Shown here: piece after piece, positions 1-49,789 of the stretch
How the letters are laid out: each line of letters begins with the position of its first letter
Position numbering within the stretch: the first letter of the stretch is position 1
Assembly: GCA_021432655.1 (NCBI GenBank)
Contig: MU271386.1
Coordinates: 1 to 49,789, forward strand
Source: Atractiella rhizophila
Taxonomy: Eukaryota
Reading direction: 5' to 3'
Length of the DNA: 49,789 nucleotides
Program-made: the position numbers and the translations under genes
The notes under the pieces: generated by a model
Databases searched by the model: none
Told to the model about the DNA's origin: nothing
What the model saw: only the letters and a program-made list of their open reading frames with translations

Positions 1-1585
1 TTTGTCCTTCGAGGCATACAGGAATTGGGTATCGACGCGGATCCTGAGAAATTGGATGCGTTCGTCATTCCTGCTGTCGCCGCATGCTGCCAAGCTCGAT
101 GGGTGAGCACTCCGTACTCCTCTGCATTCTTTATTGATTGCGAAGAATCCTGTTTCCAGGCCTTCCACGTGAGCTGTCAGTTTGTGTCCCTAAACACCAT
201 GGTCACCTTGCTGGTTCAGTGCAACGTATGGGCTTCTTATGCCCAATTCCATCCAACGAAGAAGGCCAGAGTGCGTTTAGCACCTAGGATTAATCCTATG
301 CCGGCATTGGAGGAGGGCAATGTCGACGAAGTTGGGAACTGAAGGATAGGCGAATGCTCATGCATTTCTTCCTGTTTTCGGCTAAGTCGCGCTGCATCTA
401 AGTTCTATAACTCATGGGTGTTTCTTGGACGGGTTACTAGCGTTTATATCTGTTGAGTGTGCCCTTTTTGTGACTGTCCTTCGCTCGATATGGATGAGCT
501 GTTGTTCTACCTTGCCTTAAGTTTTTGGATAATTTTATCTCTCTCGTGTGGTTTTAACATAGATATATGGCCTGTAACTTTGATTGAAGAACCGCTTTCC
601 ATTGATTGTAGCTGTATCCTGCTTGAAAAGAACCATGCGTCGCTAATGTTATTCGTTTAGTTACTTGGGCAGTGGGCATGGTGTTGAATGTGGTCTGGAT
701 TGTCTTAGTTGTCACCAGTTTGAGTGCACGGTCCTGAAGCCCTGCTGAGCTACTACTTGGGAGGGGAGTGTCGTTCATTATGCGAGCAGCTGTAACAATT
801 TCAGCATTCTGTAGGAATTACCTCCGCGGGCTCATTTGTTCAAATGACATGTTCAGTTCTCCTGATTAATGTTGGAGCGCAGGGAGTCGGAGGAACTGCC
901 CGTTCAAAGCGTTTGTTCGACGGGACCATCAATTTGCAAAGAACTTTGCCAAAGAGGAATGTTATCAAGTGGGAAAAGGCATAACATAAAGTCACAGGAT
1001 AGATGAAATGACGGAACCAGGAAAGGGGAGAATGTCAAGACATGAGAAGCACTCCACAATCCTGGTTCAGTACTTTGCCATCCGAGTCAGGATGCGAGTC
1101 AGGACCCACATAATCCATGAAGCTTTAAGGCTGAAGAGACCGACATCCAATCTGGAGTCTAGACAAGGCTATATCTTGTGCCTTTGAGTATTAAAGAGCT
1201 AGCAGATTACGCGAGGTCTGTCCCTTTCTTTCAAGCACGTTGGGCATGATATTGAAGGACTATGCATGAGGCCTCGATCCCTCTCCCTAATTTCGTACTT
1301 ATGACACATTATTTTGAAAATTGTGCCTAGCACCAAGTTGAAGCTGTTAGACCCTAGTTGTCAACATGTAGAAGGTGGATGGAAATGGACGGTGGGATTA
1401 CGTATGGGCACTAACCGAATGCTGCCCATCTTGATTAGCGCTACTATCATGCTCTCTTTCTTGCAAATGTTAGGAGATTTAAAAGCTATTTTCATCGGCT
1501 GTTTTTAGCGATATGTCCACTGAGAATTCCCTTTGTCAGTCACTGCACCGTGGCAGCACTGATGCCATATGGCAGGTGAAGCGAA

Positions 1586-2490
1586 ATGTCTGAGGTACCA
1601 GCGGCTCAATATGACAACTTTGGTGAAGCCTATGCCAGACAAAACACTGTATCTCCCTACAATCAGTACGTTATTCATGCCTGACTGCCCAAGGTGATGC
1701 CCTGCAGCTTTTACGAGCGACCTGGTATGATGTCTGCCGTCCTGTCTGTCTCTATCGACAAGAAGCCACTTAGAGTGTTGGATCTGGGTTGTGGAAGTGG
1801 AGCGCTTCTGAAGGAAATCTTCGCGAAGCTCCCAGTCAAAGAGGCTGTAGGAATCGATGCAAGTAAATTTTTGCTGGATGAGGCAAAGATACAGGTGGAG
1901 GAAGAAAAATGCAGCTTCTTCTGCGTGGACCTTGCGAAGCCGGATTGTCTGTCCTTCTTGCGAGGAGAATTCGATCTCGTCGTCTCCAGCCTTACCATCC
2001 ATTACATAAAAGACTGGGTCCCGCTATTCAAGCAAATCAAAGCCCTGCTGGCGACTGACGGTTACTTCATCTTCACCACGCATCATCCAACCTTAGACTG
2101 GTGCCTCGCTACTGAAAGATACCTTGATCAGAACCCGGCTGCAAAAGAGTCGTTCCCTTCAGCTATGACCTTCCTGTTGTCAGATAGCTTCGTCCCACCT
2201 ATTTCTTACCATACTGAACCGCAACAACCACAATTGGTGGTTGATAGGTGGTGGGTCGGAGATGTGCGATTCTATAGGAGATCTTTGACTGAGCAAGTAC
2301 GTGAAACCATTGAAGGAGGACTTAGAATCAAGTAAGCATTTGGGTTTGGCGGAAGCTAACTCACAGCTGATGTCCCCGAAGGAATCTCGTCGAACTTCGC
2401 CCAGGGGACGAATGGGAGGAGGACAAGTTTCCAAAAGATAGAACAAAGGTGGGAACGAGACCTTGGTTCATACTTTTCACCTTGACCTAA
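1586..2490 (+). CDS. Class I SAM-dependent methyltransferase (3 exons: ~1586-1665, 1708-2331, ~2382-2490)
   Basis: Spliced translation MSEVPAAQYDNFGEAYARQNTVSPYNHFYERPGMM...VLDLGCGSG (motif I)...FDLVVSSLTIHYIKDW...FIFTTHHP...RPWFILFTLT*; GTACG..CAG and GTAAGC..AG introns. Confidence 0.85.
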
Positions 2491-2663
2491 ATCGCTCATG
2501 GATTTATTGACGTCCTTTTACTGAATTATAAGATGAATGTGCAGTGAGCGGCTTAACTGATGTGATTCCTGAAAATCAGAAAACAATACAGCAACCCAGT
2601 ATTTTGTGCAGAACTAAGGGAAGCCGGGTGTGGTTTATCATCGAATAGTTCCACCATTTCCGA

Positions 2664-3764
2664 CTAAGTCAAATTTATCATTTTTGAAACAGTTCCCGAA
2701 TGAGAAATGCAAGCGCAATGAGAGTACGATTCATCTGAAGAGATGGAAAGAATCCTGTGGAGCATCTGTTCCATGTTCCCGTTTCTGTCTTCAACATCTT
2801 CCGACAAGTCACAATCTTCTCGTTCGCAATGCTCTCGATACATGTCCCATCGCCACTCTTCAACGTAGCTTGCATATTTGGCTGACTCCCGAACAAAGCG
2901 GTGTGCATGACGAGAGTTAGTTGTTTCGGGAGGACTGCCGTACTGGTTCCGAGAAGGCTCAGTCACATCCAGCCTTAAAGGTTGTTTCGCCATTGTTGGA
3001 GCGGATTCTTTACCTGCCGAGGTAGTTCCAAAATCTAGGAGCGTTGGAGATTGCCTCTCCAGGAACGGAACGTGGTTGTGGCCTGTCCATTGGCCTGAAA
3101 TCGGGACAGACGATATCTCAACGGCTTCTGAGTACAGATGTGGCAAAGAACGTTTTGATGACAGGATTGGCGGACAAAATGTCGTCCCGTCTACAGGAAA
3201 ACTGGGTCTCTTTCGTCTAGACCTCTGTTTCTGCAGGTGGCAACTAAGCACTACACCAAAGGAGAGACGAGGGCCCAATTGAACAAATACAGTCGAGCGA
3301 GAAGGACTCTCAGGAGGCGAGGAGTAAGTCGGATTCCCGCTTATCGACGCCTGAGGAATACAAGTGATCGATATTGAAGGATAAACAAACGGAGCGGGGG
3401 TAGTTTCGAAGTTGACGGAAGAGGTGATTGCTTCATTTGTAGATGGCGGTAACGGGAGAGGACGCTTACGTCGCAAATCACCAAACGAAAGGTCAGAAGA
3501 AGACGTTCTATGCTGCATGATGAGTGACGTGCAGATACGAGAGAGGCTCCATGGGATACGTACCAAGTCTTGCTTAAGAGATGCTGGCTGGAGCTGCCAT
3601 ATGTTTAGCTTTTGACAGCCTATTGAATACCTGTCCCATGACAGAATAGTTTGACAGCCCCATAGTAGGAACCTCCGCGAGCTTCCCATAGATTCTGTCC
3701 TGCCTTCCACTTGCGTTTTCTGCCGCTCCTCATTCTGGCACAATATTGACTTTCCCCCCATCAT
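2664..3764 (-). CDS. Hypothetical protein (Ser/Pro-rich, true start probably internal)
   Basis: 366-codon open frame with protein-like C-terminus (KYASYVEEWRWDMYREHCEREDC); no recognised domain. Confidence 0.4.
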   Translation of the reverse strand: MMGGKSILCQNEERQKTQVEGRTESMGSSRRFLLWGCQTILSWDRYSIGCQKLNIWQLQPASLKQDLVRIPWSLSRICTSLIMQHRTSSSDLSFGDLRRKRPLPLPPSTNEAITSSVNFETTPAPFVYPSISITCIPQASISGNPTYSSPPESPSRSTVFVQLGPRLSFGVVLSCHLQKQRSRRKRPSFPVDGTTFCPPILSSKRSLPHLYSEAVEISSVPISGQWTGHNHVPFLERQSPTLLDFGTTSAGKESAPTMAKQPLRLDVTEPSRNQYGSPPETTNSRHAHRFVRESAKYASYVEEWRWDMYREHCEREDCDLSEDVEDRNGNMEQMLHRILSISSDESYSHCACISHSGTVSKMINLT

Positions 3765-4061
3765 CGGGATTCCCAGAAAGACCCCCGCACAAAAAATGAC
3801 GGATATCGGCGCACGGCGCCTTTACGGTAGAGAGCTGAGATGTAGTTCACTTTGCAACGCGGAGGAAAGGACGAAATTGTCGTTCGGATACGGAGAGAAT
3901 CACCGTTTCACCTAGATGCTTGTAAGAGGATAGATAGGGATAGAGTCTGGCGCACCTGACGTCCTTTCATTCCGCTAATACTGTAATGGAACAACAAAGG
4001 ATTCACTCAAATTCTTCCGGGAATTCGCCATCTTGCCGTTTAAGTCCTCGCCATGTCTCTA

Positions 4062-6064
4062 ATGGAGCGAAATGTCAACTGTCTTCAGCTGGAGGATGCG
4101 AAATGCGATTGTGGAAGCAGTGTTGTGTCTTGTCAGCACCATGAAGGAGAATCGCGATTTATTTCTTGTATCGCGTCTTTGTCCTTTTCTCTGAGCTCTG
4201 TTGTGATAAATCTACGCTAGGTTTGTGATGGGAATCATCAGGAGGTAAAGAAAGATGAGCCCCAACGCCTCAATTGGCGGGAACACGGTCCGTTGCTTCA
4301 TAGAACAATGTTTGAAAGCGGCAACAGAGAACAAAGCGGCTTCGGAAGAGCGAGTCGTGGCTGTCGGAGGGAACGAAAGCGCCATTGAAAAGCCAGCCGG
4401 GATCAATAGGCTATCGACGAAAGGAGCTCGAGGTGAGAGGTGTTCTCATTCATAAAGGACTACTGATTGAATGGTAAATTCTAGCACGTACCTGGAAAAA
4501 GAACTTGTCTCACTCAGTTCTCAGAAGAGAGGATCCACCTCCAACGAGGGCCGTCACGCGGCAGACGAGACCGCTTCCACGAAGAGCGAGAAAAGTGAAG
4601 GATCCAGAGCTTTCAGTGCCGACGTGGGTGCGGTTGTTTCCACACGGAGTCAGGGTATCCACTGTCGAAGAGTGGATGTCTGCTCCAGTCAACTGTCTTC
4701 AGCTGGAGGATGCGAAATGCGATTGTGGAAGCAGTGTTGTGTCTTGTCAGCACCATGAAGGAGAGTCGCGATTTATTTCTTGTATCGCGTCTTTGTCCTT
4801 TTCTCTGAGCTCTGTTGTGATAAATCCACGCCAGGTTTGTGATGGGAATCATCAGGAGGTAAAGCAAGATGAGCCCCAACGCCTCAATTGGCGGGAACAC
4901 GGTCCGTTGCTTCATAGAACAATGTTTCAAAGCGGCAACGGAGAACAAAGCGGCTTCGGAAGAGCGAGTCGTGACTGTTGGAGGGAACGAAAGCGCGATT
5001 GAAAAGCCAGCCGGGATCAATAGGCTATCGACGAAAGGAGCTCGAGGTGAGAGGTGCTCTCATTCATAAAGGACTACTGATTGAATGGTAAGTTCTAGCA
5101 CACACCTCGAAAACGAACTTGTCTCGGTCCGTTCCTCAGAAGAGAACGAGAGCTCCGCCTCCAACGAGGGTCGTAACGCGGGAGACGAGACCGCTTCCAC
5201 GAAGAGCGAGAGAAGCGAGGAATCCAGAGCTTTCATTGCCGACGTTGGTGCGGTTGTTTCCACAGGAGTCAGGGTACTGTCGAAGAGTGGATGTCTGCTC
5301 CCGCCTTTCTCTTTCCTGAACTCGGTGCTCAATTTCCAGACATCTGCAAGGTCGACTATTACTTACAGTTGTGTTTCCTGCAAGATGGCTTCACCTTCCA
5401 AAGCTGTTACTACCCAGGATTGTCCCAAGTCTCCATGCCTCCCGTTCTGTTTTACCACTGCAATCGGGCTAGCCGTCAGGAAGGTGGAGGCGGATGTTGT
5501 CCCGCGGGCGTTTTCCTGTTGTGGCGGAAATCGACAGGCTGGAACGTCTCGCTCGTCGTCGAGGAACACAATCACTCGCCGGAATGTAAGACTCTGCCTG
5601 GCTCGCTCCCAACGCACAGAATGTCGAAGAACCAACTTGGGCTGTCGCAAGTTTTGTCCGCGATGAAGGCGTCGACTATTACGCCGGAACTGTTCTGCGA
5701 AATGGTCATGAAGAAGGTGACACATTTTGCCGTCTCCTCAATCCAGGATGTTTCTTCCCTGCAGGAGCCATGTGGATACGGAAAGGCAACTTCCGAAACT
5801 CCACAAACAGGAGACAGCCGCATCAACGACTCCGATTCTCAAGCATGTTCTGAGACGCAGGGGCCTCTATCTCCCATCAGGGTCAACCAGTCTGCAAACT
5901 CGAAAAGGAATGCTTCTCTAATTTCCAATGCATCTCGCAAATCTTCTGATATGGGAAAGGATGAGATATCGGATAATCTGAAAGCCAGGAAAGCAATAGA
6001 AGCGATGAATATGACAAGAGCGGCTCTGATTCTGTTGACCATGGGACACAAGCCACAGCACTGA
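4062..6064 (+). CDS. FAR1/WRKY-GCM1-type zinc-binding domain protein (MULE-transposase-related domain); 5' exons duplicated, gene model uncertain
   Basis: ORF 5291-6064 contains FPELGAQFPD..YYLQ..GFTF...YHCNR...CCPAGVFL...WNVSLVVEEHNH, matching the FAR1 pattern ending in HxH; no DDE transposase core seen. Confidence 0.5.
4074..5301 (+). repeat. Tandem duplication, two ~614-bp units (4074-4686, 4688-5301)
   Basis: Both units start GTCAACTGTCTTCAGCTGGAGG and end GAGTGGATGTCTGCTCC; scattered substitutions and small indels; near-identical ORFs 4255/4869. Confidence 0.95.
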
Positions 6065-7079
6065 GCCATTTGATTGTGATGCATCTATACATACACATAT
6101 GTGAACATATGGCTGGTACCACACTATAACGAGCGTGCAAATGTGTCTTTACAAAGTTGAACACTTATCGCGCAGCGCAGCCTGAAGCGGCAGACAGTGC
6201 TGGAGGAGGGATCTCCATCTTTCCAATGTATATGCGAAGCATGTTGCGCATTGACTTGAACGTAAGCGTACAAATTTCGGAACGAGATTCGATAATAGTC
6301 TAATAACAGGAAGAAGGACGTAGAGTAGATTAACACAACATCAGGAACGCCATCACACTCCTTGCTATCGATAGGAGCAAATCGCCTTCGCATCGACACT
6401 CGCGCCATTGGCCCACTTGAGAGAAACAAGACACGCACATTCATATGCGACGGTGGTTTCTCACACACAACGATACTGAGCGGCGTTCTCTCCAAAGCTT
6501 GTTATCAAATGACCAAAAGATTCGGTTTCTTCACAGGAAAGGGTACTCGGCTGCTTTAAGGTACGAGAAAATACACCAACCATCATTGATCATCGCAGCA
6601 GTTTAGCAGTACACTTCCAGCAATTAATAGGGCATTTCGGCTACTTTCAATTTCATGCCTGTTGAGACAATAGGAAGGAGAGTGCTTTGTTGATAATTCA
6701 GCCACTGAAACTCGATCTGTGAACTTCCTCACCTAAAACTAAAATTCACATTGGTGGACTCTGGGATTGACGAGACGGGCAGTCGAGCCTAAGAATGTAC
6801 CCCGATATTCCACTACAGAGGTTCAGGTTTACATTCATTGACAGCCTTGTCTAAAAACTTCACGGGCTGCTAGTGATAGCAAACGGCCACGGGATGAGGA
6901 TAAAGTAATATAAAGTAGTCATGGCGAAGGATAGTCAATCTCGAAACGATTTGAGGCAAGGCAAAGATAGACATGTCCTTGTTGTCCCTTGGTGATCAAC
7001 GGGGATTCAAGTTGCATGGCTAACTTGAAATGATCAGCGTACCTTCCTCTTCCCTCAGTTCACGTCTCACCGAGGTCCC

Positions 7080-7107
7080 GTCTGGTTATAAATGTCTGGT
7101 TATAAAT
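7080..7107 (+). promoter_or_regulatory. Tandem 14-bp repeat carrying two TATAAA boxes upstream of the GT23 gene
   Basis: GTCTGGTTATAAAT x2, about 360 bp before ATG 7465. Confidence 0.4.
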
Positions 7108-7464
7108 ACAGTGAACTCCCACCTTCTCTCGCATCCATTTATTCTCTGTCGTTGTTCACACACGTAAACCGTGTTGTTCGTCGTTTTCATCGCGAGACGA
7201 TCACCGAAGCTGAGACACTCCGCTCAATTGCTTCCGCTGGCTCATTATCTTTGCTTCTTGCGCAAAGGAGCATGTACCCCTAACGTCCACTACTTCTGCA
7301 CCCGCCAGCCTTGTTTATATCCCACACTCCTTTGCTTCTGCTTCTCATAAAACATATATCTCGTCAGGTCAGCACCTGCAGGTGGCCACATATACATTAC
7401 ATATATTCGTCTTTCTCCCGAGTTTGCTTTCTGACCGCCAAACGACGAATTCTACGATTCAAAC

Positions 7465-9773
7465 ATGGGCCGACGTTCTTCTCTCCTCCTCCTCTTCCCC
7501 ATATCCCTCATCCTCCTCTGGGCCTTCTCCTCATCCTCCTCCCTCTCCTCCCTTTCTTCGGGCGAGCCACCCAAGTGGCCAGCATCTCAGCCTCCCCATT
7601 CTCGACGTCCGGGTGCCGATTCAGACGCCCCCGATGAGCATGTAGGTGCGGAGGTGCACGGGAAGGGATATTGGGATTGGATCGAGAAGGAATACGACCA
7701 CCTTATCACTTGGAAACCGGGAGTGGGGAGGGTGCCGGAGTGTAAGAGGACGCTGTTGTTTGTTTTCACTAGTGAGTTTCTCGCTTTCATTCGTTCGCGT
7801 TTGGTTTGGTTGGTGTTTGTCTATCTCTGTGAGAGAAACATGTTTGCGCGTCACAAGACTTGTTGGTGGGATAGAGAAGATGTCTTGGCTGATAGATTCT
7901 TCCTCCTACCCCTACGAATGGAGGACGGAGAAAGGCATGGCCTTGAGTCTACATTGCTCACAATCGTAATAATTCATTGCAACTGCAGACTTCTCTTCTT
8001 TGCCTTGGTTGCTAGATCGAGATGGAAGTTACAGAGAAGCCAAGACCTTGACTTGAGGCTTGGGAGGAGGGGAGCATAACTACACCGATTCTATCTCCTT
8101 TTTCACCTGAAACTCAGGCTGAAGAAAAGCCATTGTTAACCCCCTCATACACTTTGATGAAACGCCGTGCTATTTTGCTATTTTCGATCCCCGATTCCCC
8201 TATCAGACTTCCCAGACACCCACCATGTCAATACATCCGCGCACTTGGTACTAACATTCCTTACCCCTCACTATGTACCAGGCGTGCACGGATTCGCGTC
8301 CGAATACCTCCTCCTAGTCCGACTCCTCCTCCTCGCCTCCCACCCTCGATACAACTACACCGTCCTGATCTCGTCCCTCAAACCATGGAACTACGGCCCC
8401 TTCGAATCCTACTTCCTAGACGTTAACGACCCCGCTTTCCTGGGGTGTAGGCCTCATCATGGTTGGGATTCGAGGTTGATGAGGAAGAAGATCGGAGCGA
8501 GGGACCCGGAGAACCCGTTGGACGATTGGTGGAAGGAGAGGGATCATGTCATTTGGGACAGGACGGGTGGAGTGGAGTATATCGATGCTCTCATCGCTTC
8601 GTATGTACTTTCTCTTCTTGCTTTCCTTTCGAAGTCGCCTTCAATTGATGTACTGACGGAACGTGACATATAGGTTATATGTCGATCCTGTCAAATTAGA
8701 AGCATTACATCAAAACGATACATTACAAGCATCGGCCATTGAATCGGGAGGACTTTTGGAGGGATTGACGTGGAGGGAGACGATTCCGGAAGCGTTTGAA
8801 GACGTCTTTAAGGAGATGTCGAGGGTGGCGAGGAAATATTGGAGAGTGAATGGAGAAGTGTTAAAGTTGGTCAATGAGGTAGAAGGGAGGGTGTTTGATG
8901 GGAAGGAGGAGGAAGAGACGAATTTGGTCGGCGTACATGTTAGGTCCGTATCTTCTTCCTCCTCATCCTTCACCTACGGCGACTAGAAGATAGAAGAAGG
9001 GACTGATGGATGTATGTAGGTTGGGAGACAAGTTCCGAGAAGCGAACCACATGGGACCTTCGAACTTGAACCCGCTCCTGTCGAACAACGAAAGCCACAA
9101 TCCGCACGCATACACGCTCGACTCTCTCGACCATCTGGACGCGAACGACATCCGGACCCGGGTGTACGTGAAGAGCTCAGAAGCGGTGGTGAGCACGAGT
9201 CCGAAGATGGAGAGGACGGAGAAGAAGACGCTGGTCATCATGAGCGATGACGTTTCGGCGGTCGACGTGTTGGAGGAATGGGGAGACGAGAATGGATGGA
9301 AGGTCGTGGGGACTGAGAAGGATGAGGCTGATGAGGAGCCGAAGGGGGAGAAGGAGGGAGAGGAGGAGGAGGAAGAGGAGGTTTGGGATGAGAAGAAGAG
9401 GAGAGCAACTTCGAACAAGATCAAGAGAGGGAAGCCCCTCCGCATCATCAATAATCGCACTCCGGAGCCTGCACCGACTCCTGCTCGGGAAACAGATGCC
9501 ACCCAGCCCTCTTCGGAGCAAACAGCCGCTCTCAACGGTTTCTCAGAAACATCATTCAACAGCCTTCCGGAGTCGGAACGCATAAATCTCGGCCTCAAGT
9601 TTGTACGAGACGTTACCTTTTTAGCAGAAAAGACGGACGGAGTGGTCTTCACGGGAAGCAGCAACGTGGGACGACTGCTGGTGTTGCTTTGGAAAGGAGG
9701 ATGGGAAGGCGTCCAGCGTGGAGGCGTCAGAAGTGTCGACGTACGGTGGTTTCCGACGGCGCGGTTTATTTGA
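7465..9773 (+). CDS. GT23 / alpha-1,6-fucosyltransferase-like type II membrane glycosyltransferase (exons ~7465-7771, 8282-8600, 8674-8943, 9020-9773)
   Basis: N-terminal signal anchor; spliced motifs HGFASEYLLL, WNYGPFESYF, VGVHVR|LGDK and FTGSSNVGRL resemble FUT8/GT23 motifs (VGVHVRRTDK, TFSSQVCR); canonical splice sites. Confidence 0.7.
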
Positions 9774-10459
9774 GATAAACACAACATCAGTTTGGTTTGG
9801 TTGGTTGAACTTTGATGAGGTCTCTGTGAGCCTTTGTTGTCGCATTCGGGAACATCACCCAGAATGCAATGGGCGGAAGGGATGGATTGATCCTCAGCGA
9901 GGATTAGAATTACAATCTACTACCATGTTCTATCACCATATATCCCTTATCCTTATTTTCAACTTTCTCCTCCTATGAAAGCTTACATCGTTCTTCGTCC
10001 CTTCCCATTTCACTTGCTGAATTATTGCTTAGATTTTTTCATTTCCTTCCAAGTTTGTGATTATCGATAGGTACTTTGTGCATATCTGGTCAGATGTTCA
10101 TATGATCCTACCCCTCTTGAGCTGCTTGATTTGATGCTATGTTCGTCCATCCGTTTCTCAGCTTACCGTCACCCTCATTATGATGTGGATTGCAATTGTA
10201 ACTCTCTAAACCTCAAACTCGGTCGTGCTGCTAAGCTTGAAGTAACACTAATAGACCCAAATGAGTAGATAAATTACCTGAAGGGTATTTACAGCTTGCG
10301 GATCCGGGAGAGAATGAAACGTGTTGAGTGCTCGAAAGACTCAACTTGGAAACAAAGAATGCGCAGCCATAAAAGTCCAGGTGAAATGGAATGAAAGTCC
10401 TTTGGCAGAAATGATCGTCCTCTTGATCACGAATGTGCTGTTCGTCCAATGGACAAACT

Positions 10460-12422
10460 TTACTTGAGCTGCGCGAATCCGACTCGGGAGTTGGCGACGT
10501 CGAAGACGGAGTACACGTTCTGTCAAAGCCAGCCTCAGCATTGTAATCCTTTAAGGTTGAACATAAGGCAGCAGCATACCTTCATGAACACGTCTCCCAA
10601 AATGACAGCGTTCAAACCGACGTCCTAGTTTCAACATTCCATCAGATACCTTCCATTCATTATTGGGAGCGGAAAGGCAAACCTGGCCAACAATGCCTCC
10701 AACACAGTAGGTGCTACCGGTCTGCAAGACACCCAAGTTGAAATTGTCGTTTGAGATGGCCCAGGTGGTACCCCCAGCAGAGACGGAGACTTTGGGCTTG
10801 GAGGCGCAAGGATAGATGTAGAAGCCGTCAGAGCCACTTCCGCAGGTGCTAGCGGTGCACGCCTTGGAACCAGGGATGCTAAAAAAACAGTTCAGGTCAC
10901 GGAGTACGCTCATGGGGCAGGGCTGGCATACTGGTTGTAAATCTTGGTGGCGTACGCAGGAGGGGCAATGACGAGAGTCGTTCCCGAATCCACGATAGCT
11001 TGTTGCCCAATCAACAAAGCTCAAAGCGAATGTAGAGAAAGAATCAAACCTGACATTTCGAAAAACAACCTTGTTGGCGACCTTGATCTTGTGCTTGATG
11101 ACCTGTGCGTTGAGATACCTCAACCAGTGGCTCATTAGAAAGTCGTGGAACAAACCCAATAAGACTCCTCAACGACATCAGTCCAGTGGATAGCACCAGT
11201 GTACAGGTTCTTGTTTGTTCCTCCGATGTAGAGTTCAGAGCCTGTGTGCTTGAGAGCAAATGAAAACTGCTTCGTCTTAACAGACTTCTGAGCGATAGCT
11301 GACTCGAAGTATGGACGCTGTCCGAGGCTGGAGATGCTTTCAAAGGCCAAACCTATTCAGATATAAGTCCATGAGTACCATGTGAACCCGATCAAGACAA
11401 CGCACCCAGAATTCCGTCTTGTGGATCATCGACAAAGGATGCGCTCTCTGTCGTTACCGCCGACAAGTATTGCTTGGTCACCTTGATTCCTGCCACGGAG
11501 ACAGTGTCTGTGAAGATCTGCAACAAGGCCATCAGGGTGATCGAATGGAAGACGGGAAGAATGAGCGCACAGGCCCTTTGCTGCTGGAGTGGTCCCCATA
11601 TTCGATCTCGAACGTTCCAGATTTCTTAGAAGAGGTGGAGCTCTTCGCTGGGTTGTACTTCTTGATGTGGGTATTCGCACAGCCACCTGTGGTGCAATTC
11701 TATGCAGGAGATCAGAAGCTGCCTGGAGCAGTGGTGAAGTGAGCGACACACGGTGTGAGCGACCCTGAAATTCAGCATGAGCCAGCAAAACACACAACGA
11801 AAGGAAAGCGAACCAAAGATCGGAGGAGCCAGTGTCGAAGTCGATCAGAAACTTTTGCGCTGGGGTTCTTTGCAGTAGCGAATGAGCATCTTAAATGGTG
11901 CAAGGTCAAGGAATGAGTACCCAATACTAATTGTGCCTGCCCACAGAACGTCGTTGTTGAAGTCTGTGAGGGGCTCCTTCTGCCTCTTTGCGAGAAGCTT
12001 CTTATGAGAACTAGCTTCGAGGATGGAATGTTTCCCAGTGTTCCGGTGATAGTTGTCTGTTTCCACCCTCAACACAAAGGTTCTCAGCGGAGAGACAAAG
12101 GGCCGCACCGATCCCTCCAATGAACTTGTTCTTGACGAAATCGATATGGTGTCTCGCTGTAGGCAGCCTGAATAATTTTTCATGAGAGGCATCTAATGCT
12201 AGGCCAGGAAACGCACTTGAAGAGACCGAAAATGTCGCGGATGGGTTCGAAGTTGAACCTCTTGTCCAACTGGATCGCTCGTCCTTGCATAGCAGCGACA
12301 TCTGCCTTTCCCATAAGTCACGCACAAGAACCGAGGCAAGAATACGCACCGGGATGAGCTTGAACGCCTTCGGAGGCGAGGAGAGCCAAAGAGAGTGACG
12401 AAGAAATGAGAGAATATTTCAT
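10460..12422 (-). CDS. Secreted pepsin-like (A1) aspartic protease, multi-exon
   Basis: Signal peptide MKYSLISSSLSLALLASEGVQAHP; catalytic IDFDTGSSDL (~11820-11846) and IVDSGTTLV (~10970-11000); ILGDVFM and C-terminal RVGFAQLK*. Confidence 0.92.
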
Positions 12423-12880
12423 GTTGGGCGAAGGAGTGTGTATTCTCTAAAGAATGTGTGTTCTACTGGGAAGGGGGAGAAGTCTCTGGTATTCTACTCA
12501 GAGACGTTGAAGAGGCACCAACGAGGGGGCAATGGTGCTGATGGTCGTTTTGAGGAGCTGCAACTGATCGGCAACTCTCTTTTAGCACATGATCAGCTCC
12601 GCCGACGGTTGAAACGAAGCAGGCGCGATCTTTGCAGAAACCGTAACTTCCATTGACTTCCATGCTGGAACACAGTGTAAATTTAGAACGCTATTTGTGT
12701 CGGTCGGTTGAAGCCCTCAAGGAGCACGAAAGGAGCTCCAAGCATCGTCGGGTTGACTCCGAACGAAGTAAGTTGGGAACGGAAGATGGATGAACAAATG
12801 CTTGCTATTTTATTACATGCCAGTTGGTTGAGCAACATCTCTTCTTTCAGCTTACAATTAGCTTTCTATTCAGGGATCAA

Positions 12881-14283
12881 TTAAATAAGCCCTTTCAACA
12901 CGTCCTCCTTCGGCCACTTGAGCTGAGGCCCGACCTGCTGAACGCACATGCCACCACATCTATGTCCCAACTCAATGCACTCGTCAACGCCCAGACCCCT
13001 AACCAAACCACCCATGAACCCAGCAGCGAAGGCGTCTCCTGCTCCGTTCGTGTCGACGATGGAATCGGAAGCGAGAGAGGTAACGGCATAAGATTTATGA
13101 GGATGAGGGTGCGAGGAGAGTTCGGGCTGAGCGACCATGGAGGGAGACGAGACGAAGGTGTTTTCAGGTCCCTGAGTGATTATGACAAGTCGCGGACGGG
13201 TGTTGTTCGCTTTAGGGAGGTGAGCAAGCTTGTTCGAGATCACACCAAGGTCTTTCGTCTTGTCATCCAACGAAGTCAGTTGGCTGTCTTCAGGATCCGG
13301 AGTAAAGAGAAAACACACGTTCCAGCCAGCCGCTGCGGCGTAATGCTCAGCTTCAGTCTCGTTCCCAATAAGAATGTCGACGTAGGGCATAATTTCGTCA
13401 ACTTGGGATTTGAAAAATTGGGGAATGAAAGGGGCGGAAAGATTCATTGCGAACATCTAAGATCCAAAGCCACCATCAGAAGTCCGATTCCAGCAAGGAG
13501 ACCCGTAAAACGTACCTGACTACTTTCCGCTGTTCGCTTAGCGACTAGCTTCGCGCTCTCTAAACCGTGAGTAAGGAAGTATCCCTCCATGTAGAAATAC
13601 TTGGCGCCATCAAGGAGAGCCTTGATTTCGGGCTTCTCGAAGTGCGAAGGTTTGAAGCTCTCTGCTGCTCCCAGACGCGTAACAAGCGACCTTGCGGAGC
13701 AACGGCCAACTCTCAGTCCCCTCTTTACTCAGAGATGAGGAAACATACCGATGATGACCCGTGATAATGACGGCACAAGCTCCCGTGGGCGCGTCTTCAG
13801 CGAACATATAGGCGCTCTTCAGACCTTCACGCTTGTTTGCCTCCTCAAGCTTCGACGCGAATTCATCCTTCCCAACACAGCCGATAAAGGCAGTCGATCC
13901 TTCAGGCAGAACATACTGAGAGTTTTCAATCAGCCTTTCTTAATAGAGAATGGTAATCGAAGACATACCTGCGCCATTCGGCAGGCGTTCTGAGCTGCTC
14001 CGCCTGCTACATAGGCGGTCTCGTACTCCTTCTCGATGTGATCATAACTGCAGAGCAGCAACGTCAGAGTGACCGCGAACGGCGGGAGTAAGGCATCCTA
14101 CATCGAAGCCTGCTTCTCATCTACAAGTATGGCATCGTTGGCCTTTAGGTTATACTTCTCGAGGACTGCTTCTCCGTTTCTGACCTGAATGTCTACCGCT
14201 TCCCGATCAGCACGCTTCGCATATTACGGCGCAGACGCACCAAGGAGAGGGTTGCCAAGGCCAACGAGAGCTGGAGAGGACAT
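12881..14283 (-). CDS. ADO1: Adenosine kinase (PfkB family), multi-exon
   Basis: MSSPALVGLGNPLL-DIQV..LEKYNLKANDAIL, AGGAAQN, APTGACAVIITGHHR, NLSAPFIPQFF, GNETEA, DTNGAGDAFAAGF. Confidence 0.95.
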
Positions 14284-14823
14284 TCTAGAGCGATCCAAAT
14301 CGTAAAATTAAGAGATCCCAGAACGAGTGGTCGAATTTTTGTCTCCAAATCGATCGTGAGTTCTGGTTCGGAGCCGTAAGGAACGAGATTTAACTTCGGA
14401 GTATTAATGCTGGATTAATGTTCAAAAGAAAATGCATTTAAGAACCGAAGGAACAATAGATGGCGTTCTGTGGATTCTCTCCTCGCGATTGGGATTGCAC
14501 GACACTTTATGTACTATGTCATAGCGTAAATACTAGAACGAAGGTGAACCAACACTTGATTTAGTTGGTTTGAGCTAAAATGAGCTACCGCAGAAGAATC
14601 GAGAATCCAAGGTATGGATTTTTACGATTTAAGCGTCAGAATGAAGCTGCAGGGCCACGCTCACTGCAAAGCCACCATGGTAACTCAATTCCCCAGTTGA
14701 AACTAAAACATTCCGTTTAATCATTGACAACATATACAAAGAAGGCTACATGGTTATCTAAAATACTGAACGTACAGAAGCTCACCACCTCTGCAACACA
14801 CGAAAGTGAACTCAAGTAACACA

Positions 14824-17185
14824 CTAGCAGTCCTCTTCAGCAAGCATCTCCATGACGGCGAGATAAAACGATATTCTATCCCAGAGTTGGTCACCAAACC
14901 GTCTGCAGCATAGTGGAACGACGAACGGTTTGTAACCAGTCTTTTTTCCCGTCCATTCTGCTAACGCATATTTCACCCTATCCACCCATCCGATCAAATC
15001 CAGGTGATTTACGCCATGCAGTGTCCCTTTGTAAGATCCCCACTTGGCAGACTCGACAGACACAAGACCGTCATTTGGGCCTTCCTGCTCATATACCTAA
15101 ATTCTCGATTAGCTACACCCCAAATGTGCCCAACTAAAGATTACAATGCCCCATGGAATCCGGAAGGGACTGCTCCAACCTGCTGTGAATTCGGCTCCAT
15201 AGGAATAGTACTTCACGCCTGGCATATCCGGCGTCTCGACGTTGAACCGAGCCATTCGAGAAGTGGTCAGAGCCTCGAAAGCCGCACCGCCGCCCTCACC
15301 ACCGAATGTCTTCATTACGATATAAAGGTCTGGAAAGAAGAGGGTTTAGGTGGTGCAGGAACCTGACCACCATCGATAGCCTCATTGCTTGTAAGATCCA
15401 CCGTTATAGGTCTTCCCCTTTCTCTTTCCGCGAAGTCATTTCTTACTCTTCTCGGAATCGCGAGTTGTCAACTTCTTTGAACGCGTTACCTCCTGGTTTC
15501 GCTTCCCATTTTCTCTTCCTGTAACTACTATTTGGTTGGTAGGGGTTATTTGCACCTCTCGCCCACAGGGTATGAAGGTAGCGACGGAGAACGTAGGGTG
15601 GTTAGGAGAGTTAGAAGGAGGAGAGTGAGAGCTAGGCCTGGTGGATGGGAAAGTAGGAGAGCCAGCGCACCCTGCTACCTTAGCCTCGACAGGGAACGGG
15701 TTCCGCTTCTGTTGCGATCAAGTACCCAGATGTCGCACCTCTCTCGATGTGGATGGGTCGGATGTTATGTAAGACGACTTCACGCTTCTTCGCGTTCGTG
15801 CTTCTCAGCGCGGAGATATCTGACCTTGACCTTCGGTGGCTTAGAGAGACAAGGGTGGAGACTCGCTCACCTTCGGAGGGAAGTTACGCGGCTGTGACGG
15901 TCGCTACTTAACCCTTCAAGGTTTCCAGCTGTAAAGGATAGAGTTGTGGTGCTACTTATTGGAGTTAAAGTACTGTGAATAACGTCCCTTCGTTTGCAGT
16001 GGCCGACTCCTTCGTGTCCTACATTGTCATTTCCTCCTTCCTAGCCTTCTCCTCCTCGCTGGGCAGTGAGCCGCCTCCTCTTGTAGAAGCTTAGGTGAAG
16101 GAAAGTGTGGAAGTCTTCGGTACCTCGCTCCTATAAACCTCCGTCTACTCTACCTACTTGTCGACCTCCACCTAGGGCTGAAACTCAAGGTCGCTCATGC
16201 TGTGTTGAGTAACTTTTCTTGAAGTTGTCGCGGTGAAGGGGTGCACCTCGCAGGGTTTAGTCGAGGAGAGAGCAGGGGGGTAAAGAAGGACAGGATGGGG
16301 GTAGAAGTAGGCGCCGTTTCTTTCGTGAACGCTTATGGGTTGTCTTTGGACCTAAAAAACGGTTGAAAAAGAGATGATCAAGCTTATCACCACCTCACTT
16401 TCTCTCGTGTTTCTTCCCATACTACCTCCTACTTCTACAGCTCTCCCTCGCTTCTGATAATCTTCTTGTCCTATTTGAAATACCCTGAAACTTCCTCTAA
16501 ATATTCTGTGGATTTCTAGGACACCAGAAGCGAGTACCAGATAAACCAAAACTAGTAGAACCAGGGCGACCTTAAGGGCCGAACGTCCAGAGTATGACCT
16601 CTCCGTATCCTCTTCGCAACCTCCTCTCTCCTACGCTCCAGAACTAACGGTTTCAGGGTTGGAGAGTGTCACGCAGTCAAGAACGATCCCATAGTGAAGT
16701 TAGCTGCACACTGATCCGTAACTCTGCGCGCGGTTTCGGGACACGCTCTACTAGCTTGTCTTTAAAGGTCCAGCTCTCCACTTATAGCATCCCGTGAGCT
16801 ACCAGACACTAGACAGCGAGGCATAGGTTCGAAGCAGATTGAAGCCTAAATCCCACCTGAACTAAGGGCAATGGAGTAGTGCGTAGAAGCTGGTTGATTC
16901 AAATTTCAGTTCAGCGACACGTGGTAGCGATCAGGGGTGGCGCCCTCGTGTAAACGACTGATAAAGTAACTCCTTTACTAACCGGCACGCAGACAGGAAA
17001 CATAGTATGAAGCTGACAATGACTCTTGACACCGAAGTGTCCTCTATTGTAACCGAGAAAGGAGAGGCAANNNNNGGTGGTGGAGTGGGCAGAGATGATG
17101 TGGATGCGAAAGATGTCGTCCGTGTGGAAATGGTGGCTTTGGGTCGTGGTCCTTTGGTACTACTTGAATGTGTTGACGATGACAT
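14824..17185 (-). CDS. TGL2-like alpha/beta-hydrolase triacylglycerol lipase; middle 1755 bp string-reversed in this assembly
   Basis: Normal minus strand gives the C-terminus (GPNDGLVSVESAKWG, VNHLDLIGW) and probable N-terminus (MSSSTHSS.., 17185). The complement of 15316-17070 read left-to-right gives PVVFAHGLFGFD, SYWRGI, VNIVGHSM|GGLDSRY, SPHRGS and ends ..FLSV, joining in frame to MKTFGG at 15315. Confidence 0.9.
15316..17070. other. String-reversed (mirror, non-complemented) segment adjacent to a 5-N gap; probable assembly artefact
   Basis: Only the non-biological reading (complement, left-to-right) yields lipase motifs and GT-AG introns; exact in-frame junction after un-reversing. Confidence 0.95.
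17071..17075. other. Assembly gap (5 N)
   Basis: N run. Confidence 1.
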
Positions 17186-18001
17186 AATGCTAATTCTAGT
17201 GAAAGACTTGTCAGTATAGACCCCGTTCGACGTTCAAAGGAGAAAGGTTGGCACGAGGGTCAGCATTCGATGCAAGTTGCCTCTGTTGAACAAATTACAC
17301 GTTTTGACGAAGAATCTTGTACAAGCATAGATGATACATAAGGACGTGCACCACGCAAGATGCAAACCAGATCAAATTCGGGGACATGGCGAGAATAAGT
17401 CCTCCAGCTCAGGATATCATAACGAATGACTCTGATGGCAACTCATGGGACATCGTCATCCAACACTTCCCAATACCCGGTATGTGGGGTTACGCACGGT
17501 GTGTTCTTTGTATATCTATGAAAATTGTGGCGCGTTCTCATCTCCTTCAACTTGACTCCCACCTAGACCCTGAACTGTAGCTGCGTCTCTATTCTGCTAT
17601 TCCTTGCAACTGCTCTGCAATGACAAAAGTTGAAAAAAGTGTAAATGATCGAGCTGATGTCAACTTTGCCATCGAAGGAGAAAGATACTGTAAGTTGAAG
17701 CCGTCGATGACGCAAATAGCACCCAGTGGCTGCTGCGGAATAACAAAGGCAGCTCTCAATCACTAAACCAGCATTGTGGGCCTCCAAAAAAACCGCAGCA
17801 ACCCAATGACAGCTCGGGATCAAATCGGCACTGAACAAGATACATCGCGCTGTGGACTTGGCCTAACATGATCTCGCTTCATTACTGACTAGAGTGCCGC
17901 GAACAAATGTGAGCTTCGCGCTACAAAATAGCATTGCTGCAGAAATCATACATCTTTCATACATCAAACCTGAACATTATTTATTGAAGATAAGAAATCA
18001 T

Positions 18002-19312
18002 TTAATCACTATCGGAACTGGAAGAACTAGTAACTTCTTCGCCCCTCTTCGACCTTTCTTCCCTTTGTCTCCTCCTTTCCTCTCGCTGGCTTCTCCTAAA
18101 CCTCTTTTCTGCTCTCCTGGCCTCTCTCTCCTGCCTTCTCGCTTCCCTCTCAGCATCTCGCACATGATGATGATGGTCATGCCTGTGTCCATGCGCATGA
18201 GAACGACCGAAACTGCCAGGCCCATGATCCGCTCGACCGCCATTTGTAAAATTGAAGCTATGTCGCCTATGAGGGAAGTTATCCTGGGGAGAAGCGAAGA
18301 ATCCTGGCATATGCGGCATCCCTGGCATAGGCGGCATGGGTGGCATGGGTGGCATGGGTGGTGTAGGTGGCATAGGAGGGGAAAATGCAGGGAATGCCCT
18401 CGGTGCGCGATGACGGTGAGTGGAATTTTCGAAACCATTCGTCGAGAAGTGCGGGAACGGGGGGAAGGGTGGGAAGGGTGGTGGAGCGGGATGAGAATGC
18501 CTCTCTCCTCTCCTTCCCCTCCTTCCTTCTCTGCGATGTGATCTAGCTTGAGGGAGCGGCGCATCTTCCGGATCACCGATGTCGACGTTGACCTGCATGT
18601 TCGGATGTTTGGCACCCACGATGTTGTCCACGAAATCCGCCCAACCGAACCTATCGAGATACCCTTCCACGGTAGAAGCCATCTCCTCCTTCCCGCCTTT
18701 CAGACCGATGTTCTCTCCAACCTGCTTGAACGCTGGGTTGCCAAGAACCTCCTCCAAGATACTCCTCAAAGCCTTCCTTCCGCCATTGTTACTTCCACTA
18801 GGCGTCGCCGTTCCATCACGAGAGTGGACGGAAGGAGAAGATGGTGCGCGAGATTTCCCCTTATCTTCTCTTGTGGAAGCAGGAGTAACAGAGTCGTCAT
18901 CCATGACCCAATCTCCCATCACAGATGCGGGAAGCGAAGCAGGCGGCGCGATAGGGAGGAGAGCGAAGAACGGCTCCAGTCGCGATGTCTGTGAAGACGA
19001 CGACGTTAAACTTAGCTGGCTTCGGGAAAGGTACGAGGTCGTTGAGTTCCTGAGTCGACGAGCTGTTATTATAGAAGTGATTGTCAATATCGTCTTTCGC
19101 CACATACGAGGAAATAACGGTGGAGGGGAGTACGCACATCGTGATTTCGTCTCCATCCTCATCGACGTAGCTCAGCCCGATCTTCTTCGTGTCTTCGATC
19201 CCAAACCTCTCCTTGACCGCATTCTCGATCGCCTCCCACTTCATGCCTCCTTCAGTGGGAACCACCACTTTCCTAACAATTTCTCCTAGTGTGAGCTTAA
19301 AACTTGAGACAT
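18002..19312 (-). CDS. PB1-domain protein with Pro/Met-rich repeats and His/Arg-rich tail
   Basis: FKLTLGEIVRKV...LSYVDEDGDEITI|SSTQELNDL (OPCA motif of PB1); PPMPPTPPMPPMPPMP; nearest ATG (19312) is one base out of frame. Confidence 0.75.
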
Positions 19313-20686
19313 CTTGGTGCTGATCGTTCGTTTTGCTCGTTCGAGTGGCAAGACCAAGACGTCAAAGCAACCCTTATAAAGGCAGGAGAATGGGAGCAAG
19401 AGTCATGCCTGCGGTGACTGCGTGCCAGCTGCGGAGTGACTTGGTGGCGGGAGCTCTGAAATCTGGAAAAATCCCTGGAAATCACTGCATATGCAAGACA
19501 GTGCCTCTCGAAGAGGCAGACCACGTCAGGGTATCAGGGTACTGAACGTGACTGAACAGGCAGCTTGCGACTCGACTGCTACGCATGAGGCAGCGGTGAA
19601 AAGATGAAGTACCTTCCCGAGAAAGTGAAATAGTGGATGATGTCCATCATTGTGGTTCAGAGCACAGTAATGTCATGGCCGTCATGGGCAGGATAGAAAC
19701 GATCAGTTGCACAAACTGGAAAGCATCAAACCCAAAGAAGGCGGAACCACGAGAGGTAGCAGTCCTCAATGGCGAGATGAAGCAGTCTTACCATTCGCGG
19801 ACGCTGCTGAGGTGGCCATGCGAATCTCGCGAGGCTCACAAAGTTCAGGTTTCCTATCCATCAAGAAAGACCAGACGAGCAGCAAGGACTCCCAACTAAG
19901 TTCATCTTTGAGCATCTTGAGATTAGACGTTGGCACTCTCAAAGCAGTCAGACATTGTAGGTCAGAAGTAAATGGCCTCAGAACTCTCGATTCGTCGCTC
20001 CAAAGCTTTGGAGGCACGCCTAAGGGGGCTCGTTTCAATTAGTGCATATTGATGGACGGAGCTGCATTTTGCTTTCGCTTCGTGGATATCGCAGAAACTA
20101 TTCATATTAAAAATATTGACGTTCACAGAATTGAGGTGATGGCAAACATTACAACAGCATTTAAGCAGAAGCAGAAAACAGATACAAACGTTATAGCAGC
20201 CTTTTCTTCCTTTCTGCCTTTTTCAATTGCATCTAGGATATAGAAGCAAAGGAAAGAGACCTTATAGGAACCGCTCAATTCAAGGCTCGACTTTACCCTG
20301 CAATGGCGCAAAGCAAGACAAGAACATACCTTTTTTAGCTCTATTCCGCTAACATTGGTGCCGCCTCACATCTATGTCTTTACCTTTACTCTGCCATATG
20401 CTCGATGAAAACACCTAGCTGTGTTATCTAATACCTAGTATCGGACAGGTCTCATCACACTCAAGGAGAGTTCTGTTGTCTGTTGCTTCTGTGGTTCCTG
20501 TTCTGCTACACCATTCCGCCACACCAGCCCAAACCCCTCAGCCAAATCTGTCCCCCCAAAAGATTACAACAACGAATGTGTGAACGTTGTGCAAAGCTCA
20601 CTGTAAGTCTCGAAATACCGTATTGCTGTGTCATTGTTTTGATCGCTTCTTGGGACATGCAGCACATTAAGGAATCTTTGCAGACC

Positions 20687-22147
20687 ATGTCCATAAATGA
20701 AGACCACTTTCTTTTCGGCTCTCTTCCTCCTGAACTCCAAGAAGAGATAATCATCCAGACTGCGATGCTCAAAGAAGATTGCAAGGGGACACTACGATCC
20801 CTGAGTCTTTGCGACCGTCGAACCAGAGATCTGTCAATCCGACATCTTTTTGCCGATATTTATCTTTCGAATGAAAAGGCAGGCGATTATCCCCTCGATG
20901 GCGCTTCGCCGCCACAACCTGTTCTGTTGCCGAGCAGCTGTCTCTCGATCCAGCACTTCTATAATGTGAAAACGATCCATATCATTTTGGATGAACCACT
21001 TTGTTTTCAAGAGGCGAAGTTGCGCCTGGAGGCGGGCTGGCGACTCCCTGAGTTTGAACCTTTCGACACTCACATGCATCAATTTCTCTACTTGCGATCT
21101 TGCTTGAGAGAATTGATTACGGCTTGTCCACGTTTGGAGGCGATCGACACCTGTTTCATGGCTGATGTTGATTTAGATCTCGAATTTTCAGAGCCCTACC
21201 ATCGTCTCGTGTGTCATGGTCTGTTTCACATCTTCTATCAGCTCAAACTTTTAAGTAACACGATATATCTCGGATTTCACATCGAACTTGGGGGCTCTCT
21301 GTACTTTGAACAGAATGCGCATCTCCGAATCCACGAGATTCTCGACTATCTAACAATCGAAGACAAAATCAAAGGGATCGGGTATTTTTCTTACAGGATA
21401 TCAGGAGTCACATGGGATTCCATAACATCTCGACCAGCAGTCGAATATCTTGTTATGGCCTGCCTTCCTGCCCGCATTGATCGGCCTGTTTTAGCTCCAA
21501 TTCGTCGATTGGTCATCGATGCCTATGCATCTGATGTTCCCCTGAATGGGGGATACGGATTCAACTGGTGGTATGCCCTTTACTTCCTTCGTGCCTGTGC
21601 TCCTACGCTTCAGGATGTGTACATGCGCGAGTGTATTCTGTTTGGCGAAGAAGAGCAGTCTTTACCTCCTCCTCCACAATATCCTGGTCTTAAACGGTTT
21701 TACTTTTCGAACATCATCCATACTTGCTATCGTGAGGTAGAGATGCGGCAGAGACGCCAAAATAACTTGATGCGCCAATTACAAGCCGTCCTGCACGAGT
21801 TTGGTACTTGTCCTGTCGAAACCCTTGGATTTTCAGTGAACTATTCGCAACTAGCATTGATTCAGTTGCCCGAGTCAGAAGCACCCACCGAACTCTCAGA
21901 CTCTCTGGTGGCTCAATTTGGAGGTTTGAATATGCCTGAAGTCACACACATTTGTGAGCGCGATGTTGCCTGCATTGTGCATTTTATTACGAAACAAAAG
22001 AGAAAAGGGATGCTAGCTCAACTACGGCATGTTGAATTTGGAGAGTCAATTTTTTCTGCATTAAGGGGATCCCCAACGGCTACAAATTACAAGCTAGAGC
22101 TAGAGAAGATAGGTGTTGACTGGAGATGTCGAACTGAAAACTGGTGA
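20687..22147 (+). CDS. F-box-like protein (cassette 1), single coding exon
   Basis: N-terminal FLFGSLPPELQEEIII..LRSLSLCDRRTRDLSIRHLF F-box pattern; long uninterrupted ORF; probable 5'UTR intron 20603-20683 (GTAAGT..TTTGCAG) just before ATG. Confidence 0.8.
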   Translation: MSINEDHFLFGSLPPELQEEIIIQTAMLKEDCKGTLRSLSLCDRRTRDLSIRHLFADIYLSNEKAGDYPLDGASPPQPVLLPSSCLSIQHFYNVKTIHIILDEPLCFQEAKLRLEAGWRLPEFEPFDTHMHQFLYLRSCLRELITACPRLEAIDTCFMADVDLDLEFSEPYHRLVCHGLFHIFYQLKLLSNTIYLGFHIELGGSLYFEQNAHLRIHEILDYLTIEDKIKGIGYFSYRISGVTWDSITSRPAVEYLVMACLPARIDRPVLAPIRRLVIDAYASDVPLNGGYGFNWWYALYFLRACAPTLQDVYMRECILFGEEEQSLPPPPQYPGLKRFYFSNIIHTCYREVEMRQRRQNNLMRQLQAVLHEFGTCPVETLGFSVNYSQLALIQLPESEAPTELSDSLVAQFGGLNMPEVTHICERDVACIVHFITKQKRKGMLAQLRHVEFGESIFSALRGSPTATNYKLELEKIGVDWRCRTENW

Positions 22148-22223
22148 GATGGTGTTTCATGGCCAAAAGTACATATTGGAGGTCGGGAGGACTTTCAATC
22201 TTATTAATATTATTGGTGTAGAG

Positions 22224-22299
22224 CAACAGAACAGAACTAAAGTACATTGTCACTGATACACGTCACAACAGAACAAAATTGAGGTACATTGTCACAGAT
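22224..22299. repeat. Imperfect tandem repeat, period 42 bp, between the convergent genes
   Basis: CAACAGAACAGAACTAAAGTACATTGTCACTGAT / CAACAGAACAAAATTGAGGTACATTGTCACAGAT. Confidence 0.8.
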
Positions 22300-22392
22300 C
22301 GTTATCGTTGTCGTTGCCGTAAAGTAACCAGTATGAGTCAACTAAATTGTCAAGGAATCAGACTGGATCACACGACCGCTGTTCTGAACTAG

Positions 22393-22906
22393 TCATCTTC
22401 CAGAAGTGTTTCCATGCCGAGAGCCCTGACCACCATTGCTGTTCCCATTCTGAGAACCTTGGCCCCTGCCCGTTCCGTTCTGTGTAGTAGTGTTGGTGCC
22501 ATTTATGAACGTTCTGCCAGTAGTAGAAGCGGTGGTGTACGCGTTCGTGGTGTAGCCGTTTGCAGCTCCGTAATTGTTAGGTTGACCGTTGACGCCGTTG
22601 GTGCCCGCGTAAGCATTCCTGTGATACAAAATCAAAGTCAGGCATAGAAGTAATCAGAACATACTGGACCATCCCATTGGTACCACCATTGTAACCATAA
22701 GTGCCCCAATCTAAAACAGGAGGGGACCCCGGCGTGACACCCATAGGTGGTCGAAACATGGAAATTGTATTGTTACTAGAAGAGGGGTGAACGGGTGCCC
22801 ACGCAGGGACAGTCGGAGCAAGGGGTGCACGAGGCTCATTATGCCCAGGGCAGTAGCCACTCGTGCGTGCGTTGCTCATGCATCGGCGACAGTCGCGAGC
22901 CAACAT
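22393..22906 (-). CDS. Small protein (~155 aa) with N-terminal C-x2-C-x9-C-x2-H motif and N/G/T-rich low-complexity tail (cassette 1)
   Basis: Exons 22665-22906 and 22393-22618 joined by 46-bp GTATGT..CACAG intron in frame: MLARDCRRCMSNARTSGYCPGH...MVQNAYAGTNGVNGQPNNYG... Confidence 0.65.
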
Positions 22907-23143
22907 GATGTCACTATTTGATAGTAGGTAATGTTACGGTGTATATGGGTGATGTGGTGGAGGTTCAGTGCTTGGAGGAGGGGATTTGAGGAATTGTTGC
23001 GGCTTTTATCTGCGGCCAGGAACGCAGTCATAGCTGGAGAACCATCTGCTCAATAACTAGGAGAATGTGAGGCAACTCACGAACGCATAGGCAATAGGAA
23101 AGTGTTGACATCTTCCAATAGAAACGGTGAGCAATCGATTGAC

Positions 23144-23490
23144 AATGACTTGTTGTTCGACATCACGACAGGCGGGAAAGAAAAGGCGCGACGCTTCTCT
23201 CAACAAACTCAACGTCTCCAACGGAACCTTGCGCAAGTTTTTGGCTATTCAAACAGAAGGATGTCGCGAGGTGCGGACAGAAAGGAGCAGAGTCTCTCTC
23301 GTTCGTCAATGGAGATGTATTGTTATTTCAAATAGAAGAGGCGAGACCGACATGCCCAATGTAAGTGTATTGAATACTGATTGAGTTGAAATGACTTGCA
23401 CTCCGAACTCGGAAGCGAAAACGGGAGAAGATGTTTCCTGAAGGCACATGACATCATGCGTTGCCCAACTGCTATAGTAGCTTGGAATTA
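23144..23490. promoter_or_regulatory. Conserved non-coding element upstream of small gene 1 (partial extra copy ~23680-23760)
   Basis: Aligns with 36022-36430: AATGACTTGTT..CGACATCACGA.AGGCGGGAAAGAAAAGGCGCGA, TTGTTATTTCAAATAGAA, GAAATGACTTGCACTC..TCGGAAGCGA..CGGGAGAA. Confidence 0.65.
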
Positions 23491-25099
23491 ACTAAAGGCG
23501 GAGAACAATTTGGTCCAATTAGTGACGAGGAGAACGTAAGGCATTGAGAGACGCCATTCACGACGTAAAATGCAGAGAAAAATGACTTATTCGTCCAAAT
23601 CAAGCCTGACGGAAAGAAATACCCTTCAATCAACTAACACTCAGTCAGGTTTTAGTTGATAACCTAAATGATGCATTGTTTGCTATTTCAGATGGGAGGA
23701 GAAGACCCTCAATGAGTCCAATGCTGATTGAAACCAATGACTTGCACTCTCCTTTCGGAGACAAAAGAAACCAGCTCCAGAGCCATCACGCAAGCGAAGG
23801 TTCAAGGGCAACCATTCTTCTTACAATAATCAGCAACCCATCGAGTGAGCGAGTGAGCCTTGTGATCAGTGCTTTAAATTACGCAGTTTCTGAATGAGTT
23901 GCGAATCGCATTGAACCTCCCTGGATCTGGAGCAAGGTGACAGCTTAGGACGAGGCAACAATACGATCAAAGATTGTGGAGATTCCATTTCGAGCCTTGT
24001 CTGCCACTGAACGTACGACCCAAAGGCTTGTAGCTTGTTCAGATTTCTCTCGTTACGGCGGAACAAAGAACCTCTGTGTTCTCAGGAACAACTTGCGAGG
24101 GATTGCACCGTCAACAGCCAGGTTGATTTCGAATTCTGCAAAATTTGGGTAATATTCACAACTTTGAAAAGCAAGGAAGGTGAAAGCACATGTTATAGCT
24201 ACAAAGTTAAGTCTCAGAACCATACAAATACTTCCTTTTTGTTGCCCTCCGCATCGGCAGCCCCTGTGGTGATTCTGAAATGCACCGTAAATGTCAACAG
24301 GAGATGTCGGTATGCTGCAAAGGCGAAACCCGTTATAACAACTGAAGGAATAGTCATGTGACGGTCTCTATTCAATACGGAGTGTTCAATGTGATAAAGC
24401 GGTCTTCCCGATTGATTAGCACGTCTAAAAGTGTCTTATGCATCCCACGAGGCTCAGGCCTTCGAGGTTCCTGTTCAATATGAAAGACCAGATGAGAGAC
24501 AATCACTTCGAGTAAATATGGATCGCAGTCGTTTTGCAAAGACGGTTTGAACAGGTTGCAGATTTGAAGTTAAGCTGGGCAACGGGGAATCATTCAGACT
24601 GTTTGGTGGAGAGAGAAGTTTTTATCGCCCCTGTGCACGGATCTTTTTGGAAACGGTACACATAGACCGGATTGCATTGGATTAGAAAAACGAGATTTCC
24701 GGTCAATTGCAAAACGCACAGCACGCTGCCCAGGTGCACTACTGAATCTTGCAAGACAGTGACAGATAACTACAAGCGTTCACATAACACAGCGCTCAGT
24801 GCATAAGTGTGGCCGTTCACAAGCAGGAAAGTGGCCATGTCAAGCGCCATTCTTTCAACTTTTCAATTCTGGAGCAGCCAGGAAATACCAGGCAGCAAGG
24901 GAATAAGCTCTGCACAGGAATCGTTCGACTCCACCTTCGAAGGAAAGGACAGACCTTTATCTAACATGGGTATTTCATCGAGCTTACCACCACTCGTCTG
25001 CCATGCTCAATAAAGTACACCCAGCTGTGTGAGTTGTCGAGAGACTGTTCGTGGGCACCTTGATTCAGGTTGTGTGGTCGTGGCCGTTCTCCAAGCAAC

Positions 25100-26225
25100 A
25101 ATTGTCAACAATCTCCAACGACCAACGGTTAGACCATCTCATTTCATCTCACTTCCTCTGCACTCGAACCATCTAACTACCCATTACACCGCTCTCACCC
25201 AGCGCTGGCTCAACTCCCCCTCAACGAGCCAAGCGAAAGGTTTCGATCCTACCCTGCTGGCAGAGGCACAACGACTACATCACACGATCGGCGTGTTCGC
25301 ACTTACAAAGGAGAGAGAAGAGGGAAAGCAATATCTTGGAGACGCTTTAAATGCATTAAAAGAGTTGGATGGCGGTGCTTTGAATGAATTTGTTGGGACG
25401 AAAGTGAAGCTAGGAAAGTTGGACACTTTCAGGAGGAAGGAATGTCATGTTCTGTTTGTGGAGCCTGAAAGCGAGGATGGCAGGCTGGCGAAACTCGCTG
25501 GTGAGCGTTCTATACCTTTGAGGGAGCAGCGAAGGGAAACCCGGTTCGCACGCCTAGTGCCACCTCGTCTCATTTCTGAGGGCGTTGTGGGATGTACCTG
25601 AAAGTCTTGTCGTCCATTTTTTTTGCTAACTATACGTCTATTCTCGTTCGAAACTGTATAAAACTCTATCAACGGCGCGTCGAAATTAAACAAACAGACT
25701 TGAGATTTACCTTCTATTGCTCCTGAATTGTTTCCTTTCAGCAGAAGAATTTCTGCCCGAATCTTTGTTTCAGAGAGCCTACGCCATCATTTTCTTTCCC
25801 GCGGTTTCCAGTTTGCAGACGGTGATCGCCTGTTAACTGTTCGTTTTCCTATCATCACCAATTTCGTCGTCAATGTTTGTTTCAGTTGCATTTGACTGTT
25901 ATGAACACATCGTACCGCCGGTCACCTCGTCCAGAAGGGAAGCCAGCGCCAAATCGAAACAAGAAGCGTCTGCCGTTCGATCCTATTCCTTTCCTCCACC
26001 CTACCCCTTCAGATGCAACTGTGACTACCAACCTGTCGGACGGAGTCAAAGCAGAGGGAATGATCGTGGTGGATGGTAATGTCGGTTGGACCTGGTGTGG
26101 ATAGTGAACTTGGGGAACACGTCATTGAGAGCATACTGATCTGTGCGATGGGAAGTAGAGATGAGCAAGGGCGATACATTGCCCTCGAGACAGTGAGCCT
26201 GAAGGAAATGAATGAACATGTATAA
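25100..26225 (+). pseudogene. AKAP7/ASCC1-like 2H phosphoesterase domain gene, apparently degenerate
   Basis: RPSHFISLPL, RLHHTIGV (first HxT), KRLPFD, and C-terminal LGEHVIESILICAMGSRDEQGRY in different frames; no clear ATG or second HxT. Confidence 0.55.
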
Positions 26226-26872
26226 TGCATATGGCATATGTCATCGCTAATTCATCATCACTCTACACGTTGTCGCCATTTTGATAGTAATTTACTGTAA
26301 ACTAATCATCCTTGTCTGTGATACCCTCGTTCTCGTTATTCTCGTTATTCTTTTGTCGTCTCACACAACTCGTTCGCCGTACTTGCGAGATTACGGGGAA
26401 GACCTGTTATTCAAGGTTTCATTTTTACCTACTTCGATCCACCACCCTCTCAGTTTGCTAGGTTGTTCTATGGACACGTTCTGAGTAAAGATCTGGACAA
26501 TGTTGTAAGTCGGATCCCACAACGTTTGCCTGTCTTTCCCAGTACAGTGCGAACTGACGCAGCTTGTCAGCTTGTTGTCTATCACCACAACTTTGCAGGA
26601 AATGCAATTTTTTTCGTTTCAATCGCTCCCTACCGAGCTTCAGAGCGAAATTATCGATGAGCTTGCAGTGCTAGAACCTGATCGCCGAACACTTATTTCC
26701 ACCAGTCGAGTCAATCGCAGGCTCAGGAAGCTTTGTGCCCACGCCGTTTCAGAAGTATTTATCTACCTAATGCCAGTTATCACTCAACACACAATCATAG
26801 ATGGCGGGTTGATTTCTCAACACCTCTACATGACCTTCCTCAGTCATACTTACCCTACATCCGGATTGTTCA

Positions 26873-27161
26873 TGTGAGAGAGAGACATACCACATGACTC
26901 CATCTTACTTCATCATCTTACTTCCCTTCGCTCATTTCTCTAGCTTCATTCATGTTCCTTCCCTTCGCTCGTTCCTTTCGCTTCGTTTCACTCTCCCTCT
27001 TTTGTTATCCACTCGTCGGCACGTGTACATAGGGTTAGGGCCACCACCAACCTGATTCCCCAGCGTTTCCACCATCTCATTTCGCTGGGGATCAGGTATG
27101 TAGCTTCATTTCATGCCATAGAGCGTTTCCACCATCTCATTTCGCTGGGGATCAGCTCACA
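26873..27161 (+). repeat. 5' LTR (289 bp)
   Basis: Differs from 33282-33573 by 4 substitutions and one 3-bp indel by manual comparison. Confidence 0.95.
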
Positions 27162-27175
27162 TGGTAGCAAGAGCC
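27162..27175 (+). promoter_or_regulatory. Primer-binding site (initiator-Met tRNA type)
   Basis: TGGTAGCAAGAGCC immediately after the LTR-terminal CA. Confidence 0.8.
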
Positions 27176-27273
27176 ATATAGTAGCTATAAAATACCTACG
27201 CGTGTCTAGTTTTGGGTTTAACGCCGCCCATCACGAATTTTTGTAACAACAAATCTGACCTTGTCAACATCAT

Positions 27274-30200
27274 ATGTCTCGATACCTCACACCTTCTGAC
27301 GATAGAGACCCACCGCCACATATCCCTTCTCGACCTCTATCTCCAACGCCATCGCATACTACCGAACCTTTAATTAAAGCCTCCCCTCCGATTTCTTTCC
27401 GTAGCGCCGACATGGAGCTATCTTCTACCTCCCCGGGGTTAATCATCGATGGAGTACCATCTATCATACACGTGGGATTCAAGAGCTGGTGGGAGGCGAT
27501 GAAGTTGGGCTTGCAAGTGAGAATGGTTTACCGTTATGCTCTGGATGTCACTTCTGAAGGGGAGTTCCGTCGGTCGAAACCGGTTCGTAATGATTTTCAA
27601 CATCAGTCGCAATGGGAGGATGCTATGGAGAAATGGGAAGCTGGAAATGCGAGAGCGGTGGCCATACTCCTCGCCAATCTCGATGTGATGGCGGTCAATC
27701 AACTTGATGAACAGGACCGCCGAGTCGCCAGTGCGATTGTTGCGAAGATGCGTACTCTTTTCAGCACCACGCAAGCAGTCATGGGTCACACTATTTTTGC
27801 GCGATTAGTCAGTTTTCATCAAGGAGGATCTGGATCTGGATCAATGGCGCAATTCATAACCGACTGGAATGAGATTTACGCTGAATTGATCTCTGCTGAT
27901 GCGTCTTATGCACTTTCCGATGCGGTCAAGTTCCTCATTTTTGTCAATCTCCTTGAACCGGAATGGAGAAAATTTGCTTTGAACCCGAAGAATGTAACCC
28001 GAAACGATATCACCGACCTAATTCGAAAAATTGAAGGCAGAAGACATGACGAACACCGTCATCGAAAATGGGGACACAGGGATGAACCCGCGTTATCAAC
28101 GGGAGACGAGTGTTTACGCCGTATCAACTTCACACTCCCGATCCGTACCCCTGCCTCCATCGTCCCAGCCTCCGATGGGATCCTACACTCCTATGCCTCG
28201 ATGGTCTCCTTCTCCCTCACGAACGTCCCAAACGACTGATTCCTCGCCGCGATATCGTTCAAACCCCCCTTACCGTACAGCCTTGTCGAATTCCCCTGCA
28301 CCTCGTGCCACCACGCCTCTTTTTCAATCTTCTACCCCTAAGACCACTCAACGTCAATATCAGCATTGGTCAGTCCGCCCCCCTACACTGCAACAGCTCG
28401 GGAAGGGGTACCGTTTTACACGACAAGTTTATAGCAGGCCTGGCACAAGAGTTTTTGGCAGACGGGCATGGGACTATGACGGGCTGGAACTATGGCCAGG
28501 TTCAATAGCGCCTTCGGGACATTTCGTTGTACACCCAAACCAATGCGTCTACTGTCTTGGGATGGGGCATATATCTTCCGGTTGCCACGTCCCTACTGGT
28601 CAACGGGATACTGCCCGCGATGCTGCTTTCGCATCCATGGGTATCACTCTTCGTCCAAGTCCTCCAGGACGACCAAATTATGTCCATCCATCTGTACTCA
28701 TTGCCAGCCCTGTTTTCTCGACGAGCGATGAGCTAAACGACACCGGTATCCCACGCAGCGGAAACGATGTATTTAGCCCTGGCCCAGACGGTCGATTCGA
28801 CGGAAATTTGGATGGCAAGTTGATTTATTCTGGTGACTTAGCATACTGGCCTTCCTACGTTCAAGCGGCTTACGAACAACGTCGTTGGCCTGTACCTCAA
28901 CCTGCGCACGACCCTGAGCTCAAGATCCACCCACTTTTCATCCCTCAATACACATACAACAACCCACTTCCTCCCTCCGAATCACATTTTCATACCCACG
29001 TTCAATATGCTCCTGACGGTGACATGGCCTTTGAAGATGCGCTACAGGAGATCTCAGACTCAGAGTACCTGGCTTGCATGGAAGAATACGAAGTGACCTC
29101 GAAGAAGCCCCCTCCCTCGCCAAACCAATCTTCCCTCCTTGTTTCACCTCATGCTTTTATTTCCTCGATCCAAAATGAAAAATTTTCTTTTTCTGTTCCT
29201 AACGATGCTCCAAATGCTTTGTCCTTTTCTTCTTGGATTCAAAATTGTTTACCATTTGCTTTATCTCGTTATCTTAACTTCGACTTACCTCCACCTTTGT
29301 TTCGTCTTTTGGAATCCCCTGCTTCTATCGCCGAACGGTTCTTACCCGTCGACTACGTGGCGAACGTTGCTGCTCTCCACTCCTCCACATTTTCCGACCT
29401 CAATTCGAAAACTCGCTCGTTCCCTTTTCAAGCTACGATGCCGCTATACCTCCTACAACTTTCCGCTTCCTTGCGCGTGAACACCCAGATATCCCTTCCA
29501 TATCTGTGGATTGCTACGTCGACTCGGCTGCGACAGTTCACATGTCAGGCTCCACCGAACTGTTCGATGACCTCCAACCGATATTACCTCCTGTCTTCGT
29601 TGGTGGCGCGTTTGGGAGTGGCGGATTTGCGACCCATATGGGCAGAGTTCGACCACTCCTCGAGGATCAAAGCGGGCTCTCAATTTCCCAAGCGAATCTT
29701 GGCACTGGTCTCTACGTCCCTGGACTCGGTGTCACCCTGGTATCTCATTTCGACCTCATGCGCCGTGGGGTCCGATTTACCAACAACCGCGAACACCTCT
29801 TCTTTCGTCGTGAAGATGGTAGACACTTTGGTATGGCAAAGTTCGGCCAGTCGCAGATAGAACTTCAGGCGAGATCCCCCTCCCTACCTATCCAAATGGC
29901 AAACATAGCTCACTCAAGCCCGTCTGCTCTTGCAGTTACGAATTCCAAAACATGGCATTCACGTTTAGGTCACATTGGTGCCAAACGATGGTGGGAGCTA
30001 TGTAGCTATGTACGGGAGGTTGGGTTACAGGATTCGATTGCAATCAAACTGCGTTTGAATCCTGCACTATCTGCGCGGCTGGGAAATCAAAAGCACGTCC
30101 GAATCGAAGGACCACAACAACATCTTCGTCCACGAAAGGTGAACGGATTGATTGTGACTTGTGGGGTCCCGCGCCAGTATCTGCATTGCAGAGTGGCTAC

Positions 30201-33025
30201 CGTTATGGACTCGGAATCGTAGAAGAGTCCACTGCCATGATATGGTGGATTCCCCTACGACTCAAGTCAGATGCCGCCATGGCCTTGAGAATGTGGATCA
30301 CAGAGACGGAACGTCATCACGGTATTAAGGTGAAGATCCTGCGAAGCGATAACGGCGGGGAGTTCAAGTCAGTCATTTTCAAATCTTTTATACAAAAATC
30401 AGGTATCACTCACGAGACTTCAATTCCATACGTTCACAACCAAATGGGATTTATGGAGCGACGTTGGTATACAATGTTCGATGTAGCTCGCACAATTCTC
30501 TTGGAGTCAGGTTTGCCTTTATCTTTCTGGGAAAAAGCAGTTCAGTTTGCCGTTCACACTTTAAATCATCTACCCACTTTTTCGCACGGGTCTTGGAAGT
30601 GTCCTTTGAAATTATGGACAGGCACAGCGCCTGATGTTTCTTCTCTTCGTACTTTTGGCTGCTTAGCTATTATTCACATTCCAAAGGAGAGGCAGATATC
30701 GAAACTCCATCCGAGAGGGGCACGAGGATACTTCGTAGGATATCTGCCTGGGGCAAAGGGTTGGCTCTTTTGGGTACCGTCGCAAAGGCGATTTGTGGAA
30801 GCGAAGGATGTCAGATGGTTCGAAGATCAGTTTTATCGGGATCGGAGTGCGGAGGATACGGAACGCCTAAGTGACTGGACTCTCGACGAATTCATGCCCT
30901 CTGAGTTTCATAGCTTGGCTGACGATGTTCCCGTTAACATTCCAGGTCCCGATGAAGTAGTGCCGCCCACCACATCAGATAACCCTTCCGTACAACGCCC
31001 CCCTCCTGAACCCCCACGACGTCCTCAGCTCCCCCAGATATTTACATTCGGAGGGAGTTAGATGATGTTGAGGGGGGGGTTGCCGAGTCCTACCGCGAGC
31101 GAAGAAGCTGTGCAGGCACAAATGGTCCGTGCTAGACAGGTACGCAAGCGTATACCACAACACTCACCTGCCCCATATCCAACCCCAAGCCAACGTCCAC
31201 GACGTGATATATCGCGAATCGATTATACTGCCCAGCTGAAGGGTAGGCCATCAAACCAAGAAGGGAGGACCCATAAACATTCCAATTACTTTCTTGATGC
31301 ACACTTCCGATCCACTGACCAAGGTTTTATTCCCTCGCTAGCAAGCAGGAAGATGGCGTCATCCGTACGCTCATCTTTACAATCATCGATCTCAGGTGAA
31401 GGCGAGGACGTAAGACGCTGGCAGGTATTTGCGGCTAATGTGAAATGGACAGGTAGTCTAGACGAACCGTCTTTTAAACAAGCACTCTCTGGACCTGACG
31501 CCGAAAAATGGTGGGAGGCGATCTTGGCGGAGATAGTGGCGTTAAGAAGTATGGGAACATGGGATGAGAAGCCTATTCCACTGCCCTCTGGCAAGAAAGC
31601 AGTGGGTTGCAAATGGGTATTGCTGATAAAAAGGGATCTAGATGGAAGCATCATCAAGTACAAGGCACGACTAGTTGCTCGGGGTGACACACAGACTGAG
31701 GGAGTAGATTTCGAAGACACCTTCGCTCCTACCGTGCGTATAGTGTCTATTCGCGCTATTCTTTCTCTCGCGGCGTCCAGACGCATGAAGCTAGGGCAAT
31801 TTGACGTCAGCAATGCGTTCTTGAATGGAATACTGGGTGAGGAAGTATATCTTCGTCAGCCTCAAGGTTTTGTCGACCCGCAACGGCCTGCTCATGTTTA
31901 CAGGTTGCGAAAGACCTTATATGGCCTACGGCAGGCAGGCAAGGGATGGAACGATACCGCCCACGCGTTCTTTATCGACCAGGGATTTACAAGTTTGGAT
32001 GCAGACCATGGGTTATATTTTAAAAATGATGGAGAGGGACTGACTATTGTAGCTATCCATGTTGATGACGGTCTTATCGCGGCATCCACTCACACACTCA
32101 TCGAGAAGCTGTATACTGCGCTTCGCTCGCGATTCAAAATAACGACATCGCCAGTTGGGAATTTCCTGGGCATGAACATAACATGGGATGAAGAGAGAAG
32201 TATTATTACCTTGGACCAGGAAGCTTATGTGCGCAGATGCATTGAAAAGTATGGGTTGCAGGATATGAAACCGACTAAGACGCCATGCGACATTGACGAT
32301 CGGGTGACAGAGTCTTGGGCTGCCCAGACTGATGGTGAGAGGGAGTATATGAAAAGGATTCCTTACAGGGAAGCTGTGGGAGCACTGATCTATGCCGCAG
32401 TAAACACCCGACCAGACATTGCATTTGCTGTGAACAGGGCAGCATGATACAACGCCAATCCTGGACGTCGCCACTGGACAATGGTTCAAAGAATATTCAG
32501 ATACCTTTTAGGTACACTGGATTTCAAACTCATTTGGGACGCAACGGGTAGCACAACCCTTGAAGGTTTTCTGACTCTGACCATGCTGCTGACTTGGACA
32601 CTAGACGCTCGATATCTGGTGTTGTGTTTCGCTTGGGACGCTCAGCAATATCATGGATATCCAAGATGCAACCGACAGTCGCGATATCCTCAACTGAGGC
32701 CGAGTACATCGCACTCTCGACGGTGGAAAGGGAGGCGATGTGGCTACGGGCACTGTTATCACAGCTTGGTTTTCCTCAACAGAATGCGACACTAATCAGG
32801 GGAGACAACCAGGGATCCCTACTTCTGGCAAAACATCCTTCTAACCATGGTAGGACGAAGCATGTCGATGTACACTACCACTTTACAAGAGAAAAGGTAA
32901 CGTCTGGGGAGATCGTACTCGAGTGGATCCCTACGCAAGATATGGTAGCGGATGTGATGACGAAGGGCCTGGGATATTTACAGCACTCTAAATTGTGTTC
33001 CGCTATGGGGCTGTTATCAAGTTAG
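27274..33025 (+). pseudogene. Copia gag-pol polyprotein, broken by several frameshifts and stops
   Basis: Gag; CCHC knuckle CVYCLGMGHISSGC; protease YVDSAATVHM; WHSRLGH; integrase WGPAP..LRSDNGGEF; RT YKARLVARG, QFDVSNAFL, YGLRQA, IHVDD; RNase H STEAEY, DNQG, TKHVDVHYHF, ADVMTK. Confidence 0.95.
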
Positions 33026-33268
33026 ATGAGTGATTGCAGTGTTCAACTTTGATTTCCAATCCATTCTTGGATCCATGGGATTCTGCTTCTTCCAGTTTCT
33101 AGGCTATTAAACATTTCATTCCAACTTTTACTCATTTCTATTACTCATCTCAAGTAAGCTAGGACAATCCTGATATCACGTTTGCATGTTTGACCACATA
33201 AATTTATTCTCATCCTTTTACATTCCTTTTTTTTCCACTGCTGCTCATTTTGTATGCCTTCGTGCCTT

Positions 33269-33281
33269 GAGTGAGGGGGGG
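33269..33281 (+). promoter_or_regulatory. Polypurine tract
   Basis: GAGTGAGGGGGGG directly before the 3' LTR. Confidence 0.85.
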
Positions 33282-33573
33282 TGAGAGAGAGAGACATACC
33301 ACATGACTCCATCTTACTTCATCGTCTTACTTCCCTTCGCTCATTTCTCTAGCTTCGTTCATGTTCCTTCCCTTCGCTCGTTCCTTTCGCTTCGTTTCAC
33401 TCTCCCTCTTTTGTTATCCACCACTCGTCGGCACGTGTACATAGGGTTAGGGCCACCACCAACCTGATTCCCCAGCGTTTCCACCATCTCATTTCGCTGG
33501 GGATCAGGTATGTAGCTTCATTTCATGCCATAGAGCATTTCCACCATCTCATTTCGCTGGGGATCAGCTCACA
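33282..33573 (+). repeat. 3' LTR (292 bp)
   Basis: TG..CA, followed by TSD GTTCA. Confidence 0.95.
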
Positions 33574-35220
33574 GTTCACATCAATCTGGAGGAGGACATC
33601 TGTTTCGACGAGGCTTCAAAATATTCTATTTGGAACGATTCTCTATCGACCCCTGAATGCCGGACTGTTTTAATTCAATTCGTGAATCTAGTACGGTGCT
33701 TTCGAGATGTAACCACCTACTGCCGTTCTCTCAAGGAGGTGTTCATTCATCTCAAGTTTAAGGAAGGGATTGATTCATATTGGACAGCTTCTACCAACTA
33801 CTGCGGGCTGCAAAGCGTGGATTGAGTTCCCTTGTGGACCAAACCAAGTTTTGCGTCAATAGAATCCTACTTGGCCTTCGTGTCCACTTCGATGAATCAG
33901 ATTTTGTTTGGATAGAGTCACATATGAGAATCGAAGATGCACTCATTTGCATGTCCCAGCCAGACAGGATTGCCTGCATCGAATTTCATTCAGGCTTCAT
34001 ACCAGACTTTGTTTTACAATCGCTCTTATCATTGCCAGCGGTTGAGTAACTTTCGTTAGGTACTTGCAGTTTCCAGGACCTCATGTCGCCGTCGCAAACC
34101 ACTTCGACATCTAACTATTGATGCTCGAGCGTCCGACCGGTGTTGCAGCGATTATCTGGGGGAGTGGGAGTGCGCTTTCGATCTCGTCAGGACTTTTGCT
34201 GCCACCTTGGAGACTGTACACATACGCCACTACCTTGGACTTCGCGCAGGACTACACCTCGCCGAGTCACCTTTCCAATATCCCAATCTAAGACAGTTCC
34301 ACACATGCTTCATCCAACCTGAGCGTCCTCGACAAGATGAATGGTCTCCGACTCTTAGGAATACATACTTGATCAGTTGAAGCTCGTAGTAGGCGAGCTT
34401 TATCAAAGCTCTTGGGAGGTTTTTGGGTTTTCGGAAAGTTATTTGCCTGATGCACCGCCTTGGGCAGAGGTTGGCATTCTACCTATCGGTTCTGAGGAGA
34501 ATGTGCGGGATTTCCAATCGCCAGTTGCCTCGAACCGTTCTGAAATTACTCTGGCTTTTGTTGCTTACTTCATGGCGAAGAGAGGAAGGAAGGTAACCTC
34601 ATGAATCTCAAAAGAGTGGATTTTGGACAGTCTACTTTCGATTGCTTGACCAGAATAACGCACGCAAGGAGTCATGGCGAATTGGCAAAACTAGGAATTG
34701 TGACTAGGAGGAGGTGTCGTGAGGAATAGCTTGTCCAGACTTAAATATTATTACAATAACCGTGTATCAAATTTCAGGCTCATAGTAGGTACAGGACAAT
34801 GGACATTCTATTGAAAACTGATTTGTGATCACTGAGAAAAGAATGAAAGAAGTAGTATAAGGACAAGAATGATAGTGAGGGAGATCCGTGTTTCGCGCAA
34901 CTACTAGTACAGTAGAGACTGAAAATGGGAGAATATCCACGGCCACGGAACAAAACTAATTGTACAGAAGTAGGCACTGATTGGAAATGACAGCGATGAG
35001 CAGAGAAGTCAGGCAAAAGTGCCAAGTTGGCGCGCATCGAGACGAAGAGGGTACGAAACATAACAACTGATCAACGGGTTTGCACATCAACATGGATCAC
35101 TATCTGGCATACATCCTGCACCCGGGGATCATTAACATCAATCTTGTATAGGCACAAATGATAAAGAACGCACGGAAACATTGCTACAGCCCAAGATATA
35201 GTGTCAACATCGTCTGCAAT

Positions 35221-35766
35221 TTAAAAGTTGTTCCAAGAGTAACGTCTAGGAGGAGGGAAGTGTGGATAAAAGTTGTAGCCAGAAGGGTAAGCAAAAGGAT
35301 CACGAGGAGGGGGGTTGGATGGAAAGATCGGATTTATGAAGCTGTTGCCGCCAGTGAAATCCTCATTGTAGGTGGCCCTTGGGTATTGAAAGTTGTCCAA
35401 TGGGGAAGGACCCAAGTCTAGCATGATTATCCTTTCCTCCTCCTCTCGGCGAGCCCTCTCTGCCTCCCGGGAACGTCTCTCTCGCTCTTCTTGCATTTCC
35501 CTCCTCCTCTGCCGCTCCTCTTCCCGTCTCCTCCGCGCCTCTTGTCGTCTCATCGGCTCCTCCAGTTCCCTCCTCCTTCTCTCCTCCTCATCTCGTTGCT
35601 CAATTCGCTGACGCTCTTCCGCTTCCCACCTCAACATTTCCTGTTGTCGAGCAGCTCGAGCGAGCCGAATCTCTCTCGCTGCCTCTGCGGCTCGGAAATG
35701 TGGACATGGCGGCACATCTACGCCCCGTTGCGAACAATCATTACATATCTTCCTGTGAGCCTCCAT
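35221..35766 (-). CDS. Small protein (181 aa): N-terminal C-x2-C-x9-C-x-H motif, E/R-rich charged helix, P/F/Y/N-rich tail (cassette 2, allele A)
   Basis: Intronless ORF MEAHRKICNDCSQRGVDVPPCPHF...; frame is preserved in the diverged second copy. Confidence 0.8.
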   Translation of the reverse strand: MEAHRKICNDCSQRGVDVPPCPHFRAAEAAREIRLARAARQQEMLRWEAEERQRIEQRDEEERRRRELEEPMRRQEARRRREEERQRRREMQEERERRSREAERARREEEERIIMLDLGPSPLDNFQYPRATYNEDFTGGNSFINPIFPSNPPPRDPFAYPSGYNFYPHFPPPRRYSWNNF

Positions 35767-36021
35767 GTCTGATTGGTCAATGGAGAATTGTGAAGATAGA
35801 GAGGCGAGGAGGGGAGGATAAATGTCATTTTATATCTGCTGGTTGGCAGCATCCCTTTACAAAAGGGTGACTTTGTTAGATCGTTTGCGAGAAGGCCATA
35901 TCTGGTTCGCAAACGCAAAACAGCAAAGGTAAAGTATCATCTGCGTCATCAGCACATGGACGCAGTCTAAGTGCGTTTCCACTGGACCATCCTAGAAGTG
36001 GAAGAGAGTGTAATCAACAGA

Positions 36022-36430
36022 AATGACTTGTTCTCGACATCACGAGAGGCGGGAAAGAAAAGGCGCGAAGCCACTTTCAACCAAATCAATGTCTCAAGTC
36101 GCTCAATCTAATCAGTAACCTTGCCAAGTCTTTCACTATTGCAAACAGATGGACGTCACGAGCGGCGGGAAAGAAAAGGGCCGGAGTCTCGCTCCAGCAA
36201 ACGAACGTACGTCAATGTCTGAAGTCTTTCAATTGAAATGACCTTGGAAGAAGTCATTGTTATTTCAAATAGAATGAACGAGAATGACGTGGTCAATTGC
36301 AAGAAAAATTAATTTATTGAAGTGAAATGACTTGCACTCTCAAGTCGGAAGCGATAGCGGGAGAAAAAGAGTTTTAGCAGAGCGACACATGGCATAATGG
36401 ACTGCTCAATTGCTCATAAGACTTGGAGGC
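36022..36430. promoter_or_regulatory. Conserved non-coding element upstream of small gene 2 (also in copy B from ~41264)
   Basis: Homologous to 23144-23490; GGCGGGAAAGAAAAGG at 36048 and 36164; AATGACTTG at 36022 and 36326. Confidence 0.65.
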
Positions 36431-37307
36431 GATGAAAGGTGGTGCTTTGTGTGTCGGAACTTCAACTGCCCTGAAAGAGTACAAAGAGTCGTGACAAGGA
36501 ATTTCGAGAACAAATGCTAACCAGACCAAGCTGTGGAGATAACAAATGTAACACAGAAGATGCCAAATTGCGTTTGCATATACAATTAGGACAAATTTCC
36601 TTTCAGTTTCAAGAGTGTTCGAGTATTCTCTCCTCGTGACAATTGGAAGTGTAGAACAGCGTATTAAATTGTTTCCGAAAGGGAAATAGAAAATATGACG
36701 CTTTCCTCATTCATGGCATAAAGCGATGGGATGCACAACGAACAATTTTGATAGTCGAGGAAGATGTCAATGAATATAAATGAACAGCTAACGAATTCTG
36801 CCATTCATCCTTCCTGCAATCCGTAAACCCTTTATCCACCTTTCTATGTCTCATGGTTTTCCCTAGTCATATCTAATCCCATGTCAAAGGTTAATAGAGC
36901 TGGTTTGGGCATCTTCCAGTTCAAGGGTCTCTTTGTGGGATTCGGCGAAAAGGGAGATTGTTGGGTGAGATTCAATAGTTGCGTCGGATAAATTGATGCT
37001 GGGAATGAAAGGCATCGGCAATCAGTTACAACAATGGTCGACCACACAAAGGCAGACACAAGGGAAGAGATTGTGAGTGACGAAAGGAGTCACCCTCACA
37101 CTACCCCGCTAGTTCGATATCAACTGGACAAACACTCCGCGAACTTTCTGCCTCCTGAGTCGTTTCCCTATTTTACGAGCTCATAGCACTCTTCCAGCTA
37201 TAGACTTAGGAGATATAGGCACCCCATAACATATATACCGCATTTCAGGCCAAAAATCACGAACGACACGAACCGCGGGACGATCCATTGTGAAAGGGGG
37301 ATGAACG

Positions 37308-37886
37308 ATGCCAGCGCGTCCTTCTTCCGCTCTCGGACACTCTCCTTCCCTCTCACAGTCCGCAATCAATGGTATTTCGGCGGTAGAGAAGGACGGGAAA
37401 GATGTGCAACTCAAGGATTATCAGATTGGAGAGGTGGTGGGAAAAGGAGGTATGTATTTCTTTGTCCTAGAAGCAAAACGTGCTTTGGGATGGTGCGCCG
37501 CTTACTATGATTGCTCGAAAGGCATGCATATGCTCAAAGCACATTTGTGCTTCTGCACAATGCATGAGCACCTGGCAGCATAACGGACTCATGCTGTTAC
37601 TGCGAACTACATGTGCCACGGTAGATTTCTATAAAGAAGGACAGTTGGGACTCTACCATGTCTGCACATGCGAGAAACAATGCAAAAAGAGCGACTCGTT
37701 GCAATGCAATTATGTTTGTACAAGTAGCTCTAGGGGTGCGCGTTGCTAGTTGTTCCTATAAGGTCATCAGATGCTCCATTCCGATTTGTCCAGCTTGCAC
37801 ACAGCGCGCTTCCCTTTGCAGAAATCCACAGAGGATGAGGTGCATTCCGTACAACTCGCACGAAAGACATCATTCCATGTTATGCT
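37308..37886 (+). other. Redundant copy of kinase exon 1 and most of intron 1, truncated by the gap
   Basis: Same [17 protein letters not shown] exon as 42510; ends at N run. Confidence 0.9.
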
Positions 37887-37911
37887 NNNNNNNNNNNNNN
37901 NNNNNNNNNNN
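37887..37911. other. Assembly gap (25 N)
   Basis: N run. Confidence 1.
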
Positions 37912-40900
37912 TCTTCTATACGATACTAACAAGCGTTTCCCCGCATTGTCTCCGCGGTACAGGTGTAAATCACGCTCGGCGTCTCCGTCTCTCTCTCTAA
38001 GCCGAACGAGCGCGACGACCTGTTGTCCTTTACAACTCCACCCTTCGTCTTCTCGCCGCTGCTTAACTCGTTGCTCTACTCCTCCTCTCTTCCTCCTCCC
38101 TTGACCTCCTCGGCTACTCTGCTGTTCTCCGCGTCTCCTCTGCCCTTCTCCTTGCCGTCTCCTCCTCCCTTTAAGTTCTTCTCGCTCTCTCTGCAAGGTC
38201 CCTCCGTGTCTCCCGAGCGGCTCTCCTCCTCCTTTCCTATTAGTACGATCTGAACCCAGGAAGGGGTAACCTGTTGAAAGTTATAGGTTCCTGATGGATG
38301 TTACTCCTAAAGTGACCGCCGTTGTCGAAGTATTTAGGCTAGAAAGGTAGGTTGGGGGGAGGAGCACTAGGAAAACGAATGGGAAGACCGATGTTAAAAA
38401 TAGGCGTGATGGGAGGAGGATCTGCAATGAGAACCTTGTTGAAAATTTAACGTCTACTACAAACTGTTCTATAGAAACCCGACATCGTTACAAAGGCAGC
38501 GCAAAGAAATAGTAAACACGGATATGTTCTAACTACAATTACTAGGGGCCCACGTCCTACATACGGTCTATCACTAGGTACAACTACACGTTTGGCCTAC
38601 TAGTCAACAATACAAAGCATGGGAGGGGCAGAGCTACGCGCGGTTGAACCGAGAAAACGGACTGAAGAGACGAGTAGCGACAGTAAAGGTTAGTCACGGA
38701 TCAAGACATGTTAATCAAAACAAGGCAACCATAAGAGGGTAAAAGTGAGAGATGACATGATCATCAACGCGCTTTGAACCTAGAGGGAGAGACAGAAGAA
38801 TATGATCAGGAAGAAAGTAAGAAAAGAGTCACTAGTGTTTAGTCAAAAGTTGTCTTACAGGTAACAGGACATGGATGATACTCGGACTTTATACTATGTG
38901 CCAATAACATTATTATAAATTCAGACCTGTTCGATAAGGAGTGCTGTGGGGGAGGATCAGTGTTAAGGATCAAAACGGTTAAGCGGCTACTGAGGAACGC
39001 ACGTAACAAGACCAGTTCGTTAGCTTTCATCTGACAGGTTTTAGGTGAGAAAACTCTAAGTACTCCAATGGAAGGAAGGAGAAGAAGCGGTACTTCATTC
39101 GTTGTTTTCGGTCTCATTAAAGTCTTGCCAAGCTCCGTTGACCGTTAACCTTTAGGGCGTGTAAGAGGAGTCTTGGCTATCCATCTTACGGTTGGAGACG
39201 GGTTCCGCCACGTAGTCCGTTTATTGAAAGGCTTTTGGGTTTTTGGAGGGTTCTCGAAACTATTTCGAGCGGATGATGCTCGAAGTTGACTAGTTCATAC
39301 ATAAGGATTCTCAGCCTCTGGTAAGTAGAACAGCTCCTGCGAGTCCAACCTACTTCGTACACACCTTGACAGAATCTAACCCTATAACCTTTCCACTGAG
39401 CCGCTCCACATCAGGACGCGCTTCAGGTTCCATCACCGCATACACATGTCAGAGGTTCCACCGTCGTTTTCAGGACTGCTCTAGCTTTCGCGTGAGGGTG
39501 AGGGGGTCTATTAGCGACGTTGTGGCCAGCCTGCGAGCTCGTAGTTATCAATCTACAGCTTCTGACCAAACGCCGCCGCTGTACTCCATGACCTTTGACG
39601 TTCATGGATTGTTTTCAATGAGTTGGCGACCGTTACTATTCTCGCTAACATTTTGTTTCAGACCATATACTTCGGACTTACTTTAAGCTACGTCCGTTAG
39701 GACAGACCGACCCTGTACGTTTACTCAAGTAGGAAGCTAAGAGTATACACTGAGATAGGTTTGTTTTTAGACTAAGTAGCTTCACCTGTGCTTCCGGTTC
39801 ATCCTAAAATAACTGCGTTTTGAACCAAACCAGGTGTTCCCTTGAGTTAGGTGCGAAACGTCGGGCGTCATCAACCATCTTCGACAGGTTATGCTTAGTT
39901 AGGGAAAGGAATTTGAACTCTACTTACTTGTGGAGGAACTCTCTTGCCGTCATCCACCAATGTAGAGCTTTCGTGGCATGATCTAAGTGCTTAACTTAAT
40001 TTTGTCAGGCCGTAAGTCCCCAGCTATCTCTTAGCAAGGTTTATCTTATAAAACTTCGGAGCAGCTTTGTCTACAGGAGGAGGTCTAACTACACTTGACA
40101 CTCGACTAGGGGTCGCTTTACTCTACCACCTTTACGAGATACCGTACTTTACTTCGATGTATGGACTAGGGGTCGCTTTACTCTACCACCTTTGCGACCC
40201 CTTAGTCCAACCACCACCGGGATTGGGATACATGTGCACGGCTGCTCACCACCTATTGTTTTTTCTCCCTCTCACTTTGCTTCGCTTTCCTTGCTCGCTT
40301 CCCTTCCTTGTACTTGCTTCGATCTCTTTACTCGCTTCCCTTCATTCTGCTACTTCATTCTACCTCAGTACACCATACAGAGAGAGAGAGTGGGGGGGAG
40401 TGAGTTCCGTGCTTCCGTATGTTTTACTCGTCGTCACCTTTTTTTTCCTTACATTTTCCTACTCTTATTTAAATACACCAGTTTGTACGTTTGCACTATA
40501 GTCCTAACAGGATCGAATGAACTCTACTCATTATCTTTACTCATTTTCAACCTTACTTTACAAATTATCGGATCTTTGACCTTCTTCGTCTTAGGGTACC
40601 TAGGTTCTTACCTAACCCTTTAGTTTCAACTTGTGACGTTAGTGAGTAGATTGAACTATTGTCGGGGTATCGCCTTGTGTTAAATCTCACGACATTTATA
40701 GGGTCCGGGAAGCAGTAGTGTAGGCGATGGTATAGAACGCATCCCTAGGTGAGCTCATGCTAGAGGGGTCTGCAATGGAAAAGAGAACATTTCACCATCA
40801 CATGTAGCTGTACGAAGCAGGATGGTACCAATCTTCCTACAAAAACGGTCTTCATCCCTAGGGACCAACAGAGGGGACTAATCACAGCGTAAGACAACTC

Positions 40901-40994
40901 CTTTTTGGTTCGACACTATTGTCACGGGCATCGGTGTAGCGGAGGGAAAGGTGGCAGCTCTCACGCTACATGAGCCGGGAGTCAACTCCTATAG
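37912..40994. other. String-reversed (mirror, non-complemented) copy of 32683-35753: RNase H end, 3' LTR, F-box 3' part, small gene
   Basis: e.g. CCATACAGAGAGAGAGAGTGGGGGGGAGTGAGTTCCGTGC (~40373-40412) is the letter-reverse of 33261-33300; un-reversing joins seamlessly to 40995. Confidence 0.97.
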
Positions 40995-41007
40995 TGTTAG
41001 CCTGCAT
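37912..41007 (-). CDS. Allele B of the cassette-2 small protein (182 aa), split by the reversal: 41007-40995 (normal minus strand) plus complement of 37912-38447
   Basis: Reconstructs an intact 549-nt ORF MQANKKICYDCSQRGVTEAPCPHLVRAAEAERE...YPHYPPPRRYSWNNF*. Confidence 0.8.
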
Positions 41008-43088
41008 GTCTGATTGGTCAACGGAGAATTGTGAAGATAGAGAGGCAAGGAGGAGAGATAAATGCCATTTTATATCTGCTGATTGGCAGCATTCCTTTAC
41101 AGAAGGGTGACTTTGTTAGATCGTTTGCGAGAAGGCCATAACTGGTTCGCAAACGCAAAAGCAAGAAGGTAAAGTATCGTCTGCGTCGTCAACACATGGA
41201 CGCGGTCTAAGTGTGTTTCCGCGGGACCTTCAATAACAGTGGAATAGAGTTTACTCAACAGAAAATGACTTGTTCTCGATATCACGAGAGGCGGGAAAGA
41301 AAAGGCGCGAAGCCACTTTCAACCAAATCAATGTCTCAAGTCGCTCAATCTAATCAGTAACCTTGCCAAGTCTTTCACTATTGCAAACAGATGGACGTCA
41401 CGAGCGGCGGGAAAGAAAAGGGCCGGAGTCTCTCTCCAGCAAACGAACGTACGTCAATGTCTCGGGTCTTTCAATTGAGGTGACCTTGGAAGAAGTCATT
41501 GTTATTTCAAATAGAATAAACGAGAATGACGTGGTCAATTGCAAGAAAAATTAATTTATTGAATTGAAATGACTTGCACTCTCAAGTCGGAAGCGATAGC
41601 GGGAGAAAAAGAGTTTTAGCAGAGCAACAGATGGCATAATGGACTGCTCAATTGCTCACAGACTTGGAGGCGATGAAAGATGGTGCTTTGTGTGTCGGAA
41701 CTTCAACTGTCCTGAAAGAGTACAAGGAGTCGTAACAAGGAATTTTCGAGAACAAAGATTCCTAACCAGAACCAAGCTGTGGAGATAACAAATGTAACAA
41801 AGAAGATGCCAAATTGCGTTTTCATATCACAATTAGGCCAAACTTGCTTTCAGTTTCAATGGAAGTGTAGAACAGCGTGTTAAATTGTTTCCGCAATGGA
41901 AATAGAAAATATGACGCTTTCCTCATTCATGGCATAAAGCGATGGGATGCACAACTAACAATTTTGATAGTCGAGGAAGATGTCAATGAATATAAATGAA
42001 CAGCTAACGAATTCTGCCATTCATCCTTCCTGCAATCCGTAAACCCTTTATCCATCTTTCTATGTCTCATGGTTTTCCATAATCATATCTAATCCCATGT
42101 CAAAGGTTAATTGAGCTGGTTTGGGCATCTTCCAGTTCAAGGGTCTCTTCGTGGGATTCGGCGAAAAGGGAGATTGAGATAGTATGTAGTATAAATTGGT
42201 GCTGGGAATGAAAGGAATCGGTAGTCAGTTGCAACAATGGTCGACGACACAAAGGGAAGAGATTGCCAGTGTGAAGATGGACGCAAGAAGTCACCCTCAC
42301 ACTACCCCGCTAGTTTGATATCAACTGGACAAACACTCCGCGAACTTTCTGTCTCCTGAGTCGTTTCCATATTTTTACGAGCTCATAGCACCCTTCCAGC
42401 TCTAGACTTAGGAGATATCGGCACCCCATAACATATATACCGCATTTCAGGCCAAAAGTCACGAACGACACGAACCGCGGGACGATTCATTGTGAAAGGG
42501 GGATGAACGATGCCAGCGCGTCCTTCTTCCGCTCTCGGACATTCTCCTTCCCTCTCCCAGTCCGCAATCAATGGTATTTCGGCGGTGGAGAAGGATGGGA
42601 AGGATGTGCAACTCAAGGATTATCAGATTGGAGAGGTGGTGGGAAAAGGAGGTATGTATTTCTTTGTCCTAGAAGCAAAACGTGCTTTGGGATGGCGCGC
42701 CGCTTACTGTGATTGCTCGAAAGGCATGCATATGCTCAAAGTACATTTGAGCTTCTGCACAATGCATGAGCACCTTGCAGCATAACGGACTCATGCTGTT
42801 ACTGCAAACTACATGTGCCACGGTAGATTTCTATAAAGAAGGACATTTGGGACTCTACCACGTCTGCACATGCGAGAAACAATGCAAAAAGAGCGACTCG
42901 TTGCAATGCAATTAAGTTTGTACAAGTAGCTCTAGGGGTGCGCGTTGCTATTTGTTCCTATAAGGTCATCAGATGCTCCATTCCGATTTGTCCAGCTTGC
43001 ACACAGCGCGCTTCCCTTTGCAGAAATCCACAGAGGATGAGGTGCATTCCGTACAACTCGCACGAAAGACATCATTCCATGTTATGCT
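40995..43088 (+). repeat. Direct diverged duplicate of 35754-37886 (probable second haplotype)
   Basis: Colinear with many SNPs and indels through to GTTATGCT, where copy A meets the gap. Confidence 0.95.
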
Positions 43089-46000
43089 GTTACCCGGTGA
43101 AACATACTGATGAACCTCACTCACAGCTTTTGGGATGGTTTATCGCGCGTTCAATTGGATTACCGGTGAGGTCGTGGCAATAAAACAGGTATTGTGCATC
43201 TTCATCCTAGGTCCATTTCTCATGAATATACAGATTAGTTTGACCAACATCCCGAAGTCTGAATTGCCAGAAATTATGGTTAGTCTGCGTCGTCCTCTTC
43301 ACCATGGTTTGACCAGTTTCTCTAGTCAGAAATCGACCTTCTGAAGAACCTGGATCGTAAGCATTTACTTCTCGCGAATGTATTTTTAACAGTGTGGACT
43401 TTCTAGACGACAACATCGTCCACTACATCGCATCGAAGAAAACCTCCACTCATCTGTACATCATCCTCGAATATTGCGAAAACGGTTCCTTACATACCAT
43501 CACGAAGAAATTCGGCAAGTTTCCGGAGCCGCTTGTCGCTACCTACGTATACCAGATCCTGCTCGGTCTAGCCTACCTTCATGAACAAGGAGTTATTCAC
43601 CGAGACATCAAAGGTTCGAACATCCTTGCGACGAAAGAAGGAGGGATCAAGCTTGCAGATTTTGGCGTTGCCACACGAGTCGTTGCACCGGGGGGCGAGA
43701 AGGACAGTGCTGTAGTTGGAAGCCCTTATTGGATGGCACCAGAGGTTGTTGATCAGTCTGGAGCGACGACGGCGTCTGATATTTGGTCAGTTGGTTGTGT
43801 GGTCATTGAATTGCTGGAGGGAAAACCGCCGTATCACTTCTTGGAACCCATGCCTGCCCTTTTTCGAATCGTCAACGATGATCTACCTCCGATCCCAGAA
43901 TACATCTCTGCTGCTTGTAGAGATTTCTTGATCGCTTGCTTTCAGAAGGATAGCAATTTGCGTGTTGGAGCGAAGAAGCTGTTGAAGCATAACTGGATCT
44001 TGTCCGCTAAGAAGGCGTTAGAGTCAAGGAGGAAGGACAGGGAACGAAGTAGGAGTGGTTGGGGTAGGCGTGAAGAGAGGGAGAGGGGAGAGTATGATGA
44101 GGGTGTGCAGCAGGTGCAGGAGTGGAATGAAGCATTAGCGAAAGATTGTATGTCACAGCTCCATTAGCTTTGGCTTTGACTCACTTGATCCTTCTAGTAA
44201 GCAAAGCAAAGATACCATCTTCGCGCTCCCAAGAGCTCGCGCTTTCCGAAAACTCTGATTCGAAATCTACGCCTAGTCCACCTCTCAACGGCTCGTTCTC
44301 GAAACTCCCTCGTCGAGCGTCTATGGAGCTGGCGCACATCCTCCAAACCAACAATGCGGCTCTACCCGAGCATGCGCCAATACTCAACGTCATTAGTCCA
44401 AAGAAAGGATTTGACACTCAGAAAGGCTCTGCAGTCTTCGGAACCCGACGACGAAACAACTCGTCAATGGGCGTCGCGAGCAGTGGGAGCGTAAGGAACA
44501 TTCAGAATCTCTTCCCAACGTCGCAACAATCGCCGCAGAAGAGTCGCACAAATGGACTATCAAAGATGGTAGCTAGCACTAGCGCTGAGAGGCTTGCAGC
44601 GATCGGTGGATTAGAAAGGGAACCTGTGAGGAAGGAGGTTCCTGTCATCGAAGTGGAGGAGGAACAGGAGGATAACTGGGATAATGACTTTGAGGAGGGA
44701 ATCTCGATATCAAAGATCGAAGGTACGCTTTATTCGCTCTAAAGTGAACGAGCTAATGTTTCCAGCTCTGGAACGCGAACCCTCATCTGAGGGCGATACA
44801 CCGGATCGCACGCCAGGCAAGAAGGACACAGCTCTACCCATTCGCCCAAGTTTTCTGTCAGCTGTTGGAGATGACGATACAGAACGAAGCAACACTTTCA
44901 ATTCAGCTACTATCAAACCCGGTGGCTCTAAGACTTCTTCTCCAAATCTGGGATTAGAGAAAATGGAGCCTATTCTCGAAGACTACTCAGACCTGCTTGG
45001 GGACGAATCTTCTTCCAAAGATTGGGAGGGACGTGTCAGCAGTTTACGCGTATGTCTTCATTTATTCCTATCTAATTTCTTTTCTGCTTAACCATTCTAC
45101 AGCTGCAAAACAGCGTCAAAAAGCGTATCCTGCATCCTCGTGACCTCACTTCTATCTTCAACACTCCCACAGCATCTCCAGCCAACACTGTCTCGTCACC
45201 TTTGCCCAGTCGACGCTCGTCAGAGAAGCTACACGTACGACGGTCTTCAGAAAAGTCTTCGCAACGACCCGTTTCACCAATCAACGGTCCCACGCGGGCA
45301 GACAGTGCTCCAACACGCTCCCCCGGAGGTTCCATCAGTTCCATCAGCTCGAACGGCGGTTCTAGCGGGCGTCAAAGCCCCGCTATTCCAACGCCGAGCA
45401 CACCACATCGAAATAGCTTTGAGAAGTACGCGGAGGATGCGGACGAAGACTGGTCAGATTTCCTCAGCAATGAACCTCAGCAGGAAGGCGAGGGGATATC
45501 GAGTCAAAGTCTCAAGTTAAATACCCGATTGTCGAATAAGTCTTGGCTGGGAGAAGGAGATTCCGATGAAGAAGATCCTTTCGCTGATGTCGAGGAGGAC
45601 GATTTCGAAGACGACGGGGATATGGATGCGAACGTTGCTCGTGACAAGACAGCAAGGCTAGCAGGGTTTGTCACCGACCTTGTCGATACAATTTCTTCAC
45701 CGCACGTCGACCAGAACACAATGCGGGAGGCGACGATACAGCTCGTCCGTCTTCCATATTGCTTTCTATCGTGCATTCTTGCTCATATCCAGTTACAGAT
45801 TGACGTGCTCGAGGATGAACCCGATTTGAAAGCGCACTTCGTCAAAGCTCACGGTCTGCTCGCTGTGGTAGAGGCGCTTCAGGATCATCGCGATGACATG
45901 GTCCTCATAAGCCCACTCCTCCGTATCGTGAATAGCATGATCTCTTACGACGAAGAGCTGCTGGAGAAGCTATGCTTGATGGGAGGCTGCCCTCTTATGA

Positions 46001-47732
46001 TGGGATTTGCGAGCAAGCAACACCCTCGTGAGATAAGGTTGGAGGCTGCTATCTTTATTAGTGCCATGTGCCGTTGTTCAATCTTGACAGTAAGTTCTGC
46101 TTTAAACCCTAGCCCTTTGCCAATTTGGCTGTACAGCTTCAAATGTTTATCGCTTGCCGTGGAATGTCGATTCTGGTGGAGATGATGGACGAAGATTACG
46201 AGGACAAGAAAGACCTTATTTTCTCAGCTTTGGATGACATTGTCCGGGTACTCGAACTCCCCCCACAGGTCCATCAGGTATCAACGCCACGGAACGACTT
46301 TCTGCGAATATTCGTCACGGAAGGACTACTGGAGCCACTGTCTATGGCGTTGTTGAAGATGTTTCAAGATGATCAGGATGACGACCTGGTTTTGAGCGCA
46401 GAAATCAGCACCATTAACATTCTCCTCACATTTTCCCAAGCGGACATGAAGGTCAAAGAAGCACTAGTGACGCCGACAATAGTTGAACGTGCGTCATTAT
46501 GGCTGTTTGCACTGATGGTCGCTAAACAACATGCAGGGCTCGTGCGCGTCCTGAACCTTGCTTCTGACGCAGAACTCCTGGCTCCCCTCCTGAAGACAGT
46601 GAAGAGCCTGGCCATGGTTCCGAAGGCTCTGGATGTCCTTCGAGCCGCTAAGACCATTCCTACGCTTGTCCAAATTCTCACCGATCGAATAGACGGAAAG
46701 ATGGGAACTGTAAGTTTCGTGCTTTCTACTGCTAGGATTGACACATGTACAGGAAATCGCCAATCACATTGTCAATGCCTTATACAATCTTTGTCGTCTT
46801 TCCAAGCCACGTCAGGACGAAGCAGCACTAGCCGGAGCGATTCCAATCTTGCAGAAGGTTGTCCAAGGAGCCTCCCCGCTCAAGCAGTTCGCTCTTCCCA
46901 TTTTATGCGACTTCGCCCACACCTCAAGGCAATCCAGAAAGCTCTTGTGGGCCAATAATGGCTTCCAATTGTATCTAAGCATGCTTAAGGACACATACTG
47001 GAGCGTTTCTGCCCTGGAGGCGATCCTAGCTTGGTAACACACCTCTTGCGTATATGTTTATCTTCTGACCCTTTCGACAGGATGCAAGACGAACAGACCA
47101 AAATCGAGGACGCACTTTTGCAGCAACAATCTATCGATACATTGCTTCGGATGTTCTCACACGCGAAAGCATCGGCATTTGAAAACCTCCTCGAACCATT
47201 CCACAAGATCCTTCGTGCATCTAATGCAGTCGCCACTGCCCTCGCTTCCCAAAGTTCCTTCCGCAACAAGCTCATCGAGCGTTTGCCTTCTCACTCCAAA
47301 GCGGTCGTTCGGCTCAATCTCCTCCGAATTATCAAGACCATTTGTGAGTCTGAAGACAATCGAACGAAACTTGCGAAGCTACCTGGGCTCACTGCTGCAG
47401 TGCAGAAGTTGGCTGAAGGTGACCCTGCTATCCTTGTGAAAGAGCTGGCGAAGGAGCTGGCGAAGGAGTTGGCGCAAGCGAAGAGGCAGGATTCGAAGGT
47501 CCTGAAAGCACGATTGTTGAAGAAGGGATTAAGCAGAAGTAATTCGGACGGTAGTGTTTTGATGAAACCTCCGGACGCACTGTTGGGCAAGGGCATTCCG
47601 ATAGGCTTGTCGAGTCGGGTGACGGCCCAGCAGAAGGAGCTGGGCATGCGCGCTAGCAGTTCGCAGCAGTCTTCCCATTCGAATAACTCATCGACTTCGA
47701 CGGGGAGAGGAACCATGTTTGGTAGGATTTAA
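42510..47732 (+). CDS. cdc15: Cdc15/Cdc7/SepH-type STE-family Ser/Thr kinase of the MEN/SIN pathway, C-terminal ARM/HEAT-like region
   Basis: [66 protein letters not shown]-terminal [36 protein letters not shown]. Confidence 0.92.
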
Positions 47733-48322
47733 TCTGGGTTTCGATTCTTTCTCTGAGCAATGTTTGGTTTGGGTTCAATTCATTCTTTGTTTCCTGTTCC
47801 ATCTTGAGGTTCTTCACTCGTTGTTACCTCCACTTACACTCACCTGCAATTGCATATGTTGTACAACAGCAATCTCACAGGATAGCTGTTCCAGTTCGAG
47901 AGGACAATGTGAATTGAGGATCCATTGGCAAGAAGAAAGCAAGACAGAGTTCGTTTTGATGTGAATCTCGAAACCCTTTTGATATGTGTGGGACGAAATG
48001 AGAAGAAAACAAAGCACATACAGGGATAGAGGACGAACAATGATACATACTCATAAGATTTGCTGGATTGTTACGAAGCACAAAGTGATATGAGACTCAA
48101 TAGGTATCATCATGATAAGGCTTAAACAAGGGAATCTACTCCAAATTGAGCGGAATAAAACTCAAGAAATCCCAACAGCTAATTCCAACATCGAGGGAAA
48201 CGAATCCGATCAAATCCAAATCAAGGTACAACAACTTAACGTGATCACCTTCTACGAAGCACCAAGGACGAAGTCACAGACAACTATGAGGGGTGAAACT
48301 AAGCAACAAGGAAAACGACCAG

Positions 48323-49789
48323 TCATCCCCTCCCCCCCAAACTCCCACTCGATCCACTCAAGAACGACGGATTGCTCTTCATCCTCCTCGGCACGGGGAT
48401 GCTCGTATTCGTTGAAGCGGTGACAGCAGCCGTCGACTTCCAATCAGTGACCTTGTCCGCTGATCGCTCCCTCTCCCTCTCTAAATCGAGCAAACGCATC
48501 ATCCTGACATCGTTGAGATTAGACATCGAGTCGTTCGGGTTCAACGATTCTCCGGCCCTGCTCCCCGCTCGATTCTCTTCTGGTATCGAAGGCAAGCTGT
48601 CGTTGGCGCGCTGCACCCACGCATTTATCGAGGGCGAAGAGGAGCTGACATCCGAGGGGCGGCTGGGTATGAGGCAGAGGTTAGACTGAGAGAGTACGGC
48701 GGGTGGTCGACGAGGGGAACGAGAGGATATGGAGGCGGAGGAGGAGGAACGGTGGTGAGTTGAAGAAGAGGACATGGATTCCGGCGTCAACATGGTGATG
48801 GGATGGTGGTATCTGCTCCCACGGGAGGAGGTGGACGGATCGCTGAGGTATGAACGAGGAGGAGGAAGAGGCGGAGGTGGCATTTCGTTAGAGTATGTCC
48901 GCCTCAGTCGTGTGGGACCTGGCGGTTCTGACGGCGCAGAAGACATGAGGGAAGGTTCCCCCATCGACTGTGTCCGTCTCAATCCTGGATGACGATGACT
49001 TTAGATCAATGTGCTCGTCAAAATACAAGACCAACAAGACGGAATAGAAATGATATGAGGATGAAGACCTACCACTAGCGCTCCTATGACGGCGTTTCTC
49101 CACTTCGTCCACGTCTACTACGATAGGAGTAGACCGAGAGCTCCCTTCTTCCTCCTTGATCCTCTTCCTCATCCTCTCCAAATCGTCAAATTCGCTAGAC
49201 TCTCGCCGCCTTTTTCTTTCCCGTTCCCTCTCCCGTTCCCTCTCGGACAAGACAGTGCTGCTCGCACGACCTTCAGGTTCAGGGTTAGTACAAATTTGCG
49301 AACAAACTAGAAGGAGAACTTACTGAACATATCTGTGTCTTCCCTCTTGATCTTCCTCTCCAACGACAAAGTACTCTTTGGTCGGACTATCCAAATATGA
49401 CAAATATCAACAAAAGCTCTTTGGGGGAAGGGAAGGAGGAACACGGACTGAGTACGCGATCGCGATCATCTGGTGGTAAGGCGGAAGTGGTACGGCTTCT
49501 GCCTAACAAACGGAGTTCCAATCAACTCTCTGCCTTGTTTTGGAGATAGAAATGGGGAAGATTTAGAAGGAAGTAAAAGAGACGTACTGCTTCCGCTCCT
49601 CCTCTCCCTCTCCCTCCACAGAGCCCTCTCAGCTGCAGTCCCATGTCTATCCTCCCTCCGCCTCCTCTCCTCCCTCCTCTCTCTCCTCCTCCTCCTCTCT
49701 TCATCCTCCTCCTCATCCTCGTAATCCGAAAGCGACCTCTCCCTCTCTTCCCTCTCCCTTTCCATCTCGACATCGACCCTCCCTTCCGG
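48323..49789 (-). CDS. Ser/Arg/Glu-rich low-complexity hypothetical protein, 3' part only, multi-exon
   Basis: Successive minus-strand frames (49466-49765, 48888-49250, 48323-48982) separated by intron-like stretches; no domain recognised. Confidence 0.55.

Follow-up and report, generated by a model that had tools for sequence, protein, structure and literature searches.

A lipase gene of Atractiella rhizophila partly hidden in a reversed, uncomplemented block beside an assembly gap

The window, the whole 49,789-nt stretch of Atractiella rhizophila DNA that was analysed (contig MU271386.1), contained a 1755-bp block (block 1) in which the order of the plus-strand bases was reversed without complementation. 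Reversing block 1 in place restored a minus-strand gene for a Tgl2-like lipase, confirming the original observation. A second block of this type (block 2) was found at the other gap of the window. We are highly confident that the displayed blocks are an assembly artefact, most likely from gap extension in the wrong order, that hides part of an ordinary, intact lipase gene. The features are listed below in window coordinates, with residues numbered as in the full-length public protein P0004.

15316-17070, no strand: mirrored block 1 (1755 bp), plus-strand order reversed, uncomplemented
15316-16422, no strand: upstream part of block 1, in which the complement has three overlapping open frames (15511-15960, 15821-16399 and 16186-16716)
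16423-16669, no strand: lipase exon, residues 1-83 (MEDED... PVVFAHGLFGFD ...PTSH), spliced alignment without mismatch
16670-16716, no strand: intron, 47 nt, GT..AG (left-to-right reading of the complement)
16717-16802, no strand: exon ending in GHSM, with the nucleophile Ser110
16803-16852, no strand: intron, 50 nt, GT..AG, preceding G112, with a branch-like motif 16 nt from the intron end
16853-16985, no strand: exon GGLDSRY...SPHRGS...EMIG
16986-17041, no strand: intron, 56 nt, GT..AG
17042-17070, no strand: opening segment of the exon that the junction interrupts (residues 157-165, ...DNIGSFLSV), continuing at 15315
14821-15315, minus strand: C-terminal half as given, residues 166-312, with an intron at 15144-15097, Asp231 and His253; equivalent to the truncated public model P0001
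17071-17075, no strand: gap of 5 Ns adjoining mirrored block 1
37887-37911, no strand: gap of 25 Ns adjoining mirrored block 2
37912-40994, no strand: mirrored block 2 (3083 bp), corresponding when reversed to 32683-35753 and joining 40995 flush

The initial annotation had seen no meaningful open reading frame in block 1, and our comparisons agreed. As given, the six frames had 13 stop-to-stop stretches of at least 60 aa overlapping the block (range, 67-138 aa), and the longest internal one, the one of the 13 scanned against Pfam, had no match. None of 122 lipase homologs (all the fetched proteins except P0001) matched the block as given. Once it was reversed, all 122 matched, with a median best E-value of 8e-34. 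The lipase gene could be read left to right along the complement, and its translation had the series PVVFAHGLFGFD, GHSM, GG..., SPHRGS and ...DNIGSFLSV that had been read there originally.

Two other operations on block 1 were rejected. Reverse complementation in place, equivalent to an ordinary inversion, restored no homolog match within the block, as the initial annotation had anticipated in arguing that ordinary inversion could not explain it. Complementation in place, with the gene on the plus strand, recovered the exons, which were then disconnected from the half at 15315 and opposed to it. A single continuous minus-strand lipase gene was obtained only by in-place reversal.

In spliced alignment, mirrored block 1 and the as-given half together matched P0004 at 311 of its 312 positions. 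The four introns (47, 50, 56 and 48 nt) are all GT-AG, and the 50-nt intron was exactly where it had first been placed. The single mismatch (G291 versus D) was in the as-given half, outside block 1. The join between 17070 and 15315 was base-exact: on the minus strand, FLSV (ending at 17070) ran on in frame to MKTF at 15315 without gain or loss of a base, as in P0004 and as in the original reading. All of the 121 relatives aligned through this junction in one HSP.

The mirrored exons had no differences from residues 1-165 of P0004, implying no decay. This counts against real mirror DNA, in which kilobase segments would have been reversed without complementation through parallel copying, leaving a dead lipase allele. 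We found no positive support for such DNA, and both blocks (2 of 2) were at assembly gaps. DNA and RNA polymerases copy antiparallel; to our knowledge, no polymerase copies in parallel orientation, and no process reverses kilobases without complementing them. We regard real mirror DNA as extremely improbable.

The two blocks also differed from the rest of the window in their oligonucleotide statistics. In a Markov scan whose model was trained on the remaining window, the as-given direction scored better nearly everywhere; the exceptions were two runs of tiles, at about 15300-17000 and about 37800-40900, and a single order-4 tile at 22201 that fell just below zero (-0.8). With a model trained on the window without either mirrored block, the log-likelihood ratio (as given versus reversed) was -23.2 per kb for block 1 and -26.7 per kb for block 2, against +24.2 +/- 5.0 per kb for 24 held-out 1755-bp control tiles (minimum, +16.8; none negative). 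Reversed statistics were found in blocks 1 and 2 only (z about -9 and -10) and in 0 of 24 control tiles. The TA/AT ratio was 1.65 in block 1 as given, 0.61 when it was reversed, and 0.66 in the remaining window. Because the Markov ratio was negative in block 1 and in none of the held-out tiles, and because the TA/AT ratio flipped, a chance origin of the signal in block 1 is excluded. Low-complexity sequence at 49589-49775 matched its own mirror image weakly (72%); the Markov test did not class it as a reversed block.

The window has two runs of N, at 17071-17075 (5 Ns) and 37887-37911 (25 Ns). A mirrored block was present at both, including the 5-N gap that had been noted beside block 1, and no other tile was mirrored. 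Block 2 is an internal control that is independent of outside data. When the reversed window was compared with the window itself, one long match was detected, from 37913-40994 to 32683-35752 (97.1% over 3092 columns). Reversed block 2 (3083 bp) and 32683-35753 (3071 bp) shared 3002 matching bases, and the reversed block was flush on 40995 precisely where the template goes from 35753 to 35754. The shared sequence takes in the terminal part of a copia element together with its LTR, as well as most of an Arg/Glu-rich frame (202 aa) that had no Pfam match; the LTR within block 2 also matched 26873-27161. The 25-N gap is flanked by copies, 35754-37886 and 40995-43088, that are 92% identical. Since each copy has what looks like exon 1 of the kinase gene at 43361 (Pkinase), they are probably two alleles assembled in tandem, the right-hand contig having been extended leftwards by 3 kb.

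The copia element itself, of the Ty1/copia type, spans 26873-33573. It has integrase and RVT_2 domains, is interrupted by several stops or frame breaks, and is bounded by LTRs (292 bp) that are 97.6% identical. Within each LTR, a 34-bp sequence is directly repeated at a spacing of 60 bp (27062/27122 and 33474/33534). A diverged repeat (67%) of 290-350 bp occurs in three copies (23141-23429, 36022-36365 and 41261-41607) near F-box-like or other open frames (20432-22147 and 33451-34380). At the left of the window, 4074-4686 and 4688-5301 form a head-to-tail 613-bp duplicate with 93% identity and no N between; it may be a natural tandem duplication or a further join of collapsed alleles.

After correction, both blocks (2 of 2) had one side flush on an anchor contig and Ns on the opposite side. 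This is the geometry of one-sided gap extension in the wrong order. One block extends its contig rightwards and the other leftwards. In the mechanism we propose, the chromosome would carry an ordinary intact Tgl2/LipA-like lipase gene, and a gap-filling program would have extended a contig end into the gap and written the added bases out in the wrong order. These might have been reversed without complementing, or the opposite strand might have been complemented without reversing; the two would give an identical string. Such a block would be flush with the anchor contig on one side and border the remaining Ns on the other, and the end that truly belongs next to the contig would lie beside the Ns. 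Block 2 would be a product of the same gap-filling step at the other gap. The software error at the gap, as first suggested, is supported by the base-exact in-place reversal, the second mirrored block at the other gap and the intact same-species copy P0004.

The blocks most likely originated in gap extension, probably from long reads. Block 2 had 15 single-base indels in 3.1 kb (13 of them insertions); an as-given control pair had 12 in 2.1 kb, matching the excess, so the indel pattern does not demonstrate a long-read origin. The same string would also result if small contigs in minus orientation had been complemented but left unreversed during scaffolding or file handling, and the blocks (1755 and 3083 bp) are contig-sized. 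This explanation is counted within the artefact verdict, differing only by the processing step. However, both blocks after reversal abut their neighbour with neither overlap nor gap, and only one side of each is bordered by Ns, whereas separately assembled contigs normally overlap or have N spacers. Joins with zero overlap and zero gap would fit a trimmed extension better than a mis-oriented contig, and we consider the scaffolding step an unlikely source.

According to the available parts of two reports, long-read gap fillers extend flanks into unclosable gaps and can overfill them, and PBJelly defines a gap as at least 25 Ns (PMC3504050, PMC9635638). Block 2, which adjoins exactly 25 Ns and continues a region present in duplicate on either side of the gap, resembles the overfilled gaps of PBJelly, where unclosed flank extension duplicates sequence (PMC3504050, PMC9635638). 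In contrast, block 1 adjoins 5 Ns, and reversal without complementation is absent from those descriptions as far as these parts go. No published account of a reversed-but-uncomplemented assembly fault was found in a search of mostly open-access literature, judged by titles and the openings of abstracts. In the parts available, PMC5689209 contained no reversal fault and PMC1449890 concerned other matters. No assembly method was found among the papers listed for Atractiella rhizophila. Words from 12500-19500 were shared by 20 of the 22 public sequencing runs listed. The best two DNA runs contained 0.55 and 0.54 of the sampled words, with a ceiling of 0.74 if the block were absent; these shares are compatible with absence of the block and about 1% divergence or with its presence and about 2%.

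For the restored protein, the catalytic triad is S110, D231 and H253. The initial annotation had assigned the catalytic half of the lipase to block 1. This was correct for the HG motif and the nucleophile Ser110, which are inside the block, but not for Asp231 (in NDGLV) and His253 (in NHLD), which are in the as-given half; the triad straddles the junction. With Ser inside block 1 and Asp and His outside, neither half could be expected to function alone.

The product is predicted to be a Tgl2/LipA-like alpha/beta-hydrolase lipase. Its (G/A)xSxG nucleophile motif is GHSMG at 108-112, interrupted by the intron at 16803-16852, and G[HYF]S.GG was present in 111 of 121 relatives. D231 and H253 follow the Ser and align with lipase motifs of PDB chains; the Asp and His motifs were found in 119 and 111 of the 121 relatives, respectively. 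P0004 scored above the curated cut-offs of PGAP1, Abhydrolase_1, Palm_thioest, DUF676 and DUF915. The putative affinity to Tgl2 is drawn from the 'lipase 2' source labels on relatives, the motifs and the triad spacing. In the available part of PMC11889585, the triad of the yeast mitochondrial lipase Tgl2 is S144, D259 and H281, so that the two proteins are alike in the (G/A)xSxG motif and in triad spacing (S110-D231-H253 versus S144-D259-H281).

The closest Pucciniomycotina relatives were 58-59% identical to the restored lipase. Basidiomycete 'lipase 2' proteins such as P0003 show the same family likeness but have long low-complexity N-termini. Among bacterial family I lipases (PDB 1ex9, 1hqd and 7cof), phmmer E-values ranged from 2e-19 to 5e-17, and GHSxGG, SPHRGS/TPHRGS, NDGLVS and NHLD were aligned with P0004 (19 PDB sequences). 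1EX9 was the model used for Tgl2, according to the part of PMC11889585 available. These bacterial enzymes are distant homologs, whereas the restored gene is eukaryotic and has introns. A metagenome scan with P0004 gave 134 pattern matches, none of which was confirmed as a relative.

The falsely truncated annotation that had been predicted is already in the public record. When the as-given exon from 15315 was used as a query, 3 proteins were found among 37 candidates. The best, P0001 (128 aa, 100% identical), is labelled 'alpha/beta-hydrolase, partial [Atractiella rhizophila]'. Because this 'partial' model starts exactly at the Met at 15315, the public annotation is already truncated by block 1. 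It has nothing from the block, the nucleophile included, and no Pfam match; the two as-given lipase exon stretches alone likewise had no Pfam match. The start of P0001 also bears on whether the reversal arose after deposition, in handling of the window, with the public assembly being correct. The model begins exactly at 15315 without block content, as if its annotators saw the same broken sequence, and we consider a later origin very unlikely.

P0004, the second member of the P0001 cluster, is KAH8916416.1 (312 aa, 'alpha/beta-hydrolase [Atractiella rhizophila]'). It is encoded on a different contig of 35,472 bp, which is shorter than the window and must therefore be other DNA. P0004 is probably the other allele of the restored lipase. 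At 14827-14960 on the minus strand, P0004 reads through FVVPLCC...WDR, a stretch that P0001 splices out and the relatives lack; this full-length public model probably has a retained intron there.

The three open frames at 15316-16422 probably encode a low-complexity N-terminal extension, like that of relatives of 600-800 aa. The two frame switches within this region may be introns or fill errors; for them, 2 and 4 candidate introns were available. No convincing homolog of the extension was found (best E-value, 0.005). Two short frames were also seen near the gap. One, at 17078-17185 on the minus strand, is Ser/Thr/Pro-rich and runs into the 5-N gap; the other, in the first 210 bases of mirrored block 1, has 69 codons, including a hydrophobic stretch, and is Lys-rich at its end. 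These frames may belong to a small gene that the gap divides, or may mark where the lipase really starts; a frame across the gap was incompatible with 5 bases.

Six-frame translation, BLAST and gene finders all miss block 1; hence the 128-aa public model without nucleophile or Pfam match. The mirrored blocks make up 9.7% of the window. Because about a tenth of it is affected, claims of gene loss, pseudogenes or 'novel sequence' near gaps of this assembly should first be checked for mirrored sequence. It is possible, if doubtful, that a gap-filling step in wide use has an undocumented, systematic bug and that mirrored blocks of kilobase size stand at gap edges in many public drafts. If it were true, genes would have been silently deleted or truncated, and a k-mer test of as-given versus reversed sequence would detect this. 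If other assemblies from the same pipeline share the fault, it would deserve a brief technical report as well as correction in the databases. The biology is almost certainly ordinary: the lipase is conserved and intact in Atractiella rhizophila, and its mirrored form is not a real biological feature.

Follow-up and report, generated by a model that had tools for sequence, protein, structure and literature searches.

Probable duplication history of a convergent F-box/LRR and small-protein gene pair in Atractiella rhizophila

A window of 49,789 nucleotides from Atractiella rhizophila (assembly GCA_021432655.1, contig MU271386.1, positions 1-49,789, forward strand; "the window" always denotes this whole stretch) carries twice the same arrangement of an F-box gene, a small gene lying tail-to-tail with it and a non-coding block upstream of the small gene. 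We favor, with a probability of about 0.55, a history in which one old local duplication was followed by a younger, inverted one and by reciprocal loss of genes, the block being a locus-specific element and not part of a dispersed module. The case would then be a modest one: a pair of orphan genes, real and fast-evolving, whose knuckle and promoter are conserved, and a clean example of reciprocal gene loss in the wake of an inverted duplication. The comparisons are drawn among the loci and assembled copies of this one genome rather than with related species. The organism is a root-associated fungus.

Layout of the locus and its upstream block

The sequence-only reading had proposed the repeated layout, and the coordinates bear it out (Table 1). 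In cassette 1 the stop codons of the F-box gene and its small neighbor are separated by 246 bp, in cassette 2 by about 480 bp. The AKAP7-like phosphoesterase gene between the cassettes was recognized by Pfam (PF10469, E 1e-13, scored on the copy on contig C472) and has ACG on MU271386.1 where the C472 copy has ATG. Among the RNA data, runs X1, X3 and X4 cover short pieces only; run X5 has six variants in common with contig C472, may stem from the material used for the assembly, and is not independent evidence.

Table 1. Features of the window (positions count from its first letter; a dot marks features given no strand)
Feature	Position	Strand	Remarks
Direct repeat, left copy (~110 bp, diverged)	19775..19890, approximate ends	+	66-69% alike with 24390-24510 and with the C472 copy
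Intron before F-box 1 ATG, GT..AG, 60 nt	20603..20662	+	Spliced joint 20602>20663 in run X5
F-box 1, 486 aa, predicted F-box plus LRR solenoid	20687..22147	+	Single coding exon from ATG 20687
Small gene 1, 155 aa	22393..22906	-	Intron 22619-22664; spliced joint in X5
Non-coding block 1, upstream of small gene 1	23141..23490	.	
Direct repeat, right copy (diverged)	24390..24510, approximate ends	+	Flanks cassette 1
AKAP7 2'5' RNA-ligase-like gene	25127..26230, 3' end approximate	+	Between the cassettes
F-box 2 pseudogene, frameshifted, copia-split	26602..34740 (26602-26872 and 33579-34740)	+	
Ty1/copia LTR retrotransposon	26873..33573 (LTRs 26873-27161 and 33282-33573)	+	gag, integrase and RT remnants
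Small gene 2, 181 aa, C-x2-C-x9-C-x1-H	35221..35766	-	Annotated publicly
Non-coding block 2, upstream of small gene 2	36022..36430	.	
Assembly fault: 97% copy of 32683-35752, written backwards without complementing	37913..40994	.	
92% copy of 35754-37886 (probably other haplotype)	40995..43088	+	

The claimed homology of the two upstream blocks is likewise upheld: 23141-23429 aligns with 36022-36365 (67%, E 8e-25), and the blocks start 238 and 256 bp upstream of the respective small-gene ATGs, with equal orientation relative to them. The upstream block contains AATGACTT and CGGGAAAG sites; composite units of the form AATGACTT...CGG(G)AAAGAA stand at 23144 and 23390 in block 1, and degenerate units at 23581 and 23736. 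All seven matches to the block pattern fall at this locus, as do four of the six from a second pattern search, the remaining two being at control level and without a cassette. Aligned as DNA, the two small genes score no better than shuffles over their core promoters and 5' coding parts, and the 5' regions of the F-box genes were not alignable. We suggest that the block may be a regulatory region of the small gene, its composite sites repeated two to four times. That it is instead a transposon remnant or structured RNA which landed at both places, and no part of the small genes, seems very improbable. Such an origin would suit a block that is 67% alike where the flanking proteins are only about 32% alike, and its low-depth coverage by X5 contigs, but no copies were found elsewhere in the genome or in metagenomes (all four metagenome matches were unrelated, spanned the pattern length only and lacked an F-box), no Rfam match came near the gathering score, no folding signal was detected (z=0.31), and orientation and distance are alike at both ATGs.

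The F-box/LRR family and the small proteins

F-box proteins are SCF substrate adaptors. The AF2 model of F-box 1 (pLDDT 75, pTM 0.77) alternates strands and helices, and its predicted fold is an F-box plus a C-terminal LRR solenoid; the best PDB matches in Foldseek are F-box/LRR proteins (E 1e-5 to 1e-3, TM 0.2-0.35), and the ESM Atlas neighbors are fungal F-box proteins (0.95-0.96). Pfam gives no F-box match for F-box 1 and one under the cut-off for F-box 2 (E 0.005), while the family member P0006 passes that of PF00646 (22.8 against 20.5). The F-box genes are members of a large lineage-specific F-box/LRR family: an LPxEL...S...R motif is kept in 18 members, and a tree of 18 proteins places F-box 1 as sister to the F-box 2 lineage (support 90/91), to whose proteins it is about 32% identical. 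A profile search with six F-box proteins against a set of 5.8 billion returned none at E<=0.001, and a metagenome scan found no F-box 1 relative among 280 stretches. HMMER over representatives gave 42 matches; among the full-length ones, P0001, P0002, P0005, P0006, P0007, P0009 and P0013 map to the A. rhizophila genome, and most of the remainder are alike in the F-box only.

Each F-box gene had also been credited with a 5' UTR intron just before its ATG. The intron of F-box 1 is indeed spliced in RNA contigs and that of F-box 2 (26505-26598) is predicted only, but the former may be coding rather than UTR, since an ATG at 20576 lies upstream in frame. As a cassette-specific mark a pre-ATG intron is ruled out by the C22 family member, which is also preceded by a GTAAG..CAG stretch (clear-cut in one of five members inspected).

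The sequence-only reading took the F-box gene and the small gene for a co-duplicating pair. Common descent of both blocks stands, with sister F-boxes and an element found at this locus only; recurrent pairing is not supported, for among 26 other family ORFs there is not one with a convergent C-x2-C-x9-C-x1-3-H ORF, nor one with the upstream element, within up to 2.5 kb downstream. These ORFs come from 26 regions of this genome, a lower bound that includes allele pairs. Hence a single old duplication, which that reading had itself named as its refutation, fits the data best. No repeated duplication of the module with mirrored trees was found; the duplications number two, an old one and a segmental one, both at this single locus. 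A loosely similar 77-aa convergent ORF (C-x2-C-x13-C-x-C-x-H), lying 1043 nt past the C376 family member, has another spacing and no element, and was scored as a miss; four loose-motif matches, on C255 (two), C1021 and C44, lack a small-gene context.

The Cys/His motifs of both small proteins are as they had been quoted. In small protein 1, which is identical to the public gene model P0043, the N-terminal C-x2-C-x9-C-x2-H is followed by a Pro-rich linker and a G/N/T-rich low-complexity tail, and in small protein 2 the motif precedes a single E/R helix of about 95 residues and a P/F/Y/N-rich tail. Past the motif the two are unalignable, as had been noted (137 of 1000 shuffles score equally well); as to expression, whose absence had been named as a refutation, small gene 1 is transcribed and spliced in X5. 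The CCCH-type motif is a putative zinc knuckle, and the genes are orphans. The Met-anchored C-x2-C-x9-C-x1/2-H occurs neither in 212,510 bases of the loci examined (both strands, six frames) nor in 20 shuffles of them. Searches of the genome and protein collections, whose reach is limited for short, low-complexity proteins, revealed no paralogues and returned only the proteins themselves (one of 38 candidates; in another search, self plus five at E>=0.96), and the ESM Atlas gave no usable feature match for small protein 2. Residues 5-24 of small protein 1 bear a weak likeness to the Cys/His knuckle of DUF5763 (PF19067; 15.5 bits, E 0.012), far under the cut-off of 26.3 bits, and small protein 2 has no match. 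A possible likeness of the knuckle of small protein 1 to WRKY19-like C-x4-C-x9-C-x2-H repeats appeared in none of the Pfam scans. The predicted complex of F-box 1, small protein 1 (residues 1-75) and zinc had a median of 0.52, as did a control, and speaks neither for nor against an interaction.

To judge by its two assembled copies, small gene 2 is under purifying selection (pN/pS 0.33, p=0.0025). Its amino-acid changes cluster at the knuckle (8 of 29 positions vs 6 of 151, p=3e-4; counted as events, 6 vs 6, p=0.005), where the C, C, C and H are invariant and pN/pS is 0.88.

Gene loss, the inverted arm and competing explanations

Several features had been overlooked in the sequence-only reading. 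A copia element with LTRs 97.6% alike and a GTTCA target-site repeat interrupts F-box 2, which is a pseudogene with further frame breaks besides the insertion; it is broken in both assembled copies, beside an intact small gene 2. The stretch 37913-43088 is evidently a redundant, partly backwards-written assembly copy: its first part includes small gene 2 and the 3' part of F-box 2 a second time, probably as an allele, and its second part a block copy (41261-41660) and the opening four codons of small gene 2. The presence of backwards-written and redundant blocks calls for caution with this assembly. Also overlooked was an inverted copy nearby (C472/C599, about 82% identity), in which an intact F-box gene, F-box 2', is retained, the small gene is dead with a shared stop at codon 18, and cassette 1 is absent. 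This arm also holds PB1-like and AKAP7-like neighbors, which marks it as a segmental copy. It lacks cassette 1 as a whole unit, window positions 19872-24368 being absent between C472 positions 23337 and 23407. Judging from the overlap of C472 with the window, about 42 kb would separate the intact F-box 2' from the intact small gene 2. Alleles of F-box 2' vary at 15% of residues, with a dN/dS of 0.75 that is not different from 1 (p=0.2), against 0.03-0.29 in four neighboring ORFs; the differences occupy 6 of 80 strand, 28 of 207 helix and 31 of 176 loop positions, with no enrichment at strands.

In the history that we favor, an orphan zinc-knuckle gene, its promoter and the neighboring F-box/LRR gene would have been duplicated once, long ago. 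A later inverted duplication would have extended from the PB1-like neighbor to the middle of block 2, after which F-box 2 would have been lost from the window arm, which retained small gene 2, and the small gene from the C472/C599 arm, which retained the F-box gene. The fast-changing knuckle may bind a partner, and the tail, unstructured or a single helix, may serve as a scaffold or spacer; the F-box/LRR proteins may be SCF substrate adaptors of a high-turnover repertoire; and each gene may be maintained for its own use, the linkage being inherited and not required. For this history we weigh: 1) the 0/26 pairing; 2) the locus-only element; 3) the sister relationship of the F-boxes; 4) the neighbors in the inverted arm; 5) the constraint on small gene 2 as opposed to a dN/dS not different from 1 in F-box 2'; 6) broken copies being commoner among the F-box genes (F-box 2 in both assembled copies, F-box 1 in one RNA contig) than among the small genes; and 7) the predicted F-box/LRR fold of F-box 1. 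Against it stand the absence of cassette 1 as a whole unit, which a functional module also predicts, the survival, after the reciprocal loss, of one F-box 2' and one small gene 2 that are intact, and the knuckle-concentrated changes and 15% divergence of F-box 2', as co-evolving partners might show.

These last observations bear on a possible drive or addiction module working like KLMT/KSS of Caenorhabditis tropicalis, in which the linked F-box/LRR protein would deliver a toxic small protein via the knuckle, a variable degron, to SCF for degradation; F-box 2' would then protect against small protein 2, the inverted duplication having split cassette 2 into antidote-only (C472/C599) and toxin-only arms in cis. 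The reciprocal loss is compatible with such a role, as is a tight convergent linkage that survived one old duplication, and rapid change is seen both around the invariant knuckle residues and in the F-box 2' alleles; F-box/solenoid antidotes have precedent in the available part of PMC12680543. We nevertheless regard a toxin-antidote or self/non-self module of this kind as unlikely. The other family ORFs examined are unpaired, small gene 2 is intact and the adjoining F-box 2 dead in both copies, the small proteins have no effector domain in common, and the genome and protein collections searched contained no relative or host gene from which a toxin might have diverged. Moreover, one and the same X5 contig carries spliced small gene 1 and an F-box 1 lacking 2 nt at 21982 (a single contig, depth 12, in a short T run), a loss with which F-box 1 would end at 448 aa, without the conserved C-terminal motif; this contiguity argues against a strict cis antidote.

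The divergence also bears on a het-like allorecognition pair, in which an allele-specific knuckle/LRR contact would mark self and non-self after hyphal fusion and a mismatch would free or stabilize the small protein. Both putative partners diverge strongly in amino acids between assembled copies, as against the conserved neighboring ORFs, but Pfam shows no HET, NLR or other death domain, the F-box 2' differences are not strand-enriched, the pN/pS at the knuckle is equally explained by relaxed constraint, and the X5-covered coding part of small gene 1 has no differences in 388 nt; we hold this explanation to be doubtful indeed. Just as little credence is given to coupling at the RNA level, whereby the small-gene transcript would run antisense into the 3' end of the F-box gene and damp it by transcriptional interference or siRNA, an inducible block controlling both genes. 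One X5 contig does extend from small gene 1, in spliced form, across the spacer and 570 nt into the F-box 1 ORF, reaching 21575, but the contigs carry neither strand nor ends, so that two ordinary overlapping 3' UTRs would look identical, and small gene 2 is still selected beside a dead F-box 2.

Comparison with known systems

F-box antidotes are known from nematodes and plants, and the het loci of fungi resemble the present genes in being lineage-specific, fast-evolving and duplicated. In FBXL-type adaptors (SKP2, FBXL17, FBXL2 and plant MAX2/D3, TIR1, COI1), N-terminal F-box-like helices precede a strand-helix solenoid, as predicted for F-box 1; unlike them, F-box 1 belongs to a sequence family confined to this genome in the databases searched, and the TM scores are low. 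The fungal spore killers Spok and wtf (PMC12941216, in the part available) share with our locus lineage-specific, fast-evolving, duplicated genes, inverted duplication and transposon insertion, but neither they nor the het loci have a domain in common with the cassette genes. That part of PMC12941216 describes no F-box antidote and contains neither "F-box" nor "basidiomycet", and none was found described for fungi in the literature searched. A further parallel is KSS/KLMT-PZL-HYDE of C. tropicalis, where, according to the accessible portion of PMC12680543, a fast-evolving, species-specific F-box/solenoid gene of an expanded family has a linked and co-duplicated partner; the tight linkage of the F-box gene to a convergent partner recurs here. 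The C. tropicalis toxins are paralogous to an essential tRNA-synthetase subunit, with binding, degradation and drive demonstrated (PMC12680543), whereas the partner here is an orphan small protein of hypothetical role, and broken F-box copies adjoin intact small genes. Were the pair functional, the small protein would be the first candidate substrate for the large unexplained F-box/LRR repertoire of this fungus; were the toxin-antidote explanation true, the locus would extend F-box antidotes to fungi, as a basidiomycete counterpart of those of nematodes and plants.

The two cassettes and their small genes

The window lies on contig C207 of a fungal assembly of 51 Mb and contains real genes within a real duplicated block. 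Source records list the proteins of this genome as hypothetical proteins of Atractiella rhizophila. The sequence-only reading had described a layout occurring twice, comprising an F-box gene, a convergent small gene encoding a C-x2-C-x9-C-x1/2-H protein, and a homologous non-coding block ~240-255 bp upstream of the latter, and both the layout and the block were confirmed (see table). The blocks start 238 bp (small gene 1) and 256 bp (small gene 2) upstream of the ATG, and are 67% alike across ~340 bp (E 8e-25).

Features of the two cassettes in the window
Feature	Position	Strand	Cassette	Remarks
F-box 1	20687-22147	+	1	
Small gene 1	22393-22906	-	1	
Non-coding block 1	from 23141		1	
F-box 2	from 26602	+	2	
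Ty1/copia element	26873-33573			young; gag-pol frame broken; 34-bp internal repeat within each LTR
Small gene 2	35221-35766	-	2	
Non-coding block 2	from 36022		2	

The blocks consist of AATGACTT...CGG(G)AAAGAA units. Small gene 1 is preceded by four of them and small gene 2 by two; AATGACTT is otherwise seen once on the + strand of the window, excluding a redundant assembly copy. Two patterns of this element matched this locus alone, or elsewhere at control level, in a search of the fungus's own genome. Rfam gave no match approaching a gathering score, and the block showed no folding signal; it is most simply read as a regulatory region in which composite sites are repeated, a mobile-element origin being a weaker and highly improbable proposal.

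Assembled contigs of the RNA run X5, aligned over 19500-26860, splice the F-box 1 intron (20603-20662) and the minus-strand intron of small gene 1 (22619-22664), whose 155-aa product matches the public model exactly. An in-frame upstream ATG (20576-20602) would, after splicing, extend F-box 1 by MCERCAKLT.., which includes a further C-x2-C, and a weakly supported X5 minus-strand splice joint (24469-24954; short side 26 letters) lies upstream of the block of cassette 1. The tail-to-tail genes might be linked by antisense coupling, a weaker explanation to which we give little weight.

Motif and position make common descent of the two small genes likely. As had been noted, the proteins did not align beyond the Cys/His motif: protein 1 has a G/N/T-rich tail, and a single-sequence model predicts for protein 2 a single ~95-residue charged helix followed by an unstructured P/F/Y-rich tail. 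Neither the 212,510 retrieved bases nor any of 20 shuffles contained the Met-anchored pattern, a rarity overstated because the pattern was derived from these very proteins. Between its two assembled copies, small gene 2 keeps an open frame with one codon as its sole indel (an open frame by itself is expected in 27% of random trials) and has a pN/pS of 0.33 (p=0.0025). Changes cluster in its N-terminus around the unaltered C, C, C and H (8/29 residues versus 6/151, p=3e-4; p=0.005 with a three-codon cluster counted once), and the pN/pS of 0.88 there makes relaxed constraint and diversifying selection indistinguishable. Allorecognition is likewise a weaker, improbable account of this locus. The X5 form of cassette 1, which has six variants in common with contig C472 of the same genome, shows 0 differences across 388 bases of small-gene-1 coding sequence and 8 across 818 flanking bases (p=0.06).

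Probable reciprocal loss between the window arm and an inverted arm

C472 runs in reverse along window 1-19861 (identity mostly 97-99%) and past this overlap holds an inverted ~82% copy of 18000-36138 that lacks the copia element; contig C599 is its 95% twin. On this arm window 19872-24368, and with it cassette 1, is missing as a whole, and half of the block is retained. Both contigs keep F-box 2', the counterpart of F-box 2, open over 475 codons, and the small gene carries a stop at codon 18 common to both, plus frameshifts. On the window arm small gene 2 is intact and F-box 2 is a pseudogene, split by the copia element (GTTCA target-site repeat; LTRs of 289/292 bp differing by 4 substitutions and one 3-nt indel) and further broken in frame. 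The arms have thus undergone reciprocal gene loss.

Breaks in the frame of F-box 2 around coding positions 493-503 and 1041-1050 recur in a redundant stretch of 5.2 kb that repeats 32683-37886 and most likely represents the other haplotype. This stretch comprises 37913-40994, a reversed, uncomplemented 97% copy of 32683-35752 that follows an N gap (37887-37911), and 40995-43088, a 92% copy of 35754-37886. Within its F-box portion, many of the differences concern the length of single-base runs and could reflect sequencing errors. A 93% tandem copy (4074-4686 / 4688-5301), where the C472 alignment jumps back, is probably another haplotype redundancy.

Among the neighbours, an AKAP7 2'5' RNA-ligase-like gene between the cassettes (25127-26230) begins with ATG in C472 and ACG in the window; its exon 1 is ~97% identical to the C472 copy versus 82% overall, and deeply covered X5 contigs over it carry many letters differing from the window. 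A gene with PPM-type repeats and a presumably PB1-like N-terminus (18000-19450, minus strand; C472 21363-22936) was duplicated along with the inverted arm. A multi-exon protein kinase gene (42510-47732, plus strand; Pfam Pkinase), which we take to be Cdc15/SepH-like, has its first exon repeated at 37308.

The F-box/LRR family and the origin of the pair

F-box 1 is predicted to form F-box-like helices followed by a strand-helix solenoid (model pLDDT 75). Among PDB structures the top matches were MAX2/D3, FBXL17, FBXL2, TIR1 and SKP2, with low TM-scores, and in the Atlas its neighbours are F-box proteins of fungi. When used as queries, F-box 1, F-box 2' and four remoter members matched many loci in their own genome, which was searched and sampled in stretches, so that all genome-wide counts are lower bounds. 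An iterated profile gave 28 family ORFs in 26 regions, including allele pairs and partial ORFs, one with just 522 bp downstream. Among these, F-box 1 alone has the strict motif on the opposite, convergent strand, and F-box 1 and the C472 copy alone have the element; with 0/26 other ORFs having either, the idea of a recurrently co-duplicating pair was not supported. A 77-aa convergent ORF (C-x2-C-x13-C-x-C-x-H), 1043 nt behind a distant member (C376 ~30655; also C1107), has no element and is possibly due to chance. Elsewhere, two family genes lie tail-to-tail on either side of a gene whose start resembles a signal peptide (C43 97100-102030), and public model P0005 (C22 33181-37783), joining a long, presumably TFIIF-large-subunit-like N-terminal protein to a family ORF, is probably two genes merged in annotation.

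An 18-protein tree (all rows kept, midpoint root, long branches) places F-box 1 as sister to F-box 2' (support 90/91). Alleles of F-box 2' have a dN/dS of 0.75 (p=0.2 against 1), compared with 0.03-0.29 for four neighbouring ORFs, and their differences are not enriched in strands. The X5 form of F-box 1 lacks 2 nt at 21982 in a single contig, and would therefore stop at 448 aa without the family C-terminal motif.

The small genes are the more constrained partners, and the F-box copies are broken more often; toxin-antidote pairs usually decay in the reverse manner. A toxin-antidote module like KSS/KLMT of Caenorhabditis tropicalis would accord with the absence of cassette 1 as a unit from the inverted arm, the antidote-only state of that arm and the variable knuckle, but the lack of pairs at the other family ORFs and the frameshift in F-box 1 speak against it, and we consider it unlikely. 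Most likely, with a probability of roughly 0.55, an orphan knuckle gene, its probable promoter and a neighbouring putative SCF adaptor were copied jointly by local duplications, and the knuckle gene and adaptor would each have been kept for separate reasons.

Comparison with known systems

The literature searched, with most subscription papers and supplements outside its scope, yielded no fungal F-box antidote and no account of this F-box/LRR family, and the terms 'F-box' and 'basidiomycet' are absent from the portion of PMC12941216 examined. In C. tropicalis, F-box antidotes degrade toxins through SCF, according to the part of PMC12680543 consulted, where plant cases are also cited. The adjoining pair of orphan small genes described here is undescribed, and the F-box genes belong to a known F-box/LRR kind.

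Follow-up and report, generated by a model that had tools for sequence, protein, structure and literature searches.

Two probable haplotypes placed side by side at a gap in an Atractiella rhizophila assembly, and a transcribed orphan gene with probably relaxed N-terminal sites

We analyzed a window of 49,789 nt of Atractiella rhizophila DNA (positions 1 to 49,789 of contig MU271386.1, GenBank assembly GCA_021432655.1), in which a small gene with a Cys/His motif occurs in two diverged copies. The reading that we favor, and consider probable, is that two haplotypes were assembled side by side here, that the gene is a transcribed orphan gene, and that its N-terminal sites are under relaxed constraint on haplotypes that are old at this locus.

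The two copies, A and B, are separated by a 25-N gap (37887-37911). Directly to its right, 37912-40994 matches 32683-35753 only if it is reversed without complementing (97.1% over 3,092 columns). This mirror block is the haplotype B counterpart of that segment and contains codons 5-182 of allele B, an F-box-like remnant and a 3' LTR; as a reverse-only match next to a gap, it is an assembly error. We rejected a biological inversion, which does not give a reverse-only copy. Haplotype B continues in normal orientation at 40995-43088 (plus strand), the counterpart of 35754-37886 at 93-94% identity, with the start of allele B (codons 1-4 and one base, 40995-41007, minus strand) and its promoter, and then runs into a protein-kinase gene. 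Copy A of this kinase gene (37347-37886, plus strand) comprises the first exon and part of the first intron and differs from B by 14 substitutions in 540 nt; from 43089 onward the gene is single-copy. In the approximately 450 kb of the genome that we examined, mirror blocks adjoin 2 of 4 25-N gaps (the second at C255:5712-6739), and many other segments likewise stand as adjacent pairs of copies. None of the 4 sequencing runs that we mapped covered the mirror block (bins 38001-40800), which we did not count as evidence.

Copy B most likely represents the other haplotype of a heterozygous fungus, set beside A at the gap. The assembler would thus have put both haplotypes of a heterozygous basidiomycete next to one another, with the 3.08-kb leftward extension of haplotype B visibly written back to front, presumably by the software. 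With two copies of 93-97% identity placed head to tail at a gap between single-copy flanks, the locus resembles the false haplotypic duplications of heterozygous genome assemblies, as far as their descriptions were available (PMC9516828; 10.1101/729962); it differs from them in the 3.08 kb of copy B that are reversed without complementing, a fault for which the literature matches listed held no description. According to the available text on PBJelly (PMC3504050), that program extends contigs into gaps, can leave “overfilled” gaps and uses 25 N as its smallest gap. The 25-N gap and the insertion-rich extension seen here fit such a procedure, although reversed output is not among the results described in that text, and gap filling of the PBJelly type is our guess for the program behind the fault.

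Contigs of a second strain (X1 and X2) contain both versions as alternatives at one locus, in the form of two contigs with common ends at 35573-35892. The first (320 nt) has 0 differences from A. The second (322 nt) has 35 substitutions and 4 gap letters relative to A and spans the junction in normal orientation; over the same interval, B would be expected to show 322 nt with 27 substitutions and 4 gap letters, and the paralogues 52-53 substitutions and 17 gap letters. The second strain is likewise heterozygous, for A and a B-like class, and at least three alleles exist (A, B and the B-like one). The depths of the paired contigs (229+116 and 124+69) sum to about those of the neighboring single contigs (297-317 and 191-228), which is suggestive of alleles. 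One contig, present in X1 and in X2, runs from the copy-A place 36920 to the copy-B place 42143. The duplication in the assembly is most likely a false haplotypic duplication, with its two versions found as alternatives at one locus in a strain other than the assembled one.

Allele A of the small gene lies on the minus strand at 35221-35766 and encodes 181 aa in a single coding exon. Codons 1-25 (35692-35766) carry a C-x2-C-x9-C-P-H motif (C8, C11, C21, H23); residues 26-112 (35431-35691), of which 57 of 87 are Glu or Arg, are predicted to form a single long helix (H22-116, pLDDT 94-98 over residues 31-110); and residues 113-181 (35224-35430) form a tail rich in Pro, Phe, Tyr and Asn that is predicted to have no fold. 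A TATAAAA box (35828-35834), retained in both alleles and in the broken paralogues, precedes the ATG by approximately 60 nt, with a CT-rich leader downstream of the box. In run X3, contig 17 spans 35173-35792, is 1 letter off allele A, and carries a GT..AG joint of the minus strand 3' of the stop codon, which defines a 58-nt intron in the 3' UTR (35116-35173; CT..AC ends on the plus strand). We took X3 as RNA from the spliced joints seen on mapping, as its record has no RNA label; the kinase gene also has GT..AG joints in this run. The RNA evidence comes from this one run and concerns allele A, with contigs that carry no strand, start or level; X4, consisting of four short low-depth pieces, was left out. 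A loose end of 30 nt on the X3 contig had no match in the window. Together with the purifying selection described below, the TATA box and the spliced contig establish that the ORF is a real protein-coding gene, as the preliminary description had proposed.

The product would most likely be an intracellular adaptor, judging from the predicted architecture: reading residues 1-30, we found them polar and charged, with no hydrophobic run that could serve as a signal peptide, and the protein differs in this from small secreted cysteine-rich proteins. The N-terminal knuckle of three Cys and one His would bind a metal, presumably zinc, the Glu/Arg helix may act as a rigid spacer, and the Pro/aromatic low-complexity tail may be a binding or condensate element. 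In the single-sequence structure model, residues 1-20 reach a pLDDT of 62-65. The motif has the same Cys spacing, C-x2-C-x9-C, as the CCHC zinc knuckle (C-x2-C-x4-H-x4-C), but it is not a CCHC knuckle: where a knuckle would have its His, both alleles and the broken paralogues have Val16, and the only His of the motif stands two residues after the third Cys. The sole PDB match at E up to 10 was yeast Air2 (PDB 2lli), whose C..CSQRG.....CPH stretch is a look-alike at a non-significant E=1.4.

Searches for homologues outside the genome returned only the protein itself, both among proteins of lengths 99-317 with the top 8,000 candidates scored and among 1.84 billion representatives; residues 1-45 compared with longer proteins found no homologue either, which is weak evidence. 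No Pfam family, be it HET, NLR or another domain, matched ORF A at the curated cut-off, and residues 1-30 searched separately gave no family even with E up to 10; below the cut-off, BORG_CEP hit the charged helix (E=0.028). Atlas feature searches gave nothing usable for ORF A (structure rows all TM <0.5) or for a second small gene of the window, a blank that is no sign of novelty. This second gene carries the Cys/His motif at 22841-22891 and has a below-cut-off match to DUF5763 (E=0.003); the likeness between the core promoters of the two genes was not above that of shuffles (127/500). Genome-wide, the motif pattern had 35 matches, compared with 18 for a control pattern, and among those inspected (30 fetched as loci, and C964) those that we read in frame, other than the two window genes, proved to be either chance matches or true knuckles within long ORFs.

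To the left, a Copia LTR retrotransposon (26873-33573, plus strand; LTRs 26873-27161 and 33282-33573; target-site duplication GTTCA) sits inside an F-box-like gene, the 5' part of which lies at approximately 26587-26872 and the 3' remnant at 33574-34726 (plus strand), convergent with the small gene. Both assembled copies of the remnant contain stops and frame changes. The small Cys/His gene and the F-box-like gene are paired at three loci of the genome, the F-box-like gene being broken here; no relative of the small gene was seen next to the F-box-like genes on C22, C214 and C255, which are more distant. At the paralogous locus C599/C472, which is approximately 80% identical, it is the small gene that is broken, and we rejected this paralogue as the origin of copy B for both reasons. 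When residues 1-60 were modeled together with zinc and the intact F-box-like protein of the paralogous locus, the prediction gave a score of 0.00 and no answer, and we did not weigh it for or against binding.

Once the mirror block was un-reversed by script, allele B proved to be an open frame of 182 aa in which the reading frame and C8, C11, C21 and H23 are kept; the only indel in the ORF is one of 3 nt. A recount agreed with the 9 changes first described in residues 1-25 (E2Q, H4N, R5K, N9Y, D17T, V18E, P19A, F24L and an extra codon) and the 8 in residues 26-181 (A30E, R40G, Q53R, R78Q, M91I, E103Q, A131T and F170Y). This clustering (9/25 against 8/156) is significant in a Fisher test (p=5e-5) and in a scan test that allows for the post hoc choice of the window (p=0.0024). 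That the four Cys/His residues were spared by 8 substitutions has a chance probability of 0.17, which alone is not significant. At the DNA level, codons 1-25 differ by 12 substitutions and the 3-nt indel, and the changes fall on both lineages (5 derived in B, 4 in A and 3 unclear).

The helix and tail are under purifying selection: over codons 26-181, dN/dS is 0.21 (8/359 against 11/109, p=0.001), and in the tail it is 0.15. For codons 1-25, dN/dS is 1.1 (9.5/58 against 2.5/17), and dN is not significantly above dS in a test that has little power with 17 synonymous sites. The N-terminal pN of 0.163 is about 7 times that of the remainder (p=3e-5) and exceeds the divergence of the upstream non-coding DNA (p=0.0006 against 74/1580; p=0.044 against 23/300). 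The pS of the ORF likewise exceeds the upstream divergence (p=0.005) and, on the kinase side, the 14/540 (p=0.0001); these excesses count against our favored reading. The N-terminal pN is not distinguishable from its own pS of 0.150 (p=1.0). Its comparison with synonymous divergence had been set beforehand to decide against diversifying selection if no excess appeared, and none did (p=0.35 two-sided and 0.19 one-sided, against a whole-ORF pS of 0.108). The earlier proposal of a hypervariable recognition surface under diversifying selection finds no support in these tests. A ratio of 1.1 over a stretch with five fixed residues is, on the other hand, compatible with a mixture of constrained and positively selected sites. 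Relaxed constraint would suffice to let the non-ligand positions in codons 1-25 change about as fast as silent sites, and the N-terminus looks hypervariable because the haplotypes are old here (dS approximately 0.12).

The apparent contrast with the flank had suggested otherwise. The near identity of the LTR and the F-box-like remnant held up, with 0 substitutions in 891 nt of the Copia end and LTR and 9 in 1,127 nt of the remnant. The two LTRs of the element differ at 4 of 289 nt and by one 3-nt indel, i.e., they are 1.4% apart, compared with an ORF pS of 10.8%, and the 3' LTR is common to A and B. Copia is therefore a young insertion common to both haplotypes, and for this reason the LTR is the wrong neutral baseline and the two left flanks share an ancestor much more recent than that of the gene; an exchange between LTR and gene, by recombination or gene conversion, may lie behind this.

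The gene would sit in a divergence island of approximately 2.6 kb formed by old haplotypes. Divergence peaks at the 5' end of the gene and its promoter, and falls off in both directions, to 0-1% in the left flank and to 2.6% in the right one. The upstream non-coding DNA of haplotype A (35767-37346), which the preliminary description did not mention, is 4.7% diverged from B (74 substitutions in 1,580 nt), and its first 300 nt 7.7% (23 substitutions), with a second window of at least 12 substitutions in 75 nt near 35930. Within the island, the peak is narrower than substitutions scattered uniformly would make it (p=0.029 for a 75-nt window with 12, and 0.002 for the observed maximum of 14). This sharpness and the position of the peak count against our favored reading, as does the renewed heterozygosity of the second strain for A and a B-like class. 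An equally dense patch is nevertheless found in 8 of 16 other twice-assembled pairs, although only 9 of the 543 non-overlapping 75-nt windows in other pairs reach 12 substitutions; these pairs are unchecked by reads and were ascertained for divergence, and likely paralogues or repeats (inverted, below approximately 87%, distant or very short matches) were left out of the count. The C599/C472 F-box-like pair has one window in which 13 of 25 residues differ.

At fungal allorecognition (het/vic) loci the alleles are old, and they diverge mainly within a short region; the genes there cause an allele-specific incompatibility reaction and have HET or NLR-type domains. Balancing or diversifying selection might target the small gene itself, with the knuckle as a specificity surface (self/non-self or anti-parasite) and old alleles kept, a reading that we regard as possible but unlikely. 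Kept old allele classes would raise linked divergence, in keeping with a peak centered on codons 1-25 and the promoter, with the elevated N-terminal pN, with at least three alleles, and with the identity of A over 320 nt in the second strain. Short blocks of two or three haplotypes are, in the available text of Stolyarova et al. (PMC9187340), a signature of balancing selection in Schizophyllum commune, where such haploblocks cover approximately 10% of the genome and 88% are under 1 kb. Our locus resembles them in being short and in carrying two or three strongly diverged haplotypes, likewise in a basidiomycete, but haploblocks are defined there by population linkage disequilibrium, whereas we have two assembled haplotypes, one other strain and an island of approximately 2.6 kb. 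Against selection on the gene stand a dN/dS of 1.1 with N-terminal pN not above the gene's pS in the low-power test, the equal density in non-coding DNA and in 8 of 16 other pairs, and a protein with no Pfam family at the curated cut-off and no homologue found outside the genome. A ratio not significantly above 1 and the lack of a HET, NLR or other Pfam domain are also differences from het/vic genes. Local divergence does exceed that of both flanks, but this excess is matched in 8 of the 16 other pairs, and two or three haplotypes are too few to discern balancing selection on the region. We consider it quite unlikely that the gene represents a new kind of fungal specificity factor for self/non-self recognition or against parasites, in the form of a lineage-specific Cys/His-knuckle protein with several old, balanced knuckle alleles that works with the convergent F-box-like gene.

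It is very unlikely, in our judgment, that the gene is a passenger in an island kept by linked selection, associative overdominance or admixture between diverged populations, with its cluster enlarged by a few multi-nucleotide events or by short conversion tracts from the paralogous locus. This overlaps with our favored explanation and differs from it in the origin of the cluster. The substitutions are indeed bunched, with 5 of 12 within 7 nt (35712-35718) and two adjacent at 35742-35743, and counting the adjacent codons 17-19 as one event weakens the scan test to p=0.041; the paralogous locus could serve as a conversion source, and for haploblocks the available text of PMC9187340 names associative overdominance as another possible cause. 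Yet over 73 sites of codons 1-25 the two alleles are about equally far from the paralogue (17 and 18 differences), and derived states are mixed, unlike the outcome of one conversion tract. Least credible of all is that A and B are true tandem paralogues on one chromosome, or that the B differences are consensus errors of low-coverage long reads. Codons 5-25 do lie directly at the faulty junction, and 17 of the 20 mirror-block indels (up to 35300) are insertions in B, a pattern that noisy long reads produce. The ORF differences, however, are substitutions that leave the frame intact and show a purifying bias; two of them are located outside the mirrored part, and roughly half arose on A. In addition, five letters specific to B and outside the ORF (33777, 33940, 34712, 35200 and 35201) recur in X1/X2, and the B-like 322-nt contig crosses the junction, so that B is very probably an allele, as first described.

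Our favored reading of old haplotypes placed side by side has consequences beyond this locus. The assembly holds side-by-side haplotypes and backwards-written blocks, by which alleles are hidden or split, and gene counts and allele comparisons drawn from it need read checks; a near-identical neighboring LTR, moreover, misleads as a neutral baseline when the insertion is young. As it stands, the small gene is simply a further orphan gene within an island of haplotype divergence; should population data reveal balancing selection on the knuckle, it would be a compact, testable recognition candidate without known domains in a basidiomycete.

Comparing the window with itself, we found that the sequence at 35754-37886 is repeated at 40995-43088 with 93-94% identity, beyond a gap of 25 N (37887-37911), and that 37912-40994, hereafter the mirror block, matches 32683-35753 at 97.1% only as reversed, uncomplemented sequence. 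Together, these matches suggest that the record reads as haplotype A, gap and haplotype B, with the initial 3,083 letters of the latter back to front. The base expected to adjoin 40995 is found beside the gap instead, and the leftward extension of B was apparently written out unturned; we know of no replication or recombination process that makes reverse-only copies. The window itself is fungal in character: it has genes with introns and a Copia element, and encodes a protein kinase and a PfkB kinase. In the ~450 kb of genome examined, mirror blocks adjoin two of the four 25-N gaps and head-to-tail near-duplicates are common. The other mirror-written block (C255:5712-6739, on another contig) lies beside a 25-N gap and matches C255:2530-3527 at 88%, and a 613-nt head-to-tail pair in the window (4074-4686 and 4688-5301, 93.7% alike, no gap between) is probably another side-by-side haplotype pair. 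The PBJelly paper describes contig flank extension and a smallest gap of 25 N (PMC3504050), which would fit the gap and extension seen here; attributing the assembly to this program would be a guess.

Once the mirror block is turned round by script, allele B, whose codon 5 is split by the faulty junction, reads as an uninterrupted 182-aa frame, compared with 181 aa for allele A (35221-35766, minus strand). As the preliminary description had claimed, divergence is concentrated at the Cys/His motif, with motif and frame kept: 9 changes fall in residues 1-25 (E2Q, H4N, R5K, N9Y, D17T, V18E, P19A, F24L, plus one additional codon) against 8 in the remainder of the protein, and C8, C11, C21 and H23 are retained in both alleles. 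The N-terminal clustering is beyond chance (scan p = 0.0024; p = 0.041 with codons 17-19 as a single event); retention of the four ligands by chance has p = 0.17, which is not significant alone.

To judge B as an allele, we aligned four of five listed runs to the window, all as contigs; of these, X1 and X2 are one sample. At 33696, 33808, 33876, 33975 and 34002 these two are unlike both A and B where run X3 agrees with A, so their sample is another strain. Both X1 and X2 hold two contigs with the exact span 35573-35892, crossing the junction in normal orientation: one is 320 nt long and does not differ from A, the other is 322 nt long and shows 35 substitutions plus 4 gap letters. Over this span, the expectation for B is a length of 322 nt with 27 substitutions and 4 gap letters, and for the paralogues 52-53 substitutions and 17 gap letters; the latter are copies of the one paralogous locus in the genome (G000:C599:815-3300 and C472:25700-28200, 95% alike). 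From the length, gaps and ends of the 322-nt contig, we infer a B-like third allele. Added together, the two alternative contigs are about as deep as the single contigs beside them, a match that is no more than suggestive. Their depth ratio is near 2:1 in both runs (229:116 and 124:69), and could reflect a mixed sample, the presence of three haplotypes, or nuclei in unequal proportions. Outside the ORF, X1/X2 also carry five letters specific to B, and one contig runs from place 36920 to place 42143. With the broken paralogues as reference, 5 of the 12 substitutions in the N-terminus are derived in B, 4 are derived in A and 3 are unclear, a split unlike an error burst in B. The mirror block is noisy, since up to 35300 17 of its 20 indels are insertions in B, and this counts against B as a clean allele. 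That B is a real allele is nevertheless supported, the two-version evidence coming from the X1/X2 strain rather than the assembled one.

The ORF had been proposed to be a real gene, and both constraint and RNA support this. Codons 26-181 show 8 non-synonymous changes over 359 sites and 11 synonymous over 109 (dN/dS 0.21, p = 0.001), and a TATAAAA box lies at 35828-35834. Run X3 contains GT..AG joints in the kinase gene and is therefore spliced RNA; its contig 17 spans 35173-35792 with one differing letter, omits a 58-nt minus-strand intron directly 3' of the stop, and runs on, with a plus-strand intron, into the convergent F-box-like remnant, although a contig over two genes is no proof of a single transcript. 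RNA is seen for the A version only, and contigs lose rare variants.

Diversifying selection on a recognition surface, as proposed earlier, was not demonstrated. When dN/dS was calculated by region, codons 1-25 gave 1.1 (9.5 non-synonymous changes over 58 sites, 2.5 synonymous over 17), against 0.21 in the rest. The N-terminal pN of 0.163 is far over that of the rest (p = 3e-5), but not above the whole-gene pS of 0.108 (p = 0.35). Such a pattern is what old alleles under relaxed constraint show, although the test is weak and a mix of fixed and selected positions would give an equal average. In favour of selection, the divergence peak is sharper than uniform scatter inside the island (p = 0.029 to 0.002), and N-terminal pN and ORF pS both exceed flank divergence. 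The upstream non-coding DNA (23 substitutions per 300 nt) has its own 75-nt window with at least 12 substitutions. For comparison, we took 16 further pairs that are present twice in the assembly (41,158 nt, taken as assembled and ascertained for divergence). Of these, 8 have a window of at least 12 substitutions per 75 nt, 7 of them with at most 2 gap columns. The level of this locus is attained in 9 of 543 non-overlapping windows of 75 nt and in 16 of 198 windows of 200 nt. The N-terminal patch is therefore in the upper 2% of windows, yet far from unique. The paralogous pair of F-box-like copies has dS 0.10 and dN/dS 0.75, with 71 of 480 residues differing, and 13 of 25 in one window around residue 385.

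The F-box-like gene is interrupted by the Copia element (26873-33573), which has a GTTCA target-site duplication. Between its two LTRs there are 4 differences in 289 sites and one 3-nt indel. Since A and B carry the same 3' LTR except for a 2-nt insertion, their common ancestor there must be more recent than the Copia insertion. Only 2 kb away, ~11% of silent sites differ between the haplotypes; a recombination or conversion boundary may thus lie between the LTR and the diverged gene, with a chimeric gap-fill consensus as a possible alternative. The left flank misleads as a baseline for gene divergence. Balancing selection may act on the region. In Schizophyllum commune, ~10% of the genome lies in short segments with two or three haplotypes that have diverged, for which either balancing selection or associative overdominance is given as the cause (PMC9187340); a segment of this kind here would not mark out the small gene as the selection target.

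The F-box-like remnant (33574-34726, plus strand) had been labelled a pseudogene; copy A lacks 2 nt at 34101 that are present in B, X1, X2 and X3, so some of its breaks are assembly errors in A. Behind the LTR, 33574-33785 lies under a spliced RNA contig (49-nt plus-strand intron); the first 30 letters of this contig match nothing in the window. One X1/X2 contig starts exactly at 33574, and that strain may also carry an empty (Copia-free) site. The paralogous locus is in the reciprocal state, with the F-box-like gene open and the small ORF frameshifted. Homology to C472 reaches well left of the F-box-like gene (window 18000-19780 and 24369-26872, 80-89%), so the paralogous locus arose by a segmental duplication of >10 kb. 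The F-box identity of the family is based on one of five members matching PF12937 (E = 4e-5).

A second small Cys/His gene (22330-22906, minus strand, start 22906), convergent with an intact F-box-like ORF (20576-22147), keeps C-x2-C-x9-C-P-x-H and little beyond; upstream, ~290 nt are common to both genes at 67%. If the genes are homologous, conservation of the ligands alone would suit a metal site in which the residues between the ligands are free to vary. This gene has no Atlas or Pfam assignment, and a candidate 46-nt intron (22619-22664) would yield 155 aa with a Gly/Asn/Thr/Gln-rich, prion-like tail.

For the first small protein, sequence searches found no homologues outside this genome and no Pfam family at cut-off; the sole PDB match was Air2 (E = 1.4). 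It has the Cys spacing of a zinc knuckle but Val at the knuckle His position, because of which it failed the CCHC test; H23 could be the fourth ligand. In a single-sequence model, the N-terminus has low confidence, residues 22-116 form one long helix of mostly Glu and Arg, and the tail, with its many Pro, Phe, Tyr and Asn residues, is unfolded. Our best guess is that the protein may be an intracellular adaptor built of a knuckle, a rigid spacer and a low-complexity tail.
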